A DNA stretch of 64,000 nt from Malacoraja senta. Its lineage: Eukaryota. Each line of letters opens with the position of its first letter. Position 1 is the stretch's first letter. The stretch covers positions 62,001 through 126,000 of the forward strand of contig JAXLNO010001347.1 in assembly GCA_038087875.1 (NCBI GenBank). Direction: 5' to 3'. A model generated the notes under the pieces. The model was not told where the DNA came from, ran no database searches, and worked only from the letters and a program-made list of their open reading frames with translations. Positions 1 through 64,000 of this stretch are shown piece by piece. The position numbers were made by a program, and so were the translations under genes.

Positions 1-972
1 GTTTAATTTGACACCTAATTCACTTTCATATCTTCTGTATTAAAAAAGTTTGGCAATTTTCATACTTGGAAATTAGCATCTTGTTCCCTATTGCTTTTCC
101 ATTGACTTAACACAAAAGCTGTGATCAAGGACAGTCAAAAGCCCATAACTTTCTTAAAAATTAAGAGAACTTAATGAAATTTTCAGTTATTATAGATTGA
201 AGCATTCTGAAACAAATATGAAACAATCTTACTTGGATGACCTGAAATTAAAGCATATAATTAGTTAGTTAACCAATTGTAGCTAATTACAAAATTCAAT
301 TACTAGATCTAAATATCTATCCATTTCTTAAGAAAAAGTTAACATTTTTAAAAAGCCTAAGTGTCCAAATAACATTCACACAAGAATTCACAATAAAACA
401 TTATTTTTAAATCTCAGTGTCATTAATTTATAGGCCAAATGGAAGGAATTTAGTGTTTAATTCCTGTAAATTAATGGCCATTTAAATCATCTTGCGAGTG
501 GGATTTTGTGGAACGCGCTGGTTTGTAACGCTGCGGTTGCACTGAATTAAACCCCAACATCGTCAGGAAAAATACTGCCGGTTGGTATACTTAAATAATC
601 ACATTTTCGCAACTTGAAATTTTTATTAAAGGCATCCTAAGAAGCAAGTTTATATGAAAAAATAAATGGTGTACCTTGCCTTGTCCCGTGCGTGAAATCC
701 GTCCCCGTTGTCGGCGTTTACGGCATTTGAAGATGATTTTAATTTTACTCCATCAATTAAATTATAAAGCGCTAATATTAATAAACTTAATAAAACGGCA
801 GTCGAAGCGATTTTTCTTCATCAACTATTTAGCCTGTTCAAGATCATTTAGAACAGGCTGCCGAAATATCGCATTTTAAACCCGCCCCCCCTCTCAAAAG
901 CGCCAAAATCGCGCACACGGGCAGTGACAGAACTGCAGCGCTGCTGAAGGTAAGTTTTGTAACATACCTAGA
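1..972 (+). repeat. Unclassified ~1.1 kb interspersed element, copy 1 (cut by window start); probably a non-autonomous DNA transposon
   Basis: Near-identical reverse complement of 40282-41362 apart from a replaced internal segment. Confidence 0.75.
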
Positions 973-1045
973 TGTAGTCACAATGATTAAAATGGAAACA
1001 ACAGAAGATAATGATTATCTATGAAAGAATATTTAACGTTCTTAC

Positions 1046-1312
1046 CCCAGATGATGGTCTTCCCACCGGGCAGGCTGCTGTGATCGACATGACAGGAATA
1101 CTGTTTCCAATCATATGGATCATACTCAAGGACAGACCTTAGATGATATGTTCCATCGTTGTTGGGTATGACCCCAGAAGATTTGGTCTCAGAGACATGT
1201 TGACCATTCTGCAACCAGCTGACTTTGATGGCCGGTGGGTAAAATCCAGACACAGTGCAGTACAGGACTGAATGATCATCAGGGCGGGCAGCGAGAGTGA
1301 CCTCAGGGGAAA
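1046..1312 (-). CDS. MHC class I-like exon 4: alpha3 Ig C1-set domain (267 nt, open)
   Basis: Acceptor ctttctgtcttgtag|TT, donor TGGG|gtaag. SPEVTLAARPDDHSVLYCTVSGFYPPAIKVSWLQNG...PNNDGTYH...YSCHVDHSSLPGGKTIIW. Confidence 0.95.
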
Positions 1313-1484
1313 CTACAAGACAGAAAGATGGTTATTTTCACCTTCAGTAAAACGTGCACAGTCACCCATCACAAAATATTCTTCAGTCTACTACAACCAC
1401 CAAGTTACTGTCCGCATCTGCCCCATTTTGCCTCTTTCGTCACCATCAACCAAACACGTGGTTTAAAAGGGATCGTACCCTCCC

Positions 1485-1830
1485 TGTTAAGACAGTACAC
1501 AAGAAAGTTTGGAAGTACGTACCATTAAATTCAGGAACAGCTTCTTCCCTGCTGTTATTGGACTAGTGAATGATTCTCATGTAAGATAAGATGTTGCCCT
1601 GATCTTCCAACCAATCTCATTGTGATCCTTGCTACTCTTTTTGATCTGCACTTTCTCTGTAACTGTAATGCTATGATATTGTAACCCGATATTCTGCACT
1701 CTGAATATTTTACTCTTTGCACTGATCTACTTGTGGATGGCTTGATTGCACATGTGAAGTATGATCTGATTGGATAACACACAGACAAACTTTTGACTAT
1801 ATCTCAGTTCACGTGACAATAATAAACTAA
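1485..1830 (+). mobile_element. Rex1/Babar-type LINE 3' remnant
   Basis: caggaacagcttcttccc motif shared with the 3' end of the RT-bearing copy at 37130-38040; ends in a GTGACAATAATAAAC tail. Confidence 0.55.
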
Positions 1831-2569
1831 TACCAACAGCAAATCTTTTCACTAGGGCACATTATTGACAATAATAAATAATTGACAAGTTACGAAATGA
1901 GGGCCAATTGGGGAGGGGACAAGCTTAAAATTGGCAGTATTTTCACTCCTCTTCAATAAGAAATAAAAGAGACCAGTCATTTGTTTACAAAATCTCTTTT
2001 TGCAGAGTGTGGTCATTCTCTGGCGCCAGAGATTTGTGAAGACAAAATCATTGGAAGCATTTAATATGGCGGTAGTTAAACTTTTGAAAGATTGGAGAAT
2101 TGAGTGCAATGAGGAACTGGCACCGAACAGGAGTTGATGCCTGAGGAACGTCAGCCATGGTCATATTGAATGGTGGGCAGGTTAGAGGACCAAATGGCTT
2201 ACTTGATAACTGAGGAGAAAATAAGGCTTCTGAATGATCATTCCATAAGCTAGGGTACTCTCCAATTGACCACTACCCCATTACAGACAGTGGACTTTGT
2301 TTATGGAACTATGCAGGAAGGAACTGTAGATGCTGGTATAAACCGCAGATAGACACAAAATGCTAGAGTAACTCAACGGGTCAGGCAGCATCTCTGGAGA
2401 GAAGGAATGTGTCACGTTTTGTGTCGAAACCCTTATCTAATGGAACTGGTGTGCTACATTGCTGAGAACTATATGCCACACTCTGTACATTCCCCTTTGC
2501 TCTACCTTCAGTACTTGAGTTGACTTGATCATATATATGTATGTTGTTATCTCATCCAATTGGATAGCA

Positions 2570-2860
2570 TGCAACTACCTGGAAAGTTGCTGCCTTACAG
2601 TACCACAGACCAAAGTTCAATCCTGACAATGGGTGCTGTCTATATAGAGTTCATATATTCTCTCTGTGACCATGTGAGTTATCTCCGGGTGCTACAGTTC
2701 CGTCACATTCAAAGACGTGCAGGTTTGTAAGTTTTTTGGCTTCTGTAAATTGTCCCTAGTGTGTAGGATAGAACTAATATTTGGGTGGTCGTTAGTCAGC
2801 ACGGGTTCAGTGGGCCAAAAGGCCTATTTCCATGCTGTACCTCGAAACTAAACGTGACAA
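2570..2860 (+). mobile_element. tRNA-derived V-SINE-type SINE (degenerate)
   Basis: gttcaatcctgac B-box-like head, V-like core and gtgggcc...aaggcctatttcc...aaactaaac tail, as in other copies. Confidence 0.65.
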
Positions 2861-3829
2861 TAATAATCCGAAACTTATCCCTGTGCCTATCTGTAGATTA
2901 GTGTCACTCATACTGTGGCTCCGCCCACAGGCTTATTAGACAGCTCTCTCTCTCTCTGGTAGACTGGTAGTAAGCATGCTGAGAAGAAAGCGCCTTGTGT
3001 TTCCTCTGCAAAGTTACTAATAACCACTATGTGTGAGTTTGATCATTCTTCCAACACTATCTCTTGTGTTGTTACGTCTCTGGAACTAAGTGGTAGCTGC
3101 GCTTAACTTTGTTGTAGCATAACTGTTTATGCTGAACAATTCATGAAAAAAGTCTAAAAAGGATAAAATAACAAGTGATTCCAACATGTTGAAAGATAAT
3201 TGGGACTGATACGTAATGGGTGGAACTGCGGCACAGTTCCAGTGACGAGGGTTCGGTCACAATCTTGAAACAGAAAAACTTAAACTGAGGCAGGCGCCTC
3301 AACTTCATCAATCCAGTGCTGTTATGACACTGGGCCTTAACATGAGAAAATTAGAAATTGGGTATTTCCTTAGGGCAAAATCAGACTTCTCAGAGACTTG
3401 AAAGCTGCAAGATAGTACTGGAATGTGGTGGATCTCTGCGTGCTGTTCCAGAAAAGGATGAATTGTACTTATGTACAGTATGACTTGACTGGGGAGAATG
3501 CAGAACAACCATTTCACTGCAGATAGACACAAAAAGCTGGAGTAACTCAGCGGGACAGGCAGCATCTCTGGAGAGAAGGGACGGGGTGTCCAGCATCTGC
3601 TGTTCCATCCAAACCATTTCACTGCATCTCTGCATGCATGAAACTAAACAGAGTTATATAAAATGCAGCACATACTGCACTACTCAAGTAGGTCAGGCTG
3701 TCCTGATTTTGCAGGTGGATAACTTTACTGTAATTTAAAAACACACAAAAACGTGCAGGTGTAACTCAGTGGCTCAGGCAGCATCTGGAAGACATGGTTA
3801 TGTAATATTTCAGCTTGGGATCCTGCTTC

Positions 3830-4450
3830 ATACTTCTTGCATCTGTTCTTTCTGTCTTCAACTTAACAGTTGAAAGGACCAGTTCTTTTATCGACAGAGA
3901 ATGCAACTTGTTGAATGTGGAATTGAGTTTGAAAGGCTGCAACATGTCCAGACAGAAGCTGAGTTGTTGGTCCTCAAGGTTACTTTCACCCTTGTTATCC
4001 TAGTGTAAGAGGTACAGATGGATGGATCATGGTGGGTGTTGAATGGAGAATTAAAGTGGCAGGAATTAGGAATCTTAGAAAGTCCCATGGATTGAATGGA
4101 TTCTCCAGAAAGCAGCCATTCTATTTGTTTCATTGATGCCATGTGGAAGATTACGTCATGAAAACCAAATGCAGTAGATTTGACTGGAAGTCCAAGTGTT
4201 TCACGCTGTTTCACTTTGAAGAACTGCCTGGGTCTATGGAAAGTGGTAAATGGATTGATGTTGCTTGCACCAAGACAGGAAAGTAGAGGAAAGTTGTGGG
4301 GATAGTAGACAGAGCAGGGAGCGAAAAAGGGAATGACTACTTCAAAATATAGAATGGGGAGCAGGGCAGGAGCGGAGGGAGAAATGGATTGACTAATTGA
4401 ATCAGATTTAAACTGGGAGGAAGTATTCAACATGGAGGCTGGAGGAGTGG
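3830..4450 (-). mobile_element. Old, degenerate Penelope-like GIY-YIG fragment
   Basis: ORF 3888-4568 contains INPFTTFHRPRQFFKVKQR, a decayed version of TSPLDSIQGPKQSFQVRQR in the younger copies. Confidence 0.55.
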
Positions 4451-4560
4451 AAAACATATCCCTGCCCTGTCCAATGAGAATATATAGAACATAGAACAGT
4501 ACAAGAACAGGACTTTCAGCCTGCAATATCCATGTGGAACAGGATACCAGGTTAAACTGA

Positions 4561-4848
4561 GGCAACACAGAGGCACAGTGATAGAGTGGCTGTCTTACAG
4601 CATTAGAGACCCGGGTTCGATCCTGACTAGAGTGCTGTCTGGACGGAGTTTGTACGTTCCCTCTGTCACCCTGTGGGTTTTCTCTGGGGGCTCCGGTTTC
4701 CTCCCAAATACAAAATACATGCAGGTTAATTGGCTTCTGTAAATTGTCCCTAGCTTGTAGGACAGAAATAGTGAATGGGCAATTGCTGGTCAGTGCAGAC
4801 TCAGTGGCCCAAAGGTGCTGTTTCCATACTCTATCTCTAAACTAAACC
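4561..4848 (+). mobile_element. V-SINE-type SINE
   Basis: ggca..cag.ggcacagtgatagag A-box and gggttcgatcc B-box, ccggtttcctccca core, ctctaaactaaa tail. Confidence 0.8.
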
Positions 4849-5421
4849 AACACTAATCTCCACTGCCTGCATGTGATCCATATCCTTGTATTCCCTGCAT
4901 ACCCACAAGCCTGTCCAAAACTTTCTTAAGCACCATTATCATGTCCTCCTCTACCACCACTCCTGGTAGCGCATTCTAGGTATCAAGCTCTCTCTGTGCA
5001 AAAAAACACTTGACCTGCACATCTCGTGTAAATTTTGCCCTTCGAAGCTTAACGCTGTGCTCTTTTGAGATGTGTGATAGACATGCAATCCCATTAGGGG
5101 CTGTCAACTGTGGTCAAGAAAATCCATGGTTAACTAATATGAAAGACATCAATTACACTTTCTCCCTGTCAAACAGGGATGTAATGCTGAGGTTCTATAA
5201 GGCGCCGGTCAAGCCACATTTGGAGCATTGTGAGCAATTTTGGGCACCATATCTGAGGAAGGATGTGCTGGCTCTGGAGAGGGTCCAGCGGAGGTGTACA
5301 AGAATGATCCCAGGAATGAATGGGTTAACATATGATGACCATTTGATGGTAGTGGGCCTGTACTCGCTGGAGTTTAGAAGAATAAGGGGGGACCTCATTG
5401 AATCATACAAAATAGTAAAAG

Positions 5422-7759
5422 ACTGTTTGCCTTTTGATATTGGTTCAATTATATTTGCTCCCACAAAATTGCATTAAAAAATCTATAGTGAAAATTCTAT
5501 AATATATAGTGGTATACGAATTTGGAAACAATTAAAAAATACTTTAAAATTGGATAATTTATCACTCTGTCTCCCCATTATAAACAACCCTTTATTCAAA
5601 CCTTCCATGTTGGATAAAGGCTTTACACAATGGAAAAATTATGGAATTAAAAAGATGGGACATCTTTCTAGGAAATGCACTTTTCTTTCATTTCAGGAGT
5701 TACAACAGATTTACGGACTACACTCAAATAACTTTTTCAGATATTTACAACTTAAAGATTACATTAAATCAAATACACAAGATTACAGAACTAGGGAACC
5801 AGAAATCCTTGATGAATGTTTGAATAAACATCCTAATACAGAAAAATTAATATCTCATATTTATAATACCCTCTTAGATAGTGAGGTTCCGCTGACGGAT
5901 TTATATAGACACACATGGGAAAATGAATTAGGCCAACCTATAACGAAAGATATTTGGGACTAAAGTCTACAATATATACATCAATGCTCGTTAAATGCCA
6001 GACATGCCTTAATACAATTTAAAGAATTACATAGATTACATTATTCTTAAACAAAATTAAATAGAATCTTCCCACATATCTCTCCTATTTGTGATAAATG
6101 CCAGCATTTAGAGGCTAACTTAACTCATACCTTTGTAAATTGTATAAAAATCAAAAATTTCTGGAAGGACATTTTCAGAATAATTTATGAAGTAGTCAAT
6201 AATAATAATAATAATAAATTGTATTTATGGGCGCCTTTCAAGAGTCTCAAGGACACCTTACAGTATTTAACAAGTAAAAAAACATATAATCGGAGTAAAA
6301 TAAATAGTAAAGACATCACCAATAGACAAATTAAAGACAGAATTCGATCCAAAAACAAAAAAATCAGAAACACAATGTGACGAGAGAGCAGCGGCTGCTA
6401 AACCGCGCTAGCGTACACTCTCCCTTCCAGCAGCCATCTTGGACACACACTAAAATAATCACTAACACACAGAAATCATCCCCCCACTGGATGGTTACCA
6501 CTGTGGGGGAAGGCACAATGTCCAGTCCCCATCCCCAGTTCTCCCAAAAGTCAGGCCTATTGAGGCCTCAGCTATTGCCTCTACGAGGCCCGATGTTCCT
6601 GGCCGTTCTCGCCGGGTGCTGTCGGGAGAGTCCTCTCAGCGGCTGGGCCATCTGGAACGCCCGCTTCCCTACCGAAGTCCGCGGCTTCCGAAGCCGACAA
6701 GGCCGCGCCGGTTTGGAGCTCCCAGACTCCCGATGTTGAAGTCGGCACCGCCCGCTCCGCTCCGCAGACCCGCAGCCCGGAGGTGTTGACCTCGGCAGTC
6801 ACAGCTCACTGGAGCTCCAGCGCGTCGATCCAGCGCGGCGACCCAGGCAAGGCATCGCCCGCTCCAGAGCTACGCCGCCACCGAAGGCGAGGTGCTGGGC
6901 GGTCCCCTCCAGGAAAACGGCGCTCCACGCCCGCTGGTAGGCCACGAGGATGGGTCGATGGGGCAGCCCGGAGAAAAAGCTGCCTCACCGACCAGGTAGG
7001 GACCTAGAAATATAGTTACCCCCTTCCCCCTACATTAAAAAGTCTATTTCTCCCACAAACAGAACACAGGACTCACTAGAACTACAAAAAAAAGTGAATT
7101 AAACAGACAGCTGCTGACCTAGCAGCCGTTCCCCAAGATGGCCCCTCCCCTTCTGGATCCCGACTCAAAACTAATAATATTAGGAATATCAGAACAAAGC
7201 CTAAGACTTACAATAAACCAAAGAAACTTTCTTGATTATAGTATAATAATTGGGAAAAAATTAATATTAACATTTTGGAAAGGTCCTATAACCCCCACAA
7301 TTAAAATGTGGATTATGGAAATATCAGAGACCTTACATTTGGAAAGAACTAGACTTGTCTTAATTGACAAACATGAATTATTTAATAGAATATGGTCTCC
7401 ATTTATTGATTTTTTGAAAGGGTAAATTGGTTCAGCATGGGAATCTGACTGAAATCCAAGCTCAGAATTAGATGAATAGTTATGCTTTATAACCTACGGA
7501 CCTATCTCCAAAGTTGTATTATTGGTAAATTATTCCATTCTTCTTTATCATGCCTTTTTTTTTTAAATTTCTCACTTTCTATCTATAAAAAAATAAAAAA
7601 ATAAATAGAAGCAGATTTAATATACAATTGATAAATGAGGACCACTATTATTTTGATAGCTGGACTCCCACCTATTAGCAAAGTAGGATTGATATATAAG
7701 AAATGTTTGTATTATGATATGCACATGCTTCTAATAACAATATATTTTTTTAAACAAAC
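5422..7759 (+). mobile_element. 5'-truncated older L1 (ORF2 C-terminus and 3'UTR), itself interrupted at ~6200-7140
   Basis: ORFs 5550-5963 and 7138-7425 match the C-terminus of the intact L1 ORF2 (NNPLFKPS, WENELG, KKLILTFWK); ordinary ~12-bp TSD. Confidence 0.85.
6200..7140 (-). mobile_element. GC-rich non-coding retroposon with L2-like tail and (ATT)n
   Basis: Minus-strand 3' end gtgtccttgagactcttgaaaggcgcccataaat + (ATT)n; internal TGCCTTCCCCCACAGTG motif shared with the copies at 10.3, 14.2 and 44.5 kb. Confidence 0.6.
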
Positions 7760-8425
7760 AAATAGTGAAAGGCTTGGATAGATGTGGATGTGGAGAGGAT
7801 GTCTCCAAAGGTGGGAGAATCTACGACGAGAGGTCATAGTCTCAATATTAAAGGACATTCCTTTAGGAAAGAGATGAGGAGGAATTTATTTTGTCAGAGG
7901 GTGGCGATTCTGTGGAATTATTTGCCACAGAAGGCTGTGGAGTCCGTCAATGGATATTTTTAATTCTTGATTAGTATGCACGTCAGGGGTTATGGGGAGA
8001 AGGCAGGAGAATGGGGTTAGGAGGGAGAGATAGATCAGCCATGATTGACGGGCGAAGTCGACTTGATGGGCCGAATGTTCTAATGCTGCAGCCATTACTT
8101 ATGACCTTATGACTCAGTTGGCTTCCTCCATGTGTTCCAGTTTTGTCCCATATACCAAAGACGTGCCGGTGAGTTAGTTGGGCATTGCAAATTATCCGTC
8201 GAGGAGCTGAATGCAAGGAGAATCCGAGGGAGCTGAGTGCAAGTTGTGAGAGAGAGCTGTGGAACAGTTTGTCGACATTGCATAGAAAACTAGCATAGAA
8301 TCAATGGGCCGAATGACCTTTCCCTCTGTCATGATTGGGTTAGAGATAATATTACTCATTGCCTCAGAGTGAAATATTACTCATTGCCTACCATCACAAA
8401 ACAACATCCTTTGTTCTGAACTCAC

Positions 8426-8699
8426 CTTTTCTGGTCAGGTATGTCTTTCCAATTGCATAGTATGTAAGCCATAGATCCACAGTCATGTTCTAACAAGCTC
8501 TTGAAATAACGGTTCATTTTTTCATTCTTGTCCCATTTCTCTTTGAAGGGCTCAGCTATTGGATCATGCACCGTCCACTTTAGCTTGTCCTTATCAAAAC
8601 TAAATGCATATCTTCCATCAAAAGCCAACTTCAATATCCCTACAGTGGGACTGTGATCGTCCACCTCACAACCAAACTGTCCTTGAACGTAGTGATAAT
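8426..8699 (-). CDS. MHC class I-like exon 3: alpha2 domain (274 nt; 2-bp deletion after the second Cys)
   Basis: Acceptor ttttatttcag|AT, donor AAAAG|gtgagt. YHYVQGQFGCEV...LAFDG...KWD...LEHDC; the C-terminal DLWLTYYAIGKTYLTRK lies in another frame. 274+2 = 276 nt, the usual alpha2 exon length. Confidence 0.93.
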
Positions 8700-8854
8700 C
8701 TGAAATAAAAATAAAAATCATTATTTCATTAATTGTTATGACTGGGTAATTTCTGAACACCAGGGTCCAAGTCATTTATATATGTCACAAGTAGCAAGGG
8801 TCACAGCACAGATCCCTGCAGAACTCTACTTGTCACTGAACTACAGCCTGAATA

Positions 8855-9290
8855 TTTGGCCTTCCGTACAACTGTAGAGACCATATTATTGTACGGGTGT
8901 GAGGCATGGACTCTCACTCCAGCACTGTCCTAGTCTCTCGATGGTACCTACACCCGAATGCTCGGAAAAGTTCAAAATGTCAGATGGGGGGACCACATCA
9001 CCAACGCCCAGCTCTATGGGGAGAATCCACCTCTGACCGAGAAGATCACGTTGAGAAGGATGAGGCTCGCAGGTCACTGGCTCCGCCACCCAGAAATGCC
9101 AGCAAACAAGGTTGTGCTGTGGGAACCCACCCATGGAAGACTAGACCCAGGACGGCCAATCAAGATGATGCTGAAGACGTTGATGGAAGACGCATGTGTA
9201 GAGACAAAAGAGGAGCTTGCCAGTTGCATGGAGGACAGAGATGTGTGGTGCGTCCGTCACCGTGCCCGTCGGAAACCAGCACGGCACTAA
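8855..9290 (+). mobile_element. RTE-clade LINE 3' fragment
   Basis: VETILLYGCEAWTLT...DGTYTRML...RRMRLAGHWLRHPE...VVLWEP..GRP...MEDRDVW; one in-frame stop. Confidence 0.85.
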
Positions 9291-9424
9291 TGTTTTCAAC
9301 GATTATTATTATCATCCACTACACCCCTCTGTCCTGGGGATTTATCCACATTTCTCTTCAAGTGATCCAACATCTTCTTCTTGCTTAACTTCAAAGTGTC
9401 CCTGCATGTTAGCATTCTCCACGT

Positions 9425-10215
9425 GTAAGAAAGAACTGCAGATGCTGCAGATGTTAAAATCGTAGAGACACTAAATGCTGGTGTAACTCAGCGGGTCAGG
9501 CAGCTTCCCTGGAGAGAAGGAATGGGCATCGTTTTGGGTCGAGACCCTTCTTCAGACTGATGTCCGGGGAGGGACAAAGATAGAATGTCGGCGGAGACAG
9601 TAAGACTGGTGGCAGAATTGGGAAGGGGGAGGGGATGGAGAGAGAAATCAAGGGCTATCGAAAGTTATAGAAGTCAATGTTCATACCGCTGGAGTATAGA
9701 CTACCCAAGCGAAATATGAGGTGCTGTTCCTCCAATTTGGGCTGGGCCTCACTCTGACAATGGAGGAGGCCCAGGACAGAAAGGTCAGATTGGGAATGGG
9801 AGGGGGAGTTGAAGTGCTGAGCCACCGGGAGATCGGGTAGGGTATGACGGACTGAGGGGAAGTGTTCAGCAAAACGATCGCCGAGCCTGCGCTTGGTCTC
9901 ACTGATGTAGAGAAGTTGACAACTGAAACAGCGGATACAGTAGATGAGGTTGGAAGAGGTGCAAGTGAACTTCTGCCTCACCTGGAATGACTTTAGGTCC
10001 TTGGACAGAGTCGAGGGGGGACGTAAAGGGGCAGGTGTTGCATCTCCTGCGGTTGCAGGGGAAAGTATCCGGGGAGTGGGTGGTTTGGGTGTGAAGGGAC
10101 GAGTTGACCAGGGAGTTTCGGAGGGAACGGTCTCTGCGGAAAGCAGAAAGGGGTGGAGATGGGAAGATGTGACCAGTAGTGGGATCCCGTTGGAGGTGGC
10201 AAAAATGTTGGAGGA
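9425..10215 (-). mobile_element. Penelope-like element, 5'-truncated (GIY-YIG and terminal repeat)
   Basis: FQVRQKFTCTSSNLIYCIRC...LYISETKRRLGDRFAEH...QHFN; terminal repeat with a mutated hammerhead core. Confidence 0.88.
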
Positions 10216-10334
10216 TTTTATGATGTACTTACTATTAATGGTCCTTACTATTCTACATGTCTTCCTTGGTGAAACCAAACCTCGCCTATATCCACAAACT
10301 CCAAGCACATATTCCCTTCTATATCCTTAAGCAA

Positions 10335-11035
10335 TCCACCTTTTGCTGCAATGGTTGCCTCGCCAACAGTATGTCTGTCCCTTCCTTCTTTGTGTCCATT
10401 TTGTACGTGTTAAATGTATATTCTTCAGTGTTCTTAAGCTTGTTTTTTGGGCGGGGGGGGGGGGGGTGGGGGAGTTGTGGGAAACTTTTCCTAATCTCTT
10501 ACCTCGACGTTGATGCGATATTTTCTGTATCGTATCTCCGTCCACAATGCGGCCTAACATTGAGGAATGGCGGCCTTTGCTAGAGATCGACCGGGAGATC
10601 CATCGCAGGAGCCTGTGGACTTACCATCATGGAGCTCGCAATCCCTGTCGGGGATCGACTTTAGAGCTCCAACTGTGAGAGCCTGCAAGACTTTAACATC
10701 GTGGAGCCTGTGGTCCTCGGTCGAGACCGACATCCGGGACCTCAAGGAGTTTCGACCGCTCCGATGTGGGAGTTTCGATTCCCCAACGGGGGTTTCGACC
10801 ACCGACTGCAGATTGTTTGACTGCCCAGACCGTGGGAGATAAAGAGGAAGGAGATTAGACTTTATTGCCTTCTATCACAGTGAGGAACGTGCGGGCTCCT
10901 CTGTTGTGGATGTTTATGTTAACTTTTACGTTATTGTGTGTCTTGTTGCTTTTTTTTTGTATGGTGTATGGTAGTCTGCATTTCAATGTACCTTAATTGG
11001 TATATGTGACAATAAACTAACCATGAAACCTTGAA
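10335..11035 (+). mobile_element. GC-rich non-coding retroposon with Rex1-like tail
   Basis: T-rich/G-run head, GC-rich body, TGCCTTCTATCACAGTG motif at 10866, tail TTTCAATGTACC...GGTAT.TGTGACAATAAA. Confidence 0.55.
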
Positions 11036-11975
11036 AAAGATGTGGGATTTTCTGTAATCCGACTCACTAAAGCCACTTTGTAGCCTTTATTAGCCCCTTT
11101 AGTTTTAAGCTTTAGAGCAGTGGTTCTTAACCTTTTTGGCCCCACGACCCCATCGGGCATTCTTGATCAGTACCGTGACCTCTGAAACAAAATTTGAAAA
11201 AAAACAGCCCGATTTATTAAAACATGTCAGCCAATGCTCAGTCAATGGGATGGCTGAAATTGCTTCGCAGTCATCAGGCAATCAAAACATGGACGAATGC
11301 TCGACAGGCAGCATCTGATGTCAGTGTCGATCACAAGCCTATTGCGTACCTTCGTTTTCAGAGTTACCATAGTTGAGAATCCACCCTCACAGTGAGAGGT
11401 TGAGGGGGACTGGACCAATAGGGTCAAGGCCCTCTTCGAAAGAACAGGACAGTCCTTCACTTCCAGCCAAAACGTGGCGAGCCCTTGTTCCATGAAGTCA
11501 CTCTTGAGTTGCGCATCTCCACGAATTCGGTAAAATTCAACCTTCGCAGTCACGTCAGTATCACTGATGCCACCGTCTTCAACGGAAAAGGGTCGGATGA
11601 TCCACTCATCATGAGAGCAGTCGTCCAGTCTGGGGAAATAACGTTCGATGGCTTCACTAATTGCCAGAAGGTGGGTTGAGATCTCCTCATGGAACTGGCA
11701 TTCAGCATCAGGCATAGCATCCAGGAGAGTTGTCATTTCAGGGAAGATAGTCGAGTCACCGTCCTAGGCTCTTCTCTGGTAAAGGTTCCTCCTGAATGCT
11801 GCCACATTGCCATTGGGAGGTTTCCTTGAAGTGACAGGTTCAAGGAATTCACCTCGGCGAAGAAGTCAGCCAAGTAAGCAACCTTCATCACGAACAGTTC
11901 ATCCTGCATCTTTTCATGAAGCTGATTCTCCTTCTCAGTACACCTTCTCTCCAAGAACAGCGCTATTTCCTCTCA

Positions 11976-12116
<141 letters not shown>

Positions 12117-12429
12117 TCACAATCTTCACCACATCTGAAAGCACTTCTCGAAGACCAAGAGCGAGAGTCTTCATTGCTAAAGCATGGCGATGTATCATGC
12201 AGTGGGTGAAGGAGACATGGGGAGCGACAACCTTCACGAAGGCTTGGAAACTGGATCTGCAACCGACCATGGAAGGTGCCCCATCTGTACACATCCCGAC
12301 AAGGCGTTCCCAGCCAAGCTCATGTTTGATGAGGAAGGCTTCCAGCATTCTGAACACATCTTCTCCCCGAGTGGTAGTAGCCAATGGCTCCGAGAACAGG
12401 TACTCCTCCGTCATGGCTACTCCATTGAG

Positions 12430-13022
12430 GTTCGACAGTGCTGCCACTCCGGAAGTGGCGGCGCTGTCGAACAGCAGCGTCTCGCCTGCAGTCCGTCTGT
12501 TTTTACTTTTTTTGTTGTTTTCTTTTAGTTTAAATTTTAGTTTATTGGGTTGTCTATGTGTGGGGTGGGGGGGTGAAACATGCTTTTTGTCTCTTCCTTC
12601 GGGGGAGTGCGACTTTTTCTTGTCGTATCCCCCTTCTCTGCCTCCGTCTGCGCTGAGGCCTAATGGCGGAGCTGCTGGCCTCCAACTCCAACTGCGACCG
12701 ACCGACCTCGAGGCTCCGGAGGCAGAGCGAGGACTTACCAGTGCGGGGCTGGGCAACTTCGGGGCTGCGGTGGCATTCCGGCGGTGGCGACCGAGGACAC
12801 TGGTGGCGACCTGAATCCGGAGGCTCGGCCGCGGGCCCGGTGGACGACATCGTCGGGAGCTCGCAGGTCACAGGTGGGTGACCTGTTTTTCTGGAGCTCC
12901 CGCAACTACAGCTGCGTCCGTGTTTTGTTATTTATTATTATATGTATGACTGCAGGCAACGAAATTTCGTTCAGACCGAAAGGTCTGAATGACAAATAAA
13001 GGAATCTCTAATCTCTAATCTC
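12430..13022 (+). mobile_element. GC-rich non-coding retroposon inserted in the hAT transposase
   Basis: Starts with a 19-bp hairpin (12430-12472) and ends with stem-loop TTCAGACC-GAAA-GGTCTGAA plus (AATCTCT)3. Removing it restores the transposase frame YVCYLNGVAMTEEY. Confidence 0.7.
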
Positions 13023-13061
13023 TAACAAACGTAGACTAGTAGTTGGGAACATGAGGCAACA

Positions 13062-13185
13062 AGAAGGGTTTCGGCCCGAAACGTTGCCTATTTCCTTCGC
13101 TCCATAGATGCTGCTGCACCCGCTGAGTTTCTCCAGCATTTTTGTGTACCTTCGATTTTCCAGCATCTGCAGTTCCTTCTTTAAC
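13062..13185 (+). mobile_element. 124-bp Penelope terminal-repeat insertion with 14-bp TSD
   Basis: AACATGAGGCAACA at 13048-13061 and 13186-13199; the insert matches the 3' end of the element at 32123-33146. Confidence 0.88.
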
Positions 13186-14159
13186 AACATGAGGCAACAT
13201 CTGTTGCCTTGTCCAGTTGCAGTGAATACACTGGACTGCTCGTCACAGCCCTCACTACTTGCAGCAGAATATCATTACTCATATCCGAGATTCAACTTTT
13301 GACTGTCATTCAAAAGGGAAATCTGCCTGAACTTGTTTGACTGCTCTTCCCCCAGCACCAACTTTGCTGCTTCGAGAAGGCATGGCTTGATAAGCTCTTC
13401 ACCGATGCTGTGAGGTTTCTTAGTCTGTGTGATTCGATAAGCAATCCGGTATGAAGCCTCCAAAGCTGCTTCATTTTGATGAGCACAGTGCCCCGTTGAA
13501 CCCTTGAGTACGGCTTCTTTTCGTTTGAACAGTCCACGCTCTTCCCCGGCAGGTTGCTGTGACAAGACTCCAAATGGATCTTCAATTTGCTGGGCTTCAT
13601 GCTCTCGTGACTCAACACCTTGGCACAGAGAACACATTGCAGCTTGACCACGGATTTTGAACAATGCTTGTGAAGCCCAACTTGGGAAATGCCTCACGAT
13701 ACATGCGCATCTTGGAAGACATGGTTCACAACACACACTGTTTGTGCGTGTATACGCAGGGCCTCAGAGGAATTTTATCAGTGGGTACAAAGTATCTTTT
13801 AACCCCCTTCCCTTCTCCAATAGTCATCCTGTTTTTATCCACTATGCTACAGTTTTATGCCATGAGCTGTAGCCTGCACGGCAAAAAGGGGTATGGAAGT
13901 TGAGAGAGGGATGGAATGGGGCGCTCTGTTCATTTTCTGCATTTGAGGCCTTATGCCCCTATACTCCCGCCATGATAAATATAAATAAGTATAAATAAAA
14001 TAAAAGGATCAGAAAGCACATTTGTTTTCCTTCACTCTATAGATGCTGCCTCACCCGTTGAGTTTCTCCAGCATTTTATCTACCTTTGTTTTGAACATCT
14101 TTGTTTATGCTACAATACAGATAAGGGGAAAGAATTCACATTGAAACATCCTTTAATAT

Positions 14160-14545
14160 TTAACCGCAGAGCTGCTGGCCTGCGGCCTATAACATCCTGA
14201 AGCTGCGGTCTCCACTAGGAAAGTGCCGAGTCGGAACCTCCAAGCCGCACAGAGTGTGTTTGTCCGTCCCAACATCAGAGTTTGGATCATCCCAACGAGA
14301 GGGCCTTGTACATCGGGCCGTCCCTAGTTGCGACTACGGAGGGGTTATGGCCCCGAACACGGGTGAACAAAGGAGGAGGACTTGCTGAAACTTGTTGCCT
14401 TCCACCACAGTGAAAAATGCTGTAGTGGATGTTTGTGTTCAATTTTATTGTGTATTGTGTGTTCTTTTTACGTGTATCACTGCTGGCAAATTCACTGCAC
14501 TGCACCTTCGGGTGTATGTGATGAATAAAACTGACTTTGAATACT
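14160..14545 (+). mobile_element. GC-rich retroposon, 5'-truncated
   Basis: TGCCTTCCACCACAGTG at 14396; 3' stem-loop TGCACC-TTCG-GGTGTA followed by TGTGATGAATAAA. Confidence 0.5.
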
Positions 14546-14774
14546 TAGCCTGGCCAAATCCACAAGACGTTCATGAGACATTGTCGACCTTAAATAATTC
14601 TTAATCAGCTTGAGTTTGCTAAATGACCTCTCTGCAGAAGCTACTGTTGCTGGAATTGTTAATAGTATTCTTAAGCTAACACAAACATTTGGAAACAGGT
14701 TGCCAAGTCAATAGTCTGTTAACAAGTTCAACAGATCTAATGGTTTTAACCATTTATAAAATTCACCCTCCCAC

Positions 14775-14880
14775 TAACACACACATACACTCAGACACAC
14801 ACACACTCACCTACTCACATACACCCACACACATCCACACACACACACACACCCTCACTCACACCCACCCATCCACATAC
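14775..14880. repeat. Imperfect (CA)n microsatellite
   Basis: Interrupted cacaca runs. Confidence 0.8.
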
Positions 14881-15173
14881 TGATCCAAACCCAGGTCCGG
14901 ACCACTGAAACAGCCGCGGCTGTCGACTCTCACCACCTCCCCGGGCGAGGCCACCGCAACCACTGTCGCCGACCTTCACTGTCTTCAGAAAGCCACCGAT
15001 GCTGCTGCCCATATCTCTACTCCAGCTCCCCACGGGCCTCCACCAGCAACTCTGCCAACCCTCGTCTCTCCAGCGGCCACCAGCGGGCCAGAGCCGTCAC
15101 CTCACCAGAGTTCCCGGCATAGCACCAGGCCCACAACCTAAACCATGCAGACAGCACATGGTCTGATTGCTGG

Positions 15174-15592
15174 CTCCTAGTGCTCCCCCCCCCCCTCCTA
15201 CAGGGAAGACCCATCAGTAGTGATGACTCTGCTGGGTCCTAGTGCTCTCCCTCCTCCTACAGGGAAGATCCATCAGTAGTGATGACTCTGCTGGGTCCTA
15301 GTGCTCTCCCTCCTCCTACAGGGAAGATCCATCAGTAGTGATGACTCTGTTGGGTCCTAGTGCTCTCCCTCCTCCTACAGGGAAGATCCATCAATAGTGA
15401 TGACTCTGTTGGGTCCTAGTGCTCTCCCCCCTCCTTGTCCTACAGGGAAGATCCATCAGTAGTGATGACTCTGTTGGGTCCTCATGCTCTCCCTCCTCCT
15501 ACAGGGAAGACCCATCAGTAGTGATGACTCTGTTGGGTCCTAATGCTGCACCCCCCCCCCCTCCTGCAGGGAAGATCCATCAGTAGTGATGG
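15174..15592. repeat. 59-bp minisatellite, about 7 copies
   Basis: Unit CCTAGTGCTCTCCCTCCTCCTACAGGGAAGATCCATCAGTAGTGATGACTCTG(C/T)TGGGT; period 59 confirmed (15241 vs 15300). Confidence 0.92.
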
Positions 15593-15995
15593 TTCTTCCC
15601 CTTCCCCCTCTTTTAATCAGGTTACTCCGACCACACACTCGCCAGTTAAAATTCCCTGCTTTATTATGGATCACAATTTCTACGAATTACGATATATAAA
15701 ACTCTGTCGGCTCACACAAAATGTGAATGCTAGTCTTCACAAAATATATGCAAACATTTTCTGAGATTTCAGGAAATTCCCGTCCCCCCTCCTTCAGCTC
15801 CCGGGTACGATGTACCCCCTGCACCCCCCTCTCATGGGCCCTGTTTATACGTACGCGCATTCGTGAACAAAATACTGTGTGTGGTATGTGCCTTTGTTAG
15901 GTTCCTAAAAATAGGCTCAACAAATTGATGTTCTTTTCAACCCATTCATGACCCCCCAGAAAAACCACAAACGACCCCCAGGTTAAGAACCACTG

Positions 15996-16195
15996 CTTTG
16001 GAGATACAGTGCTGAAACAGGCCCTTCAGCCCACACTAGGGACAATTTACATTTACACCAAGCCAATTTACCTACATCTCAGAGAAAAGCCACGCAGGTT
16101 ACGGGGAGAACATGCAAACCCCGTACAGTCACCACTCGTAGTTGGGTTCAAACCAGGGTCTCTGGTGCTGCAAGGCAGCAACTCGTGTAAGGCCA
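15996..16195 (-). mobile_element. V-SINE-type SINE whose tail was the hAT target
   Basis: tttggagatacagtgctgaaacaggccc...; the rest of the tail (agtttt..tttagag) lies left of the hAT at about 11100-11117. Confidence 0.7.
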
Positions 16196-16551
16196 CAATC
16201 TCTTGGCTTTGCTTATAATTATTATCATGTTTTATCTTCTATTGTGTTCCTTTTGCTTATTGCATATAAACAAATGTAAAGCTGCACATAAGGTTGGATC
16301 TTTTCGAGGCCCGAGCTGCCCCATCTTTTACCACAAAAGTGCTTCCTATATTTAGAGAAACATAGATATAATAAGGCTCACCCATCATGGGCATTGAAGG
16401 CTTTCTCTAAAATATGGAGACCATTAAGCTGCTCACTGCCAAGTTTATTTTTCACTATTGGCCATGACCCCTAGTGTACTTGGCGATGGCATTGAACAGG
16501 TTAAAGATATCCAGTGATGTGTAGCTGCGCTACCTTTCCTTGGTATTTTTA

Positions 16552-17233
16552 AGGGCCTGTCCCACTTACGTGTCCTTGGCACACAAATTATGCGACCTTG
16601 TGGTCGCGTTGAGGCGTACGGGCATCGTATGGCCGCACGGGGCCGGTCCCACTTGGAAGCGTGGAGGGGTATGTAGTTGTGCGCGACATTGCGCGGGGCT
16701 ACGAAAATTTTGTAGTGAATGAAATCTTCGTGCGCCAACGGCCTGACGTGGAACTGACGGCCAAAGTGGGAAAGGCCCAAGACCCTGGCGCGACGCAAAG
16801 TCTCACTTTCAACAGCAGCAGAAGCGGGCAAACGATCGCCGAACTCGGCTTGGGGCTCACGGCCGTTGCGGTCCAGATCCGCCCCCACTTCTACTCCCAG
16901 AGCGGGGCCAAGAAAATTGAAGATAGACACAAAATGCTGGAGTCACTCAGCGGGACCGGCAGCATCTCTGGAGAGAAGCAATGGGTGATGTTTCGGGTCA
17001 AGACCCTTCTTTTCAGACTGAAGAAGAGTCTCGACATGAAACATCATCCATTGCTTCTCTCCAGAGATGCTGCCGATCCCGCTGAGTTACTCCAGCTTTG
17101 TGTCCATCTTCAAATAACGTCACACGCTCCAGACGGCTGTGCGTACGCATGTAATCGCGCCCGACCTTCGCCGGACCATCGCGGCTCAACGCGTAATTTG
17201 CGTGCCAAGGACACGTAAGTGGGACAGGCCCCT
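16552..17233. mobile_element. PIF/Harbinger-type MITE
   Basis: About 45-bp TIRs AGGGCCTGTCCCACTTACGTGTCCTTGGCAC.. / ..GTGCCAAGGACACGTAAGTGGGACAGGCCCCT; TTA on both sides (16549-16551 / 17234-17236); CpG-rich non-coding interior. Confidence 0.8.
16916..17112. repeat. Fold-back of two inverted Penelope terminal repeats inside the MITE
   Basis: TTGAAGATAGACACAAAATGCTGGAG...CAG / CTG...CTCCAGCTTTGTGTCCATCTTCAA; arms of about 95 bp. Confidence 0.8.
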
Positions 17234-17714
17234 TTACTTAGATGATTCATTCCCTCTGGCATTGATTGATGAATCAAAGTGGGGGGGGTGATGGAATTTG
17301 TAAGGATTTGCTGAAGTCAGTTTGCTTAAAACTGCTCACTCCTTGAAAAGGAGAGTCTGTGAACTTTAGCCCAGAGACAAAGAGCAGTTTGTGAACTCAA
17401 GGTTATAACTGTTAAAAATCTAGGCACAACTGTGAACAACAACCCTTTATTAGGATGAAGGTAATGAGCTAATGCCAACCATGCCCCTGGGACCAGGAGT
17501 AACAAGGAAGGGTCAAAACTTGGATGATGTTTTCATTCCAATAAGAAACTCTACAAACAATGATAGCTGAATAAAACATAATTATATTGTATAGATGAAG
17601 AGCCTTCTTTTCAAGCTGCTTTCTGCAGTCTCTTAGTTGTTCTGCAGATCCTTTACATTCTCTCGTCTTCGTGTTTTCAAGAAACACCACAAATAGCCGA
17701 ATGTATACTAATTA

Positions 17715-19500
17715 TAGAAAGATAGAAAAATAGGCACAGGAGTAGGCCATTCGGCCATTCAATATGATCATGCCTGCATCTAGAATCAGTACCCCATTCC
17801 TGCTTTTAGAAACATAGAAACACAGAAAATAGTTGCAGGAGAAGGCCATTCGGCCCTTCGAGCCTGCACTGCCATTCAATATGATCATGGCTGATCATCC
17901 AACTCAGTATCCTGTACCTGCCTTCTCTCCATACCCCCTGATCCCTTTAGCCACAAGGGCCACATCTAACTCCCTCTTAAATATAGCCAATGAACGGGCC
18001 TCAACTACATTCTGTGGCAGAGAATTCCAGAGATTCACCATTCTCTGTGTAAAAAATGTTTTTCTCATCTCAGTCGTAAAAGATTTCCCCTTTATCCTTA
18101 AACTGTGACCCCTTGTTCTGGACTTCCCCAAAATCGGGAACAATCTTCCTGCATCTAGCCTGTCCAACCCCTTAAGAATTTATAAGTTTCTATAAGATCC
18201 CCCCTCAATCTTCTAAATTCTAGCGAGTACAAGCCGAGTCTATCCAGTCTTTCTTCATATGAAAGTCCTGACATCCCAGGAATCAGTCTGGTGAACCTTC
18301 TCTGTACTCCCTCTATGGCAAGAATGTCCTTCCTCAGATTAGGAGACCAAAACTGTAGGCAATACTCCAGGTTTGGTCTCACCAAGACCCTGAACAACTG
18401 CAGTAGAACCTCCCTGCTCCTCAAATCCTTTTGCTATGAATGCTAACATACCATTTGCTTTCTTCACTGCCTGCTGCACCTGCATGCCTACTTTCAATTA
18501 CTGGTGTACCATGACACCCAGGTCTCGTTGCATCTCCCGTTTTCCTAATCGGCCACCATTCAGGTAATAGTCTACTTTCCTGTTTTTGCCACCAAGGTGG
18601 ATAACCACACATTTATCCACATTATACTACATCTGCCATGCATTTGCCCACTCACCCAGCCTATCCAAGTCACCTTGCAGCCTCCTAGTACCCTCCTCAC
18701 AGCTAACACTGCCCCCCAGCTTGTGAAAAGGACCCGTTTACTCCTACTCTTTGCTTCCTGTCTGCCAGCCAGTTCTCTATCCACATCAATACTGAACCCC
18801 CAATACCGTGTGCTTTAAGTTTGTATATTAATCTCTTATGTGGGACCTTGTCGAAAGTCTTCTGAAAGTCCAGATATAACACATCCACTGGTTCTCCCTT
18901 ATCCACTCTACTAGTTACATCCTCGAAAATGTTTATAAGATTCGTCAGACATGATTTACCTTTCGTAAATCCATGCTGACTTTGTCCAATGATTTCACCA
19001 TTTTCCTAATGTGCTGCTATCCCATCTTTAATAACTGACTCTAGCAGTTTCCCCACTACCGATGTTAGACTGACTGGTCTGTAATTCCCCGTTTTCTCTC
19101 TCCCTCCCTTTTTAAAAAGTGGGGTTACATTAGGTACCCTCCAATCCTCAGGAACTACTCCAGAATCTAAAGAGTTTTGAAAAATTATTACTAATGCATC
19201 CACTATTTCAGGGGCTACTTCCTTAAGTACTCTGGGATGCAGCCTATCTGGCCCTGGGGATTTATCGGCCTTTAATCCATTCAATTTACCTAACACCACT
19301 TCCCGGCTAACTTGGATTTCACTCAGTTCCTCCATCTCATTTGACCCCTGGTCCCCAGCTATTTTTGGCAGTTAATGAAGTCTTCCTTAGTGAAGACAGA
19401 ACCAAAGTAGTTATTCAATTGGTCTGCCATGTCCTTGTTCCCCATGATCAATTCACCTGTTTCTGACTGCAAGGGACCTACATTTGTATTAACTAATCTT
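17715..19500 (-). mobile_element. CR1 LINE, 5'-truncated, disrupted RT
   Basis: KSPGPDRLHPRVLKE, NYRPVSLTSVVGK, VYLDFQK.FDKVPH, HLEYC.QFWSP; (TTTCTATG)-type tail. Confidence 0.92.
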
Positions 19501-20399
19501 TTCCCCCATATCCCTTGATTCCTTTAGCCTTAAGAGCTAAATCTAACTCACTCTTGAAAGTACGTTGTTTAGATAAGAGCCTTCTTTTCAAGCTTCTTTC
19601 TGTGGTCTTTTAGTTGTGTTTTGCAGGTGCTTTAGTTTGTCTCATCTTCTCTCTGCTGAATATGTAACAACTACAAGCTGGGAATAACAAAAAATCCTTG
19701 AAAACTAACACTGGACTGCGAGTGTGAGCACAAAGCATGTTCTAATGTGACCCAACTTCAGTCTGAAGTAGGATCCTCACCCGAAATATCTGCCTTCCCA
19801 TGTTCTCCAAAGATGCCACTTGACCCGTTGAGTTCCTCAGCACTTTGTGTGTGGAGGAAAGCAGCCTCTGCTCTTCCTTTCATCTACAATTGTTAAATAG
19901 TTCAATCCAGACAATTAGTTCAATTTTACACTGTTGACTAAAATGAGAAAGAAGGCAGTTCAAGGATAAATAACTGCCCATAAATCCATGTGACAGAGAA
20001 AGAGGCCTTTCAGCCTCCTGAGCTCACTCTAGCCCAGAGAACAAAACCATTCCAACACTAATTTTCCCCAAAACGGATCTTTCTCATTTCTATCAATGCC
20101 ACAAATCCACCTATTTTCAGCGGTGGCTTAATCTACTAAATCAGCACATTTTGGTATGTGGGAGGAAACTGGAGAACAAACATTGTCACAGGGAGAATGC
20201 TTATACTCCACACAGACTGCACTGGAGATGATTGAACACGGATCACTGGAGCTGTGAGGCATCAGCGCTCTTTGCTATAAAGCAGTCATAGAGAGTCACA
20301 CAGCAGGGAAACAAGCCCTTTGGCCCAACTTATCCAAGCTAATCAAGATACCCCATTTAAGCTAGTCCCATTTACCCTGCAATGGGTAGACATCATTCA

Positions 20400-20885
20400 A
20401 AACGTTTCTCTCTAGATGTCAGCTGCTCTACATCGGTGAGACCAAGCGCAGGCTTGGCGATCGTTTCGCCGAACGCCTCCGCTCGGTTCGCAACAACCAA
20501 CCTGATCTCCCGGTGGATCAGCACTTCAACTCCCCCCTCCCATTCCAAATCCGACCTTTCTGCCCTCGGCCACCTCCATGGCCAGAGTGAGGACCACCGT
20601 AAATTGGAGGAGCAGCAGCTCATATTTCGCTTGGGCAGTTTGCACCCCAACGGTATGAACATTGACTTCTTTAATTTCAGGTAGTCCTTACTTTCTCCTC
20701 CCCTACTCAGCTCTCCCTCAGCCCACTGGCTCCACCTTTTCCTTTCTTCTTCCTGCGCCCCACCCCCCCCCCCCTCCCACCCTCACATCAGTCTGAAGAA
20801 GGGTTTTCGGCCCGAAACGTTGCCTATTTCCTTCGCTCCATAGATGCTGCCTCACCCGCTGAGTTTCTCCAGCACTTTTATCTAC
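20400..20885 (+). mobile_element. Penelope-like element, 5'-truncated
   Basis: CQLLYIGETKRRLGDRFAE...LEEQQLIFRLGSLHPNGMNIDF, pyrimidine linker, terminal repeat with hammerhead core. Confidence 0.88.
20793..20821 (+). ncRNA. Minimal type-I hammerhead ribozyme motif (Penelope terminus)
   Basis: CUGAAGA-A-GGGU(UUUCG)GCCC-GAAAC-GUU: complete catalytic core, stem II, palindromic ACGU as helix III. Activity untested and stem I weak. Confidence 0.65.
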
Positions 20886-21914
20886 CTATGCATGTCCCTG
20901 TCCATGTGTCTTTTAAATATTGTTATTGTTCCTGCCGCAACTCCATTCTCTGGCAGGTCATTCCATATACTGACCACTCTCTGAGCACAAAGATCGCCCC
21001 CAAGTTCCAATTAAATCTTCCCCCTCTCACATTAAACCCATGTCCTCTGGTTATTTTATTCCCCTTCTCTGGGTAAAAGGCTCTGGGCATACAGTCTATC
21101 AATTCCCCTCATGATTTTAAGCGCCCCTATATGATCACCCCTCAGCCTCCTGTGCTCCATGGAATAAAGCCCTGACTTGCCCAATCTCTCCCTCTTGTTC
21201 ACACCCTTGAGCCCCGATAATATGCTCATAAATCTCATAAACATAACAATGTTGCAGATAATATGTGCACCATAAATAATGCAAATGAGAAAACATATTT
21301 TTGAAGGCAATATGATTCAATAAACATGGTTCTATGAATCAGATGATAATCTAATAAATGTCATTCACATGTATTCACATATAATTTGAAAATAATAATA
21401 AATATTGCAAGATGTGGAAAATTGATAGAAATTATGCCCAGTGCATAATATTTTGATGTATTGTTCCCTGTTTGTACCCTCACCCTGTTTTAGTCCAGTT
21501 AAAGATTAATAATATAATTTGTTTAATGTGTAACCAAAGAGGTAACAAAAAGCAATGTTTTCAGAAATAATTAATCATGAATGAATGATACTTTATTGTG
21601 ACATGTGACAAGTCACAGTGAAATTCTTTGTTTTGTAAACCCAACGTATGTCAAGATTCTTCACATAAAGGGCACCGACAAAGTTAGAAAGTCTCCCACA
21701 CCAGGTCCTCCTTTGTCCCCCACCTCACGATGGTTCCCCCATGCCTAGTCCTGCTTTGTTCAATGGTACACTACGAATGTCATTGAATTAACACAGTAAT
21801 GGTGATAGTACCTATTGATTTACAATATAAAACATGTCCAATTGCAAATTATATGGATATACAAGTGTGGTGCAGACGGATTTGGACAGCTTACTTTACA
21901 ATTGGTGCCCAAGA

Positions 21915-22140
21915 TAATTTAGAGATATAGCACGAAAACAGCCCTTAGAGTCCACAGTGACCAGTGATCCCCTTTGGCATACAGGCTTGGAGTGTGGGAG
22001 GAAACCGGAGCATCCGGGGAAAGCCCACGCAGGTCACGGGGAGTACGTACAAACTATGTACAGACAGCACCTGAGGCCAGGATCAACCCTGGGTCTCTGG
22101 CACTACGGCAGCATCACTACGGCTGAACCACAATGCCATT
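21915..22140 (-). mobile_element. V-SINE-type SINE
   Basis: tgggaggaaaccggagca..cacgcaggtcacggggag.acgtacaaact core in reverse. Confidence 0.75.
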
Positions 22141-23015
22141 TAGGTTATCCTTTAAATATTTCACACAACCTTTCTTTCAACATTTGTCAATAAAAGTAAA
22201 AACAATTGGTGAGGTACGCAAGGGATTTTAACCATTCGAAAAGCCGCCAACATTTCAATGATTTGTAAAATGCTGGAACACACAGCAGGTTCAACAGAAC
22301 CTATGGAAAGAGAAACAAAATTAATGCTTCAGAATTGTGAGAATGTGTAAGTTACAGACAGGAGTGGGAGGCATGGTTGGACATAGGGAGTATCACTAAT
22401 AAGGTAATGACAGGTTTCCATGGTGATAAACTGACAATGAAGCCATCAGACAATGGCATTTTTGGTTTTTATTTCACATTTGCAGCATCTGCAGTTCTTA
22501 GGTTAGTGACTCAGCATGGAAACGGGCCATTCTGCCCACCAATTCCATGCCAACCATCGATCATCTTTCACACTAGTTCTATGTTATCCCAAAATGGACA
22601 CAAAATGCTGGAGTAAGTCAGGGGAAACACTCTGTTTGAGGAAGGGTCTTGTCCTGAAAAGTCATCCATTCCTTGTATCCAGAGATGCTGCCTGTCCCGC
22701 TGAGTTACTCCAGCACATTGAGCCTATTTTGCTGTAAACCAGCATCTTCAGTTCCTTCCTACACATCTATGTAATCCCACCTTCTCACCCATTCTCAGCA
22801 CACAAGAGTAATTTACAGAGTCCAATTAACCTACAAACTCTCACGTTTTCAAGATATGGGACGAAACCGGAGCACCTGGAGGAAATATCTGTGGTCACAG
22901 GGAGAACGTGTAGTCAGGATCAAACCTGGATCTCTGGCACAGCGAGAAATTTCTTTGAGATGTTTTTTTATGAACATTGATCACACTCCAAATGTATTGA
23001 AATGAATGAACTAAC

Positions 23016-23276
23016 TTGCTGTTTCGTTCTGCCTCCGCATCCATTCATCGACTTGCCCTTTGATGATTCCATGGAAACCAGTTTCAGAGACCGTATTTGT
23101 TACCCAGTAATTCCTGTCAAATGCAGCCGCCATCCATTTCTGTCTTGGAACTGTAATGACCATGTTTTTGTCATAATACTGTATCTCACAACCGTCCAGT
23201 TCACCCACGACACTATATTCTGGTAGATGAGTACTCCCGTGGTTCAGGGTGTAGTAATAGATCAGTGTGTGAGGCC
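23016..23276 (-). CDS. MHC class I-like exon 2: alpha1 domain (261 nt, open)
   Basis: Acceptor tgtgtctag|GG, donor GCAA|gttagt. Translation GPHTLIYYYTLNHGSTHLPEYSVVGELDGCEIQYYDKNMVITVPRQKWMAAAFDRNYWVTNTVSETGFHGIIKGQVDEWMRRQNETA has the H3, Y7, PE, LDG, PRQ-WM, YW and N86 glycan (NET) hallmarks. Confidence 0.93.
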
Positions 23277-23647
23277 CTAGACACAAAGACAATAATACAA
23301 TTATTCTCAAGTAATAGAAATTTCTATGGATAGGAAAGGTTTGGAGGGAAATCGGCAAAACACCAATTGGATTTACATTGCACTAAACATGATATAATTT
23401 ACCCTGTATCTATAGATTGTGAACGGCTTCATAGTAATGTAGTCTTTTCACTGACTGGACAGCACACAAGAAACATTTTCACTGTAAAACAGTACACGTC
23501 ACATTAATAATAAATTAAACTAAGCTAAAATATAGATAGGTGGGTCAAGGGTAGATGGGGCATCTTGGCTGGCATAGATAAGCTGGGCTGAAGGGCCTGT
23601 TTCTATGCGGTACACGATTCTAAATGTCAAGCTTAATTAGATTATTT

Positions 23648-23941
23648 TAGGTTAGTTTAGAGATACAGTGTGGAAACAGGCCCTTCAGCACAAGTCCGCA
23701 CAGATCCCCGCACATTAACACTATCCTACAAACGAAGGACAATTTACATTTATATCAAGCCTATTAACCTACAAACCTGTACGTCTTTGGAGTGTGGGAG
23801 GAAACCGAAGATCTTGGCGAAAACCCACTGGTCATGGGGAGAGTGTACAAACTCTGTACAGACAGCACCCATAGTCAGGATCGGACCCGGGGCTCTGACA
23901 CTTTAAGGCAGCAACTCTATCGCTGCCCCACCGTGTCGCCC
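23648..23941 (-). mobile_element. V-SINE-type SINE, full length
   Basis: Head gggcgacacggtggggcagcg on the minus strand; tail ctctaaactaacc. Confidence 0.8.
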
Positions 23942-24337
23942 TTACTGATCAACATTTGGAAACATGATATTCAGATATTCCACCCACAAAGGGAAGTCAC
24001 GGCAGTTATTTGGTTCACAGGCCACCATTTATTGCTCCGTGTGTCGTTAAAGAGTAAAATCTAGGGGGTAGGTATTGGAAATATCAGGAAGATAAAAAGA
24101 GATCAGGTCCCAAAATAGTTAGTATTGACTTGATGGGTCAAAGGGCTTGTTTCTGTGCTGCACTCTCCATGCTGCACTCTCAATTAGTTGCATCACATCA
24201 TATTTATAAGTCGTAACCTTCAGTTCATTAGTCTAACACGGGTTCATTCGCTCGTGTGTCAGACGAGGTGTAGCTCACTGTTGGCTTCTGTCATCGTCCA
24301 ACATGTTGACAGAATAGGTCGCCCGACGCGTCAAATA

Positions 24338-25455
24338 GAAACATAGAAACATAGAAATTAGGTGCAGGAGTAGGCCATTCGGCCCTTCGAGCCTGCACCG
24401 CCATTCAGTATGATCATGGCTGATCATCCAACTCAGTATCCCGTACCTGCCTTCTCTCCATACCCTCTGATCCCTTTACCACAAGGGCCACATCTAACTC
24501 CCTCTTAAATATAGCCAATGAACTGGCCTCGACTACCCTCTGTGGCAGAGAGTTCCAGAGATTCACCACTCTCTGTGTGAAAAAAGTTCTTCTCATCTCG
24601 GTTTTAAAGGATTTCCCCCTTATCCTTAAGCTGTGACCCCTTGTCCTGAACTTCCCCAACATCAGGAGCAATCTTCCTGCATCTAGCCTGTCCAACCCCC
24701 CAAGAATTTTGTAAGTTTCTATAAGATCCCCTCTCAATCTCCTAAATTCTAGAGAGTATAAATCAAGTCTATCCAGTCTTTCTTCATAAAACAGTCCTGA
24801 CATCCCAGGAATCAGTCTGGTGAACCTTCTCTGCACTCCCTCTATGGCTATAATGTCCTTCCTCAGATTTGGAGACCAAAACTGTACGCAATACTCCAGG
24901 TGTGGTCTCACCAAGACCCTGTACAACTGCAGTAGAAACTCCCTGCTCCTATACTCAAATCCTTTTGCTATGAAAGCTAACATACCATTCGCTTTCTTCA
25001 CTGCCTGCTGCACCTGCATGCCTACTTTCAATGACTGGTGTACCATGACACCCAGGTCTCGCTGCATCTCCCCTTTTCCTAATCGGCCACCATTTAGATA
25101 ATAGCCTACTTTCCTGTTTTTGCCACCAAAGTGGATAACCTCACATTTATCCACATTATACTGCATCTGCCAAACATTTGCCCACTCACCCAGCCTATCC
25201 AAGTCACCTTGCAGTCTCCTAGCATCCTCCTCACAGCTAACACTGCCCCCCACCTTAGTGTCATCCGCAAACTTGGAGATATTGCCTTCAATTCCCTCAT
25301 CCAGTTCATTAATATATATTGTAAATAGCTTGGGTCCCAGCACTGAGCCTTGCGGTACCCCACTAGTCACTGCCTGCCATTGTGAAAAGGACCCGTTTAC
25401 TCCTACTCTTTGCTTCCTGTTTGCCAGCCAGTTCTCTATCCACATCAATACTGAG
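24338..25455 (-). mobile_element. CR1 LINE, 5'-truncated, RT C-terminal half open
   Basis: ORF 24414-25526: [36 protein letters not shown]; tail (TAGAAACA)n on the plus strand. Confidence 0.93.
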
Positions 25456-25517
25456 TGCATCGTGTCGTCGGGTCCGTGGATCGCCACGAGGAGGCTTCTG
25501 CATGATCCCCCAAAAAA

Positions 25518-25795
25518 GGGTGACACGGTGGAACAGCGGTAGAGTTACTGCCTTACAGCTCAAGAGACCGCCAGGTTCAATCCTGACCATGGAGTTTTTA
25601 CATTCTACCTGTGGGATTTCCCTGGGTGCTCGAACTTCCTCCCACACTCCAAAGATGAGTTTGTAGTTTAATAGGGTTTGGTAAAGATTATAAATTGTTG
25701 CTAGTCTATAGGATATTGCTACTGTATGGTGATCGCTGTTCAGCGTGGACTTGGTGGGCTGAAGAGCCTGTTCCAATGCTATATATCTATACCAT
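25518..25795 (+). mobile_element. V-SINE-type SINE
   Basis: gggtgacacggtggaacagcggtagag head; ggttcaatcctgac B-box. Confidence 0.7.
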
Positions 25796-26109
25796 CTTCA
25801 GCTGCAATATTCAGTAAGTTGTCCAAATCGGATTGCACCATGCCAGTACAACAAGAGCAGACTAAAAATATCAATGTAACATTTAACTTCTGCTTTGATA
25901 TGACCTCCTGGTGACTTGTTCACCACATCCCCCTTTGTCAGGGAGTTCCCCTATCGTCTCACTGGAGAGGCCCCACATTCACACTTACTCAAATACCACA
26001 CATTTCCTGCTAGACTAGTTTTTCAACTGTTTACTCTCACAGTCTGCCCTGTGAACATGCAGAAATTAACATCACAAAAAATCAGGATTGAACAACTCAT
26101 TATCAACCT

Positions 26110-26400
26110 TAGACACAGAGTGCTAAAGTAACTCAGCGAGACCGGCAGCATCTCTGGAGAAAAAGGCTGGATGACACTTTGGGTCGGGACCCTACTTCAG
26201 TCTCAAGCAGGGTTGGTCTGAAGAAGGGTCCCAACCCGATACATCAGTCTGAAGAAGGATCCCAACCTGAAGCTTCACCCAGCATCACCCATCCTTTATC
26301 TACAGAGATGCTGTGGAAGACCTCTGACCCGTTGAGTTACTCCAGCACTTTGTGACTCTCTTTGGTACAAACCAGCATCTGCAGTTCGTTGTTTCTACAT
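26110..26400. repeat. Inverted and tandem cluster of Penelope termini
   Basis: One minus-strand and two tandem plus-strand degenerate CTGAAGAAGG..CCC cores between inverted tagacac..agtaactcag arms. Confidence 0.7.
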
Positions 26401-26478
26401 CATTATCTATGTCTTTGAGAAAGCGTTTCCATAGAATTTGCATCCTAACAAAATGAGATCACACAAAGTTACCAATAA

Positions 26479-26803
26479 GGGCGGCACAGTGGCACAGCGG
26501 TAGAGTTGCTGCCTTACAGTGTTTGCAGTGCCAGAGACCCGGTTTCAATCCTGACTATGGCTGCTGTCTGTACGGAGTTAGTACGTTCTCCCCGTGACCT
26601 GCGTGGATTTTCGCTGAGATCTTCGATTTCTTACCACACTCCAAAGACGTGCAGGAATGTAGGTTAATTGGCTTGATGCATGTGTCAAATTGTCCCTCGT
26701 GTGTATAGGATAGTGTTGGTGTGCGGGTTAGTCGCTGGTCGGTGCAGACTCGGTGGGCCGAAAGGCCTGTTTCCACGCTGTGTAGCTAAACTAAAAAACT
26801 AAA
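26479..26803 (+). mobile_element. V-SINE-type SINE, full length
   Basis: gggcggcacagtggcacagcggtagagttgctgcc head; gggccgaaaggcctgtttccacgctg..taaactaaa tail. Confidence 0.85.
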
Positions 26804-27859
26804 GAACCTATTTTACATATCTCACTTCTTTGGTTCACGCTGTGTTCTCTCTGGTGTAGACTGATTGAGCCATTTTCAGTGTTTATTCTGGCTAAAAGAG
26901 ATAGCAACATGAAAACCACAGAAAGAATCTTAAAATAAACTGAATCATGCAGCATATAAACAGGCCATTTTGCCCAATCTTGTCTATGCTGACCGAGATG
27001 TTTATCTACAATTACATGAATTACGCCCATATCCCTCCCTGACTTTCCTACCAAAAGTCCAAATGCTTTATAGACATTGTGATTATATCTGCCTCTACCA
27101 TCTCCCCTGCAGCTCATTCCAGATAACTACTGCGGTGAGAAACGTCTGCTCAGATCCCCTTAGCATCTCTCTCCCATCACCTTAAACCTCCTGTTCTAGT
27201 CTCCACTGCCCTGGGAAAGAGACAGTAACTCTCTATCCTATCTATACTCTAAAGTTAGACACAAAATGCTGGAGCAGGGCAGGCAGTATTTCTGGTGAGA
27301 AGGAATGGATGATGTTTAGAAACGTCACTCATTCCTTCCCTCCAAAGATGCTGCCTGTCCTGCTGAGTTACTCCAGCATTTTATGTCTGTATTCGGTGTA
27401 AAACAGCATCTGTAGATCCTTCCTGAAGAAGGGTCTCAACCCGAAAAGGTCTCGACCCGAAATATCACCCATTCCTTCTCTCCAATGATGCTGCGTGTCC
27501 CACTGAGTTACTCCAGCTTTTTGTGTCTTTCTTCTGTTTAAACCAGCATCTGCAGTTCCTTCCGACCCAATCTATAGCCCTCATTATTTCACTCCTGCAT
27601 TCTAGTGAGAATAAATGCAGCCTATCCAATCTCTTCACATAACCACATACCTCTATTCCAGGCAACAACCTGGCTAAACCGTTCTGCATTATTTTTGATG
27701 CCATCACATCCTTTTTGGTTTAGAGATACATTGCAGAAACAGGCCCTTCGGCCCACGCCGACCAGTGATCCCCACACAGTAACGTTAGTAGAGGAGCGAC
27801 CAGAACTCTACGCAATACTCCATGTGCAGTCTAACCAATGTTTTGTTTGATTTCTCAAA

Positions 27860-28450
27860 TCTTATACCTGATGCCAGAGTCTATTCAGTTATACAGGGCC
27901 CTGGTGATACTGCACCTGGAGTATTTTGTGCAGTCTTGGTCGCCTAGTTTGAAGAAGGACATTCTAGCTACTGAGGGAGTCCAGCAAAGTTCACCAGGTT
28001 AATTACCGGGATGGCAGAGCTGACATATGATACAAGAATGAATCGACTGGCTTATATTCACTGGAATTCAGAAGGATGAGAGAGTCTCTTATAGAAACAG
28101 AATACTAATAAGGGATTGGACAGATGCAAGAAAAATATTCTCCATGTTGGGGGAGTCAGAATCAGGGGTCACAGTTTAAGAATAATGGGTAGGCCATTTA
28201 TAATTGAGATGGAGAAAAACCTTTTCACCCAGAGAGTTGTGAATCTGTTGAATTCTCTCCCACAGAAGGCAGTGGAGACCAATTCACTGAATGTATTCAA
28301 GAGAGAGTTAGCTCTTAGGGTTAATGAAATCAAGGGATATGGGGAGAAAGTAGGAACGGGGTACTGATTCTGGTTGATCAGCAATGACTATATTGAATGG
28401 TGGTGGTGGCTTGAAGGGCCAAATTGCCTACTCCTGCACCAATTTTATAT
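27860..28450 (+). mobile_element. CR1 3' fragment, tail-to-tail with the next CR1
   Basis: Decayed HLEY/QRRFTRL and GHSLRI...SLPQKAVE blocks. Confidence 0.8.
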
Positions 28451-30660
28451 AGAAACATAGAAAATAGGTGTAGGAGGAGGCCATTCGACCCTTTGAGCCA
28501 GCACCGCCATTCATTGTGATCATGGCTGATCATCCCCAATCAATAACCCGTGCCTGCCTTCTCCCCATATCCCTTGACTCCACTAGCCCCTAGAGCTCTA
28601 TCTAACTCTCTCTTAAATCCATCCAGTGATTTGGCCTCCACTGCCCTCTGTGGCAGGGAATTCCATAAATTCACAACTGTCTGGGTGAAAATGTTTTTTC
28701 TCACCTCAGTCTTAAATGACCTCCCCTTTATTCTAAGACTGTGGCCCCTGGTTCTGGACTCGCCCAACATTGGGAAAAAATGTCCTGCATCAAGCTTGTC
28801 CAGTCCTTTTATAATTTTATATGTTTCTATAAGATTCCCCCTCATCCTTCTAAACTCCAGTGAATACAAGCCTAGTCTTTTCAATCTTTCCTCATATGAC
28901 AGTCCCGCCATCCCAGGGATCAATCTCTTGAACCTACGCTGCACTGCCTCAATCACAAGGATATCCTTCCTCAAATTAGGAGACGAAAACTGTACACAAT
29001 ACTCCAGATGTGGTCTCACCAGAGCCCTATACAACTGCAGAAGAACCTCTTTACTCCTATACTGAATTCCTCTTGTCATGAAGGCCAACATTCCATTAGC
29101 TTTCTTCACTGCCTGCTGTACCTGCACGCCAACTTTCAGTGACCGGTGTACCTCCTCCTTACCTAACCTAACCCCATTGAGATAATAATCTGCCCCCTTG
29201 TTTTTGCCGCCAAAGTGGATAACCTCACATTTATCTGTATTATACTGCATCTGCCACGCATCTGCCCACTCCCTCAACCTGTCCAGGTCACCCTGCAACC
29301 TCCTAACATCCTCTTCACAGTTCACACTGCCACCCAGCTTTGTGTCATCCGCAATCCTCTTCACAGTTCACACTGCCACCCAGCTTCGTGTCATCCGCAA
29401 ACTTGCTAGTGTTGCTCCTAATTCCCTCTTCCAAATCATTAATATATATGGTAAACAGTTGCGGCCCCAACACCGAGCCTTGCGGCACTCCACTCGCCAC
29501 TGCCTGCCATTCTGAAAAGGACCCATTCACTCCTACTCTTTGCTTCCGGTCTGCCACCCAATTTTCTATCCATGTCAACACCCTACCCCCAATATCATGT
29601 GCTCTAATTTTAGTCACCAGTCTCCTGTGCGAGACCTTATCAAAGGCTTTCTGAAAGTCTAGATACACTACATCCACTGGCACCCCTTCATCCATTTTAC
29701 TTGTCACATCCTCAAAAAATTCCAGAAGATTAGTCCATGTTGACTTGGACTAATCCTTTTACTGCTATCCAAATGCCCCATTATTACCTCTTTAATAATT
29801 GACTCCAGCATCTTTCCCACCACCGAAGTCAGGCTAACTGGTCTGTAATTCCCCGTTTTTTCTCTCGCTCCTTTCTTGAAAAGTGGGATAACATTAGCTA
29901 TCCTCCAATCCACAGGAACTGATCCTGAATCTATTGAACATTGGAAAATGATCACCAATGCGTCCACTATTTCTAGAGCCACCTCCCTGAGGACCCTGGG
30001 ATGCAGACCATCAGGCCCAGGGGATTTATCATCCTTCAATCCCATTAGCCTACCCAATACTATTTCTCACCTAATGAAAATTTCTTTCAGTTCCTCTACC
30101 CCCTTAGATCTTCTGTCCTCCAGTACATCTGTGAGATTGTTTGTGTCTTCTTTAGTGAAGACAGATCCGAAGTACCTATTCAACTCTTCTGCCATTTCCT
30201 TGTTGCCATTAATAATTTCACCCGTGTCTGGCTTCAAGGTACCCACATTTGACATTGCTACACTTTTTCCCTTCACATATATAAATAAGCTTTTACTGTC
30301 CTTCTTTATATTCCTGGCGAGCTTCCCCTCGTACTTCATTTTTTCAGCCCGTATTGCCGGTTTTGTTTCCTTCTGTTGTCCTATGAAAGTTTCCCAATCC
30401 TCTGGCTTCCGGCTATTTGCTGTGTTATACCTCTTTTCTTTTAGTTTTATTCTATCCCTAACTTCTCTTGTCAGCCACGGTTGCCTCCTACTCCCCTTAG
30501 AATCTTTCTTTCTTTTTGGAATGAAATAATCCTGCGTCTCCCGGATTATGCCCAGAAATTCCTGCCATTGCTGTTCCACCGTCATTCCTGCTAGGATCCC
30601 TTTCCAGTCTACTTTGGCCAGCTCCTCTCTCATGCCTTCATAGTCCCCTTTGTTCAACTG
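28450..30660 (-). mobile_element. CR1 LINE, ~2.2 kb, disrupted
   Basis: ORFs 30067-30657, 29704-30057, 29345-29707 and 28540-29364 are consecutive CR1 ORF2 segments; a 46-bp tandem duplication spans the FADD motif. Confidence 0.93.
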
Positions 30661-31351
30661 TTTCTATGTCTAGGTGGACAAACATGCCAAAGTGCATTCT
30701 TTGCTTTCCTGTCTACCCTTGTCACCGTTTTCAGGTAACTATGAACTTGCAACCCAAGGACTCTCTGTATATTAACACCCCTCAGGTTTTTACCTTTTAT
30801 GTCCTACCAGAACATGACATGCCGACACGCACAACGTCACACATGTCTGGATTACATTCCTTCTGCTATTGCTCCATCCAGCTCTCCAGCTAATCTGTAT
30901 CCCACTGGGTCCATAGACAACCTTCTTCAATGTACATGTCATCTGCAAACCTACTAATCAAACCACCAATATTCACATCCACATCATATATACTATCCAC
31001 TGCAAAACACAAAGGGCTGCAGGGACTCAGCAGGTCAGGTAATATCTGGAGGGATTTTATCCCCGCCAAAAATAAACATTATTCAGAATAATGAAATATA
31101 CACAAAACAAGAACAGTGCAAAAAACGTTTCTGCCATTCTCAGTGTCCACATGAATTAATTACGGTTATTTTTGGTTGTGTTCACAAACTATCCTTATAT
31201 CAAGCACCCTTGCCACTCGTATAGCCCTCCTGGGTTAATAGCCCGTCCCTTGTTTGAGGGCCGTCTTCACCAGTTGCAGCCCCCCAATGTATTGCCACGA
31301 AGGACCCTAGACTGTAGACCTCCACTGAGCCTTGGTGTTGGCTGCACCAAG

Positions 31352-32041
31352 CTCCAGTGAGTCCCTCAGTACGTAGTCCTGCAGTCTGGAATGGACAGAT
31401 GATGTTTTGGGTCAGACACTTCTTCAGACTGATTGTAATAGAAAGCTGAAAAAGAGATGTGGGGCTGGGACAAAGCCTGGCAAGTGATACAGGTGATAAG
31501 ACATAAAATGCTGGAGTAACTCAGCGGGCCAGGCAACATCTCTGGAGAGAAGGAATGGGTGCCTTTTTAGGTCGAGATTCTTCTTCAGACTAGTTGGGGA
31601 TAAGGGAAACAAGAGATATAGACAATGATGTTGAGAGATAAAGAACAATGAATGAAAGATATGCAAAAAAGTAACGATGATAAAGGAAAACAGGCCATTG
31701 TTATTTATTTGTTGGGTGAAAACGAGAAGCTGGTGCGAGTTGAGAACAGATTTTGATAAGTAGACGGGTGGAGTAAGTGGCAACGGCTAGAGGTGAAAAG
31801 GTGACAAAGGGTCAGAAGAAGGGTCTTGTCCAGAAACATCACCCATTCCTTCTCTCCAGAGATGTTGCCTGTATTACTCCAGCTTTTTGTGTCTTATCGC
31901 CTGTATCACTTGCCAGGCTTTGTCCCAGCTCCACATCTCTTTTTCAGCTTTCTATTACAATCAGTCTGAAGAAGTGTCTGACCCAAAACATCATCTGTCC
32001 ATTCCAGACTGCAGGACTACGGGCTGACGGACTCACTGGAG
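31352..32041. repeat. ~168-bp inverted repeat (31352-31519 / 31874-32041) built from Penelope termini
   Basis: Arms near-identical, with only a handful of mismatches; the spacer also contains Penelope termini. Confidence 0.85.
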
Positions 32042-32122
32042 AGTTTTAACCAGCATCAGCAGTTCCTTCCTGTACATCGTGCCTTGTGCAGCATTGTTCT
32101 GTGTCTCCAAATAGAGTGTAAA

Positions 32123-33146
32123 CATTCCTCCGTCTACGCCGCATCTGCTCCCAGGATGAGGCGTTCCACTTCAGGGAACGGGGGTTCCCCTCCTCCACCA
32201 TAGATGAGGCTCGCACCAGGGTCTCTGCCATACCCCGCAACACTGCTCTCTCTCCCCATCCCCCCACTCACAACAAGGGCAGAGTCCCCCTAGTCCTCAC
32301 CTTTCACCCCACCAGCCGTCACATACAACAAGTGATCCTCCGTCAGTTTCGCCACCTCCAACGTGACCCCACCACTCGCCACATCTTCCCATCTCCCCCC
32401 ATGTCTGCCTTCCGCAAAGACCGCTCCCTCCGTAACTCCCTTGTCAATTCTTCCCTTCCCTCCCGTACCACCCCCTCCCCGGGTACTTTCCCTTGCAACC
32501 GCAAGAGATGCAACACTTGTCCCTTCACCTCCCCCCTCGACTCCATCCAAGGACCCAAGCAGTCGTTCCAGGTGCGACAGAGGTTCACCTGCATCTCCTC
32601 CAACCTCATCTATTGCATCCGCTGCTCTAGATGCCAGCTGATCTACATCGGTGAGACCAAGCGGAGGCTTGGCGATCGTTTCGCCGAACACCTCCGGTCG
32701 GTCCGCAATAACCAACTTGACCTCCCGGTGGCTCAGCACTTCAACTCCCCCTCCCATTCCGTATATGACCTCTCTGTCCTGGGTCTCCTCCATGGCCACA
32801 GCGAGCAACACCGTAAATTGGAGGAAATGCACCTCATATTCCGCTTGGGTAGTCTACATCCTGGTGGCTTGAACATTGAATTCTCCCAACTCTGCTAGCC
32901 CTTGCTGTCCCCTCCCCTTCATCAGCCCTCTGGTTGTCTCCTCCCCTCCCCCAGCCCTCGGGCTCCTCCTCCGCCTTTTTTCCCTTTTTCCTTTCTTCTC
33001 CCCACCCCCTTTCAGTCTGAAGAAGGGTTTTGGCCCGAAACGTTGCCTATTTCCTTCGCTCCACAGATGCTGCTGCACCCGCTGAGTTTCTCCAGCATTT
33101 TTGTGTACCTTCGATTTTCCAGCATCTGCAGTTCCTTCTTTAACAC
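32123..33146 (+). mobile_element. Young Penelope-like element, 5'-truncated, intact GIY-YIG ORF, 13-bp TSD
   Basis: ORF 32332-32898 (CNRKRCNTC, IYCIRC...IYIGETKRRLGDRFAEHL, QHFN). TSD AA(T/C)AGAGTGTAAA at 32110-32122 / 33147-33159. Confidence 0.93.
33017..33044 (+). ncRNA. Minimal type-I hammerhead ribozyme motif (Penelope terminus)
   Basis: CUGAAGA-A-GGGU(UUUG)GCCC-GAAAC-GUU; complete core. Confidence 0.65.
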
Positions 33147-33351
33147 AACAGAGTGTAAATAAAACCTGGCATCCTCTGTGCCATTTAAATTAATTATGAT
33201 TGATGTATATTTTTATTCCATGCAATCTTACAAAGTATTCCACAATACACCACTCGGCAGCATTCAGTGGATGGTGCCTGAGGCAAGGCAACTCTTTGAA
33301 CTAGTTCATGGATCACATGTGTATTCTTTTTACATTGTCTTTTACAATTTA

Positions 33352-36300
33352 TTATTATTTTTTTTTAATTTTTATTTATTAGAAGTACATTACATTACAA
33401 CCGCATACATTAGTACTCGTCATTTATATCTTCTTTCAATTAATGTACTCCATTTATTTTTTACACTAGAAAAGGAAAAGATTGAAAGAAAGAAGAAAGT
33501 GAAGGAAAAAGTGAAAGTGTAGGAAATGTGACAACAAAAAAGGACAAAGACCCTATAAGAGCAAAATTAAAAACAAAAGAAAAAGAGTTAAGAAATAGGC
33601 CCTAGAAAAGAAAGAGAAAGAGAAAGAGGAAAAAGAGAGAAACAAATATTTTTTTGAGCATTACGTAAATGGGACATACCAACTCTTCAACTATCATCCC
33701 CCCTTACCTGACCTGAATTTTTTTTAAAGTACTTTTGCACCCTATATTTGTAATAATTCTATAAATGCAGACCACGTCAGGTGGAAGTGATCTGGTTTAC
33801 CTGCTAGGAGGAGTCTTATCTCTTCTAGGTGTAATGTTTCAAACATATTTGAAATCCACATATTTATAGTTGGTATTGGAGCCTTCTTCCAAAATTTTAG
33901 AATTAGCTTTTTTTCAGTTATTAACCCATAGTCCATTAGTTTCTTTTGAAACACATTTAGTTCTGGACCATCTTCCGTTATTCCGAAGATAATCCATTCT
34001 GCTTTGGGTATCAGTCTTGTTTTAAATAACTTTGTAAAGATTTCAAAAATTTCATTCCAAAATTTTTTAAATTTTTGTACAGAAAACGAATGAGTGCGCT
34101 ATAGTAGCTTCTTGGGATTGACATTTATCACACATTTATCACAAACACAGATCAAAAAATATTAGCGAAAACATTAGCTAGAAGATTAAGTAAATACATT
34201 AGTAAATTAATAAACCCAGATCAGACAGGGTTTATTCCTAAGAGATACTCTTCTAATAATATGAGACGTCTACTCAACATAATGCACTCACACAAATCTG
34301 AAGATCAAGAATTATCAATTATTTCGCTGGATGCTGAAAAAGCATTTGATCAAGTAGAATGGAATTATATGGATAAAGTATTACAAAAATTTCAACTGGG
34401 AGAGAATTTTATTTTATGGATTAAGTTACTATATAACAAACCTACAGCTAGAATACTTACTAATAACATATTATCCTCGAAATTTCAACTATCAAGGGGA
34501 AATAGACAAGGATGCTCATTATCACCACAGCTGTTTGCTCTCATTATTGAACCGCTAGCAGAAAAAATTAGAATACACCCTGATATTCATGGATATAATA
34601 CTAAAGACTCGTATAATAAAATATCTTTATACGTGGATGATATATTATTGTATATTACAAAACCTCAAATCACTATACCAAATATATTAAATTTAATTGA
34701 AGACTTCGGATCTTTTTCTGGATATAGAATAAATTGGAATAAAAGTGAAATTATGACAATAAAACCGAAAGATTCAACACATCTTTTAAAATTCCCTTTT
34801 AAAATAGCTACAGAAAAATTTAAATATTTGGGAATCGAAATTACCAGAACATATCAAGGTATGTTCGGGGCAAATTTTGACCCCCTACTTAATAAACTGA
34901 ATACATTAATTAAATTCTGGAAAACGCTCCCGATGTCTTTAATAGGCCGAATAAACGCAATAAAAATGATCTTTTTACCACAAATTTTATACCTATTTCA
35001 ATCAATTCCTATATACTTACCTAAGAAGTTTTTTAAAAAACTCGACTCAGATATCACTAATTTTATATGGGACTATAAATCACATAGAATACAAAAAACC
35101 CATCTGAATAAACCTAAAGTATTGGGGGGTCTAGCACTACCTAATTTTATGTATTATTATTGGTCAGTAAATATTAAAAACATGGTTCAACTGATGGATA
35201 ACTCCGCCCAGCAAGTAGACTGGATTGTAATGGAAAAAGAGGATTGCTCCTCTAGAAACATTGGAGCGATCCTCCTCTCTCCAATGAAATTGAATAACAT
35301 AAACTATAATAAGAACCCAATTATTCATAGTACAATCCGTATTTGGAAACAAATAAAACAAAATTTAAAATTAAGAAACTTATCACTTTTATTACCTATA
35401 GTCAATAACCCTTCGTTTAGTCCTTCTATTATAGATAAAGCTTATACACAATGGGATAGACTAGGAATTAAAACGCTTGGTGACTTGTATGAAACTGGAA
35501 AATTACTTTCATTTCAACAATTACAAATAAAATATAAACTCGGAAATAATCAATATTTTAAATACTTTCAAATATGCGACTATTTGAAAAAATATACAAA
35601 AGATCATCATAATAACCCAGCAGATGTACTGGACGAGGCAATGCAGATAAAAGCGGAATCAGCAAACTTAATATCATATTTGTATAATATTATCTTAAAT
35701 GCACAAATACCATCTACGGAGGGTATCAGAAGAGACTGGGAACAAGAGTTAGCTATTAAAATTTCAAAGGAAAGTTGGAATGAATACTTATTAAACGTGC
35801 ATAAATGCTCGATTAATGTAAGACACACTTTAATACAATTTAAAATTTTACATAGATTATATTATTCGAAAACTAAAATTCATAAAATTTTCCCAAACGT
35901 ATCATCTATTTGTGATAAATGTCAATCCCAAGAAGCTACTATAGCGCACTCATTTGTCTTCTGTACAAAAATTCAACAATTTTGGAATGAAATTTTTGAA
36001 ATCTTTACAAAGTTATTTAAAACAAGACTGATACCCAAAGCAGAATGGATTATCTTCGGAATAACGGAAGATGATCCAGAACTAAATGTGTTTCAAAAGA
36101 AATTAATGGACTATGGGTTAATAACTGGAAAAAAGCTAATTCTAAAATTTTGGAAGAAGGCTCCAATACCAACTATAAATATGTGGATTTCAAATATGTT
36201 TGAAACATTACACCTGGAAGAGATAAGACTCCTCCTAGCAGGTAAACCAGATCACTTCCACCTGACGTGGTCTGCATTTATAGAATTATTACAAACATAG

Positions 36301-36833
36301 GGTGCAAAAGTACTTTAAAAAAAAATAAAAAATTGAGGTCAGGTAAGGGGGGATGATAGTTGAAGAGTTGGTATGTCCTATTTACGTGATGCTCAAAAAA
36401 AAAACATTTGTTTCTTTTTTTTTTTCTCTTTCTCTTTTCTTTTCTTAGGGCCTATTTCTTAACTCTTTTTCTTTTTGTTTTTAATTTCGCTCTTATAGGG
36501 TCTTCGTCCTCTTTTGTTGTTACATTTTCTACACTTTTCTACACTTGCACTTTTTCCTTCACTTTCTTCTTTCTTTCAATCTTTTCTTTTTCTAGTGTAA
36601 AAAAATAAATAAAGGGAGTACATTAATTGTAAGAAGATATAAATGACGAGTATTAATGTATGTGGTTGTAATGTAATGTACTTCTAATAAATAAAAATTT
36701 AAAAAAAAAAAAAAAAAAAAATAGATGATACATTAGGGAAAATTTTATGAATTTTAGTTTTTGAATAATATAATCTATGTAAAATTTTAAATTGTATTAA
36801 AGCGTGTCTTACATTAATCGAACATTTATGCAC
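33352..36833 (-). mobile_element. 5'-truncated L1 (33352-34143 and 36721-36833), split by a second L1 and flanked by a 163-bp direct repeat
   Basis: The two pieces are contiguous in the full-length L1 (…gacatttatcacaa|atagatgatac… near 53400). Flanks 33189-33351 = 36834-36996. Confidence 0.88.
34144..36720 (+). mobile_element. 5'-truncated young L1 (RT, C-terminus, 3'UTR, poly-A) nested in the opposite-strand L1
   Basis: ORF 34261-36300 nearly identical to the C-terminal part of ORF2 53012-56803, but YVDD instead of YADD; poly-A at about 36700-36720. Confidence 0.93.
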
Positions 36834-37129
36834 ATTAATTATGATTGATGTATATTTTTATTCCATGCAATCTTACAAAGTATTCCACAATACACCACTC
36901 GGCAGCATTCAGTGGATGGTGCCTGAGGCAAGGCAGCTCTTTGAACTAGTTCATGGATCACATGTGTATTCTTTTTACATTGTCTTTTACAATTTAGTTG
37001 ACCAATTAGTTTAAATATTTTTCCCCCAAGTTACTGAACTTTTTCCACAGGAAGTACTTTTTTATGGCCCATTCTAGTGAGAATATTGATGACTGAAAAA
37101 CAAGAAAACTGTTCTTCTGTACTCACTCT

Positions 37130-38040
37130 AAACTCATGACTGCGTAGCCAGACGTAGTCTGAACTCCATCATCAAGTTCGCCGACGACACCACTGTTGTG
37201 GGACGAAACACTGATGGTGATGAGTCAGAGTATATTAGTGAGATCGACCGATTGACCAAATGGTGCCAGCACAATAACCCGGCCCTCAACACCAGTAAAA
37301 CCAAGGAACTGATTGTGGACTTTGGAAGAGGTAGGATAGGAACCCACAATCCCGTTTATATCCTGGGACGATGGTGGAAAGGGTCAAGAACTTCAAATTC
37401 CTGGGCGTGCATATTTCCGAAGATCTTTCCAGGTCCCAACACACTGATGCAATCATAAAGAAGGCACAGCAGCGCCTCTACTTCCTGAGAAGATTACGGA
37501 GAGTTGGTATGTCAAGGAGGACTCTCTCGGACTTCTACAGGTGCACAGTAGAGAGCATGCTGACTGGTTGCATCGTGGCTGGGTTCGGCAACTTGAACGT
37601 CCAGGAGCGGAAAAGAATCCACAAAGTTTGTGACTACTGCCCAGTCCATCTTCGGCTCTGACCTCCCTTCCATCGAAGGGATCCATCGCAGTCGCTGCCT
37701 CAAAATGGCTGCCAACAGACCCGCACCATCCTGGCCACACACTCATCTCTCCGTTGCCATCAGGAAGAAGGTGCAGGAGCTTGAAATCTGGAACATCCAG
37801 GTTCAAGAACAGCTTCTTCCCCACAGCCATCAGGCTATTAAACACGACATCAAACAAACTCTGAACAATAACAGCCTATTGCACTTTAAATGTTTATTTA
37901 TTGTGTATATATATGGTCTATGGTATATAGACACCCTGAACTTTTATCTCTGTATTATGTTTACATATTCTGTTGTGCTGCAGCAAGCAAGAATTCATTG
38001 TCCTATCTGGGACACATGACAAAAGAACTCTCTTGACTTT
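37130..38040 (+). mobile_element. Rex1/Babar LINE, 5'-truncated, frameshifted
   Basis: IIKFADDTTVVG...LNTSKTKELIVDF, FKFLGVHISEDL...KKAQQRLYFLRRL, FYRCTVES. Confidence 0.9.
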
Positions 38041-38056
38041 TGGGCAGCACTATTAT

Positions 38057-38495
38057 GGGTGGCACGGTGCAGTAGAGGTAGAGCAACTACCTCACAGTGT
38101 CAGAGACCCGGGTTCTGTAGACCTGGTAGAGTGACTGCCTCACAGTGCCAGAGACCCGGGTTCTGTAGACCTGGTAGAGTGACTGCCTCACAGTGCCAGA
38201 GACCCGGGTTCTGTAGACCTGGTAGAGTGACTGCCTCACAGTGCCAGAGACCCGGGTTCGATCCTAACTATAGGTGCTGTCTGTATGGAGTTTGTACGTT
38301 CTCCCTGTGATCTGCATGGGTTTTCTCCAAGACCATCGATTTCCTCCCACAGTCCAAAGACATACATGGGCTTGGTGTAAATATTAAATTGTCCCAGGTT
38401 TGTGTGTAGGGTAGCGTTAAGGTGTGGGAATCGCTGTCCAGTGCGGACTCGGTGGGCCAAAGGGCCTGTTTCTGCTCTATATCTCTAAACTAAAC
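38057..38495 (+). mobile_element. V-SINE-type SINE with 48-bp tandem amplification of its head
   Basis: Unit TAGAGTGACTGCCTCACAGTGCCAGAGACCCGGGTTCTGTAGACCTGG x3.8 at 38079-38259. Confidence 0.85.
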
Positions 38496-38773
38496 TATTA
38501 ACGTGTGCACCAAATCACTGAGGAGAATAAAGTCATCGAACACAGAAACTTGTGTCATAGTTTAAAAATAAGGGATAGGCCATTTAGGAATGAGATAAGG
38601 AAAAACGTTTTCACCCAGAGAGTTGATTATCTGTGGTATTCTCTGCCACAGAAGGCAGTGGAGACCAATTCACTGGATGTTTTCAAGATAGAGTTAGATT
38701 TAGCTCTTAGGGCTAATGGAATCAAGGGTATGGGTAAAAAGCAGGAACGGGGTACTGATTTTGGATGATCAGC

Positions 38774-39262
38774 ATGCGTGCTGGCGCGGTCTTCACCCTC
38801 TGACATCTAGATTATGAAGGGTATCTTCAACTCAAAACCTCCCAGGCCTAGGGACGTAGAGATATGGGTTGTTAACATTGAGCTACGTCAATTCGCCAGT
38901 GGGCTCCAGCTACATCCCTGTCCTTGGTCAAACTCACTTACTAGTGATTATGCTCATGGCGCTGAGTTCAGCGCAACGGGTCCAGTCATTGCATAAGTTA
39001 ACACTGGATAGGAAGATCTGCGGGCAATAATAAGGTTTTATGTTTATGACTTAGTCAAGCAGAGTAGACCAGGGGCATAAGGTCAAACTAGATGTTTGCA
39101 TATCCCATGGACCTTGGGTTGTGTGGGGTCACACATCTACACCAGAATGTTAAGGTCCCTAAGAGCCTTATAGACTCTGAACTAGCAATATTGTTAGTTA
39201 CATAAAACCTCGTTAGAAGGTATCACTACAGACCATCTCCAGGGGGTTAAACAGGTCAGGCT
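38774..39262 (+). mobile_element. Decayed DIRS-type tyrosine recombinase fragment inside a CR1 tail
   Basis: Across frameshifts: HPLTSR/MKGIFNSKPPRP, MLMALSSAQRVQSLHKL, DLVKQSRPG, VSYIKPR*KVSLQTISR. These match recalled DIRS YR motifs. Confidence 0.72.
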
Positions 39263-39874
39263 TACGTGCCTACTCCTGCATCTACAGTATTTTCTATGTT
39301 TCCATGTAAATCTCACATTCCAATTAATCTCCTCTCTCAATTTTCCCACCACCCACATTCACTTGGGGAAAATTACCTTCCAGTCAAATAACCTGATCCT
39401 ACCTCACAAATGTTTATAAACACTTTAAGTGTAACATTGTTAAATGTCTTCTGAACAGAAGTGATTCATCTTCCCATTTTCTCTACCATCTCAAAAATGT
39501 ACATACTTCAGCCGGCATACCTACACTTTTACACATCCTTGCTCTTCTCTCTGATATATTCACAGCAGGTCAAGAGCACAATTGCTCAAGCCCTGAGGAA
39601 TGTATTGCTGGACTCAATATTAATCAGCAAAAGACCCATGTTCTAGGCTATGATTACATTACAAATCTATCAAACAACCTTTCCATTTTCAGTGGAAAAT
39701 AATGACATGGTGCTATAAACTTGACACAGAAATATAACATGTTGGAAATGATCCAACAGCATCTGTGGAGGTAGAGTTGCAACAATTTAGTTGCCAAATT
39801 AAATGATGAAGGTCTAGAATGCGAATTCAGATTTCCTCTCCTTAGGCTTGAACTTTTCCTTGCTTTCTAGGTAT

Positions 39875-40168
39875 TTAGTTTAATTTAGAGATACAGTGCA
39901 GAAACCGGTCCTTCAGCCCACCGAATCCTCGCCGACCAGCGATCCCCGCATACTATCACTATTCTATGCACGCTTGGGACAATTTAGAATTTTACTGAGC
40001 AAATTGGTATGTCATTGGAGTGTGGGAGGAATCCGGAGCACCCGGAGGAAACCTGCGCCTGTCATGGGAAGTACGTACAAACTCCTTGCAGACTGAAACC
40101 GTAGTCAGGATCAAACCCGGGTCCCTTGTGCTGTAAGGCAGCAGATCAGCCGCTGCACCACCGTGCCA
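39875..40168 (-). mobile_element. V-SINE-type SINE
   Basis: tggcacggtggtgcagcgg head on the minus strand; ctctaaattaaactaaa tail. Confidence 0.78.
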
Positions 40169-40281
40169 AACCATATTTTTAGCATTTCCTGCCAAATCCA
40201 AAACTGTATCAGAAGATGACTTCTCACGCAATCTTGGTCTTATGTCATTTCAAATATTGTTTTGAAAATATTACTACACAC

Positions 40282-41444
40282 TCTAGGTATGTTACAAAAC
40301 TTACCTTCAGTGGCGCTGCAGTTCTGTCACTGCCCGTGTGCGCGACTTTGGCGCTTTTGAGAGGGGGGGTGGGTTTAAAATGCGATATTTCGGCAGCCTG
40401 TTCTAAACGATCTTGAACAGGTTAAATAGTTGATGAAGAAAAATCGCTCTGACTACCGTTTTATTAAGTTTATTCAAATTAGCGCTTTATAATTTAATTG
40501 TTGGAGTAAAATTAAAATCATCTTTAAATGCCGTCAACGCCGACAACGGGACGGATTTCACGCACGGGACAAGGCAAGGTACACCGTTTATTTTTTCATA
40601 TAAACTTGCTTCTTAGGATGCCTTTAATAAAAATTTCAAGTTGCGAAAATGTGATTATGTAAATATACCAACCGGCAGTATTTTTCCTGCCGATATTGGG
40701 GTTTAATTCAGTGTAACCGCAACGTTCCAAACCAGCGCGTTCCACAAAATCCCACTCGCAAGATGATTTAAATGGCTATTAATTTACAGGAATTAAACAC
40801 TAAATTTACAGGAATTATACACAAGCTTGCGGCGTCGGGTGATGACGACATCACGCAACGCGACGCGCTACGCGATGACATTATCGTGCAACGCGACGCG
40901 CTACGCGATGACGTCATTTCGTATCACGGGGCTGTGGCGGCGGTAGTGGTGATCGCGGCGCTGTGGCGGCGGCTGTGGCGGTGCCCGTGCTGCACTCGTG
41001 CCTCACTGGCGGCGGCTGTGCGGTAGGAAAATATTTTTCAACATTGTTGGTTTTTTGTGAGCACCATGCGGTGTTGGGACCAACGCCGCACGGCCCCGGC
41101 AGTGTGCGTTTGACCGAACCCGCGGTCTCTGGCGGTCCACGAGCGGTAGATACTTCCTGTTTCACCGCCAATGATCGCAAACCCGTGAGACAGGCCTTTA
41201 ATTTCTAAGAAAGTTATGGGCTTTTGACTGTCCTTGATCACAGCTTTTGTGTTAAGTCAATGGAAAAGCAATAGGGAACAAGATACTAATTTCCGAGTAT
41301 GAAAATGGCCATAACTTTTTTAATACTGAAGATATGAAAGTGAATTAGGTGTCAAATTAAACTTCTTTTATGCTTTATCTGATGGGATAAATTGCAGACT
41401 TGATTTTTAAAATCTCAAAATTTTGTAACATTGTTACATACTCC
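40282..41444 (-). repeat. Same unclassified element, copy 2, with CpG-rich internal replacement
   Basis: Inverted copy of 1-972. Imperfect terminal inverted motif GTATGTTACAA / TTGTTACATAC; 33-bp internal tandem at 40841-40915. Confidence 0.75.
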
Positions 41445-41599
41445 AGCAAATGGTTTATGAATAATAGAAGTGACTTACTGTACCAGTTAAAAATCATTGT
41501 GAAAAACTTAATTCCCTCCAAATTTCATTCCCTTCTGTTGTGCAGCAAGTAAGAATTTCATTGTCCTATCTGGGACATATGACAATAAAACACTATCTA

Positions 41600-42345
41600 A
41601 CTGGAGTCAAGTTGGGAAAAGGGGAAGTACAACGGGATCTGGGGGTCCTTGTACATCAGTCTATGAAAGTAAGCATGCAGGTACAGCAGGCAGTGAAGAG
41701 AGCGAATGGCATGTTGGCCTTTATAACAAGAGGAATCAAATATAGGAGCAAAGAGGTCCTTCTGCAGTTGTACAGAGCCCCAGTGAGACCACACCTGGAG
41801 TATTGTGTGCAGTTTTGGTCCCCTAATTTGAGGAAGGACATTCTTGCTATCGAGGGAGTGCAGCGTAGGTTTACAAAGTTAATTCCCGGGATGGCGGGAC
41901 TGTCATATGCTGAGAGAATGGAGCAGCTGGGCTTGTACACTCTGGAGTTTAGAAGGATGAGAGGCAATCTCATTGAAACATATAAGATTGTTAAGGGCTT
42001 GGACACGCTAGAGGCAGGAAACATGTTCCCGATGTTGGGGGAGTCCAGAACCAGGTGCCACAGTTTAAGAATAAGGAGTAAGCCATTTAGAACGGAGACG
42101 AGGAAACACTTTTTATCACAGAGAGTGGTGAGTCTGTGGAATTCTCTGCCTCAGAGGCAGGTTCTCTGGATGTTTTCAAGAGAGAGCTAGATAGGGCTCT
42201 TAAAAATAGCGGAGTCAGGCGATATGGGGAGAAGGCAGGAACGGGGTACTGATTGGGGACGATCAGCCATGATCACATTGAATGGTGGTGCTGGCTCGAA
42301 GGGCCGAACGGCCTACTCCTGCACCTATTGTCTATTGTCTATAAC
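41600..42345 (+). mobile_element. CR1 3' fragment
   Basis: GVKLGKGEVQRDLGVLVH...RPHLEYCVQFWSP; tail (CTATTGT)n. Confidence 0.9.
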
Positions 42346-43199
42346 ACTCTTGACTCTTGAACATGTGAGGAAGGGTCTCAACCTGAAATGTCACCTATTT
42401 CTTTTTGCCAGAAATGCTGCACTGAGTTACTCCAGCATTTTGTGTCTATCTTCAGTGTAAACCAGCATCTGCAGTTCCTTCTTACAAAGATGTTCCTCTA
42501 CCACCTGAGTTCCTACAGTAGTTGTTTTTATGATACTAGGTTGACATGCAATTGAGACATGCTGTGAGCTTTCCTTCAAAGCAGGAGGACAATTAAACCC
42601 ATATGCTCAATTCATGCACATTTTTACCAATGACGTATTGTAAAGCCTTAACAGTACAATTTGCATTCAGCTTTCAGATAATGCATTCGACCACAAACAG
42701 ATGTCTATCTCATTAAATTCTACCAGATAAGGCTTGGAAAGTCTGAAAAGGGGTCTCGACCCGAAACGTTACCCATTCCTTCTCTCCAGAGATGTTGCCT
42801 GTCCCACTGAGTTACTCCAGCTTTCTGTGTCTATCATTGAAAGACATTCTCCCTCCCCCACACTTCCTGCAGCTTGACATGCTTCTTTTTTTTCTCCTGG
42901 AAAAAGACACAAAGTGCTGGGACAACTCGACGGGTCAGGCAGTATCATTGGAAAACATGGATATGTGGTGTTGTGGAACAGGATCCTTCTTCAGACTCAT
43001 TGTGGGAGGTTGGGGGGTGGTATGGGTATTGTAGAGCGGAAGGGAGAGCGGGAGATGAAGGAAACTGGATGAAAGGAGGGGCAGGTAATAGGTGAACATA
43101 GGTGAGGAGGCGGTAATGGGGGGAGCTGATAGGGAGATTATTTGACAAGGGCCAGAGTTAAAAATACAGAAGGTGTGCAACAAAATAATTGAAAAGTTG

Positions 43200-43770
43200 C
43201 AAATGGCAAATTTAGAAGGAAGGGGGTGAGGAGGGAAATAGGTGCTAGTCCAGGTGGACTACAGGGGAGGGGGGCAACAGTGGGGAGAAATATGGGTGTG
43301 GGGGAGAAAGGGGAGGAGGAGGAGAGTAGGGCTTAGGTTTCCTAAAATTGGCGAGTTCAATGTTCACACCATCAGGTTGAAAGCTACCCAAGAAGAATGT
43401 TAGGGGCTGTTTGCATGTGACCTCACACTGGCAATGGAGGAGACCCAAAACAGAAAGGTCAATATGGCAATGGGAAAGGAAGTTCAAACGGTTAGCAACC
43501 TGGAGATCCAGTGCAGAAGTCCATGGCAGATGCAGTGCATGTTTTCGGCGAAATGGTCGTGGAGTCAATGCTTGGTCTCGTCGATATACAGGAGGCCACA
43601 TTGGGAACACTGGATGCAATAGATCAGTTTAGAGAAGGTGTACATGAACCTCGTCTCACCTAGAAGGGCTGCTATGGTCCCTCGAGGCAGACCACAGAGG
43701 AGGTACAGGAACAGATGTTACATCCGCAGTTGCAGGGGAGATTACCTGGGATGCGATGGTTTGGGTGGGA
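43200..43770 (-). mobile_element. Degenerate Penelope-like fragment
   Basis: DLSVLGLLHCQ...LGSFQPDGVNIE in ORF 43245-43619. Confidence 0.75.
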
Positions 43771-44551
43771 AGTGATGAGAATTTTAGGTAACCTACCCCC
43801 CAATTTCTTCCCCTCCCCTGTGCCTCATCTGGACTTGCATCTATTTCTGCTCTCCCCCGTCACCTTCACATTCCTCTATTCTCACAATTCACCATTCTTT
43901 AATTCCTTTTGTCTTTTCATCTCTGGCCTTTGTCCAATCATTTGCCTGTCGGAAAATCCTCTCTGCAACATTTTAGTTTAGTTTATTGTTACGTGTACAG
44001 AGGTACAGTGAAAAGCTTTTGTTGCCTGCTAACCAGTCAGCATAAAGACAATACATGATTACAAACTAACCATTTACAGTGTAGAGATACATGATGAGGG
44101 AATAACATTTAGTGCAAGGTAAAGCCAGTAAAGTCCGATCAAAGAAAGTACGAGGGTCACCAATGATGTAGATAGTAGTTCATTTTGGTATCTATCACCT
44201 ATCATCTGCCATACTTTGTTCATCCCCTCCTCTCTTCTAGCTTTATTTACCCCCACAATCAGTTTGAAGAATGGTCCTGACCCAAAACCTTAGCATCCCA
44301 CGCTCTCCATTAATGCTGCCTGTCCCACTGAGTTATTCCAACACTGTATCTTTTTATGTTAACCAGCATCTTCAGTTCCTCCTTTCTTCTTTCTCCTCCT
44401 TCCCAGTCCTGAAGGGTCTCTGGCCTGAAACATTAGCTCTGCTTTCCTGCCCACAGATGAGGCCTGACCTACTGCATATTGCCAGTGTGTTCGGTATTTT
44501 ACTAAAGTCAATTTTAATAATACTACTCCTGCATGCATTAATGAATTTTCT

Positions 44552-45240
44552 TTGTCGGGTCTCCGTTGTCGTTGGGGCTGGGCAACGTGGAGCGGCCTCC
44601 AGCAGGAACGACCTGGGGCTCCCGTGGAGCTGCGGACTACTCACCGTCGCGGGGCTGGCCGAGTCCGGAGCGGGTGGAGCTGTGGTGGAGACAATCGCTG
44701 CTGCTACCCGACCGCCGGAGATTCGGAGGCTACAACCGCGGGTCTGGCGGACGGCAACACTGGAAGCCCGCGGGTCCCCTGGTGGGAGACTGCTTTTCGG
44801 GGCTTCCGCAGCGGCGACTTCTCCCGCCCGAGTTGCGGGGTTGAGGAGCACCTGGAGCGGGGCTTTATACCCCCGCGCGGCTTGGAATGGCTGCCGGACT
44901 TTGCGGGCGAGCGCCGGGGCTCTAACACCAAGACCCGGTGCGCGACCTTGCATCACCCGACGTGGCTTTAATGGCTGCGGGACAATCACCATCGCCCGCC
45001 GGGGGCTTTGACTTTGACTCTGACATCGGGGGGGGGGGGGGGGAGTGCAGTGGAGAGATACGTTATTTTTGCCTTCCATCACAGCGCTGTGATGGATGTA
45101 TGTGTAAATTGTGTTGTGTCTCGGGTCTTCTTTGTTTTGTATTGTATGGCTGCAGAAACGACATTTCGTTTGGACCTCAAGGGGTCCAAATGACAAATTT
45201 GTCCCTCAAAAGACAAATAAATTGAATTGGAATTGGAATT
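44552..45240 (+). mobile_element. GC-rich retroposon, 5'-truncated
   Basis: TGCCTTCCATCACAGCG at 45070; 3' stem-loop TTTGGACC-TCAAGG-GGTCCAAA; (GAATTG)n tail. Confidence 0.6.
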
Positions 45241-45519
45241 ACTATCCTTTTCAACTATGTTCAAGGTATGAACATTTCAGCATGCAATTCTACCGTAAAA
45301 AGATCATAAAAATACCAAACAACAGTGTTATTCAAACAAGTAGTTAATATCGAGACATGTTGGAATCTTGAGCAATGAAATACTGGAGGAACTCAGTGAG
45401 TCAGGGAGCATCCGTGGCTGGAATGGACAGGTAATGTTTTGAGTCAGGACCTGTCTTCAGTAGTTTAAATAGTTTTGAATCTAGCTACTTGCAATAAATC
45501 AGTAATTTTAGTGGGTGTT

Positions 45520-45832
45520 AAGGTTAGTTTAGAGTTATAGCGGAAACAAGCCCTTCGGCCCACTGAGTCCATGCTGACCATTGATCTCCCATTCACTCTA
45601 GTTATTCCACTTTCTTGTCCACTCTTTATACACTAGGGGCAATTTACATAGGCCAATTAACCTACAAAGCTGCATGCCTTTGGGTTGTGGGAGGAAACCG
45701 GAACACCTGGAGGAAACCCACTCGGTCACAGTGAAAATGTGCAAACTCCACCTAGACAGACCTGAAGTCAGGATTGAACCTGGGTCTCTGGCGCTATGAG
45801 GTAGCAACTCTCTACCATTGCACCACTGTGCT
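45520..45832 (-). mobile_element. V-SINE-type SINE
   Basis: Core tgggaggaaaccggaacac and head gcacagtggtgcaatggtagag in reverse. Confidence 0.78.
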
Positions 45833-48800
45833 GTACTTCACAAAACCCATTAGCCAGATCAACACACGTAAATGGCAAAGAAAATCAAAGGAGCATTGGC
45901 GGCCATGGGTACCTGTGTTATATGGAAAATAAATTGGGAGGAATAGGACTGATGAATGAAAGAATGATTGAATGATACTCTATTGTCACATGTACCCAAG
46001 GTATCTGTGTATAGTGAAATGCTTTGTTTTCCATACAACCTCAGTCTATCCTTGACCGGACTTTGCTGGCTTCACCTTGCATTAAACATTATTCCTTTAT
46101 CATGTGTCTCTACACTGTAAATGCATTGATTGTAATCATGTATTGTCTTTCTACTGACTGGTTAGTAAGCAACAAAAAGCTTTTCACTGTACCTCGGTAC
46201 ACGTGACAATAAACTAAACTGAACCTAGGCAGTACAAAAATGTCGTCATGTGTTGGCGCAGACAAAGTTTCAAAGTACCGAACAGTCCTATCCACTGCCT
46301 GTTGCCGCACATGGCAACAGACCCCATCCCCACCAGTTCCCCCTTTGTTCTTAGTGGCGCCCCCATCCCCACAGTTCCCCATTTGTTCTCGTCCCCCTCA
46401 ATGGGACAGCCTCCCTGTGCTGAATGCCCTATGTCTACAATGTTCTAAGTATAAGATTAGATTAAGCAATGCTCACTGTTGGACTTTTTACCTGCAAACC
46501 TTTATTACTTTGTTGGTCTGTTTGAATACAAACATTCTTGGGTGTTCTTGTCTGTACAAACTAAAATGTGTTGGTTTCTCTGTGACGTTTGAATTCGGGT
46601 ATCATGCTCACCAATCTTTTTTAGCAGATGCAGCATGGAAACAGGCCTTTCTGCCCACTGAGTCTGCACTGACCATCAATCACCCATACACTAGTTCTAT
46701 GTTTTCCCTGTTTCACATCCAACACACTCAGGGCAATTTACAGCGGCCAATAAACCTACAAACACACACGTCTTTGGAACGTGGGACGAAACAATAGACA
46801 ATAGAGAATAGACAATAGGTGCAGGAGTAGGCCATTTGGCCCTTCGAGCCAGCACCGCCATTCAATGTGATCATGGCTGATCATCCCCAATCAGTACCCC
46901 GTTCCTGCCTTCTCCCCATATCCCCTGACACCGCTATCTTTAAGAGCCCTATCTAGCTCTCTCTTGAAAGTATCCAGAGAACCTGCCTCCATCGCCCTCT
47001 GAGCACCCAGAGGAAAGCCGAGCGGTCACAGGGAGAACGTATCAACTCCATACAAACAGAACTCATTGTTGGGATCCTTCTTGTGTCTGTGTAGGAAGGC
47101 ACTGCAGATGCTGGCTTACACCAAAGATAGAGACAAAATACTGGAGTAACGCAGTGGAACAGGCAGCATCTATGGATAAAAGGAATGTATCTTCTTGTAC
47201 CCCACTCATTATATATTAATTTATTGTAATTGGAGCAGTCTGCAAAACTCTCCATAGACAAGAACAAGTGTTTATGTGGATTGGCTACCATTAAACACTA
47301 GTCCCCTGCAATAAAATGCAGATTTAGGATTTTACAGATCAATACTTTGAGGGCCCCGTTTACAATGATATGTACATCCCATCATTTAGAATGCCCCTTC
47401 ACCTACTCTTTTGAAGCCTTCTCCACACATATAGTCACAGAGACACACAAACAGAACCTTCAGCCGACAGTCCACTCTGACCATGAAGCACTCATTCCAT
47501 ACCATTCCATCCCACCATTGAATAGATCTACAGGAGGTGCTGCCTCAGAAAGACAGCTAATATCATCAGAGACCCACACCACCCTGGCCATACTCTCAGG
47601 GCCAGCCACCCTGGACCAGGAATTCGCCCGGAAGATCTGGCCCATCCATCACGGACTGAGTTCTTGCTCGCTGTGGACCGTGGATGGAGGACCCACCTGG
47701 AAGGCCCAGCTTGCCCGCCCAGAGTGTAAGGAGTCAGATGGATGGCTTATAGGCAGACAAGCTGCGGGAGGGAATGGACTGCCTCAACAATGGAGTGGGT
47801 GCTGGAGGCCCTACAGCAGCCTGGGGCTTGGCTGTTCCAGGCGCTGCTCCAAGAGGCCGGGCACATGGACCAGTTGCGCCCTGCAGCAGTAGAGGACACC
47901 ACAGCTTTGATTGGACAGGTCAACCCTGCAACAACACCAGGACAATGGGCCTCATGGTCAGGCCAAGAACCCTCACTTACAACAACTGGGACGTGAAAAT
48001 GGCACCATAAACTGGCGACACTGTATACTGTCTCAGCGTACTACTGCTATACACTTGTACTGTATCTGAGATGCTTATCTAAGATGTATCTAAGGACATA
48101 TATAGTGATACTTGTACTAAACTGTATACAATAATGAATTTCACTGTACCTCAGTACTTGCCACATATAAAATACCATTGAACCAATCAACTGCCTCTGA
48201 GGTTAGAGAGCCTGAGAACTGTTAGCTCCAGGTTTAAGAGCAGCTTTTTTCTCATGAGCAGCAGACATTTAAACACTGCACAATACTAACCACAACCTTA
48301 CCTCAACAACTCTGATCTGTGATGGACTTTATTTTGGTTGCAGTAAGGACGTTTTGTTTTTCCACTGTTATGGTCTGGTTACCTAGTATAACTAATATTA
48401 ATTAATTGTACCATTGATTGTTGTATATTTAATATATGTATAAGAATGTCATTGTTCCATTGCCAGTACAGATGACAATTAAACTCTTGCTCTTGACCAA
48501 TTAATTCTTATTCTCTGCAAATTCCCATCATCTCTCTCCAGATTCTATCACTTACCTACAAATGACAGTCAATTTACACTGTAGAAACAAGGAACTACAA
48601 ATGTTGGTTCACAAAAAGTTGCAAAGTGCTGGAGCACCTTAGTGGGTCCGGCAGCATCCTTGGAGAACATGGATATGTGATGATGGATAGATGTTTCGGG
48701 TCAAGACCCCTTCTTCACTCTGTGGAAGGGTGTTTACCCTAAACGTCATCTAGCCACGTTCTCCGGAGATGCTGCCTGACCAGCTGAGTTACTCCAGCAC

Positions 48801-50184
48801 ATAGCGATAGACACAAAATGCTGGAATAACTCAGTGGGACAGGCAGAATCTCTAGAGAAGGAATGGGTGATGTGTCAGATTGAGGCCCTTCTTCAGACTT
48901 TGTCATCATTGTGCTAGCTTGCTCCAATCCCATTCACCCATCATTTTTCTGATTGAAAAATATTCAGATTTCAAACTCTGATGATTGTATTTAAATATCT
49001 AAGACCAACAGCTCTTTCATTCAAAACATATCTTTCAATCATTTGTTCTTATATCTCTCTATATCACCGCCTGTATCTCTCGTTTCCCTTTCCCCTGACT
49101 ATCAGTCTGAAGAATGGTCTCGACCTGAAACGCTACCTATTCCTTTTCTCCAGAGTCGCTGTCCGACCCGCTGAGTTACTCCAGCATTTTGTGTCTATCT
49201 TCGGTTTAAACCAGCATCTGCAGTTCCTTCCTACGCAGCTCCTCCCTCGGCATGCATACAGTCCATACAATTTCACAGTTGAGGTTAGCGTTGTGTAGTG
49301 TTCAAGTGCGTGATAGTTGTTGGGAAGAAGCTATTCTTGAACCTGGTTGTCATGGTTTTCAAACACCTATACTTTCTTCCCCATGGTGGGAGGTAATGAA
49401 AGTGTGGCCAGGGGGATGATGTTGCCTTCCTTTTTGAGGCAGCGTCTTGTGTGGATCCCTTCAATGGTGGTGAGGTCAGAACCCACGATGAACCGGGCAG
49501 TATAACTTCCTGATTATTCACAAATTTAAGTATTTCATCTGAAGAGCAGGCCTAAGTCATAGAATTGCTCTCTAAATATCCCTTCCTTTAAGATGCACCT
49601 TAAATGTTTATTTTGCTAATTGTCATGTCATGCCATTATACTGCTCGAAGTAAAATGTTACAGAATAATACTCTTACGAATCTCATTGAAGCATTTTCCT
49701 AAATTGGAACTGCTATAAATGTTATTCTTTATATCTAAGCCTGTTTCCCCTTTCACCAAATTAGAATATTACCATCAAAGGAGAATGTCATTGTTTTGTT
49801 TGGCTCTGGAGATGCGTGTTGGAATGTGATCATTAAAATCTTCTTGTATATTGAACCCTGAACTACACTATACTCAGCTATGATTAATGAACAAAATAAA
49901 GACAAAGTGTTGGAGTAACTCAGCAGATCAGGCAGCATCGCTGGTGAGAATGGATAGGTAATGTGTCGAGTCGGACCCTGTAGACCTATGGACTGTCTTT
50001 GGTTAAACTAAGCATTTGCGGTGTATTTGCACATGTATTGGGATTATCAATTAACTGAATTTTTAGTATGTTATCTATTTGTATTGTCTTACAGGTCTGC
50101 TACATGAATGTCATTGTTTTGTAGTCAGCACATTGAACATTCTATACTATCTTTCCTTCTGGACTCTCTTGTGGAGTGGGATCA

Positions 50185-52099
50185 AACCTAACATAAGCAA
50201 AATGTTGCCATTCATCCTTTGTTCCCAATCTCTGATATTCTATAAGATCATAACCGATCCTCTAGCAGACCACCAATTTTCTGAATTCCGGATTCCTTTT
50301 GTATCCAAGCATATTCCTATCCCTGCCTCAAGCATCTGATTGACTTAAAGCCCACAGCCTACTTGGACAGAGAATTTGAAAGACTAATTAAAACTAATTT
50401 CATCTCATTACTGCACTGAATTCAATGATTCAATGATATTTTATTGTCACATGCACCTAGGCACAGTGAAATGCTTTGTTTCGCATACAATGGTAAAATC
50501 ATATAGCAGACCTAAACTAGACAATACACAAGTATCACCGTGTTTTGGTGCCATAAGAATGTCTGAACCCTTATTTTTAAACTGTGAATTTTGGTTCCAG
50601 ACACACCAGTCTGGGAGAAATAAAAAGATCATCCCTCATGTTCTGAACTTTGACTCACTTCATAAGTCAAAGGTGCAGAATTTGGTTGGTCGACCCATCG
50701 AGTTTACTCCACAATTTAATCATGGCTGACCTATCGTTCCCTCTCAGTGCCGTTCTCCTGTCATCTCCCTGTGACCTTTGACACTCTTACAAATCGGGCG
50801 GCATTTTCTGTTTTTGTATTCCAGTCCTCTTGATATAAATCACCTTCCTGACTACCGATTCAATTTGCAAATTAACCTTTTGAGAGTCCTGCACCAACAC
50901 TCCCATGTCACTGTGTGCCTCCGATTTCTGGATTCTCTCTCCATTTGTAAAATAATCTACGCCTTTATTCTTATTACCAAAATGCATGTCTCCACACTTT
51001 GCTATACTGGATTTCATCTGCCACTTCTCTGCCCACTCTCCTAACCTGTACACGTTCACATTACAGGAGTAGAATTAGGCCATTCGGCCCATCGAGTCTA
51101 CTCCACCATTCCATTATGGCTGATCTGTGCCTCCTAATCCCATTTTCCTGCCTTCTCCCCATGATAACCCATTCTAATCAAGAATTTGTCGATCTCTGCC
51201 TTAAAAATATCCACCAACTTGGACTCCACAGCCCTCTGTGGCAATGTGTTCCACAGATTAACTACCCTCTGACTAAAGAAATTCCTCCTCACCTCCTTTC
51301 TAAAAGAGCACCCTTTAATTCTGAGGCTATGACCTCTGGTCCTAGACTCACCCACCAGTGGAAACATCCTTTCCACATCCACTCTATCTTTGCCTTTCAT
51401 TATTCTGTCAGTTTCAATGAGGTTCCCCCCTCAACCTTCTTACCTCCAGCGAGTAGAGGCACAGTCCTGTCAAACTATCATCATATGCTAACCCACTCAT
51501 TCATGGAATTATTCTTGTAAACCTCCTCTGAACCAGAGCCAGCACATCCTTCCTCAGATAGGGGGCCCAAATTTCCACACTGTACTCCAAACGTGGCCTG
51601 ACCAGCGCTTTTGAAGCCTCAGAATGACATTTCTGTTTTTGTAATCCAGTCCTCTTGATATAAATCACCTTCCTGACTACCGATTCAATTTGCAAATTAA
51701 CCTTTTTGGGAGTCCTGCACCAGCACTCCCATGTCACTGTGTGCCTCCGATTTCTGGATTTACTCTCCATTTGTAAAATAATCTACGCCTTTATTCTTAT
51801 TACCAAATGCATGTCTCCACACTTTGCTACACTGGATTTCATCTGCCACTTCTCTGCCCACTCTCCTAACCCGAACAAGTCCTTCTGCAAAGTCCTTGCA
51901 TCCTCTACACTGCCTGCCCCTCCACCTATTTTAGCATCATCTGCAAACTTGGCCACAAAACTTTCAATCCCCTTCCAGTGGAAGTGGTGGAGGCAGGTTC
52001 GATGTTATCCTTTAAAAATAGATTGGATGGGTATATGGACGGGAAAGGAATGCAGGGTTATGGTCTGAGTACAGGTAGATGGGACTAGGGGGAAGTTAA

Positions 52100-52134
<35 letters not shown>

Positions 52135-52593
52135 TTCGGCACAGACTTGAAGGGCCGAGATGGCCTGTTTCCGTGCTGTTATGGTTATATGGTTATCCAA
52201 ATCACTACTAAACAACATAAACGTGACGACCGCACGTTTGGAGCTAAGAGTTGTCACTCAGTCAATAGCAAATTCCACAGTGTGTGCTAATCTTTTAGTG
52301 ATTTTGCATTGTACTACTGCCTCGCTCTCTTCCCACATTTCAGAATCAGATCAATCAGAATCAGAATCACACTTTATTCGCCAAGTATGTTTTGCAACAT
52401 ACGAGGAATTTGGCCATAAACTTGAACCTGTCAAACAATGCACTTTGTGTAAGAAAGAACTGCAGATGCTGGTTTAACTCAAAGGTAGACACAAAATGCT
52501 GGAGTAACTCAGCAGGCAGGCAGCATCTCTGGAGAGAAGGAATGGGTGACCTATCGGGTCGAGACCCTTCTTCAGACTGATGTCAGGGGAGTT
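50185..52593 (+). repeat. 2.4-kb direct repeat, copy A (left of the full-length L1)
   Basis: Matches 58877-61286 (offset 8692/8693; identical ORFs appear twice in the track); contains CR1 fragments and a Penelope terminus. Confidence 0.97.
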
Positions 52594-53011
52594 TTTTTTT
52601 TATTTATTTTTTTTTAATTTTTATTTATTAGAAGTACATTACATCACAGCCACATACATTAATACTCGTCATTTATATCTTCTTACAATTAATGTACTCC
52701 CTTTATTTATTTTTTTACACTAAAGAAAGAAAAGATTGAAAGAGAGAAGAAAGTGAAGGAAAAAGTGCAAGTGTAGAAAAGTGTAGAAAATGTAACAACA
52801 AAAAAGGACGAAGACCCTATGAGAGCGAAATTAAAAACAAAAAGAAAAAGAGTTAAGAAATAGGCCCTAAGAAAAGAAAAGAGAGAGAGAAAAAAAGAAA
52901 AACAAATGTTTTTTTTTTTGAGCATCACGTAAATAGGACATACCAACTCTTCAACTATCATCCCCCCTTACCCGACCTCAATTTTTTATTTTTTTAAAGT
53001 ACTTTTGCACC

Positions 53012-56000
53012 CTATGTTTGTAATAATTCTATAAATGCAGACCACGTCAGGTGGAAGTGATCTGGTTTACCTGCTAGGAGGAGTCTTATCTCTTCAAGGT
53101 GTAGTGTTTCAAACATATTTGAAATCCACATATTTATAGTTGGTATTGGAGCCTTCTTCCAAAATTTTAGAATTAGCTTTTTTCCAGTTATTAACCCATA
53201 ATCCATTAATTTCTTTTGAAACACATTTAGTTCTGGATCATCTTCCGTTATTCCGAAGATAATCCATTCTGCTTTGGGTATCAGTCTTGTTTTAAATAAC
53301 TTTGTAAAGATTTCAAAAATTTCATTCCAAAATTTTTGAATTTTTGTACAGAAGACAAATGAGTGCGCTATAGTTGCTTCTTGGGATTGACATTTATCAC
53401 AAATAGATGATACGTTTGGGAAAATTTTATGAATTTTAGTTTTCGAATAATATAATCTATGTAAAATTTTAAATTGTATTAAAGTGTGTCTTACATTAAT
53501 CGAGCATTTATGTACTTTTAATAAGTATTCATTCCAACTTTCCTTTGAAATTTTAATAGCTAACTCTTGTTCCCAGTCTCTTCTGATACCCTCCGTAGAT
53601 GGTATTTGTACATTTAAGATAATATTGTACAAATATGATATTAAGTTTGCTGATTCCGCTTTTATCTGCATTGCCTCGTCCAGTACATCTGCTGGGTTAT
53701 TATGATGATCTTTTATATATTTTTTCAAATAGTCGCATATTTGAAAGTATTTAAAATATTGATTATTTCCGAGTTTATATTTTATTTGTAATTGTTGAAA
53801 TGAAAGTAATTTTCCAGTTTCATACAAGTCACCAAGCGTTTTAATTCCTAGTCTATCCCATTGTGTATAAGCTTTATCTATAATAGAAGGACTAAACGAA
53901 GGGTTATTGACTATAGGTAATAAAAGTGATAAGTTTCTTAATTTTAAGTTTTGTTTTATTTGTTTCCAAATACGAATTGTACTATGAATAATTGGGTTCT
54001 TATTATAGTTTATGTTATTCAATTTCATTGGAGAGAGAAGGATCGCTCCAATGTTTCTAGAGGAGCAATCCTCTTTCTCCATTACAATCCAGTCTACTTG
54101 CTGGGCGGAGTTATCCATCAGTTGAATCATGTTTTTAATATTTACTGACCAATAATAATACATAAAATTGGGTAGTGCTAGACCCCCCAATACTTTAGAT
54201 TTATTCAGATGGTTTTTTTGTATTCTATGTGATTTATAGTCCCATATAAAATTAGTGATATCTGAGTCGAGTTTTTTAAAAAACTTCTTAGGTAAGTATA
54301 TAGGAATTGATTGAAATAGGTATAAAATTTGTGGTAAAAAGATCATTTTTATTGCGTTTATTCGGCCTATTAAAGACATCGGAAGCATTTTCCAGAATTT
54401 AATTAATGTATTCAGTTTATTAAGTAGGGGGTCAAAATTTGCCCTGAGCATACCTTGATATGCTCTGGTAATTTCGATTCCCAAATATTTAAATTTTTCT
54501 GTAGCTATTTTAAAAGGGAATTTTAAAAGATGTGTTGAATCTTTCGGTTTTATTGACATAATTTCACTTTTATTCCAATTTATTCTATATCCAGAAAAAG
54601 ATCCGAAGTCTTCAATTAAATTTAATATATTTGGTATAGTGATTTGAGGTTTTGTAATATACAATAATATATCATCCGCGTATAAAGATATTTTATTATA
54701 TGAGTCTTTAGTATTATATCCATGAATATCAGGGTGTATTCTAATTTTTTCTGCTAGCGGTTCAATAATGAGAGCAAACAGCTGTGGTGATAATGAGCAT
54801 CCTTGTCTATTTCCCCTTGATAGTTGAAATTTCGAGGATAATATGTTATTAGTAAGTATTCTAGCTGTAGGTTTGTTATATAGTAACTTAATCCATAAAA
54901 TAAAATTCTCTCCCAGTTGAAATTTTTGTAATACTTTATCCATATAATTCCATTCTACTTGATCAAATGCTTTTTCAGCATCCAGCGAAATAATTGATAA
55001 TTCTTGATCTTCAGATTTGTGTGAGTGCATTATGTTGAGTAGACGTCTCATATTATTAGAAGAGTATCTCTTAGGGATAAACCCTGTCTGATCTGGGTTT
55101 ATTAATTTACTAATGTATTTACTTAATCTTCTGGCTAATGTTTTCGCTAATATTTTTTGATCTGTGTTTAACAATGCTATAGCTCTATATGAGCCAGGTT
55201 CTTCTAAATCCTTATTTTTCTTAGGTATTAATGTAATCGTTGATTCCGCTAATGTATCAGGTAGTATTCGTTTTTTAAAAGCGTATTGGTACATTTTTTG
55301 TAATCTTGGTATTATTTTATCATAAAAGTTTTTATAAAATTCATTAGTAAATCCATCAGGGCCTGGTGTTTTTCCATTTTTTAGTGAGTTTATTGTATCT
55401 TCTAATTCCTTAATTGAGATTTGTGCACCCAGTTCCTCTTGTTCCTTCAGCTCTAACTTTGGAAGATTACAGGTATCCAAGAACTTTGTGATATTATTGG
55501 AATCAATTATCGTTTTAGATGTATACAAATTCTCGTAAAATTGCGCAAATCTTTTATTAATATCCTTCGGTGTTGTTAATAATTCCCCTTTATCTGATTT
55601 GATCTTTGGTATAGTATGTTCCTTTTCTCGTTTTTTTAGCTGGCGAGCCAAAAGTTTATGCGGTTTATCCCCAAATTCAAAGTGCTCTTGTTTTGTAATT
55701 TGAAAAAGTCTTATAAGTTTGGCAGATAATAATTTATTTAATTTAAATTTTAAAATTATTATTTTATTATGTTTATCTATTGATGGATCTTTAGCATTAT
55801 CTATATCCATTTGTCTAATAAGTTCTTCTAACTGTCTTTGTTCATTCTTATTCTTTTTATTTTGAAAAGCTTGATATGAAATTATAATACCCCTAATGTA
55901 TGCTTTAAAAGATTCCCAAAGTAAAGTAGGCGATATATCTGAAGTATCATTTGTTTGAAAAAAGACCTCCATTTGTTCTTTTAAATATATACTCGCTTGT

Positions 56001-56803
56001 GGATCTTTTAAAATTTGAGAGTTAAATCTCCAGAATGAATTATTCTTAGACAATCCTTCCAGTTTTAAAAAGAAAGTTAGTGGAGAATGGTCTGAAATTG
56101 AATTTGTATGATATATTGCATTAGATGTTTGGGGGATTAATTTTGTATCCAGCAGAAAGTAGTCTATACGTGAGTATGTCTTATGTACCATTGAGTAAAA
56201 CGAATATTCCCTGCCAGTTGGATTCACAATTCTCCAAACATCTGCTATATTAGTGTTGTTTATGTAGGTATTGAGGAGTTCCCCAGTTTTCGATTTCATA
56301 TTCCCTCTCTGTTTTTGACTTGATTTATCTAAGTACGGGTCTAAAACACAGTTAAAGTCTCCGCCTATTATAACATTTTGATAGTTTGACTCTGCAATTA
56401 TATTGAAGATTTTATTGAAAAAGTGGGGGTTATCAAAGTTAGGGGCATATATATTTACCAAAGTAAGTGGAGTGTCATGGATTTCTCCATTAACTATTAG
56501 GTATCTCCCTTCTATATCTGTTATAATATTCTTTGCTTTAAATGGTATACCTTTTCTTATGATAATTGACGTGCCTCTAGATTTTGAAGTGAATGAAGAG
56601 TGGTATGTTTGACCTATCCATTTCGCCCTCAGCCTAACTTGGTCCTGAGGTTTTAGGTGTGTTTCTTGTAGGAAGGTAATGTCAGAATTATACATTTTTA
56701 GCTGAGCTAATATCTTACCCCTTTTGATAGGTTCATTAATACCTCTTATATTCCAACTACAAAATGAGACTCCTCCTAGGTTCTTTTGTGTGGTGTCATG
56801 CAT
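53012..56803 (-). CDS. L1 ORF2p (1263 aa): AP endonuclease, reverse transcriptase and CCHC domain
   Basis: SWNIRGIN, FLQETH, GGDFN, SRIDYF, SDHSP; GKTPGPDGF, DAEKAFD, RQGCSLSP, LYADD, FKYLG; CDKC..HSFVFC. No stops. Confidence 0.97.
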   Translation of the reverse strand: MHDTTQKNLGGVSFCSWNIRGINEPIKRGKILAQLKMYNSDITFLQETHLKPQDQVRLRAKWIGQTYHSSFTSKSRGTSIIIRKGIPFKAKNIITDIEGRYLIVNGEIHDTPLTLVNIYAPNFDNPHFFNKIFNIIAESNYQNVIIGGDFNCVLDPYLDKSSQKQRGNMKSKTGELLNTYINNTNIADVWRIVNPTGREYSFYSMVHKTYSRIDYFLLDTKLIPQTSNAIYHTNSISDHSPLTFFLKLEGLSKNNSFWRFNSQILKDPQASIYLKEQMEVFFQTNDTSDISPTLLWESFKAYIRGIIISYQAFQNKKNKNEQRQLEELIRQMDIDNAKDPSIDKHNKIIILKFKLNKLLSAKLIRLFQITKQEHFEFGDKPHKLLARQLKKREKEHTIPKIKSDKGELLTTPKDINKRFAQFYENLYTSKTIIDSNNITKFLDTCNLPKLELKEQEELGAQISIKELEDTINSLKNGKTPGPDGFTNEFYKNFYDKIIPRLQKMYQYAFKKRILPDTLAESTITLIPKKNKDLEEPGSYRAIALLNTDQKILAKTLARRLSKYISKLINPDQTGFIPKRYSSNNMRRLLNIMHSHKSEDQELSIISLDAEKAFDQVEWNYMDKVLQKFQLGENFILWIKLLYNKPTARILTNNILSSKFQLSRGNRQGCSLSPQLFALIIEPLAEKIRIHPDIHGYNTKDSYNKISLYADDILLYITKPQITIPNILNLIEDFGSFSGYRINWNKSEIMSIKPKDSTHLLKFPFKIATEKFKYLGIEITRAYQGMLRANFDPLLNKLNTLIKFWKMLPMSLIGRINAIKMIFLPQILYLFQSIPIYLPKKFFKKLDSDITNFIWDYKSHRIQKNHLNKSKVLGGLALPNFMYYYWSVNIKNMIQLMDNSAQQVDWIVMEKEDCSSRNIGAILLSPMKLNNINYNKNPIIHSTIRIWKQIKQNLKLRNLSLLLPIVNNPSFSPSIIDKAYTQWDRLGIKTLGDLYETGKLLSFQQLQIKYKLGNNQYFKYFQICDYLKKYIKDHHNNPADVLDEAMQIKAESANLISYLYNIILNVQIPSTEGIRRDWEQELAIKISKESWNEYLLKVHKCSINVRHTLIQFKILHRLYYSKTKIHKIFPNVSSICDKCQSQEATIAHSFVFCTKIQKFWNEIFEIFTKLFKTRLIPKAEWIIFGITEDDPELNVFQKKLMDYGLITGKKLILKFWKKAPIPTINMWISNMFETLHLEEIRLLLAGKPDHFHLTWSAFIELLQT

Positions 56804-57611
56804 TTTGAATAATTATAGTACCTTTGAATCTTGTGGTGCGTCCATATCCCAGGTCTTTAGGTATTGGGGGAGTTTTTGAATTATTAACTTTTGTTGGTAT
56901 GTCCATATTATTCTTATCACTAAACACAAAACACAAACAAGTGATTTTATGTAATAAAAAAAAAACTAAAAAAGTGAGGCTACAGTGTCTATAGTCGGCA
57001 CTGTAGCAAGTGACCCACCTGTAGGTGGGAAAAAACCTTATTTTGACTTCCATTGCGTTGTTGCTCAACTCGCTCCGCTCTCTTAGTTAATCATAACATA
57101 TTAAAATATTAAAACGAGGCCTCACATTCATATATATAATACAATTTTACCCTGATATTTCCTTATAACATATATATATATATCAGAGTTTAATTATTAA
57201 ACCAATATTTTTGATTTCAATAAGAATCAGCTGTTGGTTGAAGGGGTTAACGAGACGTGCTCCTGGACATAAGCCAGGAGCTCGTTTCTCATCCCCTCCT
57301 CCCGCTTATAGACAAGGTTACAATTTATTAAAAATTCATATTAGTATGTTAGTTCATTATTTTTTTGTTTTTTTTTGTTAGTATTCTAATCTAACCTGCA
57401 TAACTTTTAAAGTTGTTAATAGGATAAGTTCTTACAATTGGTTATAACATTTTAATCAATAAGCAATTATTTTCTAATTCATATCCCGTTATAAAGTTGT
57501 TTACACGTTTTGAACAGAAAATGTCCTTGCTTCAACATTCCGGAGATAACAGTGTAACTATCCCCAGACAAAACATAGCTGAGAATTATTCGGATCTGCC
57601 AAAGCTCCCTT

Positions 57612-58682
57612 TTATTTCTGTCTTTCAACAATCGTTTGGGCATATTTGAAAGCGTCTTCAGGCTTAACAAATGACTTTTCAAGACCATTAAAAGAAATAC
57701 GCATTTTAGCGGGATAAAAAACCCCGAATCTGACCCCTTCTCTCCCTCTTAAAAGATCTTTAACCTTATCAAATTTATTTCTTTTTTGCACAATTTCATG
57801 TGGGTAGTCCCTGAATATCTTAATAGTGTCTTTGTCCAGCCGTAATTGTACACCATATTTGATTTTGGTCATAACATATTCCAGTTCTGCAGTGTCTCGA
57901 AATTTCACTATAATATGTCGTGGATAAGCTTTTCCCGCATCAAATCTTTTTCCAAATCTTGGGACACGATGAGCCACTTCGATTTTCGGTTCCTTGGGAA
58001 GATTCAACAGTTGTTTCAACAAGCCCATGGCAAATTCACGTACCTGTTCCCCTTCTGCCCCCTCTGAAACACCAAGAATCCTCAGATTCTGGCGTCTAGA
58101 ACGAGCTTCCAGGTCCAGGCATTTGAATGAGACTTTCTCTAATTGAGTCCCCATTTGTAGTGATGCTTGTTCGTTTTCTCGCCTCATTTGCTCATGTTCT
58201 TGCCTCAATTTCGCCATGTCTTCAACCAGTCGTGCCGTATTTTTCTCCAATTCCGTAATTGTCTGCATACTTGCAGCTACTGTTTCAAGTACAGCCGTGA
58301 ACTTATCCGTAGTAATTACATCCATCTTATCCATTTTCTCTGATAGTCCATCTTTCACCTCATCAATTCGTTTATTCATAGTGTCCAGTAAATCCGTCAT
58401 ATTCTTCTGGTTACCAGCATTTAAATCCTTCATCATCTTCTGCATTCCTTCCATCATTTTTGCCGAATTTTCCTTCATTTCCTTCTTATCTTCCACCCTA
58501 TTATCCGAGATCTCATCTTTCAAATTTTTCATTGATTTTTTCAAGTCATCAAAGTCTTTCTTAGATCTTGTATCCATTTCTGCAGCCACTTCAGAGACTT
58601 CAGAGGTAACTTCAGTTTCGAACTGTTTCGACAGTTTATTCACAGCTCTCTGAGGGCTCACAGCTGGAGTCAATTTACTCAT
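57612..58682 (-). CDS. L1 ORF1p (356 aa): coiled coil, RRM and CTD
   Basis: Heptad-rich N-half, DLEARSRRQNLRILGVSEG, IEVAHRV, PRHIIVKF, IFRDYP, GVFYPAKMRI. Confidence 0.93.
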   Translation of the reverse strand: MSKLTPAVSPQRAVNKLSKQFETEVTSEVSEVAAEMDTRSKKDFDDLKKSMKNLKDEISDNRVEDKKEMKENSAKMMEGMQKMMKDLNAGNQKNMTDLLDTMNKRIDEVKDGLSEKMDKMDVITTDKFTAVLETVAASMQTITELEKNTARLVEDMAKLRQEHEQMRRENEQASLQMGTQLEKVSFKCLDLEARSRRQNLRILGVSEGAEGEQVREFAMGLLKQLLNLPKEPKIEVAHRVPRFGKRFDAGKAYPRHIIVKFRDTAELEYVMTKIKYGVQLRLDKDTIKIFRDYPHEIVQKRNKFDKVKDLLRGREGVRFGVFYPAKMRISFNGLEKSFVKPEDAFKYAQTIVERQK

Positions 58683-58876
58683 TTAAAGGGCTTCAAACCA
58701 CCGTTTAAAACATCGCGTTTAACGATGACGTCATCAGCGCGGTAACCAGAAGCTCCGGTAAGGTTTTTAAAAACAATCCCGATTTTCGGACCCGTTTTAC
58801 ACGATAAATCGTGAAGTTTTTCGGGAGAGGAGCTGGGTGCACGTCTGTTAGTCTAACATGACGCCACCGGAAGTCT

Positions 58877-61286
58877 AACCTAACATAAGCAAAATGTTGC
58901 CATTCATCCTTTGTTCCCAATCTCTGATATTCTATAAGATCATAACCGATCCTCTAGCAGACCACCAATTTTCCGAATTCCGGATTCCTTTTGTATCCAA
59001 GCATATTCCTATCCCTGCCTCAAGCATCTGATTGACTTAAAGCCCACAGCCTACTTGGACAGAGAATTTGAAAGACTAATTAAAACTAATTTCATCTCAT
59101 TACTGCACTGAATTCAATGATTCAATGATATTTTATTGTCACATGCACCTAGGCACAGTGAAATGCTTTGTTTCGCATACAATGGTAAAATCATATAGCA
59201 GACCTAAACTAGACAATACACAAGTATCACCGTGTTTTGGTGCCATAAGAATGTCTGAACCCTTATTTTTAAACTGTGAATTTTGGTTCCAGACACACCA
59301 GTCTGGGAGAAATAAAAAGATCATCCCTCATGTTCTGAACTTTGACTCACTTCATAAGTCAAAGGTGCAGAATTTGGTTGGTCGACCCATCGAGTTTACT
59401 CCACAATTTAATCATGGCTGACCTATCGTTCCCTCTCAGTGCCGTTCTCCTGTCATCTCCCTGTGACCTTTGACACTCTTACAAATCGGGCGGCATTTTC
59501 TGTTTTTGTATTCCAGTCCTCTTGATATAAATCACCTTCCTGACTACCGATTCAATTTGCAAATTAACCTTTTGAGAGTCCTGCACCAACACTCCCATGT
59601 CACTGTGTGCCTCCGATTTCTGGATTCTCTCTCCATTTGTAAAATAATCTACGCCTTTATTCTTATTACCAAAATGCATGTCTCCACACTTTGCTATACT
59701 GGATTTCATCTGCCACTTCTCTGCCCACTCTCCTAACCTGTACACGTTCACATTACAGGAGTAGAATTAGGCCATTCGGCCCATCGAGTCTACTCCACCA
59801 TTCCATTATGGCTGATCTGTGCCTCCTAATCCCATTTTCCTGCCTTCTCCCCATGATAACCCATTCTAATCAAGAATTTGTCGATCTCTGCCTTAAAAAT
59901 ATCCACCAACTCGGACTCCACAGCCCTCTGTGGCAATGTGTTCCACAGATTAACTACCCTCTGACTAAAGAAATTCCTCCTCACCTCCTTTCTAAAAGAG
60001 CACCCTTTAATTCTGAGGCTATGACCTCTGGTCCTAGACTCACCCACCAGTGGAAACATCCTTTCCACATCCACTCTATCTTTGCCTTTCATTATTCTGT
60101 CAGTTTCAATGAGGTTCCCCCCTCAACCTTCTTACCTCCAGCGAGTAGAGGCACAGTCCTGTCAAACTATCATCATATGCTAACCCACTCATTCATGGAA
60201 TTATTCTTGTAAACCTCCTCTGAACCAGAGCCAGCACATCCTTCCTCAGATAGGGGGCCCAAATTTCCACACTGTACTCCAAACGTGGCCTGACCAGCGC
60301 TTTTGAAGCCTCAGAATGACATTTCTGTTTTTGTAATCCAGTCCTCTTGATATAAATCACCTTCCTGACTACCGATTCAATTTGCAAATTAACCTTTTTG
60401 GGAGTCCTGCACCAGCACTCCCATGTCACTGTGTGCCTCCGATTTCTGGATTTACTCTCCATTTGTAAAATAATCTACGCCTTTATTCTTATTACCAAAT
60501 GCATGTCTCCACACTTTGCTACACTGGATTTCATCTGCCACTTCTCTGCCCACTCTCCTAACCCGAACAAGTCCTTCTGCAAAGTCCTTGCATCCTCTAC
60601 ACTGCCTGCCCCTCCACCTATTTTAGCATCATCTGCAAACTTGGCCACAAAACATTCAATCCCCTTCCAGTGGAAGTGGTGGAGGCAGGTTCGATGTTAT
60701 CCTTTAAAAATAGATTGGATGGGTATATGGACGGGAAAGGAATGCAGGGTTATGGTCTGAGTACAGGTAGATGGGACTAGGGGGAAGTTAATAAATTTAA
60801 AAAATAAATAAAAAATTAAAAAAAGCATTCGGCACAGACTTGAAGGGCCGAGATGGCCTGTTTCCGTGCTGTTATGGTTATATGGTTATCCAAATCACTA
60901 CTAAACAACATAAACGTGACGACCGCACGTTTGGAGCTAAGAGTTGTCACTCAGTCAATAGCAAATTCCACAGTGTGTGCTAATCTTTTAGTGATTTTGC
61001 ATTGTACTACTGCCTCGCTCTCTTCCCACATTTCAGAATCAGATCAATCAGAATCAGAATCACACTTTATTCGCCAAGTATGTTTTGCAACATACGAGGA
61101 ATTTGGCCATAAACTTGAACCTGTCAAACAATGCACTTTGTGTAAGAAAGAACTGCAGATGCTGGTTTAACTCAAAGGTAGACACAAAATGCTGGAGTAA
61201 CTCAGCAGGCAGGCAGCATCTCTGGAGAGAAGGAATGGGTGACCTATCGGGTCGAGACCCTTCTTCAGACTGATGTCAGGGGAGTT
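58877..61286 (+). repeat. 2.4-kb direct repeat, copy A' (right of the full-length L1)
   Basis: Three substitutions seen versus copy A (50282/58974, 51220/59912, 51962/60654), plus a different A-tract. Confidence 0.97.
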
Positions 61287-62515
61287 GACGGGACAAAGAT
61301 AGAATGTAGTTGAAGACATTAAGACTGGTGGGAGAACTGGGATGGGGAGGGGATAGAGAGGGAATGCAAGGGCTATTTAAAGTTAGAGAAGTCAATGTTC
61401 ATACAGCTGGGGTGTAAACTACCCAAGTGAAATATGAGGTGCTATTCCTCCAATTTGCACTGGGCCTCACTCTGACAATGGAGGAGGCCCAGGACCGAAA
61501 GGTCAGATTGTGAATGGGAGGGGAAGTTGAAGTGCTGAGCAACCAGGAGATCAGGTAGGTTAAGATGGACAGAGCGGAGTAGTTCAGTGAAATGATTGCC
61601 GAGCCTGTGCTTGGCCTCGCTGATGTAGAGAAGTTGGCTCCTGCAACTGCAGATGCAGTAGATGAGGTTCGAGGAGGTGCAAGTGAACCTCTGCCTCACC
61701 TGGAAAGACTGCTTGGGTCCTTGGATGGAGTTGAGGGGAGAGGGAAAGGGACAGGTGTTGCATCTCCTGCGGTTGCAGGGAAAGTACCTGGGGAGGGGGT
61801 GGTTTGGGTGGAAAAGGACGAGTTGATGAGGGAATTTCCGAGGGAACGGTCTCCACGAAAAGCAGAAAGGGGAGGAGATGGGAAGATGTGGCCAGTAGTG
61901 GGATCCCGTTGGAGTTGGCAAAAATGATGGAGGATTATATGCTGTATGCGACGGCTGATGGGGTGGAAGGTGACGACAAGGGGGACTCTGTCCTTGGTAC
62001 GAATGGGGGGGGGGGGGGGGGGTAGGGAGAGTAAGAGCGGAGCATCGAGGAAACCCTAGTGAGTGCCTCATCTATAATGGAAGAAGGGAACCCCAGTTTC
62101 CTAAAGAATGAGGACATCTCCGATGCCCTGGAAAAGAAAACCTCATCCTGGGCGCAGATGCTGCGTAGACGGAGGAAGTGGTAGTCGGGATACAGTCTTT
62201 ACAGGAAGCAGGGTGGGAAGAAGTGTAGTCCAGATAGCTATGGGAGTCAGTAGGTTTGTAGTAGATGTCGGTCAATAGTATGTTTCCTGTTATGGAGATG
62301 GTGAGATCTAGAAACGGTAGGGAGATGTCCGAGATGGTCCAAGTGAATTGGAGTGCAGGATGGAAATTGGTGGTGAAGTTGATGAAGTCAGTGAGTTCTG
62401 CATGGGAGCAGGAAGTAGCATCAATGCAGTCGTCAATGTAGCGGAGATAGAGTTCGGGGATCGGGCCAGTGTACCTCTGGAACAGTGATTGTTCGATGTT
62501 CCCTACAAGGGCAGC
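61140..62515 (-). mobile_element. Penelope-like element (RT C-terminus, GIY-YIG, terminal repeat), frameshifted
   Basis: LYLRYIDDC...LPFLDL..YYKPTDSHSYL; CNRRRCNTC..QHFN. Its terminus is the point where the 2.4-kb duplication ends. Confidence 0.9.
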
Positions 62516-62882
62516 CACAGCCCTTTCCCGCCTCTCCCACATTGTATTCCCATTCTTACAATAACAACTTGAAATCAAAGATGTTTTTGTTTCAAACCGC
62601 GTCGCTCCTGTTTGTTTTACACAAGTTTAAATCAGTTTAAACCAATATCTGCAGTTCCTTCTTCCACAAAGGAAACGATGCATTGTGCAAATCAATGCAG
62701 AAATTCCAGTCTGGATTGTACTGAAACAGTGAAAATTAAACCCTTTTAACGTCCGCATGAACCATGAACCAGATTGAATGTGTATTGCGCGCTTTTTTAA
62801 ACGCAGTCGCCTCCGGTCAAGATTGAGATAAAGCCAAGACGCTTTTAGCCAGTAGCGAATTAAATGAGAATCATTAACTTAC

Positions 62883-62934
62883 CTGCTTGAGCCCCTTGTA
62901 TGCGGAAGAAACTCAACAAGATGAACAGCATCAT
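62883..62934 (-). CDS. MHC class I-like exon 1: signal peptide MMLFILLSFFRIQGAQA+G
   Basis: ATG at 62934, hydrophobic core and A-Q-A cleavage motif, then a consensus donor CAG|GTAAGT. The phase-1 G joins the GG at the start of the alpha1 exon to give Gly1 (GPHTL). Too short for the ORF track. Confidence 0.85.
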
Positions 62935-63008
62935 TTCACGCACAACCTCTCGCATCAACAGCAGCAACTGAGCCAAACTTCACCAACATCAAAGCAGGAT
63001 CTCATCAT

Positions 63009-63052
63009 GCAATCAGAATAAAAATACCACGGGTCGTCACCAGTTGTCGAGC
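63009..63052 (-). promoter_or_regulatory. SXY-like MHC promoter module (X1, X2, imperfect Y)
   Basis: Minus strand CTCGACAACTGG-TGACGA-...-TTCTGATTGC, about 75 nt upstream of the ATG. It resembles the X1 (CTAGCAAC), X2 (TGACG-like) and Y (CTGATTGG) boxes with near-canonical X2-Y spacing; the Y box has one mismatch. Confidence 0.5.
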
Positions 63053-63789
63053 GATGTCATTGAACCAGCAGGAAACAATTGACTGTAATGGAGACACGAG
63101 GAGGTGCTGATGCCGATTTACAACAACAAAAGACACAAAGTGCTGGTGTAACTCAGCAGGTCAGATCGCAACTCTGGAGGGCATAGATAGGTGACGATAG
63201 ACACAAAGCGCTGGAGTAACTCAACGGGTCGAGCAGCATCTTTGGAGAAAAAGGATAGGTGACTATTGTCAGTCTGAAGTAGGGTCCCAATCTGAAACAG
63301 CGCCTGTCAATGTCCTCCAGAGATGTTGCCCGACCTGCTGAGTTACTCCAGCACTTTGGTTTTATCGCACTCTATAGCAAATGGAATGGAAAGGCAGGGC
63401 GTAGTTGCCTGGAACTGTAATTGCGTTTCAGATAATGCTCCATTCTTGTGCTGCTAACTGCTCCTTATGTTATGATTCAGGAGACCCATAAATCCAATGC
63501 CTATCCTGACTTGAATCATTACAATGCAGAACAAAAAGGAGGAAACCAAACACTGTCCACAGCTGGTAGAGCTGCTGCCTCACAGCACCAGAGACCAGCG
63601 TTAGATCCTGACCTCTGGTATTGTCTGTGTAGATTTTCTTTAAGAAAGAACTGCAGATGCTGGAAAAATCGAAGGTAGACCTGTTTCAATGCAATAAACT
63701 CCATATTAATGTACCATATAAAGAATGCATGTGCTTGTATGTTTGGTGATGAGCCCAAAATATTGCTTTTGTAATTCAAGATATCCTCA

Positions 63790-63995
63790 GTGTTGCAACG
63801 GTAGAGTTGCTGCCTATAGCAGCAGAGACTCGGGTCGATTCTGACTAACGGTGCTGTCTATACAGTGTTTGTACATTCTCCCTGCATCTCCATGCGTGAC
63901 GGCATTGTTTTTCTCTGGGTGCTCCAGTTTCCTCCCACATCTCAAAGAAGTACAGGTTTTTAGGTTAACTTGCTTTGGTAAAATTGTAAATTGTC
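63790..63995 (+). mobile_element. V-SINE-type SINE upstream of the MHC promoter
   Basis: gcaacggtagagttgctgcc head; ccagtttcctcccac core. Confidence 0.7.
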
Positions 63996-64000
63996 ACCTG

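What the first reader, a model, noticed from the sequence alone, without database searches (positions are those of the whole stretch)
33189..36996. Second insertion of the same L1 family has a 163-bp TSD-like duplication: possible family-level long-TSD mechanism
Seen: a minus-strand 5'-truncated L1 (33352-34143 plus 36721-36833) is flanked by 33189-33351 = 36834-36996 with one mismatch. The repeat begins at the poly-A junction (sense strand ACT|AAATT, endonuclease-like) and ends at the truncation point. In the same window, an older L1 family has a ~12-bp TSD and the Penelope copies have 13-14 bp. Inference: two of three assessable insertions of this L1 family having very long duplications suggests a property of this clade's endonuclease or second-strand step. 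Such a family would duplicate host sequence, including exon-sized pieces, as it moves. This is the best candidate for an undescribed mechanism in the window.
Basis: partly seen in the sequence, partly recalled or inferred. Interest (0 to 1): 0.75.

Follow-up and report, generated by a model that had tools for sequence, protein, structure and literature searches.

The report
Skate L1 with 163-bp target duplication
A short, dead copy of an L1 jumping gene in a skate genome sits exactly between two copies of a 163-base stretch of host DNA, so its insertion most likely duplicated its own landing site; this outcome is known from human cells, and whether this L1 family does it habitually could not be settled here.

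Summary
33189-33351 and 36834-36996 are a 163-nt direct repeat with one mismatch. It abuts the A-rich tail and the 5' truncation point of a minus-strand L1 ("A": 33352-34132 plus 36721-36833). A is split by a nested plus-strand L1 ("B": 34144-36720).

The first nick is a canonical TTT/A site. The 5' junction has 3 nt of microhomology, and the second break lies at a TT/AA-like site. The best reading is one target-primed insertion whose two strand breaks were about 160 bp apart.

I also confirmed that the full-length copy of the family ("F": 52592-58876) is flanked by a 2.4-kb duplication. These two are the only near-identical direct repeats within 12 kb of each other in the window.

The family-level inference is only partly supported:
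- Two of three is weak after a scan of 1201 windows.
- B has no TSD.
- No census or empty-site test was possible.

This scan has already noted at least 15 other L1 copies with 130 bp to 2.5 kb duplications on other DNA of this genome. Those notes are unchecked leads.

Long L1 TSDs, their dependence on host repair, and LINE families with habitual long TSDs are all published.

The parts
33189..33351 (.). TSD copy next to the A-rich tail of L1 A (downstream copy in L1 sense)
   Evidence: 163 nt, 99% to 36834-36996; sequence; mismatch at 33291
33352..33366 (-). A-rich 3' terminus of L1 A (reads AAAAAAAAATAATAA on the sense strand)
   Evidence: compared with the tails of F and B
33352..34132 (-). 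L1 A, 3' part (end of ORF2, 3' UTR, tail); 95.6% identical to F in aligned columns
34133..34143 (.). 11-nt tandem copy of 34122-34132 (CATTTATCACA) at the 5' junction of nested L1 B; templated filler, not a TSD
   Evidence: the full-length copy has this motif once
34144..36720 (+). L1 B, nested 5'-truncated copy (F positions 3709-6282), open ORF2 residues 546-1263, own A tail at 36700-36720, TSD 0-2 bp
36721..36833 (-). L1 A, 5' part (F positions 5362-5474), ending at the truncation point
36834..36996 (.). TSD copy next to the 5' truncation point of L1 A; its first 3 nt (ATT) also match L1 (microhomology)
52592..58876 (-). Full-length L1 F of the same family: ORF1 356 aa (57612-58682), ORF2 1263 aa (53012-56803)
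50185..52593 (.). 2.4-kb duplication, copy at the tail side of F
   Evidence: 99.6%, 8 mismatches, 1 gap
58877..61286 (.). 2.4-kb duplication, copy at the 5' end of F

Best explanation
L1 A is a 905-bp, 5'-truncated copy of a young skate L1 lineage. It inserted by target-primed reverse transcription with an unusually wide stagger between its two strand breaks.

Shown by the sequence:
- The + strand was nicked at ACAATTT/AGTTG, a TTT/A site, and the A-rich end of the RNA was copied from that 3' end.
- The other strand is broken 160-163 nt away, inside ...CATAATT(AAT)TTAAATGG.
- That end joins the L1 at position 5362 through 3 nt of microhomology.

Inferred:
- The roughly 160-nt stretch between the breaks was unwound and filled in on both sides, which gave the 163-bp duplication.
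- The second break was probably cut by the element's own endonuclease at a TT/AA site.

A second L1 (B) later landed antisense inside A, or already lay in A's source copy.

The insertion is young and comes from a sister subfamily of F and B. A carries 41 private differences, yet the TSD copies differ at only 1 of 163 positions.

On cause, I put about one third on a tendency specific to this L1 lineage. I put about two thirds on host repair or replication context, or on the ordinary long tail of L1 TSD lengths, which is simply well preserved and easy to see in this young lineage.
For: - The exact 163-nt repeat abuts both ends of A.
- A's two parts are contiguous in L1 coordinates, 5362-5474 and 5473-6277.
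- The first nick is TTT/A and the 5' junction has 3 nt of microhomology.
- The top strand has no TTAA or TTTA for 158 nt, and the break falls at the first such cluster. About 4% is expected for a random break (my estimate).
- These are the only two near-identical close direct repeats in 64 kb, and both flank this family.
- F has the same geometry, with 2.4 kb.
- If A's private differences had arisen after insertion, the TSD would be expected to carry 8-15 mismatches. It has 1.
- ORF2 is a bona fide L1 ORF2p.
- Published precedent: TSDs above 100 bp in up to 10% of HeLa events, and in 57-91% of events in NER-deficient cells (PMC5223499). 5'-truncated L1s are the class linked with extremely long TSDs (PMC2912911).
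Against:
- The link between the second nick and a TT/AA site rests on one locus, and F does not follow it: F has 13 TTAA sites inside its duplication and a non-canonical first nick.
- The one mismatch cannot date the event with any precision.
Confidence: 0.85

Rival explanations
1. Lineage-encoded habit. ORF2p of this skate L1 lineage places or delays the second-strand cut so that a large share of its insertions carry TSDs of 0.1-2.5 kb. That would make it a natural duplicator of exon-sized host DNA.
For: - Two of three copies in this window have TSDs of 163 bp and 2.4 kb.
- The two copies belong to two subfamilies about 4-5% apart.
- An older, unrelated L1 in the same window has a TSD of about 12 bp.
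- The second break of A lies at the first EN-like site on that strand.
- There are at least 15 unchecked notes of L1 copies with 130 bp to 2.5 kb duplications elsewhere in this genome.
- LINE families with such a habit exist: Dualen-4b_cRei and R9.
Against: - There is no denominator, so the share of insertions affected could be anywhere from about 0.5% to tens of percent.
- B has a TSD of 0-2 bp.
- Other notes describe ordinary insertions of full-length L1s in this genome.
- There is a look-elsewhere effect across 1201 windows.
- In human cells host NER status alone moves the share from 10% or less to 57-91%.
- F's nick sites differ from A's.
Confidence: 0.3
2. The 163-bp repeat is not a TSD. 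Either the host DNA was already tandemly duplicated before the insertion, or a later rearrangement (unequal exchange, repair synthesis) duplicated it.
For: No empty site could be examined.
Against: - Both repeat boundaries coincide with the L1 ends to within 1-3 nt.
- No spacer or extra host DNA lies between the repeat and the L1.
- The same geometry recurs at F.
- No other such repeats exist in the window.
Confidence: 0.05
3. Assembly artefact: a false duplication or a chimeric join around an inverted pair of near-identical L1 pieces.
For: A and B form inverted repeats up to 358 nt long at 98% identity, a structure that can confuse assemblers.
Against: - Both host-L1 junctions carry independent TPRT marks: the tail at a TTT/A site, and a microhomology join at the truncation point.
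- The two copies differ at one base.
- The junction sequences are unique and cannot arise from collapsing or expanding a repeat.
Confidence: 0.03
4. A and B are one event: twin priming or template switching on a single RNA.
For: Two pieces of the same family lie in opposite orientation next to each other.
Against: - B has its own 21-nt A tail.
- A and B overlap fully in L1 coordinates (5362-6285 against 3709-6282) and differ at 3.5-4.4% of aligned positions. They therefore come from different templates.
- A is contiguous once B is removed.
Confidence: 0.04

Closest known systems
Long TSDs of human L1 in cultured cells (Gilbert 2002/2005 and Symer 2002, as cited in PMC5223499 and PMC2912911)
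   Same: The element is an L1-clade ORF2p element that is 5'-truncated, has an EN-type first nick, and has a flanking duplication above 100 bp made by a distant second break.
   Different: This case is fixed, or at least present, in a germline assembly of a cartilaginous fish. The published cases are de novo events in transformed cells. The ORF2p here shares only the family-level alignment with human ORF2p.
L1 insertions in NER-deficient human cells (Servant et al., PMC5223499)
   Same: TSDs of 0.1 kb to more than 1 kb become the common outcome. The model there is that a distant nick is used for second-strand priming.
   Different: In that work the cause is a host repair defect. Here the host status is unknown, and an older L1 in the same region has a 12-bp TSD.
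Dualen-4b_cRei LINE of Chlamydomonas (bioRxiv 10.1101/2022.05.23.493040) and R9 LINE of rotifers (126-bp TSD, cited there)
   Same: Both are LINE families in which long TSDs are the rule. For Dualen-4b_cRei more than half of the insertions carry duplications above 50 bp, with a median of 900 bp and variable length.
   Different: These are different clades: Dualen has RLE plus APE endonucleases, and R9 is site-specific with a fixed length. For the skate L1 the habit is not demonstrated.
L1-mediated tandem duplications in tumours (PCAWG, PMC7058536)
   Same: An L1 insert sits between two copies of a duplicated segment, with an EN motif at the 3' junction.
   Different: Those are megabase-scale and somatic. 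The proposed route is through a second break on a sister chromatid.

Membership tests
L1-clade non-LTR retrotransposon | ORF2 with an APE-type endonuclease followed by a reverse transcriptase and a C-terminal Cys-rich part | tested here: met
   Exo_endo_phos 1.5e-16 and RVT_1 1.4e-39; zf-RVT is weak; end-to-end alignment with human L1 ORF2p 8sxt, E 6.7e-179, residues 12-1239.
L1-clade non-LTR retrotransposon | ORF1 of the L1 type (Transposase_22 / RRM-CTD) | tested here: inconclusive
   Transposase_22 scores 18.4 bits, below the 22.4 cut-off; a coiled-coil-like N-terminal part is present.
L1-clade non-LTR retrotransposon | A-rich 3' tail and frequent 5' truncation | tested here: met
   the tails of A, B and F; A and B are truncated at positions 5362 and 3709.
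TPRT insertion with a long TSD | The direct repeat abuts the tail and the 5' end with no spacer | tested here: met
TPRT insertion with a long TSD | Endonuclease-type first-strand nick (TTT/A) | tested here: met
   + strand ACAATTT/AGTTG.
TPRT insertion with a long TSD | An empty site that holds the duplicated stretch once | not testable with these tools
No skate genome is present in the searchable contig collections.
Twin-priming inversion | Two non-overlapping parts of one L1 RNA, with the inverted part lacking its own tail | tested here: not met
   A and B overlap fully, differ at about 4% of positions, and B has its own tail.
3' transduction | Flanking host sequence lies between the L1 end and a second poly-A tail | tested here: not met
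   no A tract follows 33189-33351 on the L1 sense strand.
LINE family with habitual long TSDs (Dualen-4b_cRei / R9 type) | Most insertions of the family carry long TSDs | tested here: inconclusive
   Two of three in this window. A census was impossible. Notes from other windows are unchecked.

The most novel reading that the evidence does not exclude
A young L1 lineage of skates, spanning at least two subfamilies, habitually makes target duplications of 0.1-2.5 kb in the germline. The likely reason would be that second-strand cleavage is delayed, or waits for an endonuclease-type site. It would then act as a natural, ongoing duplicator of exons and regulatory pieces in a vertebrate.
Probability: 0.3. 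Interest if true: 0.7.

Novelty: new member of a known kind. Interest (0 to 1): 0.42.

Why it matters
A 163-bp TSD on its own is a known, rare outcome of L1 insertion, and here it duplicated only non-coding, AT-rich DNA.

The value lies in the recurrence. Long L1 TSDs have been regarded mainly as a product of transformed or repair-deficient cells. A vertebrate germline in which they are common would give two things: a natural system to ask what sets the position of the second-strand break, the least understood step of TPRT; and a measurable route from retrotransposition to small segmental and exon duplications.

This locus adds one clean, small, fully resolved example, with both nick sites readable.

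Tried and rejected
- **Reads and contigs of related skates, to look for an empty site.** Only local scripts on the window file read them, for self-comparison and alignment to F.
- **Mini-census through other copies.** The exact ORF2 and ORF1 proteins are not on record. The word search found nothing closer than 54% identity, all on contigs of 4-7 kb without flanks. No skate genome is held in the contig collections.
- **The search of earlier findings by sequence.** This came back blank, which means nothing according to the operators.
- **Rule 'the second nick waits for the next TT/AA site'.** It fits A but fails for F.
- **Twin priming, 3' transduction, a pre-existing duplication and an assembly artefact.** All were rejected on junction anatomy (see the rival explanations).
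- **Coding or RNA content of the 163 bp.** No Rfam match and no convincing ORF.
- **Literature on elasmobranch L1 TSDs, and on RTE long TSDs that I recalled from memory.** Nothing was found in the library, so the RTE recollection is not used.

Full report
**Observation**

The repeat finder on 32500-37700 gives one direct-repeat family. It is 33189-33351 and 36834-36996, 163 nt at 99% identity. The single difference is 33291 A against 36936 G.

I aligned the full-length L1 of the window (F, 52592-58876, minus strand) to the whole window. The interval between the repeats holds three pieces:
- 33348-34135 matches F in the same orientation, so it is a minus-strand L1 whose tail lies at the left.
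- 34143-36721 matches F in the opposite orientation at 98.2%. This is a plus-strand L1.
- 36719-36836 is again minus strand.

Pairwise alignment places these pieces in L1 coordinates:
- 36721-36833 is at L1 positions 5362-5474.
- 33352-34132 is at 5473-6277.
- The plus-strand copy B is at 3709-6282.

**Junctions of A**

On the + strand the left repeat copy ends ...TTTTACAATTT(A). It is followed by TTATTATTTTTTTTT, the complement of A's A-rich terminus. The right repeat copy continues into host DNA as ...CAATTTA|GTTGACC.

The nicked strand therefore reads ACAATTT/AGTTG. This is the degenerate TTT/A motif of L1 endonuclease, the same motif quoted for tumour insertions in PMC7058536. One base is ambiguous.

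At the other end, the L1 sense strand reads ...CATCAATCATAATTAAT|GTGCATAAATG. F has AAT before GTACATAAATG, so 3 nt are shared between the target and the L1.

The second break thus lies somewhere within CATAATT/AAT/TTAAATGG. On that strand there is no TTAA or TTTA in the 158 nt after the first nick, and the break falls at the first cluster of such sites. With two TTAA sites in 193 nt and four possible break positions, I estimate about 4% for this by chance. That is suggestive, but it rests on one locus.

**Specificity within the window**

A plus-strand self-BLAST of all 64 kb was filtered for repeats of at least 25 bp and at least 96% identity lying no more than 12 kb apart. It returns exactly two hits: this 163-bp pair, and 50182-52593 = 58874-61286.

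The second pair is 2413 aligned columns at 99.63%, with 8 mismatches and 1 gap. It brackets F from its tail (52592) to its first base (58876). I therefore confirm the 'first' long duplication that the finding relies on. It agrees with the scan's earlier report s1-140434.

**What the element is**

F has two ORFs:
- ORF1 is 356 aa. Its Transposase_22 match is weak and below Pfam's cut-off.
- ORF2 is 1263 aa, with Exo_endo_phos, RVT_1 and a weak zf-RVT match. It aligns end to end with human L1 ORF2p (8sxt, E 6.7e-179).

F is an L1-clade element. In the 5.8-billion-protein collection the nearest ORF2 is only 54% identical, and teleost L1s are near 40%.

**Relations among the three copies**

B and F are 98.4% identical. 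A is 95-96% identical to both in aligned columns.

Over 892 shared columns the private differences are 41 for A, 7 for B and 15 for F. About half of A's lie in a low-complexity CT-rich stretch.

If A's private changes had accumulated after insertion, the two TSD copies should differ at about 8-15 sites. They differ at 1 (Poisson P between about 5e-6 and 3e-3). A is therefore a young insertion from a sister subfamily, not an old copy. The two long duplications in this window thus come from two subfamilies of one lineage.

**The nested copy B**

Read from F, the unbroken L1 has ...GACATTTATCACA|AATAGATGATAC.... In the window B lies between CACA and AATAG, so at most 2 nt are duplicated.

The 11 nt CATTTATCACA stand twice in tandem on the left of B's 5' end (34122-34132 and 34133-34143). 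Both copies are on the same side of B, so this is not a TSD. It looks like templated filler at an end-joined 5' junction. For comparison, 5' extra nucleotides occur in 14.6% of 5'-truncated human L1s (PMC2912911).

So one lineage in one window gives TSDs of 0-2 bp, 163 bp and 2.4 kb.

**Other readings**

- **Twin priming fails.** A and B overlap fully in L1 coordinates, differ at about 4% of positions, and B has its own 21-nt tail.
- **3' transduction fails.** No second A tract follows the 163 bp.
- **A pre-existing or later duplication** would have to end within 1-3 nt of both L1 ends, twice in one window.
- **An assembly error** cannot create two unique host-L1 junctions that each carry their own TPRT marks.

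The duplicated 163 bp are 66% A+T. They have no Rfam match and no convincing ORF, so nothing functional was copied here.

**The family-level claim**

*Within the window.* Two of three gives a 95% interval of 9-99% for the rate. P(at least 2 of 3) is 0.028 at a 10% rate and 0.007 at 5%. Across 1201 scanned windows with three copies each, that would give 34 or 9 such windows by chance. The window alone proves little.

*Outside the window.* I could not build a census:
- The exact ORF1 and ORF2 products are not on record.
- Close relatives are absent from the protein collection.
- No skate genome is in the contig collections.

From then on I kept those letters out of every database, reads, paper and findings search. 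Only local scripts on the window file touched them.

*The scan's own notes.* For other DNA of this same genome they list L1 copies flanked by duplications of 40, 130, 247, 285, 314, 378, 434, about 480, 498, 502, about 700, 784 and 871 bp, 1.2 kb (twice) and 2.48 kb.
- One follow-up reports that related skates have the DNA once, without the L1 (s1-140515).
- The same notes also describe ordinary full-length insertions (s1-140879, s1-141533).
- These are unchecked leads without a denominator, and some may be the same locus seen twice.
- They make recurrence in this genome likely, but they cannot separate an element property from a host property.

**What is already known**

- In HeLa cells, TSDs above 100 bp never exceeded 10% of recovered L1 events. 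In XPA-, XPC- and XPD-deficient cells they made up 57%, 91% and 79%, and 38% of those long TSDs were over 1 kb. The authors propose that a distant, unrelated nick or DNA end is used for second-strand priming (PMC5223499).
- Extremely long TSDs were linked with 5'-truncated insertions (PMC2912911).
- Tumour genomes show L1-bracketed tandem duplications (PMC7058536).
- Habitual long TSDs at the family level are described for the LINE Dualen-4b_cRei. More than half of its de novo insertions carry duplications above 50 bp, with a median of 900 bp. The same source cites 126 bp for rotifer R9 (bioRxiv 10.1101/2022.05.23.493040).
- I found no paper on TSD lengths of elasmobranch L1s.

**Verdict**

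The locus is a clean example of an L1 insertion with a 163-bp TSD, most likely made by a second-strand cut at an endonuclease-type site about 160 nt from the first.

That is a new member of a known kind. The proposal of a lineage-encoded habit remains open, at about 0.3. It can be tested with a simple census of the assembly, and it would be of real interest if true. A host-side or long-tail explanation is currently at least as likely.

Noticed in passing
window 34122-34143: The 5' junction of the nested L1 B carries an 11-nt tandem copy (CATTTATCACA twice) of the adjacent target, and the TSD is only 0-2 bp. This looks like templated filler from end joining.
   Followed up: partly
window 52585-52600 and 61280-61295: The full-length L1 F was primed at a non-canonical site (GGGGAG(TT)/GACGGG on the nicked strand). 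Its far break is at AGGTT/TGATC. Its 2.4-kb duplication contains 13 TTAA sites, so the 'next EN site' idea does not explain it.
   Followed up: partly
window 33189-33351 (L1 sense strand): The strand that received the second break has no TTAA or TTTA for 158 nt after the first nick. The break coincides with the first such cluster.
   Followed up: partly
window 5418-7419: An older L1 of another lineage (46-49% amino-acid identity to F) has a TSD of about 12 bp, AAATAGT(A/G)AAAG. It is split at 6183-7128 by another insert that starts with a (TAA)n run.
   Followed up: partly
window 53012-56803 (-): The intact ORF2 of this family has no relative above 54% identity among 5.8 billion public proteins. 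The lineage is essentially absent from public protein sets.
   Followed up: no
window 15126-15600: A minisatellite of units of about 59-65 bp (about 7 copies, 84-95% alike) contains C-rich runs and a conserved CTACAGGGAAGA(T/C)CCATCAGTAGTGATGACTCT core.
   Followed up: no
window 33718-34075 and 35967-36324: A and B form a 358-nt inverted repeat at 98% identity, 1.9 kb apart. This part of A is far closer to B than the rest of A is (about 95%), which hints at gene conversion between the two nested copies or a mosaic source.
   Followed up: no

What the first reader, a model, noticed from the sequence alone, without database searches (positions are those of the whole stretch)
50185..61286. Full-length L1 bracketed by a ~2.4-kb direct repeat in exact TSD geometry
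Seen: 50185-52593 is repeated at 58877-61286. One copy abuts the L1 poly-A and the other abuts the first base of the L1 5' end. Removing the L1 and one copy restores a continuous Penelope element (…tgatgtcaggggagttgacggg…). There is no second poly-A at the far end, so this is not a 3' transduction. Known: L1 TSDs are normally about 7-20 bp; kilobase duplications have been reported only as rare events. Inference: the second-strand nick occurred 2.4 kb from the first, or insertion was coupled to break-repair synthesis. The three substitutions and the different A-tract suggest two real, slightly diverged copies. The novel L1-5'/copy-A' junction is hard to produce by simple haplotype collapse.
Basis: partly seen in the sequence, partly recalled or inferred. 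Interest (0 to 1): 0.78.

Follow-up and report, generated by a model that had tools for sequence, protein, structure and literature searches.

The report
L1 insertion with 2.4-kb target duplication
In a skate genome, an intact, young L1 jumping gene sits exactly between two near-identical 2.4-kb copies of its insertion site, so the insertion most likely copied 2.4 kb of host DNA (old transposon debris only); this outcome is known from human cell cultures and tumours but is rarely seen fixed in a germline.

Summary
Window 50185-52593 and 58877-61286 are 99.67% identical direct repeats. They differ by three substitutions and one remodelled A-tract. They lie flush against the two ends of a 6,283-bp minus-strand L1 with intact ORF1 and ORF2 (endonuclease, RT, zinc knuckle) and a poly-A tail.

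The junction from copy B into the right flank is continuous Penelope-like sequence, as an independent paralog at 9.4-10.2 kb shows. Copy A is cut at that same point by the L1 poly-A. The nick site reads GAGTT/GACGGG.

There is no second poly-A, no short TSD and no assembly gap. The only other direct repeat of at least 99% in the window is a 163-bp pair bracketing a second, 5'-truncated L1 of the same lineage.

Best reading (about 0.75): one target-primed insertion whose second-strand break lay about 2.4 kb from the first, or an equivalent break-repair fill-in. Assembly error cannot be excluded without reads (about 0.12).

Kilobase TSDs are documented for human L1 in cultured cells and tumours, so this is a new member of a known kind. 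The duplicated DNA holds no gene.

The scan has already noted similar cases on other DNA of this genome (314 bp, 1.2 kb and 2.48 kb L1 cases, and a 1.96-kb Hero case). The wider lead is that long TSDs may be common in this skate.

The parts
50185..52593 (.). Copy A of the 2.4-kb duplication. This copy abuts the L1 poly-A.
   Evidence: 99.67% identical to 58877-61286. Identity ends at 50184/50185 on the left and at 52593/52594 on the right.
52446..52593 (-). 3' terminal stretch of a Penelope-like element, lying inside copy A and cut off by the L1 tail.
   Evidence: Aligns to paralogs at 9423-9571, 49091-49237 and others. Alignment A1 shows the break at GAGTT.
52594..58876 (-). Full-length L1 element, 6,283 bp including the tail.
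   Evidence: ORFs and Pfam domains. The 3' 2.58 kb is 98.2% identical to a second copy at 34143-36721. The nearest database ORF2 proteins are L1-type, 38-54% identical.
52594..52617 (-). Poly-A tail, 24 nt and A-rich, following the conserved 3' end ...AATAAATAAAAATT.
   Evidence: Comparison of three 3' ends of the lineage shows that the tails vary after the same conserved end.
53012..56803 (-). L1 ORF2, intact, 1263 aa: AP-endonuclease, reverse transcriptase and zinc knuckle.
   Evidence: Pfam Exo_endo_phos 1.5e-16, RVT_1 1.4e-39, zf-RVT 5e-4.
56804..57611 (-). 808-bp AT-rich spacer between ORF1 and ORF2.
   Evidence: Three-frame translation shows no open frame. ORF1 ends with a complete C-terminal region.
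57612..58682 (-). L1 ORF1, intact, 356 aa.
   Evidence: ORF list. Coiled-coil-like match and a weak Transposase_22 (L1 RBD-like) match at 197-268.
58683..58876 (-). L1 5' UTR, 194 nt. The sense strand starts AGACTTCCGGTGGCG.
   Evidence: Sequence read directly. The end is defined only by the start of copy B.
58877..61286 (.). Copy B of the duplication. It abuts the L1 5' end and runs on into the right flank.
61287..62578 (-). Remainder of the interrupted Penelope-like element: C-terminal part of the RT plus the GIY-YIG endonuclease region.
   Evidence: 61290-61946 aligns to 9571-10227 at 87%, directly continuing the paralog's match to the end of the repeat. The Atlas neighbours of the 209-aa ORF are GIY-YIG / HTH_animal / RVT_1 clusters.
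52106..52131 (+). Internal A-tract: pure A26 in copy A, against a T-interrupted tract at 60799-60824 in copy B.
33189..36996 (-). Second case in the same window. A 5'-truncated L1 (33348-34132 plus 36719-36839) is flanked by a 163-bp direct repeat (33189-33351 = 36834-36996). It is split by a nested plus-strand L1 at 34143-36721.
   Evidence: One mismatch in 163 nt. Nick site ACAATTT/AGTTGAC.

Best explanation
This is a single germline L1 retrotransposition event by target-primed reverse transcription.

The L1 endonuclease nicked the window's plus strand at GAGTT/GACGGG, inside the tail of an old Penelope-like element. The 3' OH primed reverse transcription of a full-length L1 RNA from its poly-A.

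Integration was then completed using a break in the other strand about 2,409 bp away, at 50184/50185, instead of the usual 7-20 bp. Fill-in of the two long single-stranded stretches left the 2.4-kb target on both sides of the element. Equivalently, copying could have run from the reciprocal end on the intact strand.

Shown here: the geometry, the L1 identity, the interrupted Penelope, and the lack of alternative hallmarks. Inferred: that all of this happened in one event, and how the second break arose. The sequence cannot separate a distant nick from break-induced copying.

The insertion is young, with 3 substitutions in about 2.4 kb between the copies. It duplicated only transposon debris.
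For: - Flush 2.4-kb direct repeats at 99.67% on both L1 ends.
- Intact L1 with endonuclease, RT, ORF1 and an A-tail.
- Copy B runs without a break into the Penelope remainder, exactly as in the independent paralog at 9423-10227. Copy A is cut there by the tail.
- The nick site ends in TT followed by a purine. The other two insertions of this lineage in the window have ATTT/A and ATTT/G.
- No short TSD, no second poly-A, and no gap or N.
- Two of the three substitutions are CpG-to-TpG, a mutational rather than error signature.
- The only two direct repeats of at least 100 bp and at least 99% identity in 64 kb both bracket L1s: this one and a 163-bp one.
- Kilobase L1 TSDs are documented. In NER-deficient human cells the median is 1,495 bp and the maximum 5.3 kb, and events over 100 bp occur in under 10% of HeLa insertions (PMC5223499). 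Tandem duplications of 1-10 kb are described as 'regarded as large TSDs' in tumours and clones.
Against: - No empty allele and no reads are available.
- The left boundary (50184/50185) lies in sequence with no paralog, so its ancestral continuity is assumed.
- The L1 5' end cannot be compared with another full-length copy.
- The nick site has only two T residues, a weak match to the TTTT/A preference.
- The A-tract differs by four T/A changes plus an indel. That is more than the point-mutation load elsewhere. It needs slippage, error-prone fill-in or a local assembly error.
Confidence: 0.75

Rival explanations
1. Assembly artefact. The second copy of the 2.4-kb stretch is the other haplotype, or an under-collapsed read, placed in tandem. 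The true locus then has one copy.
For: The copies differ by about 0.12% plus a variable A-tract, which is also what two alleles would look like. No reads could be examined.
Against: A single ordinary L1 insertion cannot give both observed junctions (repeat end to poly-A, and L1 5' end to repeat start). The repeat's start and end share no similarity that could cause a misjoin. [quoted passage not shown] Here there is no N in 64 kb, and the spacer is exactly one complete L1. A second L1 in the window has the same geometry at 163 bp.
Confidence: 0.12
2. An older tandem duplication X-X existed first. An L1 later inserted, without any TSD, exactly at its junction.
For: The hypothetical junction would read AGTT/AACC, an acceptable endonuclease site. 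Insertions without a TSD do occur: the nested L1 at 34143-36721 shows none.
Against: It needs a blunt insertion at one exact position out of about 4.8 kb. It also needs a very recent unrelated duplication at 99.67% identity. The 163-bp case, and the notes on many similar L1-flush duplications in this genome (leads only), would each need the same coincidence.
Confidence: 0.05
3. Transduction. The L1 RNA carried flanking DNA from a source locus (5' or 3' transduction), so one copy came in with the element.
For: Read-through and upstream-initiated L1 transcripts are known to carry flanks (general knowledge of L1 biology).
Against: A 3' transduction needs a second poly-A after the carried segment. 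The base run left of 50185 is GGAGTGGGATCA, with no poly-T. A 5' transduction would need a source locus with a 99.7% identical segment, a transcript starting exactly at the repeat boundary, and insertion exactly at the matching boundary of the target. Neither would leave the element without its own short TSD.
Confidence: 0.02

Closest known systems
Kilobase-scale TSDs of engineered human L1 in cultured cells (Servant et al. 2017, PMC5223499; also Gilbert 2002/2005 and Symer 2002 as cited there)
   Same: L1 with a poly-A tail at an endonuclease-type site, flanked by direct duplications of the target of hundreds of bp to about 5 kb. The proposed cause is use of a distant second-strand nick.
   Different: Those are somatic events in human cell lines. 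They are frequent only when XPA, XPC or XPD is missing. Here the event is a natural, germline-transmitted, full-length insertion in a cartilaginous fish with presumably normal repair.
L1-associated 1-10 kb tandem duplications in tumours and L1-induced clones (bioRxiv 10.1101/2024.12.14.628481)
   Same: A tandem duplication with a polyadenylated L1 at the junction. [quoted passage not shown]
   Different: Those are somatic or cancer events, mostly with 5'-truncated inserts. This one is a fixed or segregating germline allele with an intact element.
Ordinary L1 TPRT insertion with a 7-20 bp TSD
   Same: Element type, poly-A at the 3' junction, a T-rich/purine nick site, and flush direct repeats.
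   Different: The repeat is about 100-300 times longer than usual.
False (heterotype) duplication in a genome assembly (Ko et al. 2022, PMC9516828)
   Same: Two near-identical adjacent copies differing at the level of alleles.
   Different: There is no gap between the copies. The spacer is exactly one complete retrotransposon with both junctions novel. Read depth is not testable here.

Membership tests
L1-clade non-LTR retrotransposon | ORF2 with an N-terminal AP-type endonuclease followed by reverse transcriptase | tested here: met
   Exo_endo_phos at 15-239 (1.5e-16) and RVT_1 at 526-778 (1.4e-39) in the 1263-aa ORF. The nearest proteins are L1-type ORF2s, some named LINE-1 reverse transcriptase.
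L1-clade non-LTR retrotransposon | ORF1 with a coiled coil and an L1-type RNA-binding domain | tested here: inconclusive
   Intact 356-aa ORF. Transposase_22 matches at 197-268 but below the Pfam cut-off (18.4 versus 22.4 bits). Helical-repeat match at 24-140.
L1-clade non-LTR retrotransposon | 3' end with a polyadenylation signal and an A-tail of variable length between copies | tested here: met
   Three copies share ...CTAATAAATAAAAATT and then carry different A-rich tails.
TPRT insertion with target-site duplication | Direct repeats flush with the 5' end and with the poly-A, nothing in between | tested here: met
   Identity starts at 58877 and ends at 52593, to the base.
TPRT insertion with target-site duplication | Removing the element and one repeat restores a continuous pre-insertion sequence | tested here: inconclusive
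   Right boundary met: the paralog at 9423-10227 is continuous across it. Left boundary untestable: there is no paralog and no empty allele.
TPRT insertion with target-site duplication | First-strand nick at a T-rich/purine endonuclease site | tested here: inconclusive
   GAGTT/GACGGG has only two T residues before the cut. The sister insertions have ATTT/A and ATTT/G.
3' transduction | A second poly-A at the far end of the carried segment, followed by a short TSD | tested here: not met
   There is no T-run left of 50185 on the plus strand.
False assembly duplication | A gap or unsupported sequence between the copies | tested here: not met
   No N in the window. The spacer is an intact L1. Criterion taken from PMC9516828.
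False assembly duplication | Half-normal read depth over each copy | not testable with these tools
   No reads are available.
Penelope-like element (host of the insertion) | RT followed by a C-terminal GIY-YIG endonuclease | tested here: inconclusive
   Pfam finds nothing in the decayed ORFs. Atlas neighbours at 0.95 are GIY-YIG / HTH_animal / RVT_1 clusters. No hammerhead was found by Rfam at E of 1 or less.

The most novel reading that the evidence does not exclude
Long target duplications (10^2-10^3 bp) may be a regular outcome of germline LINE integration in this skate, not a freak event.

Two of the three L1 insertions of this lineage in this one window have TSDs over 100 bp. Unchecked notes of the scan list about a dozen more in the same genome, from 40 bp to 2.5 kb, including one R2-type element. 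That points to a host-level or lineage-level difference in how the second strand is cut or the flap is processed, like the phenotype of NER-deficient human cells. It would make LINE insertion a steady source of small segmental and exon duplications.
Probability: 0.35. Interest if true: 0.75.

Novelty: new member of a known kind. Interest (0 to 1): 0.45.

Why it matters
By itself the locus is a clean natural example of something shown mainly in human cell culture and tumours: a single L1 insertion can duplicate kilobases of target DNA. Here it duplicated only dead transposon sequence, so it has no functional consequence.

Its value is as one data point in a possible genome-wide pattern. If long TSDs are common in skates, the still poorly understood second-strand step of TPRT could be studied by natural comparison of element against host, with NER and flap processing as candidates. 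L1 would also be a direct generator of small duplications near genes. This window lies in an MHC class I region.

Tried and rejected
- Fetching other copies of the family, to define the true 5' end and a TSD length distribution. The exact ORF2 and ORF1 are not on record. The best ORF2 relative in 5.8 billion proteins is only 54% identical and sits on short contigs. This led nowhere.
- Looking for a paralog spanning the left boundary. None exists in the window. ORFs and sequence across 50185 show nothing recognisable.
- Rfam scan for Penelope hammerheads at 47-64 kb. Only two sub-threshold chance matches appeared.
- Pfam on the decayed Penelope and LINE peptides. There were no hits. Identity was instead supported by Atlas neighbours and by in-window comparison with an RVT_1 ORF.
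- An older, 48%-identical L1 fragment at 5418-7419 was checked for flanking repeats. None was found, so it is uninformative.
- An LTR-like composite element was rejected. The repeat's right end is not an element boundary but runs on into Penelope.
- A Penelope pseudo-LTR was rejected. Only 147 bp of the repeat is Penelope.
- Twin priming at the 33-37 kb locus was rejected. The two L1 parts differ in subfamily (92% versus 98% identity to the main element), so it is a nested insertion.
- The search of earlier findings by sequence with the L1 5' UTR returned nothing.
Full report
OBSERVATION

The repeat is present as described. BLAST and a global alignment give 50185-52593 = 58877-61286 (2409 versus 2410 nt, 99.67% identity). 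Identity collapses abruptly at all four edges.

The copies differ as follows:
- 50282 T/C and 51220 T/C. Both are CpG in copy B and TpG in copy A.
- 51962 T/A.
- One internal A-tract. It is pure A26 at 52106-52131 in copy A and interrupted by T residues at 60799-60824 in copy B.

The window contains no N.

WHAT LIES BETWEEN THE COPIES

52594-58876 is a 6,283-bp element on the minus strand.
- ORF2 (53012-56803, 1263 aa) carries Exo_endo_phos (1.5e-16), RVT_1 (1.4e-39) and zf-RVT.
- ORF1 (57612-58682, 356 aa) is intact. It has a helical N-terminal half and a sub-threshold match to the L1 RNA-binding domain. Its C-terminal end is complete.
- The nearest ORF2 proteins in a 5.8-billion-protein collection are L1-type proteins of fishes, 38-54% identical.
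- The 3' end reads ...CTAATAAATAAAAATT followed by a 24-nt A-rich tail. Two other 3' ends of the same lineage in the window share that end and carry different tails.

So this is an intact, full-length, probably recently active L1. A second copy of its 3' 2.58 kb at 34143-36721 is 98.2% identical.

THE TARGET

The last ~147 bp of the repeat plus the right flank belong to one decayed Penelope-like element on the minus strand.
- An independent paralog at 9423-10227 aligns first to 52447-52591 and then, without interruption, to 61290-61946. Alignment A1 shows copy B running straight through, while copy A turns into the poly-T at GAGTT.
- The 209-aa ORF at 61442-62071 has GIY-YIG / HTH_animal / RVT_1 clusters as its Atlas neighbours, with a score of 0.95. 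Pfam itself finds nothing.
- The remaining ~2.26 kb of the repeat is not Penelope. It holds fragments 55-56% identical at protein level to an RVT_1-bearing non-L1 LINE ORF at 24414-25526, a 243-bp piece repeated at 825-bp spacing, and unannotated DNA.

The left boundary (50184/50185) lies in sequence with no paralog in the window, and nothing recognisable crosses it. Its ancestral continuity is assumed.

GEOMETRY AND ALTERNATIVES

Read in the L1's sense, the order is: right flank, copy B, L1, poly-A, copy A, left flank. This is exactly the TSD arrangement.
- The first-strand nick on the plus strand is GAGTT/GACGGG. That is two T residues and then a purine, a weak but acceptable endonuclease site.
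- No short TSD is present. The bases before the tail are not repeated after the 5' end.
- 3' transduction is excluded, because there is no poly-T left of 50185.
- 5' transduction would need a 99.7% identical source segment, a transcript start at the exact repeat boundary, and insertion at the exact matching boundary.
- A pre-existing X-X tandem duplication hit blunt at its junction needs one exact position in about 4.8 kb, plus an unrelated very recent duplication.
- A simple haplotype artefact cannot produce both novel junctions from one ordinary insertion. False duplications are typically separated by gaps (PMC9516828), whereas the spacer here is precisely one complete element and there are no gaps.
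- Two of the three substitutions are CpG transitions. These are real mutations or real allelic variants, not random read errors.

A SECOND CASE IN THE SAME WINDOW

A self-comparison of all 64 kb shows only two direct repeats of at least 100 bp at 99% identity or more. Both bracket L1s. The second is 33189-33351 = 36834-36996, 163 bp with one mismatch.

It flanks a 5'-truncated minus-strand L1 of a sister subfamily (33348-34132 plus 36719-36839, 92-93% identical to the main element). That L1 has a canonical nick site, ACAATTT/AGTTGAC, and a few bases of microhomology at the truncated 5' junction.

This L1 is itself split by a nested plus-strand L1 (34143-36721). The nested element has no TSD, but it does have an 11-bp tandem duplication at its 5' junction.

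So two of three insertions of this lineage in the window have TSDs above 100 bp. This confirms the earlier scan note s1-140565.

MECHANISM

The most likely history is one TPRT event whose completion used a second-strand break about 2.4 kb from the first. Fill-in of both long overhangs followed. The outcome is the same if break-induced copying ran from the reciprocal end along the intact strand.

Both routes are proposed in the literature and give identical sequence, so they cannot be separated here.

The remodelled A-tract needs four T/A changes and an indel, while only three substitutions occur in the other 2.38 kb. It could be microsatellite slippage after the event, a scar of error-prone fill-in, or a local consensus error. 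This is unresolved.

Three substitutions in about 2.4 kb make the event young.

COMPARISON WITH WHAT IS KNOWN

- Servant et al. (PMC5223499) recovered human L1 inserts with TSDs from 5 bp to 5.3 kb (median 1,495 bp) in NER-deficient cells. They state that TSDs over 100 bp make up less than 10% of events in HeLa.
- The 2024-26 preprint 10.1101/2024.12.14.628481 reports 1-10 kb tandem duplications with L1 at the junction in tumours and clones. It calls them large TSDs and favours break-induced replication.
- The phenomenon is therefore known. What is less usual is a germline-transmitted, full-length example in a cartilaginous fish.
- Two full-text searches for long TSDs in skates or other fishes found no paper on them in the library.

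CONTEXT FROM THE SCAN (LEADS, NOT EVIDENCE)

The same genome, a skate according to s1-140364, has notes on L1s flanked by duplications of 40, 314, about 480, 498, about 700, 784 and 871 bp, and of 1.2 kb and 2.48 kb. There is also a Hero element with a 1,955-bp duplication. Three of these have follow-up reports that reached the same reading.

I tested only the 163-bp case. If the pattern holds, the interesting question moves from this locus to why long TSDs are common in this host or L1 lineage.

VERDICT

- Real one-event duplication: about 0.75.
- Assembly artefact: about 0.12.
- Pre-existing tandem duplication: about 0.05.
- Transduction: about 0.02.

This is a new member of a known kind. 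The duplicated DNA has no gene content. Interest is moderate (0.45), mostly as part of the possible genome-wide pattern.

Noticed in passing
window 33189-36996: A second L1 of the same lineage, 5'-truncated and on the minus strand, has a 163-bp TSD with one mismatch. It is split by a nested plus-strand L1 (34143-36721, 98.2% identical to the main element). The nested element has no TSD, but 'CATTTATCACA' is duplicated in tandem at its 5' junction.
   Followed up: yes
window 56804-57611 (minus strand): The L1 has an 808-bp AT-rich non-coding spacer between ORF1 and ORF2. By my own recollection, not checked here, mammalian L1 spacers are only tens of bp. Both ORFs look complete, so this is not a broken frame.
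   Followed up: partly
window 58860-58876 (minus strand): The L1 sense strand begins AGACTTCCGGTGGCGTCATG. This holds an ETS-type CCGGAAGT core within the first 12 nt, which fits an internal promoter with a start site at or near the element's first base. This is inference only.
   Followed up: no
window 52106-52131 versus 60799-60824: The A-tract inside the duplicated segment is pure A26 in one copy and T-interrupted in the other (four T/A changes plus an indel). That is far more change than elsewhere in the repeat. It could be slippage, error-prone repair synthesis or a consensus error.
   Followed up: partly
window 50805-51046 / 51630-51871 (and 59497-59738 / 60322-60563): A 243-bp piece of a decayed non-L1 LINE is repeated at 825-bp spacing (96.7% identity) inside each copy of the duplication.
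   Followed up: partly
window 447-975 versus 40278-40806; 1-164 versus 41198-41362: Inverted repeats of 530 bp (95%) and 165 bp (96%) lie about 40 kb apart. They are not associated with the L1. They may be paralogous gene or TE segments of this MHC class I region.
   Followed up: no
window 17807-18725 versus 24336-25260: A 926-bp direct repeat at 92% identity. The second copy lies in an RVT_1-bearing ORF (24414-25526, minus strand), so these are two copies of one non-L1 LINE family.
   Followed up: partly
window 48700-49240, 49890-49980, 52446-52593, 63120-63370: There are many short (40-150 bp) copies, in both orientations, of the Penelope terminal motif ...CTGAAGAAGGGTCTCGACCC.... Rfam finds no hammerhead at E of 1 or less in 47-64 kb. 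In the copy at the L1 insertion site the GAAA of the expected core reads GATA.
   Followed up: partly
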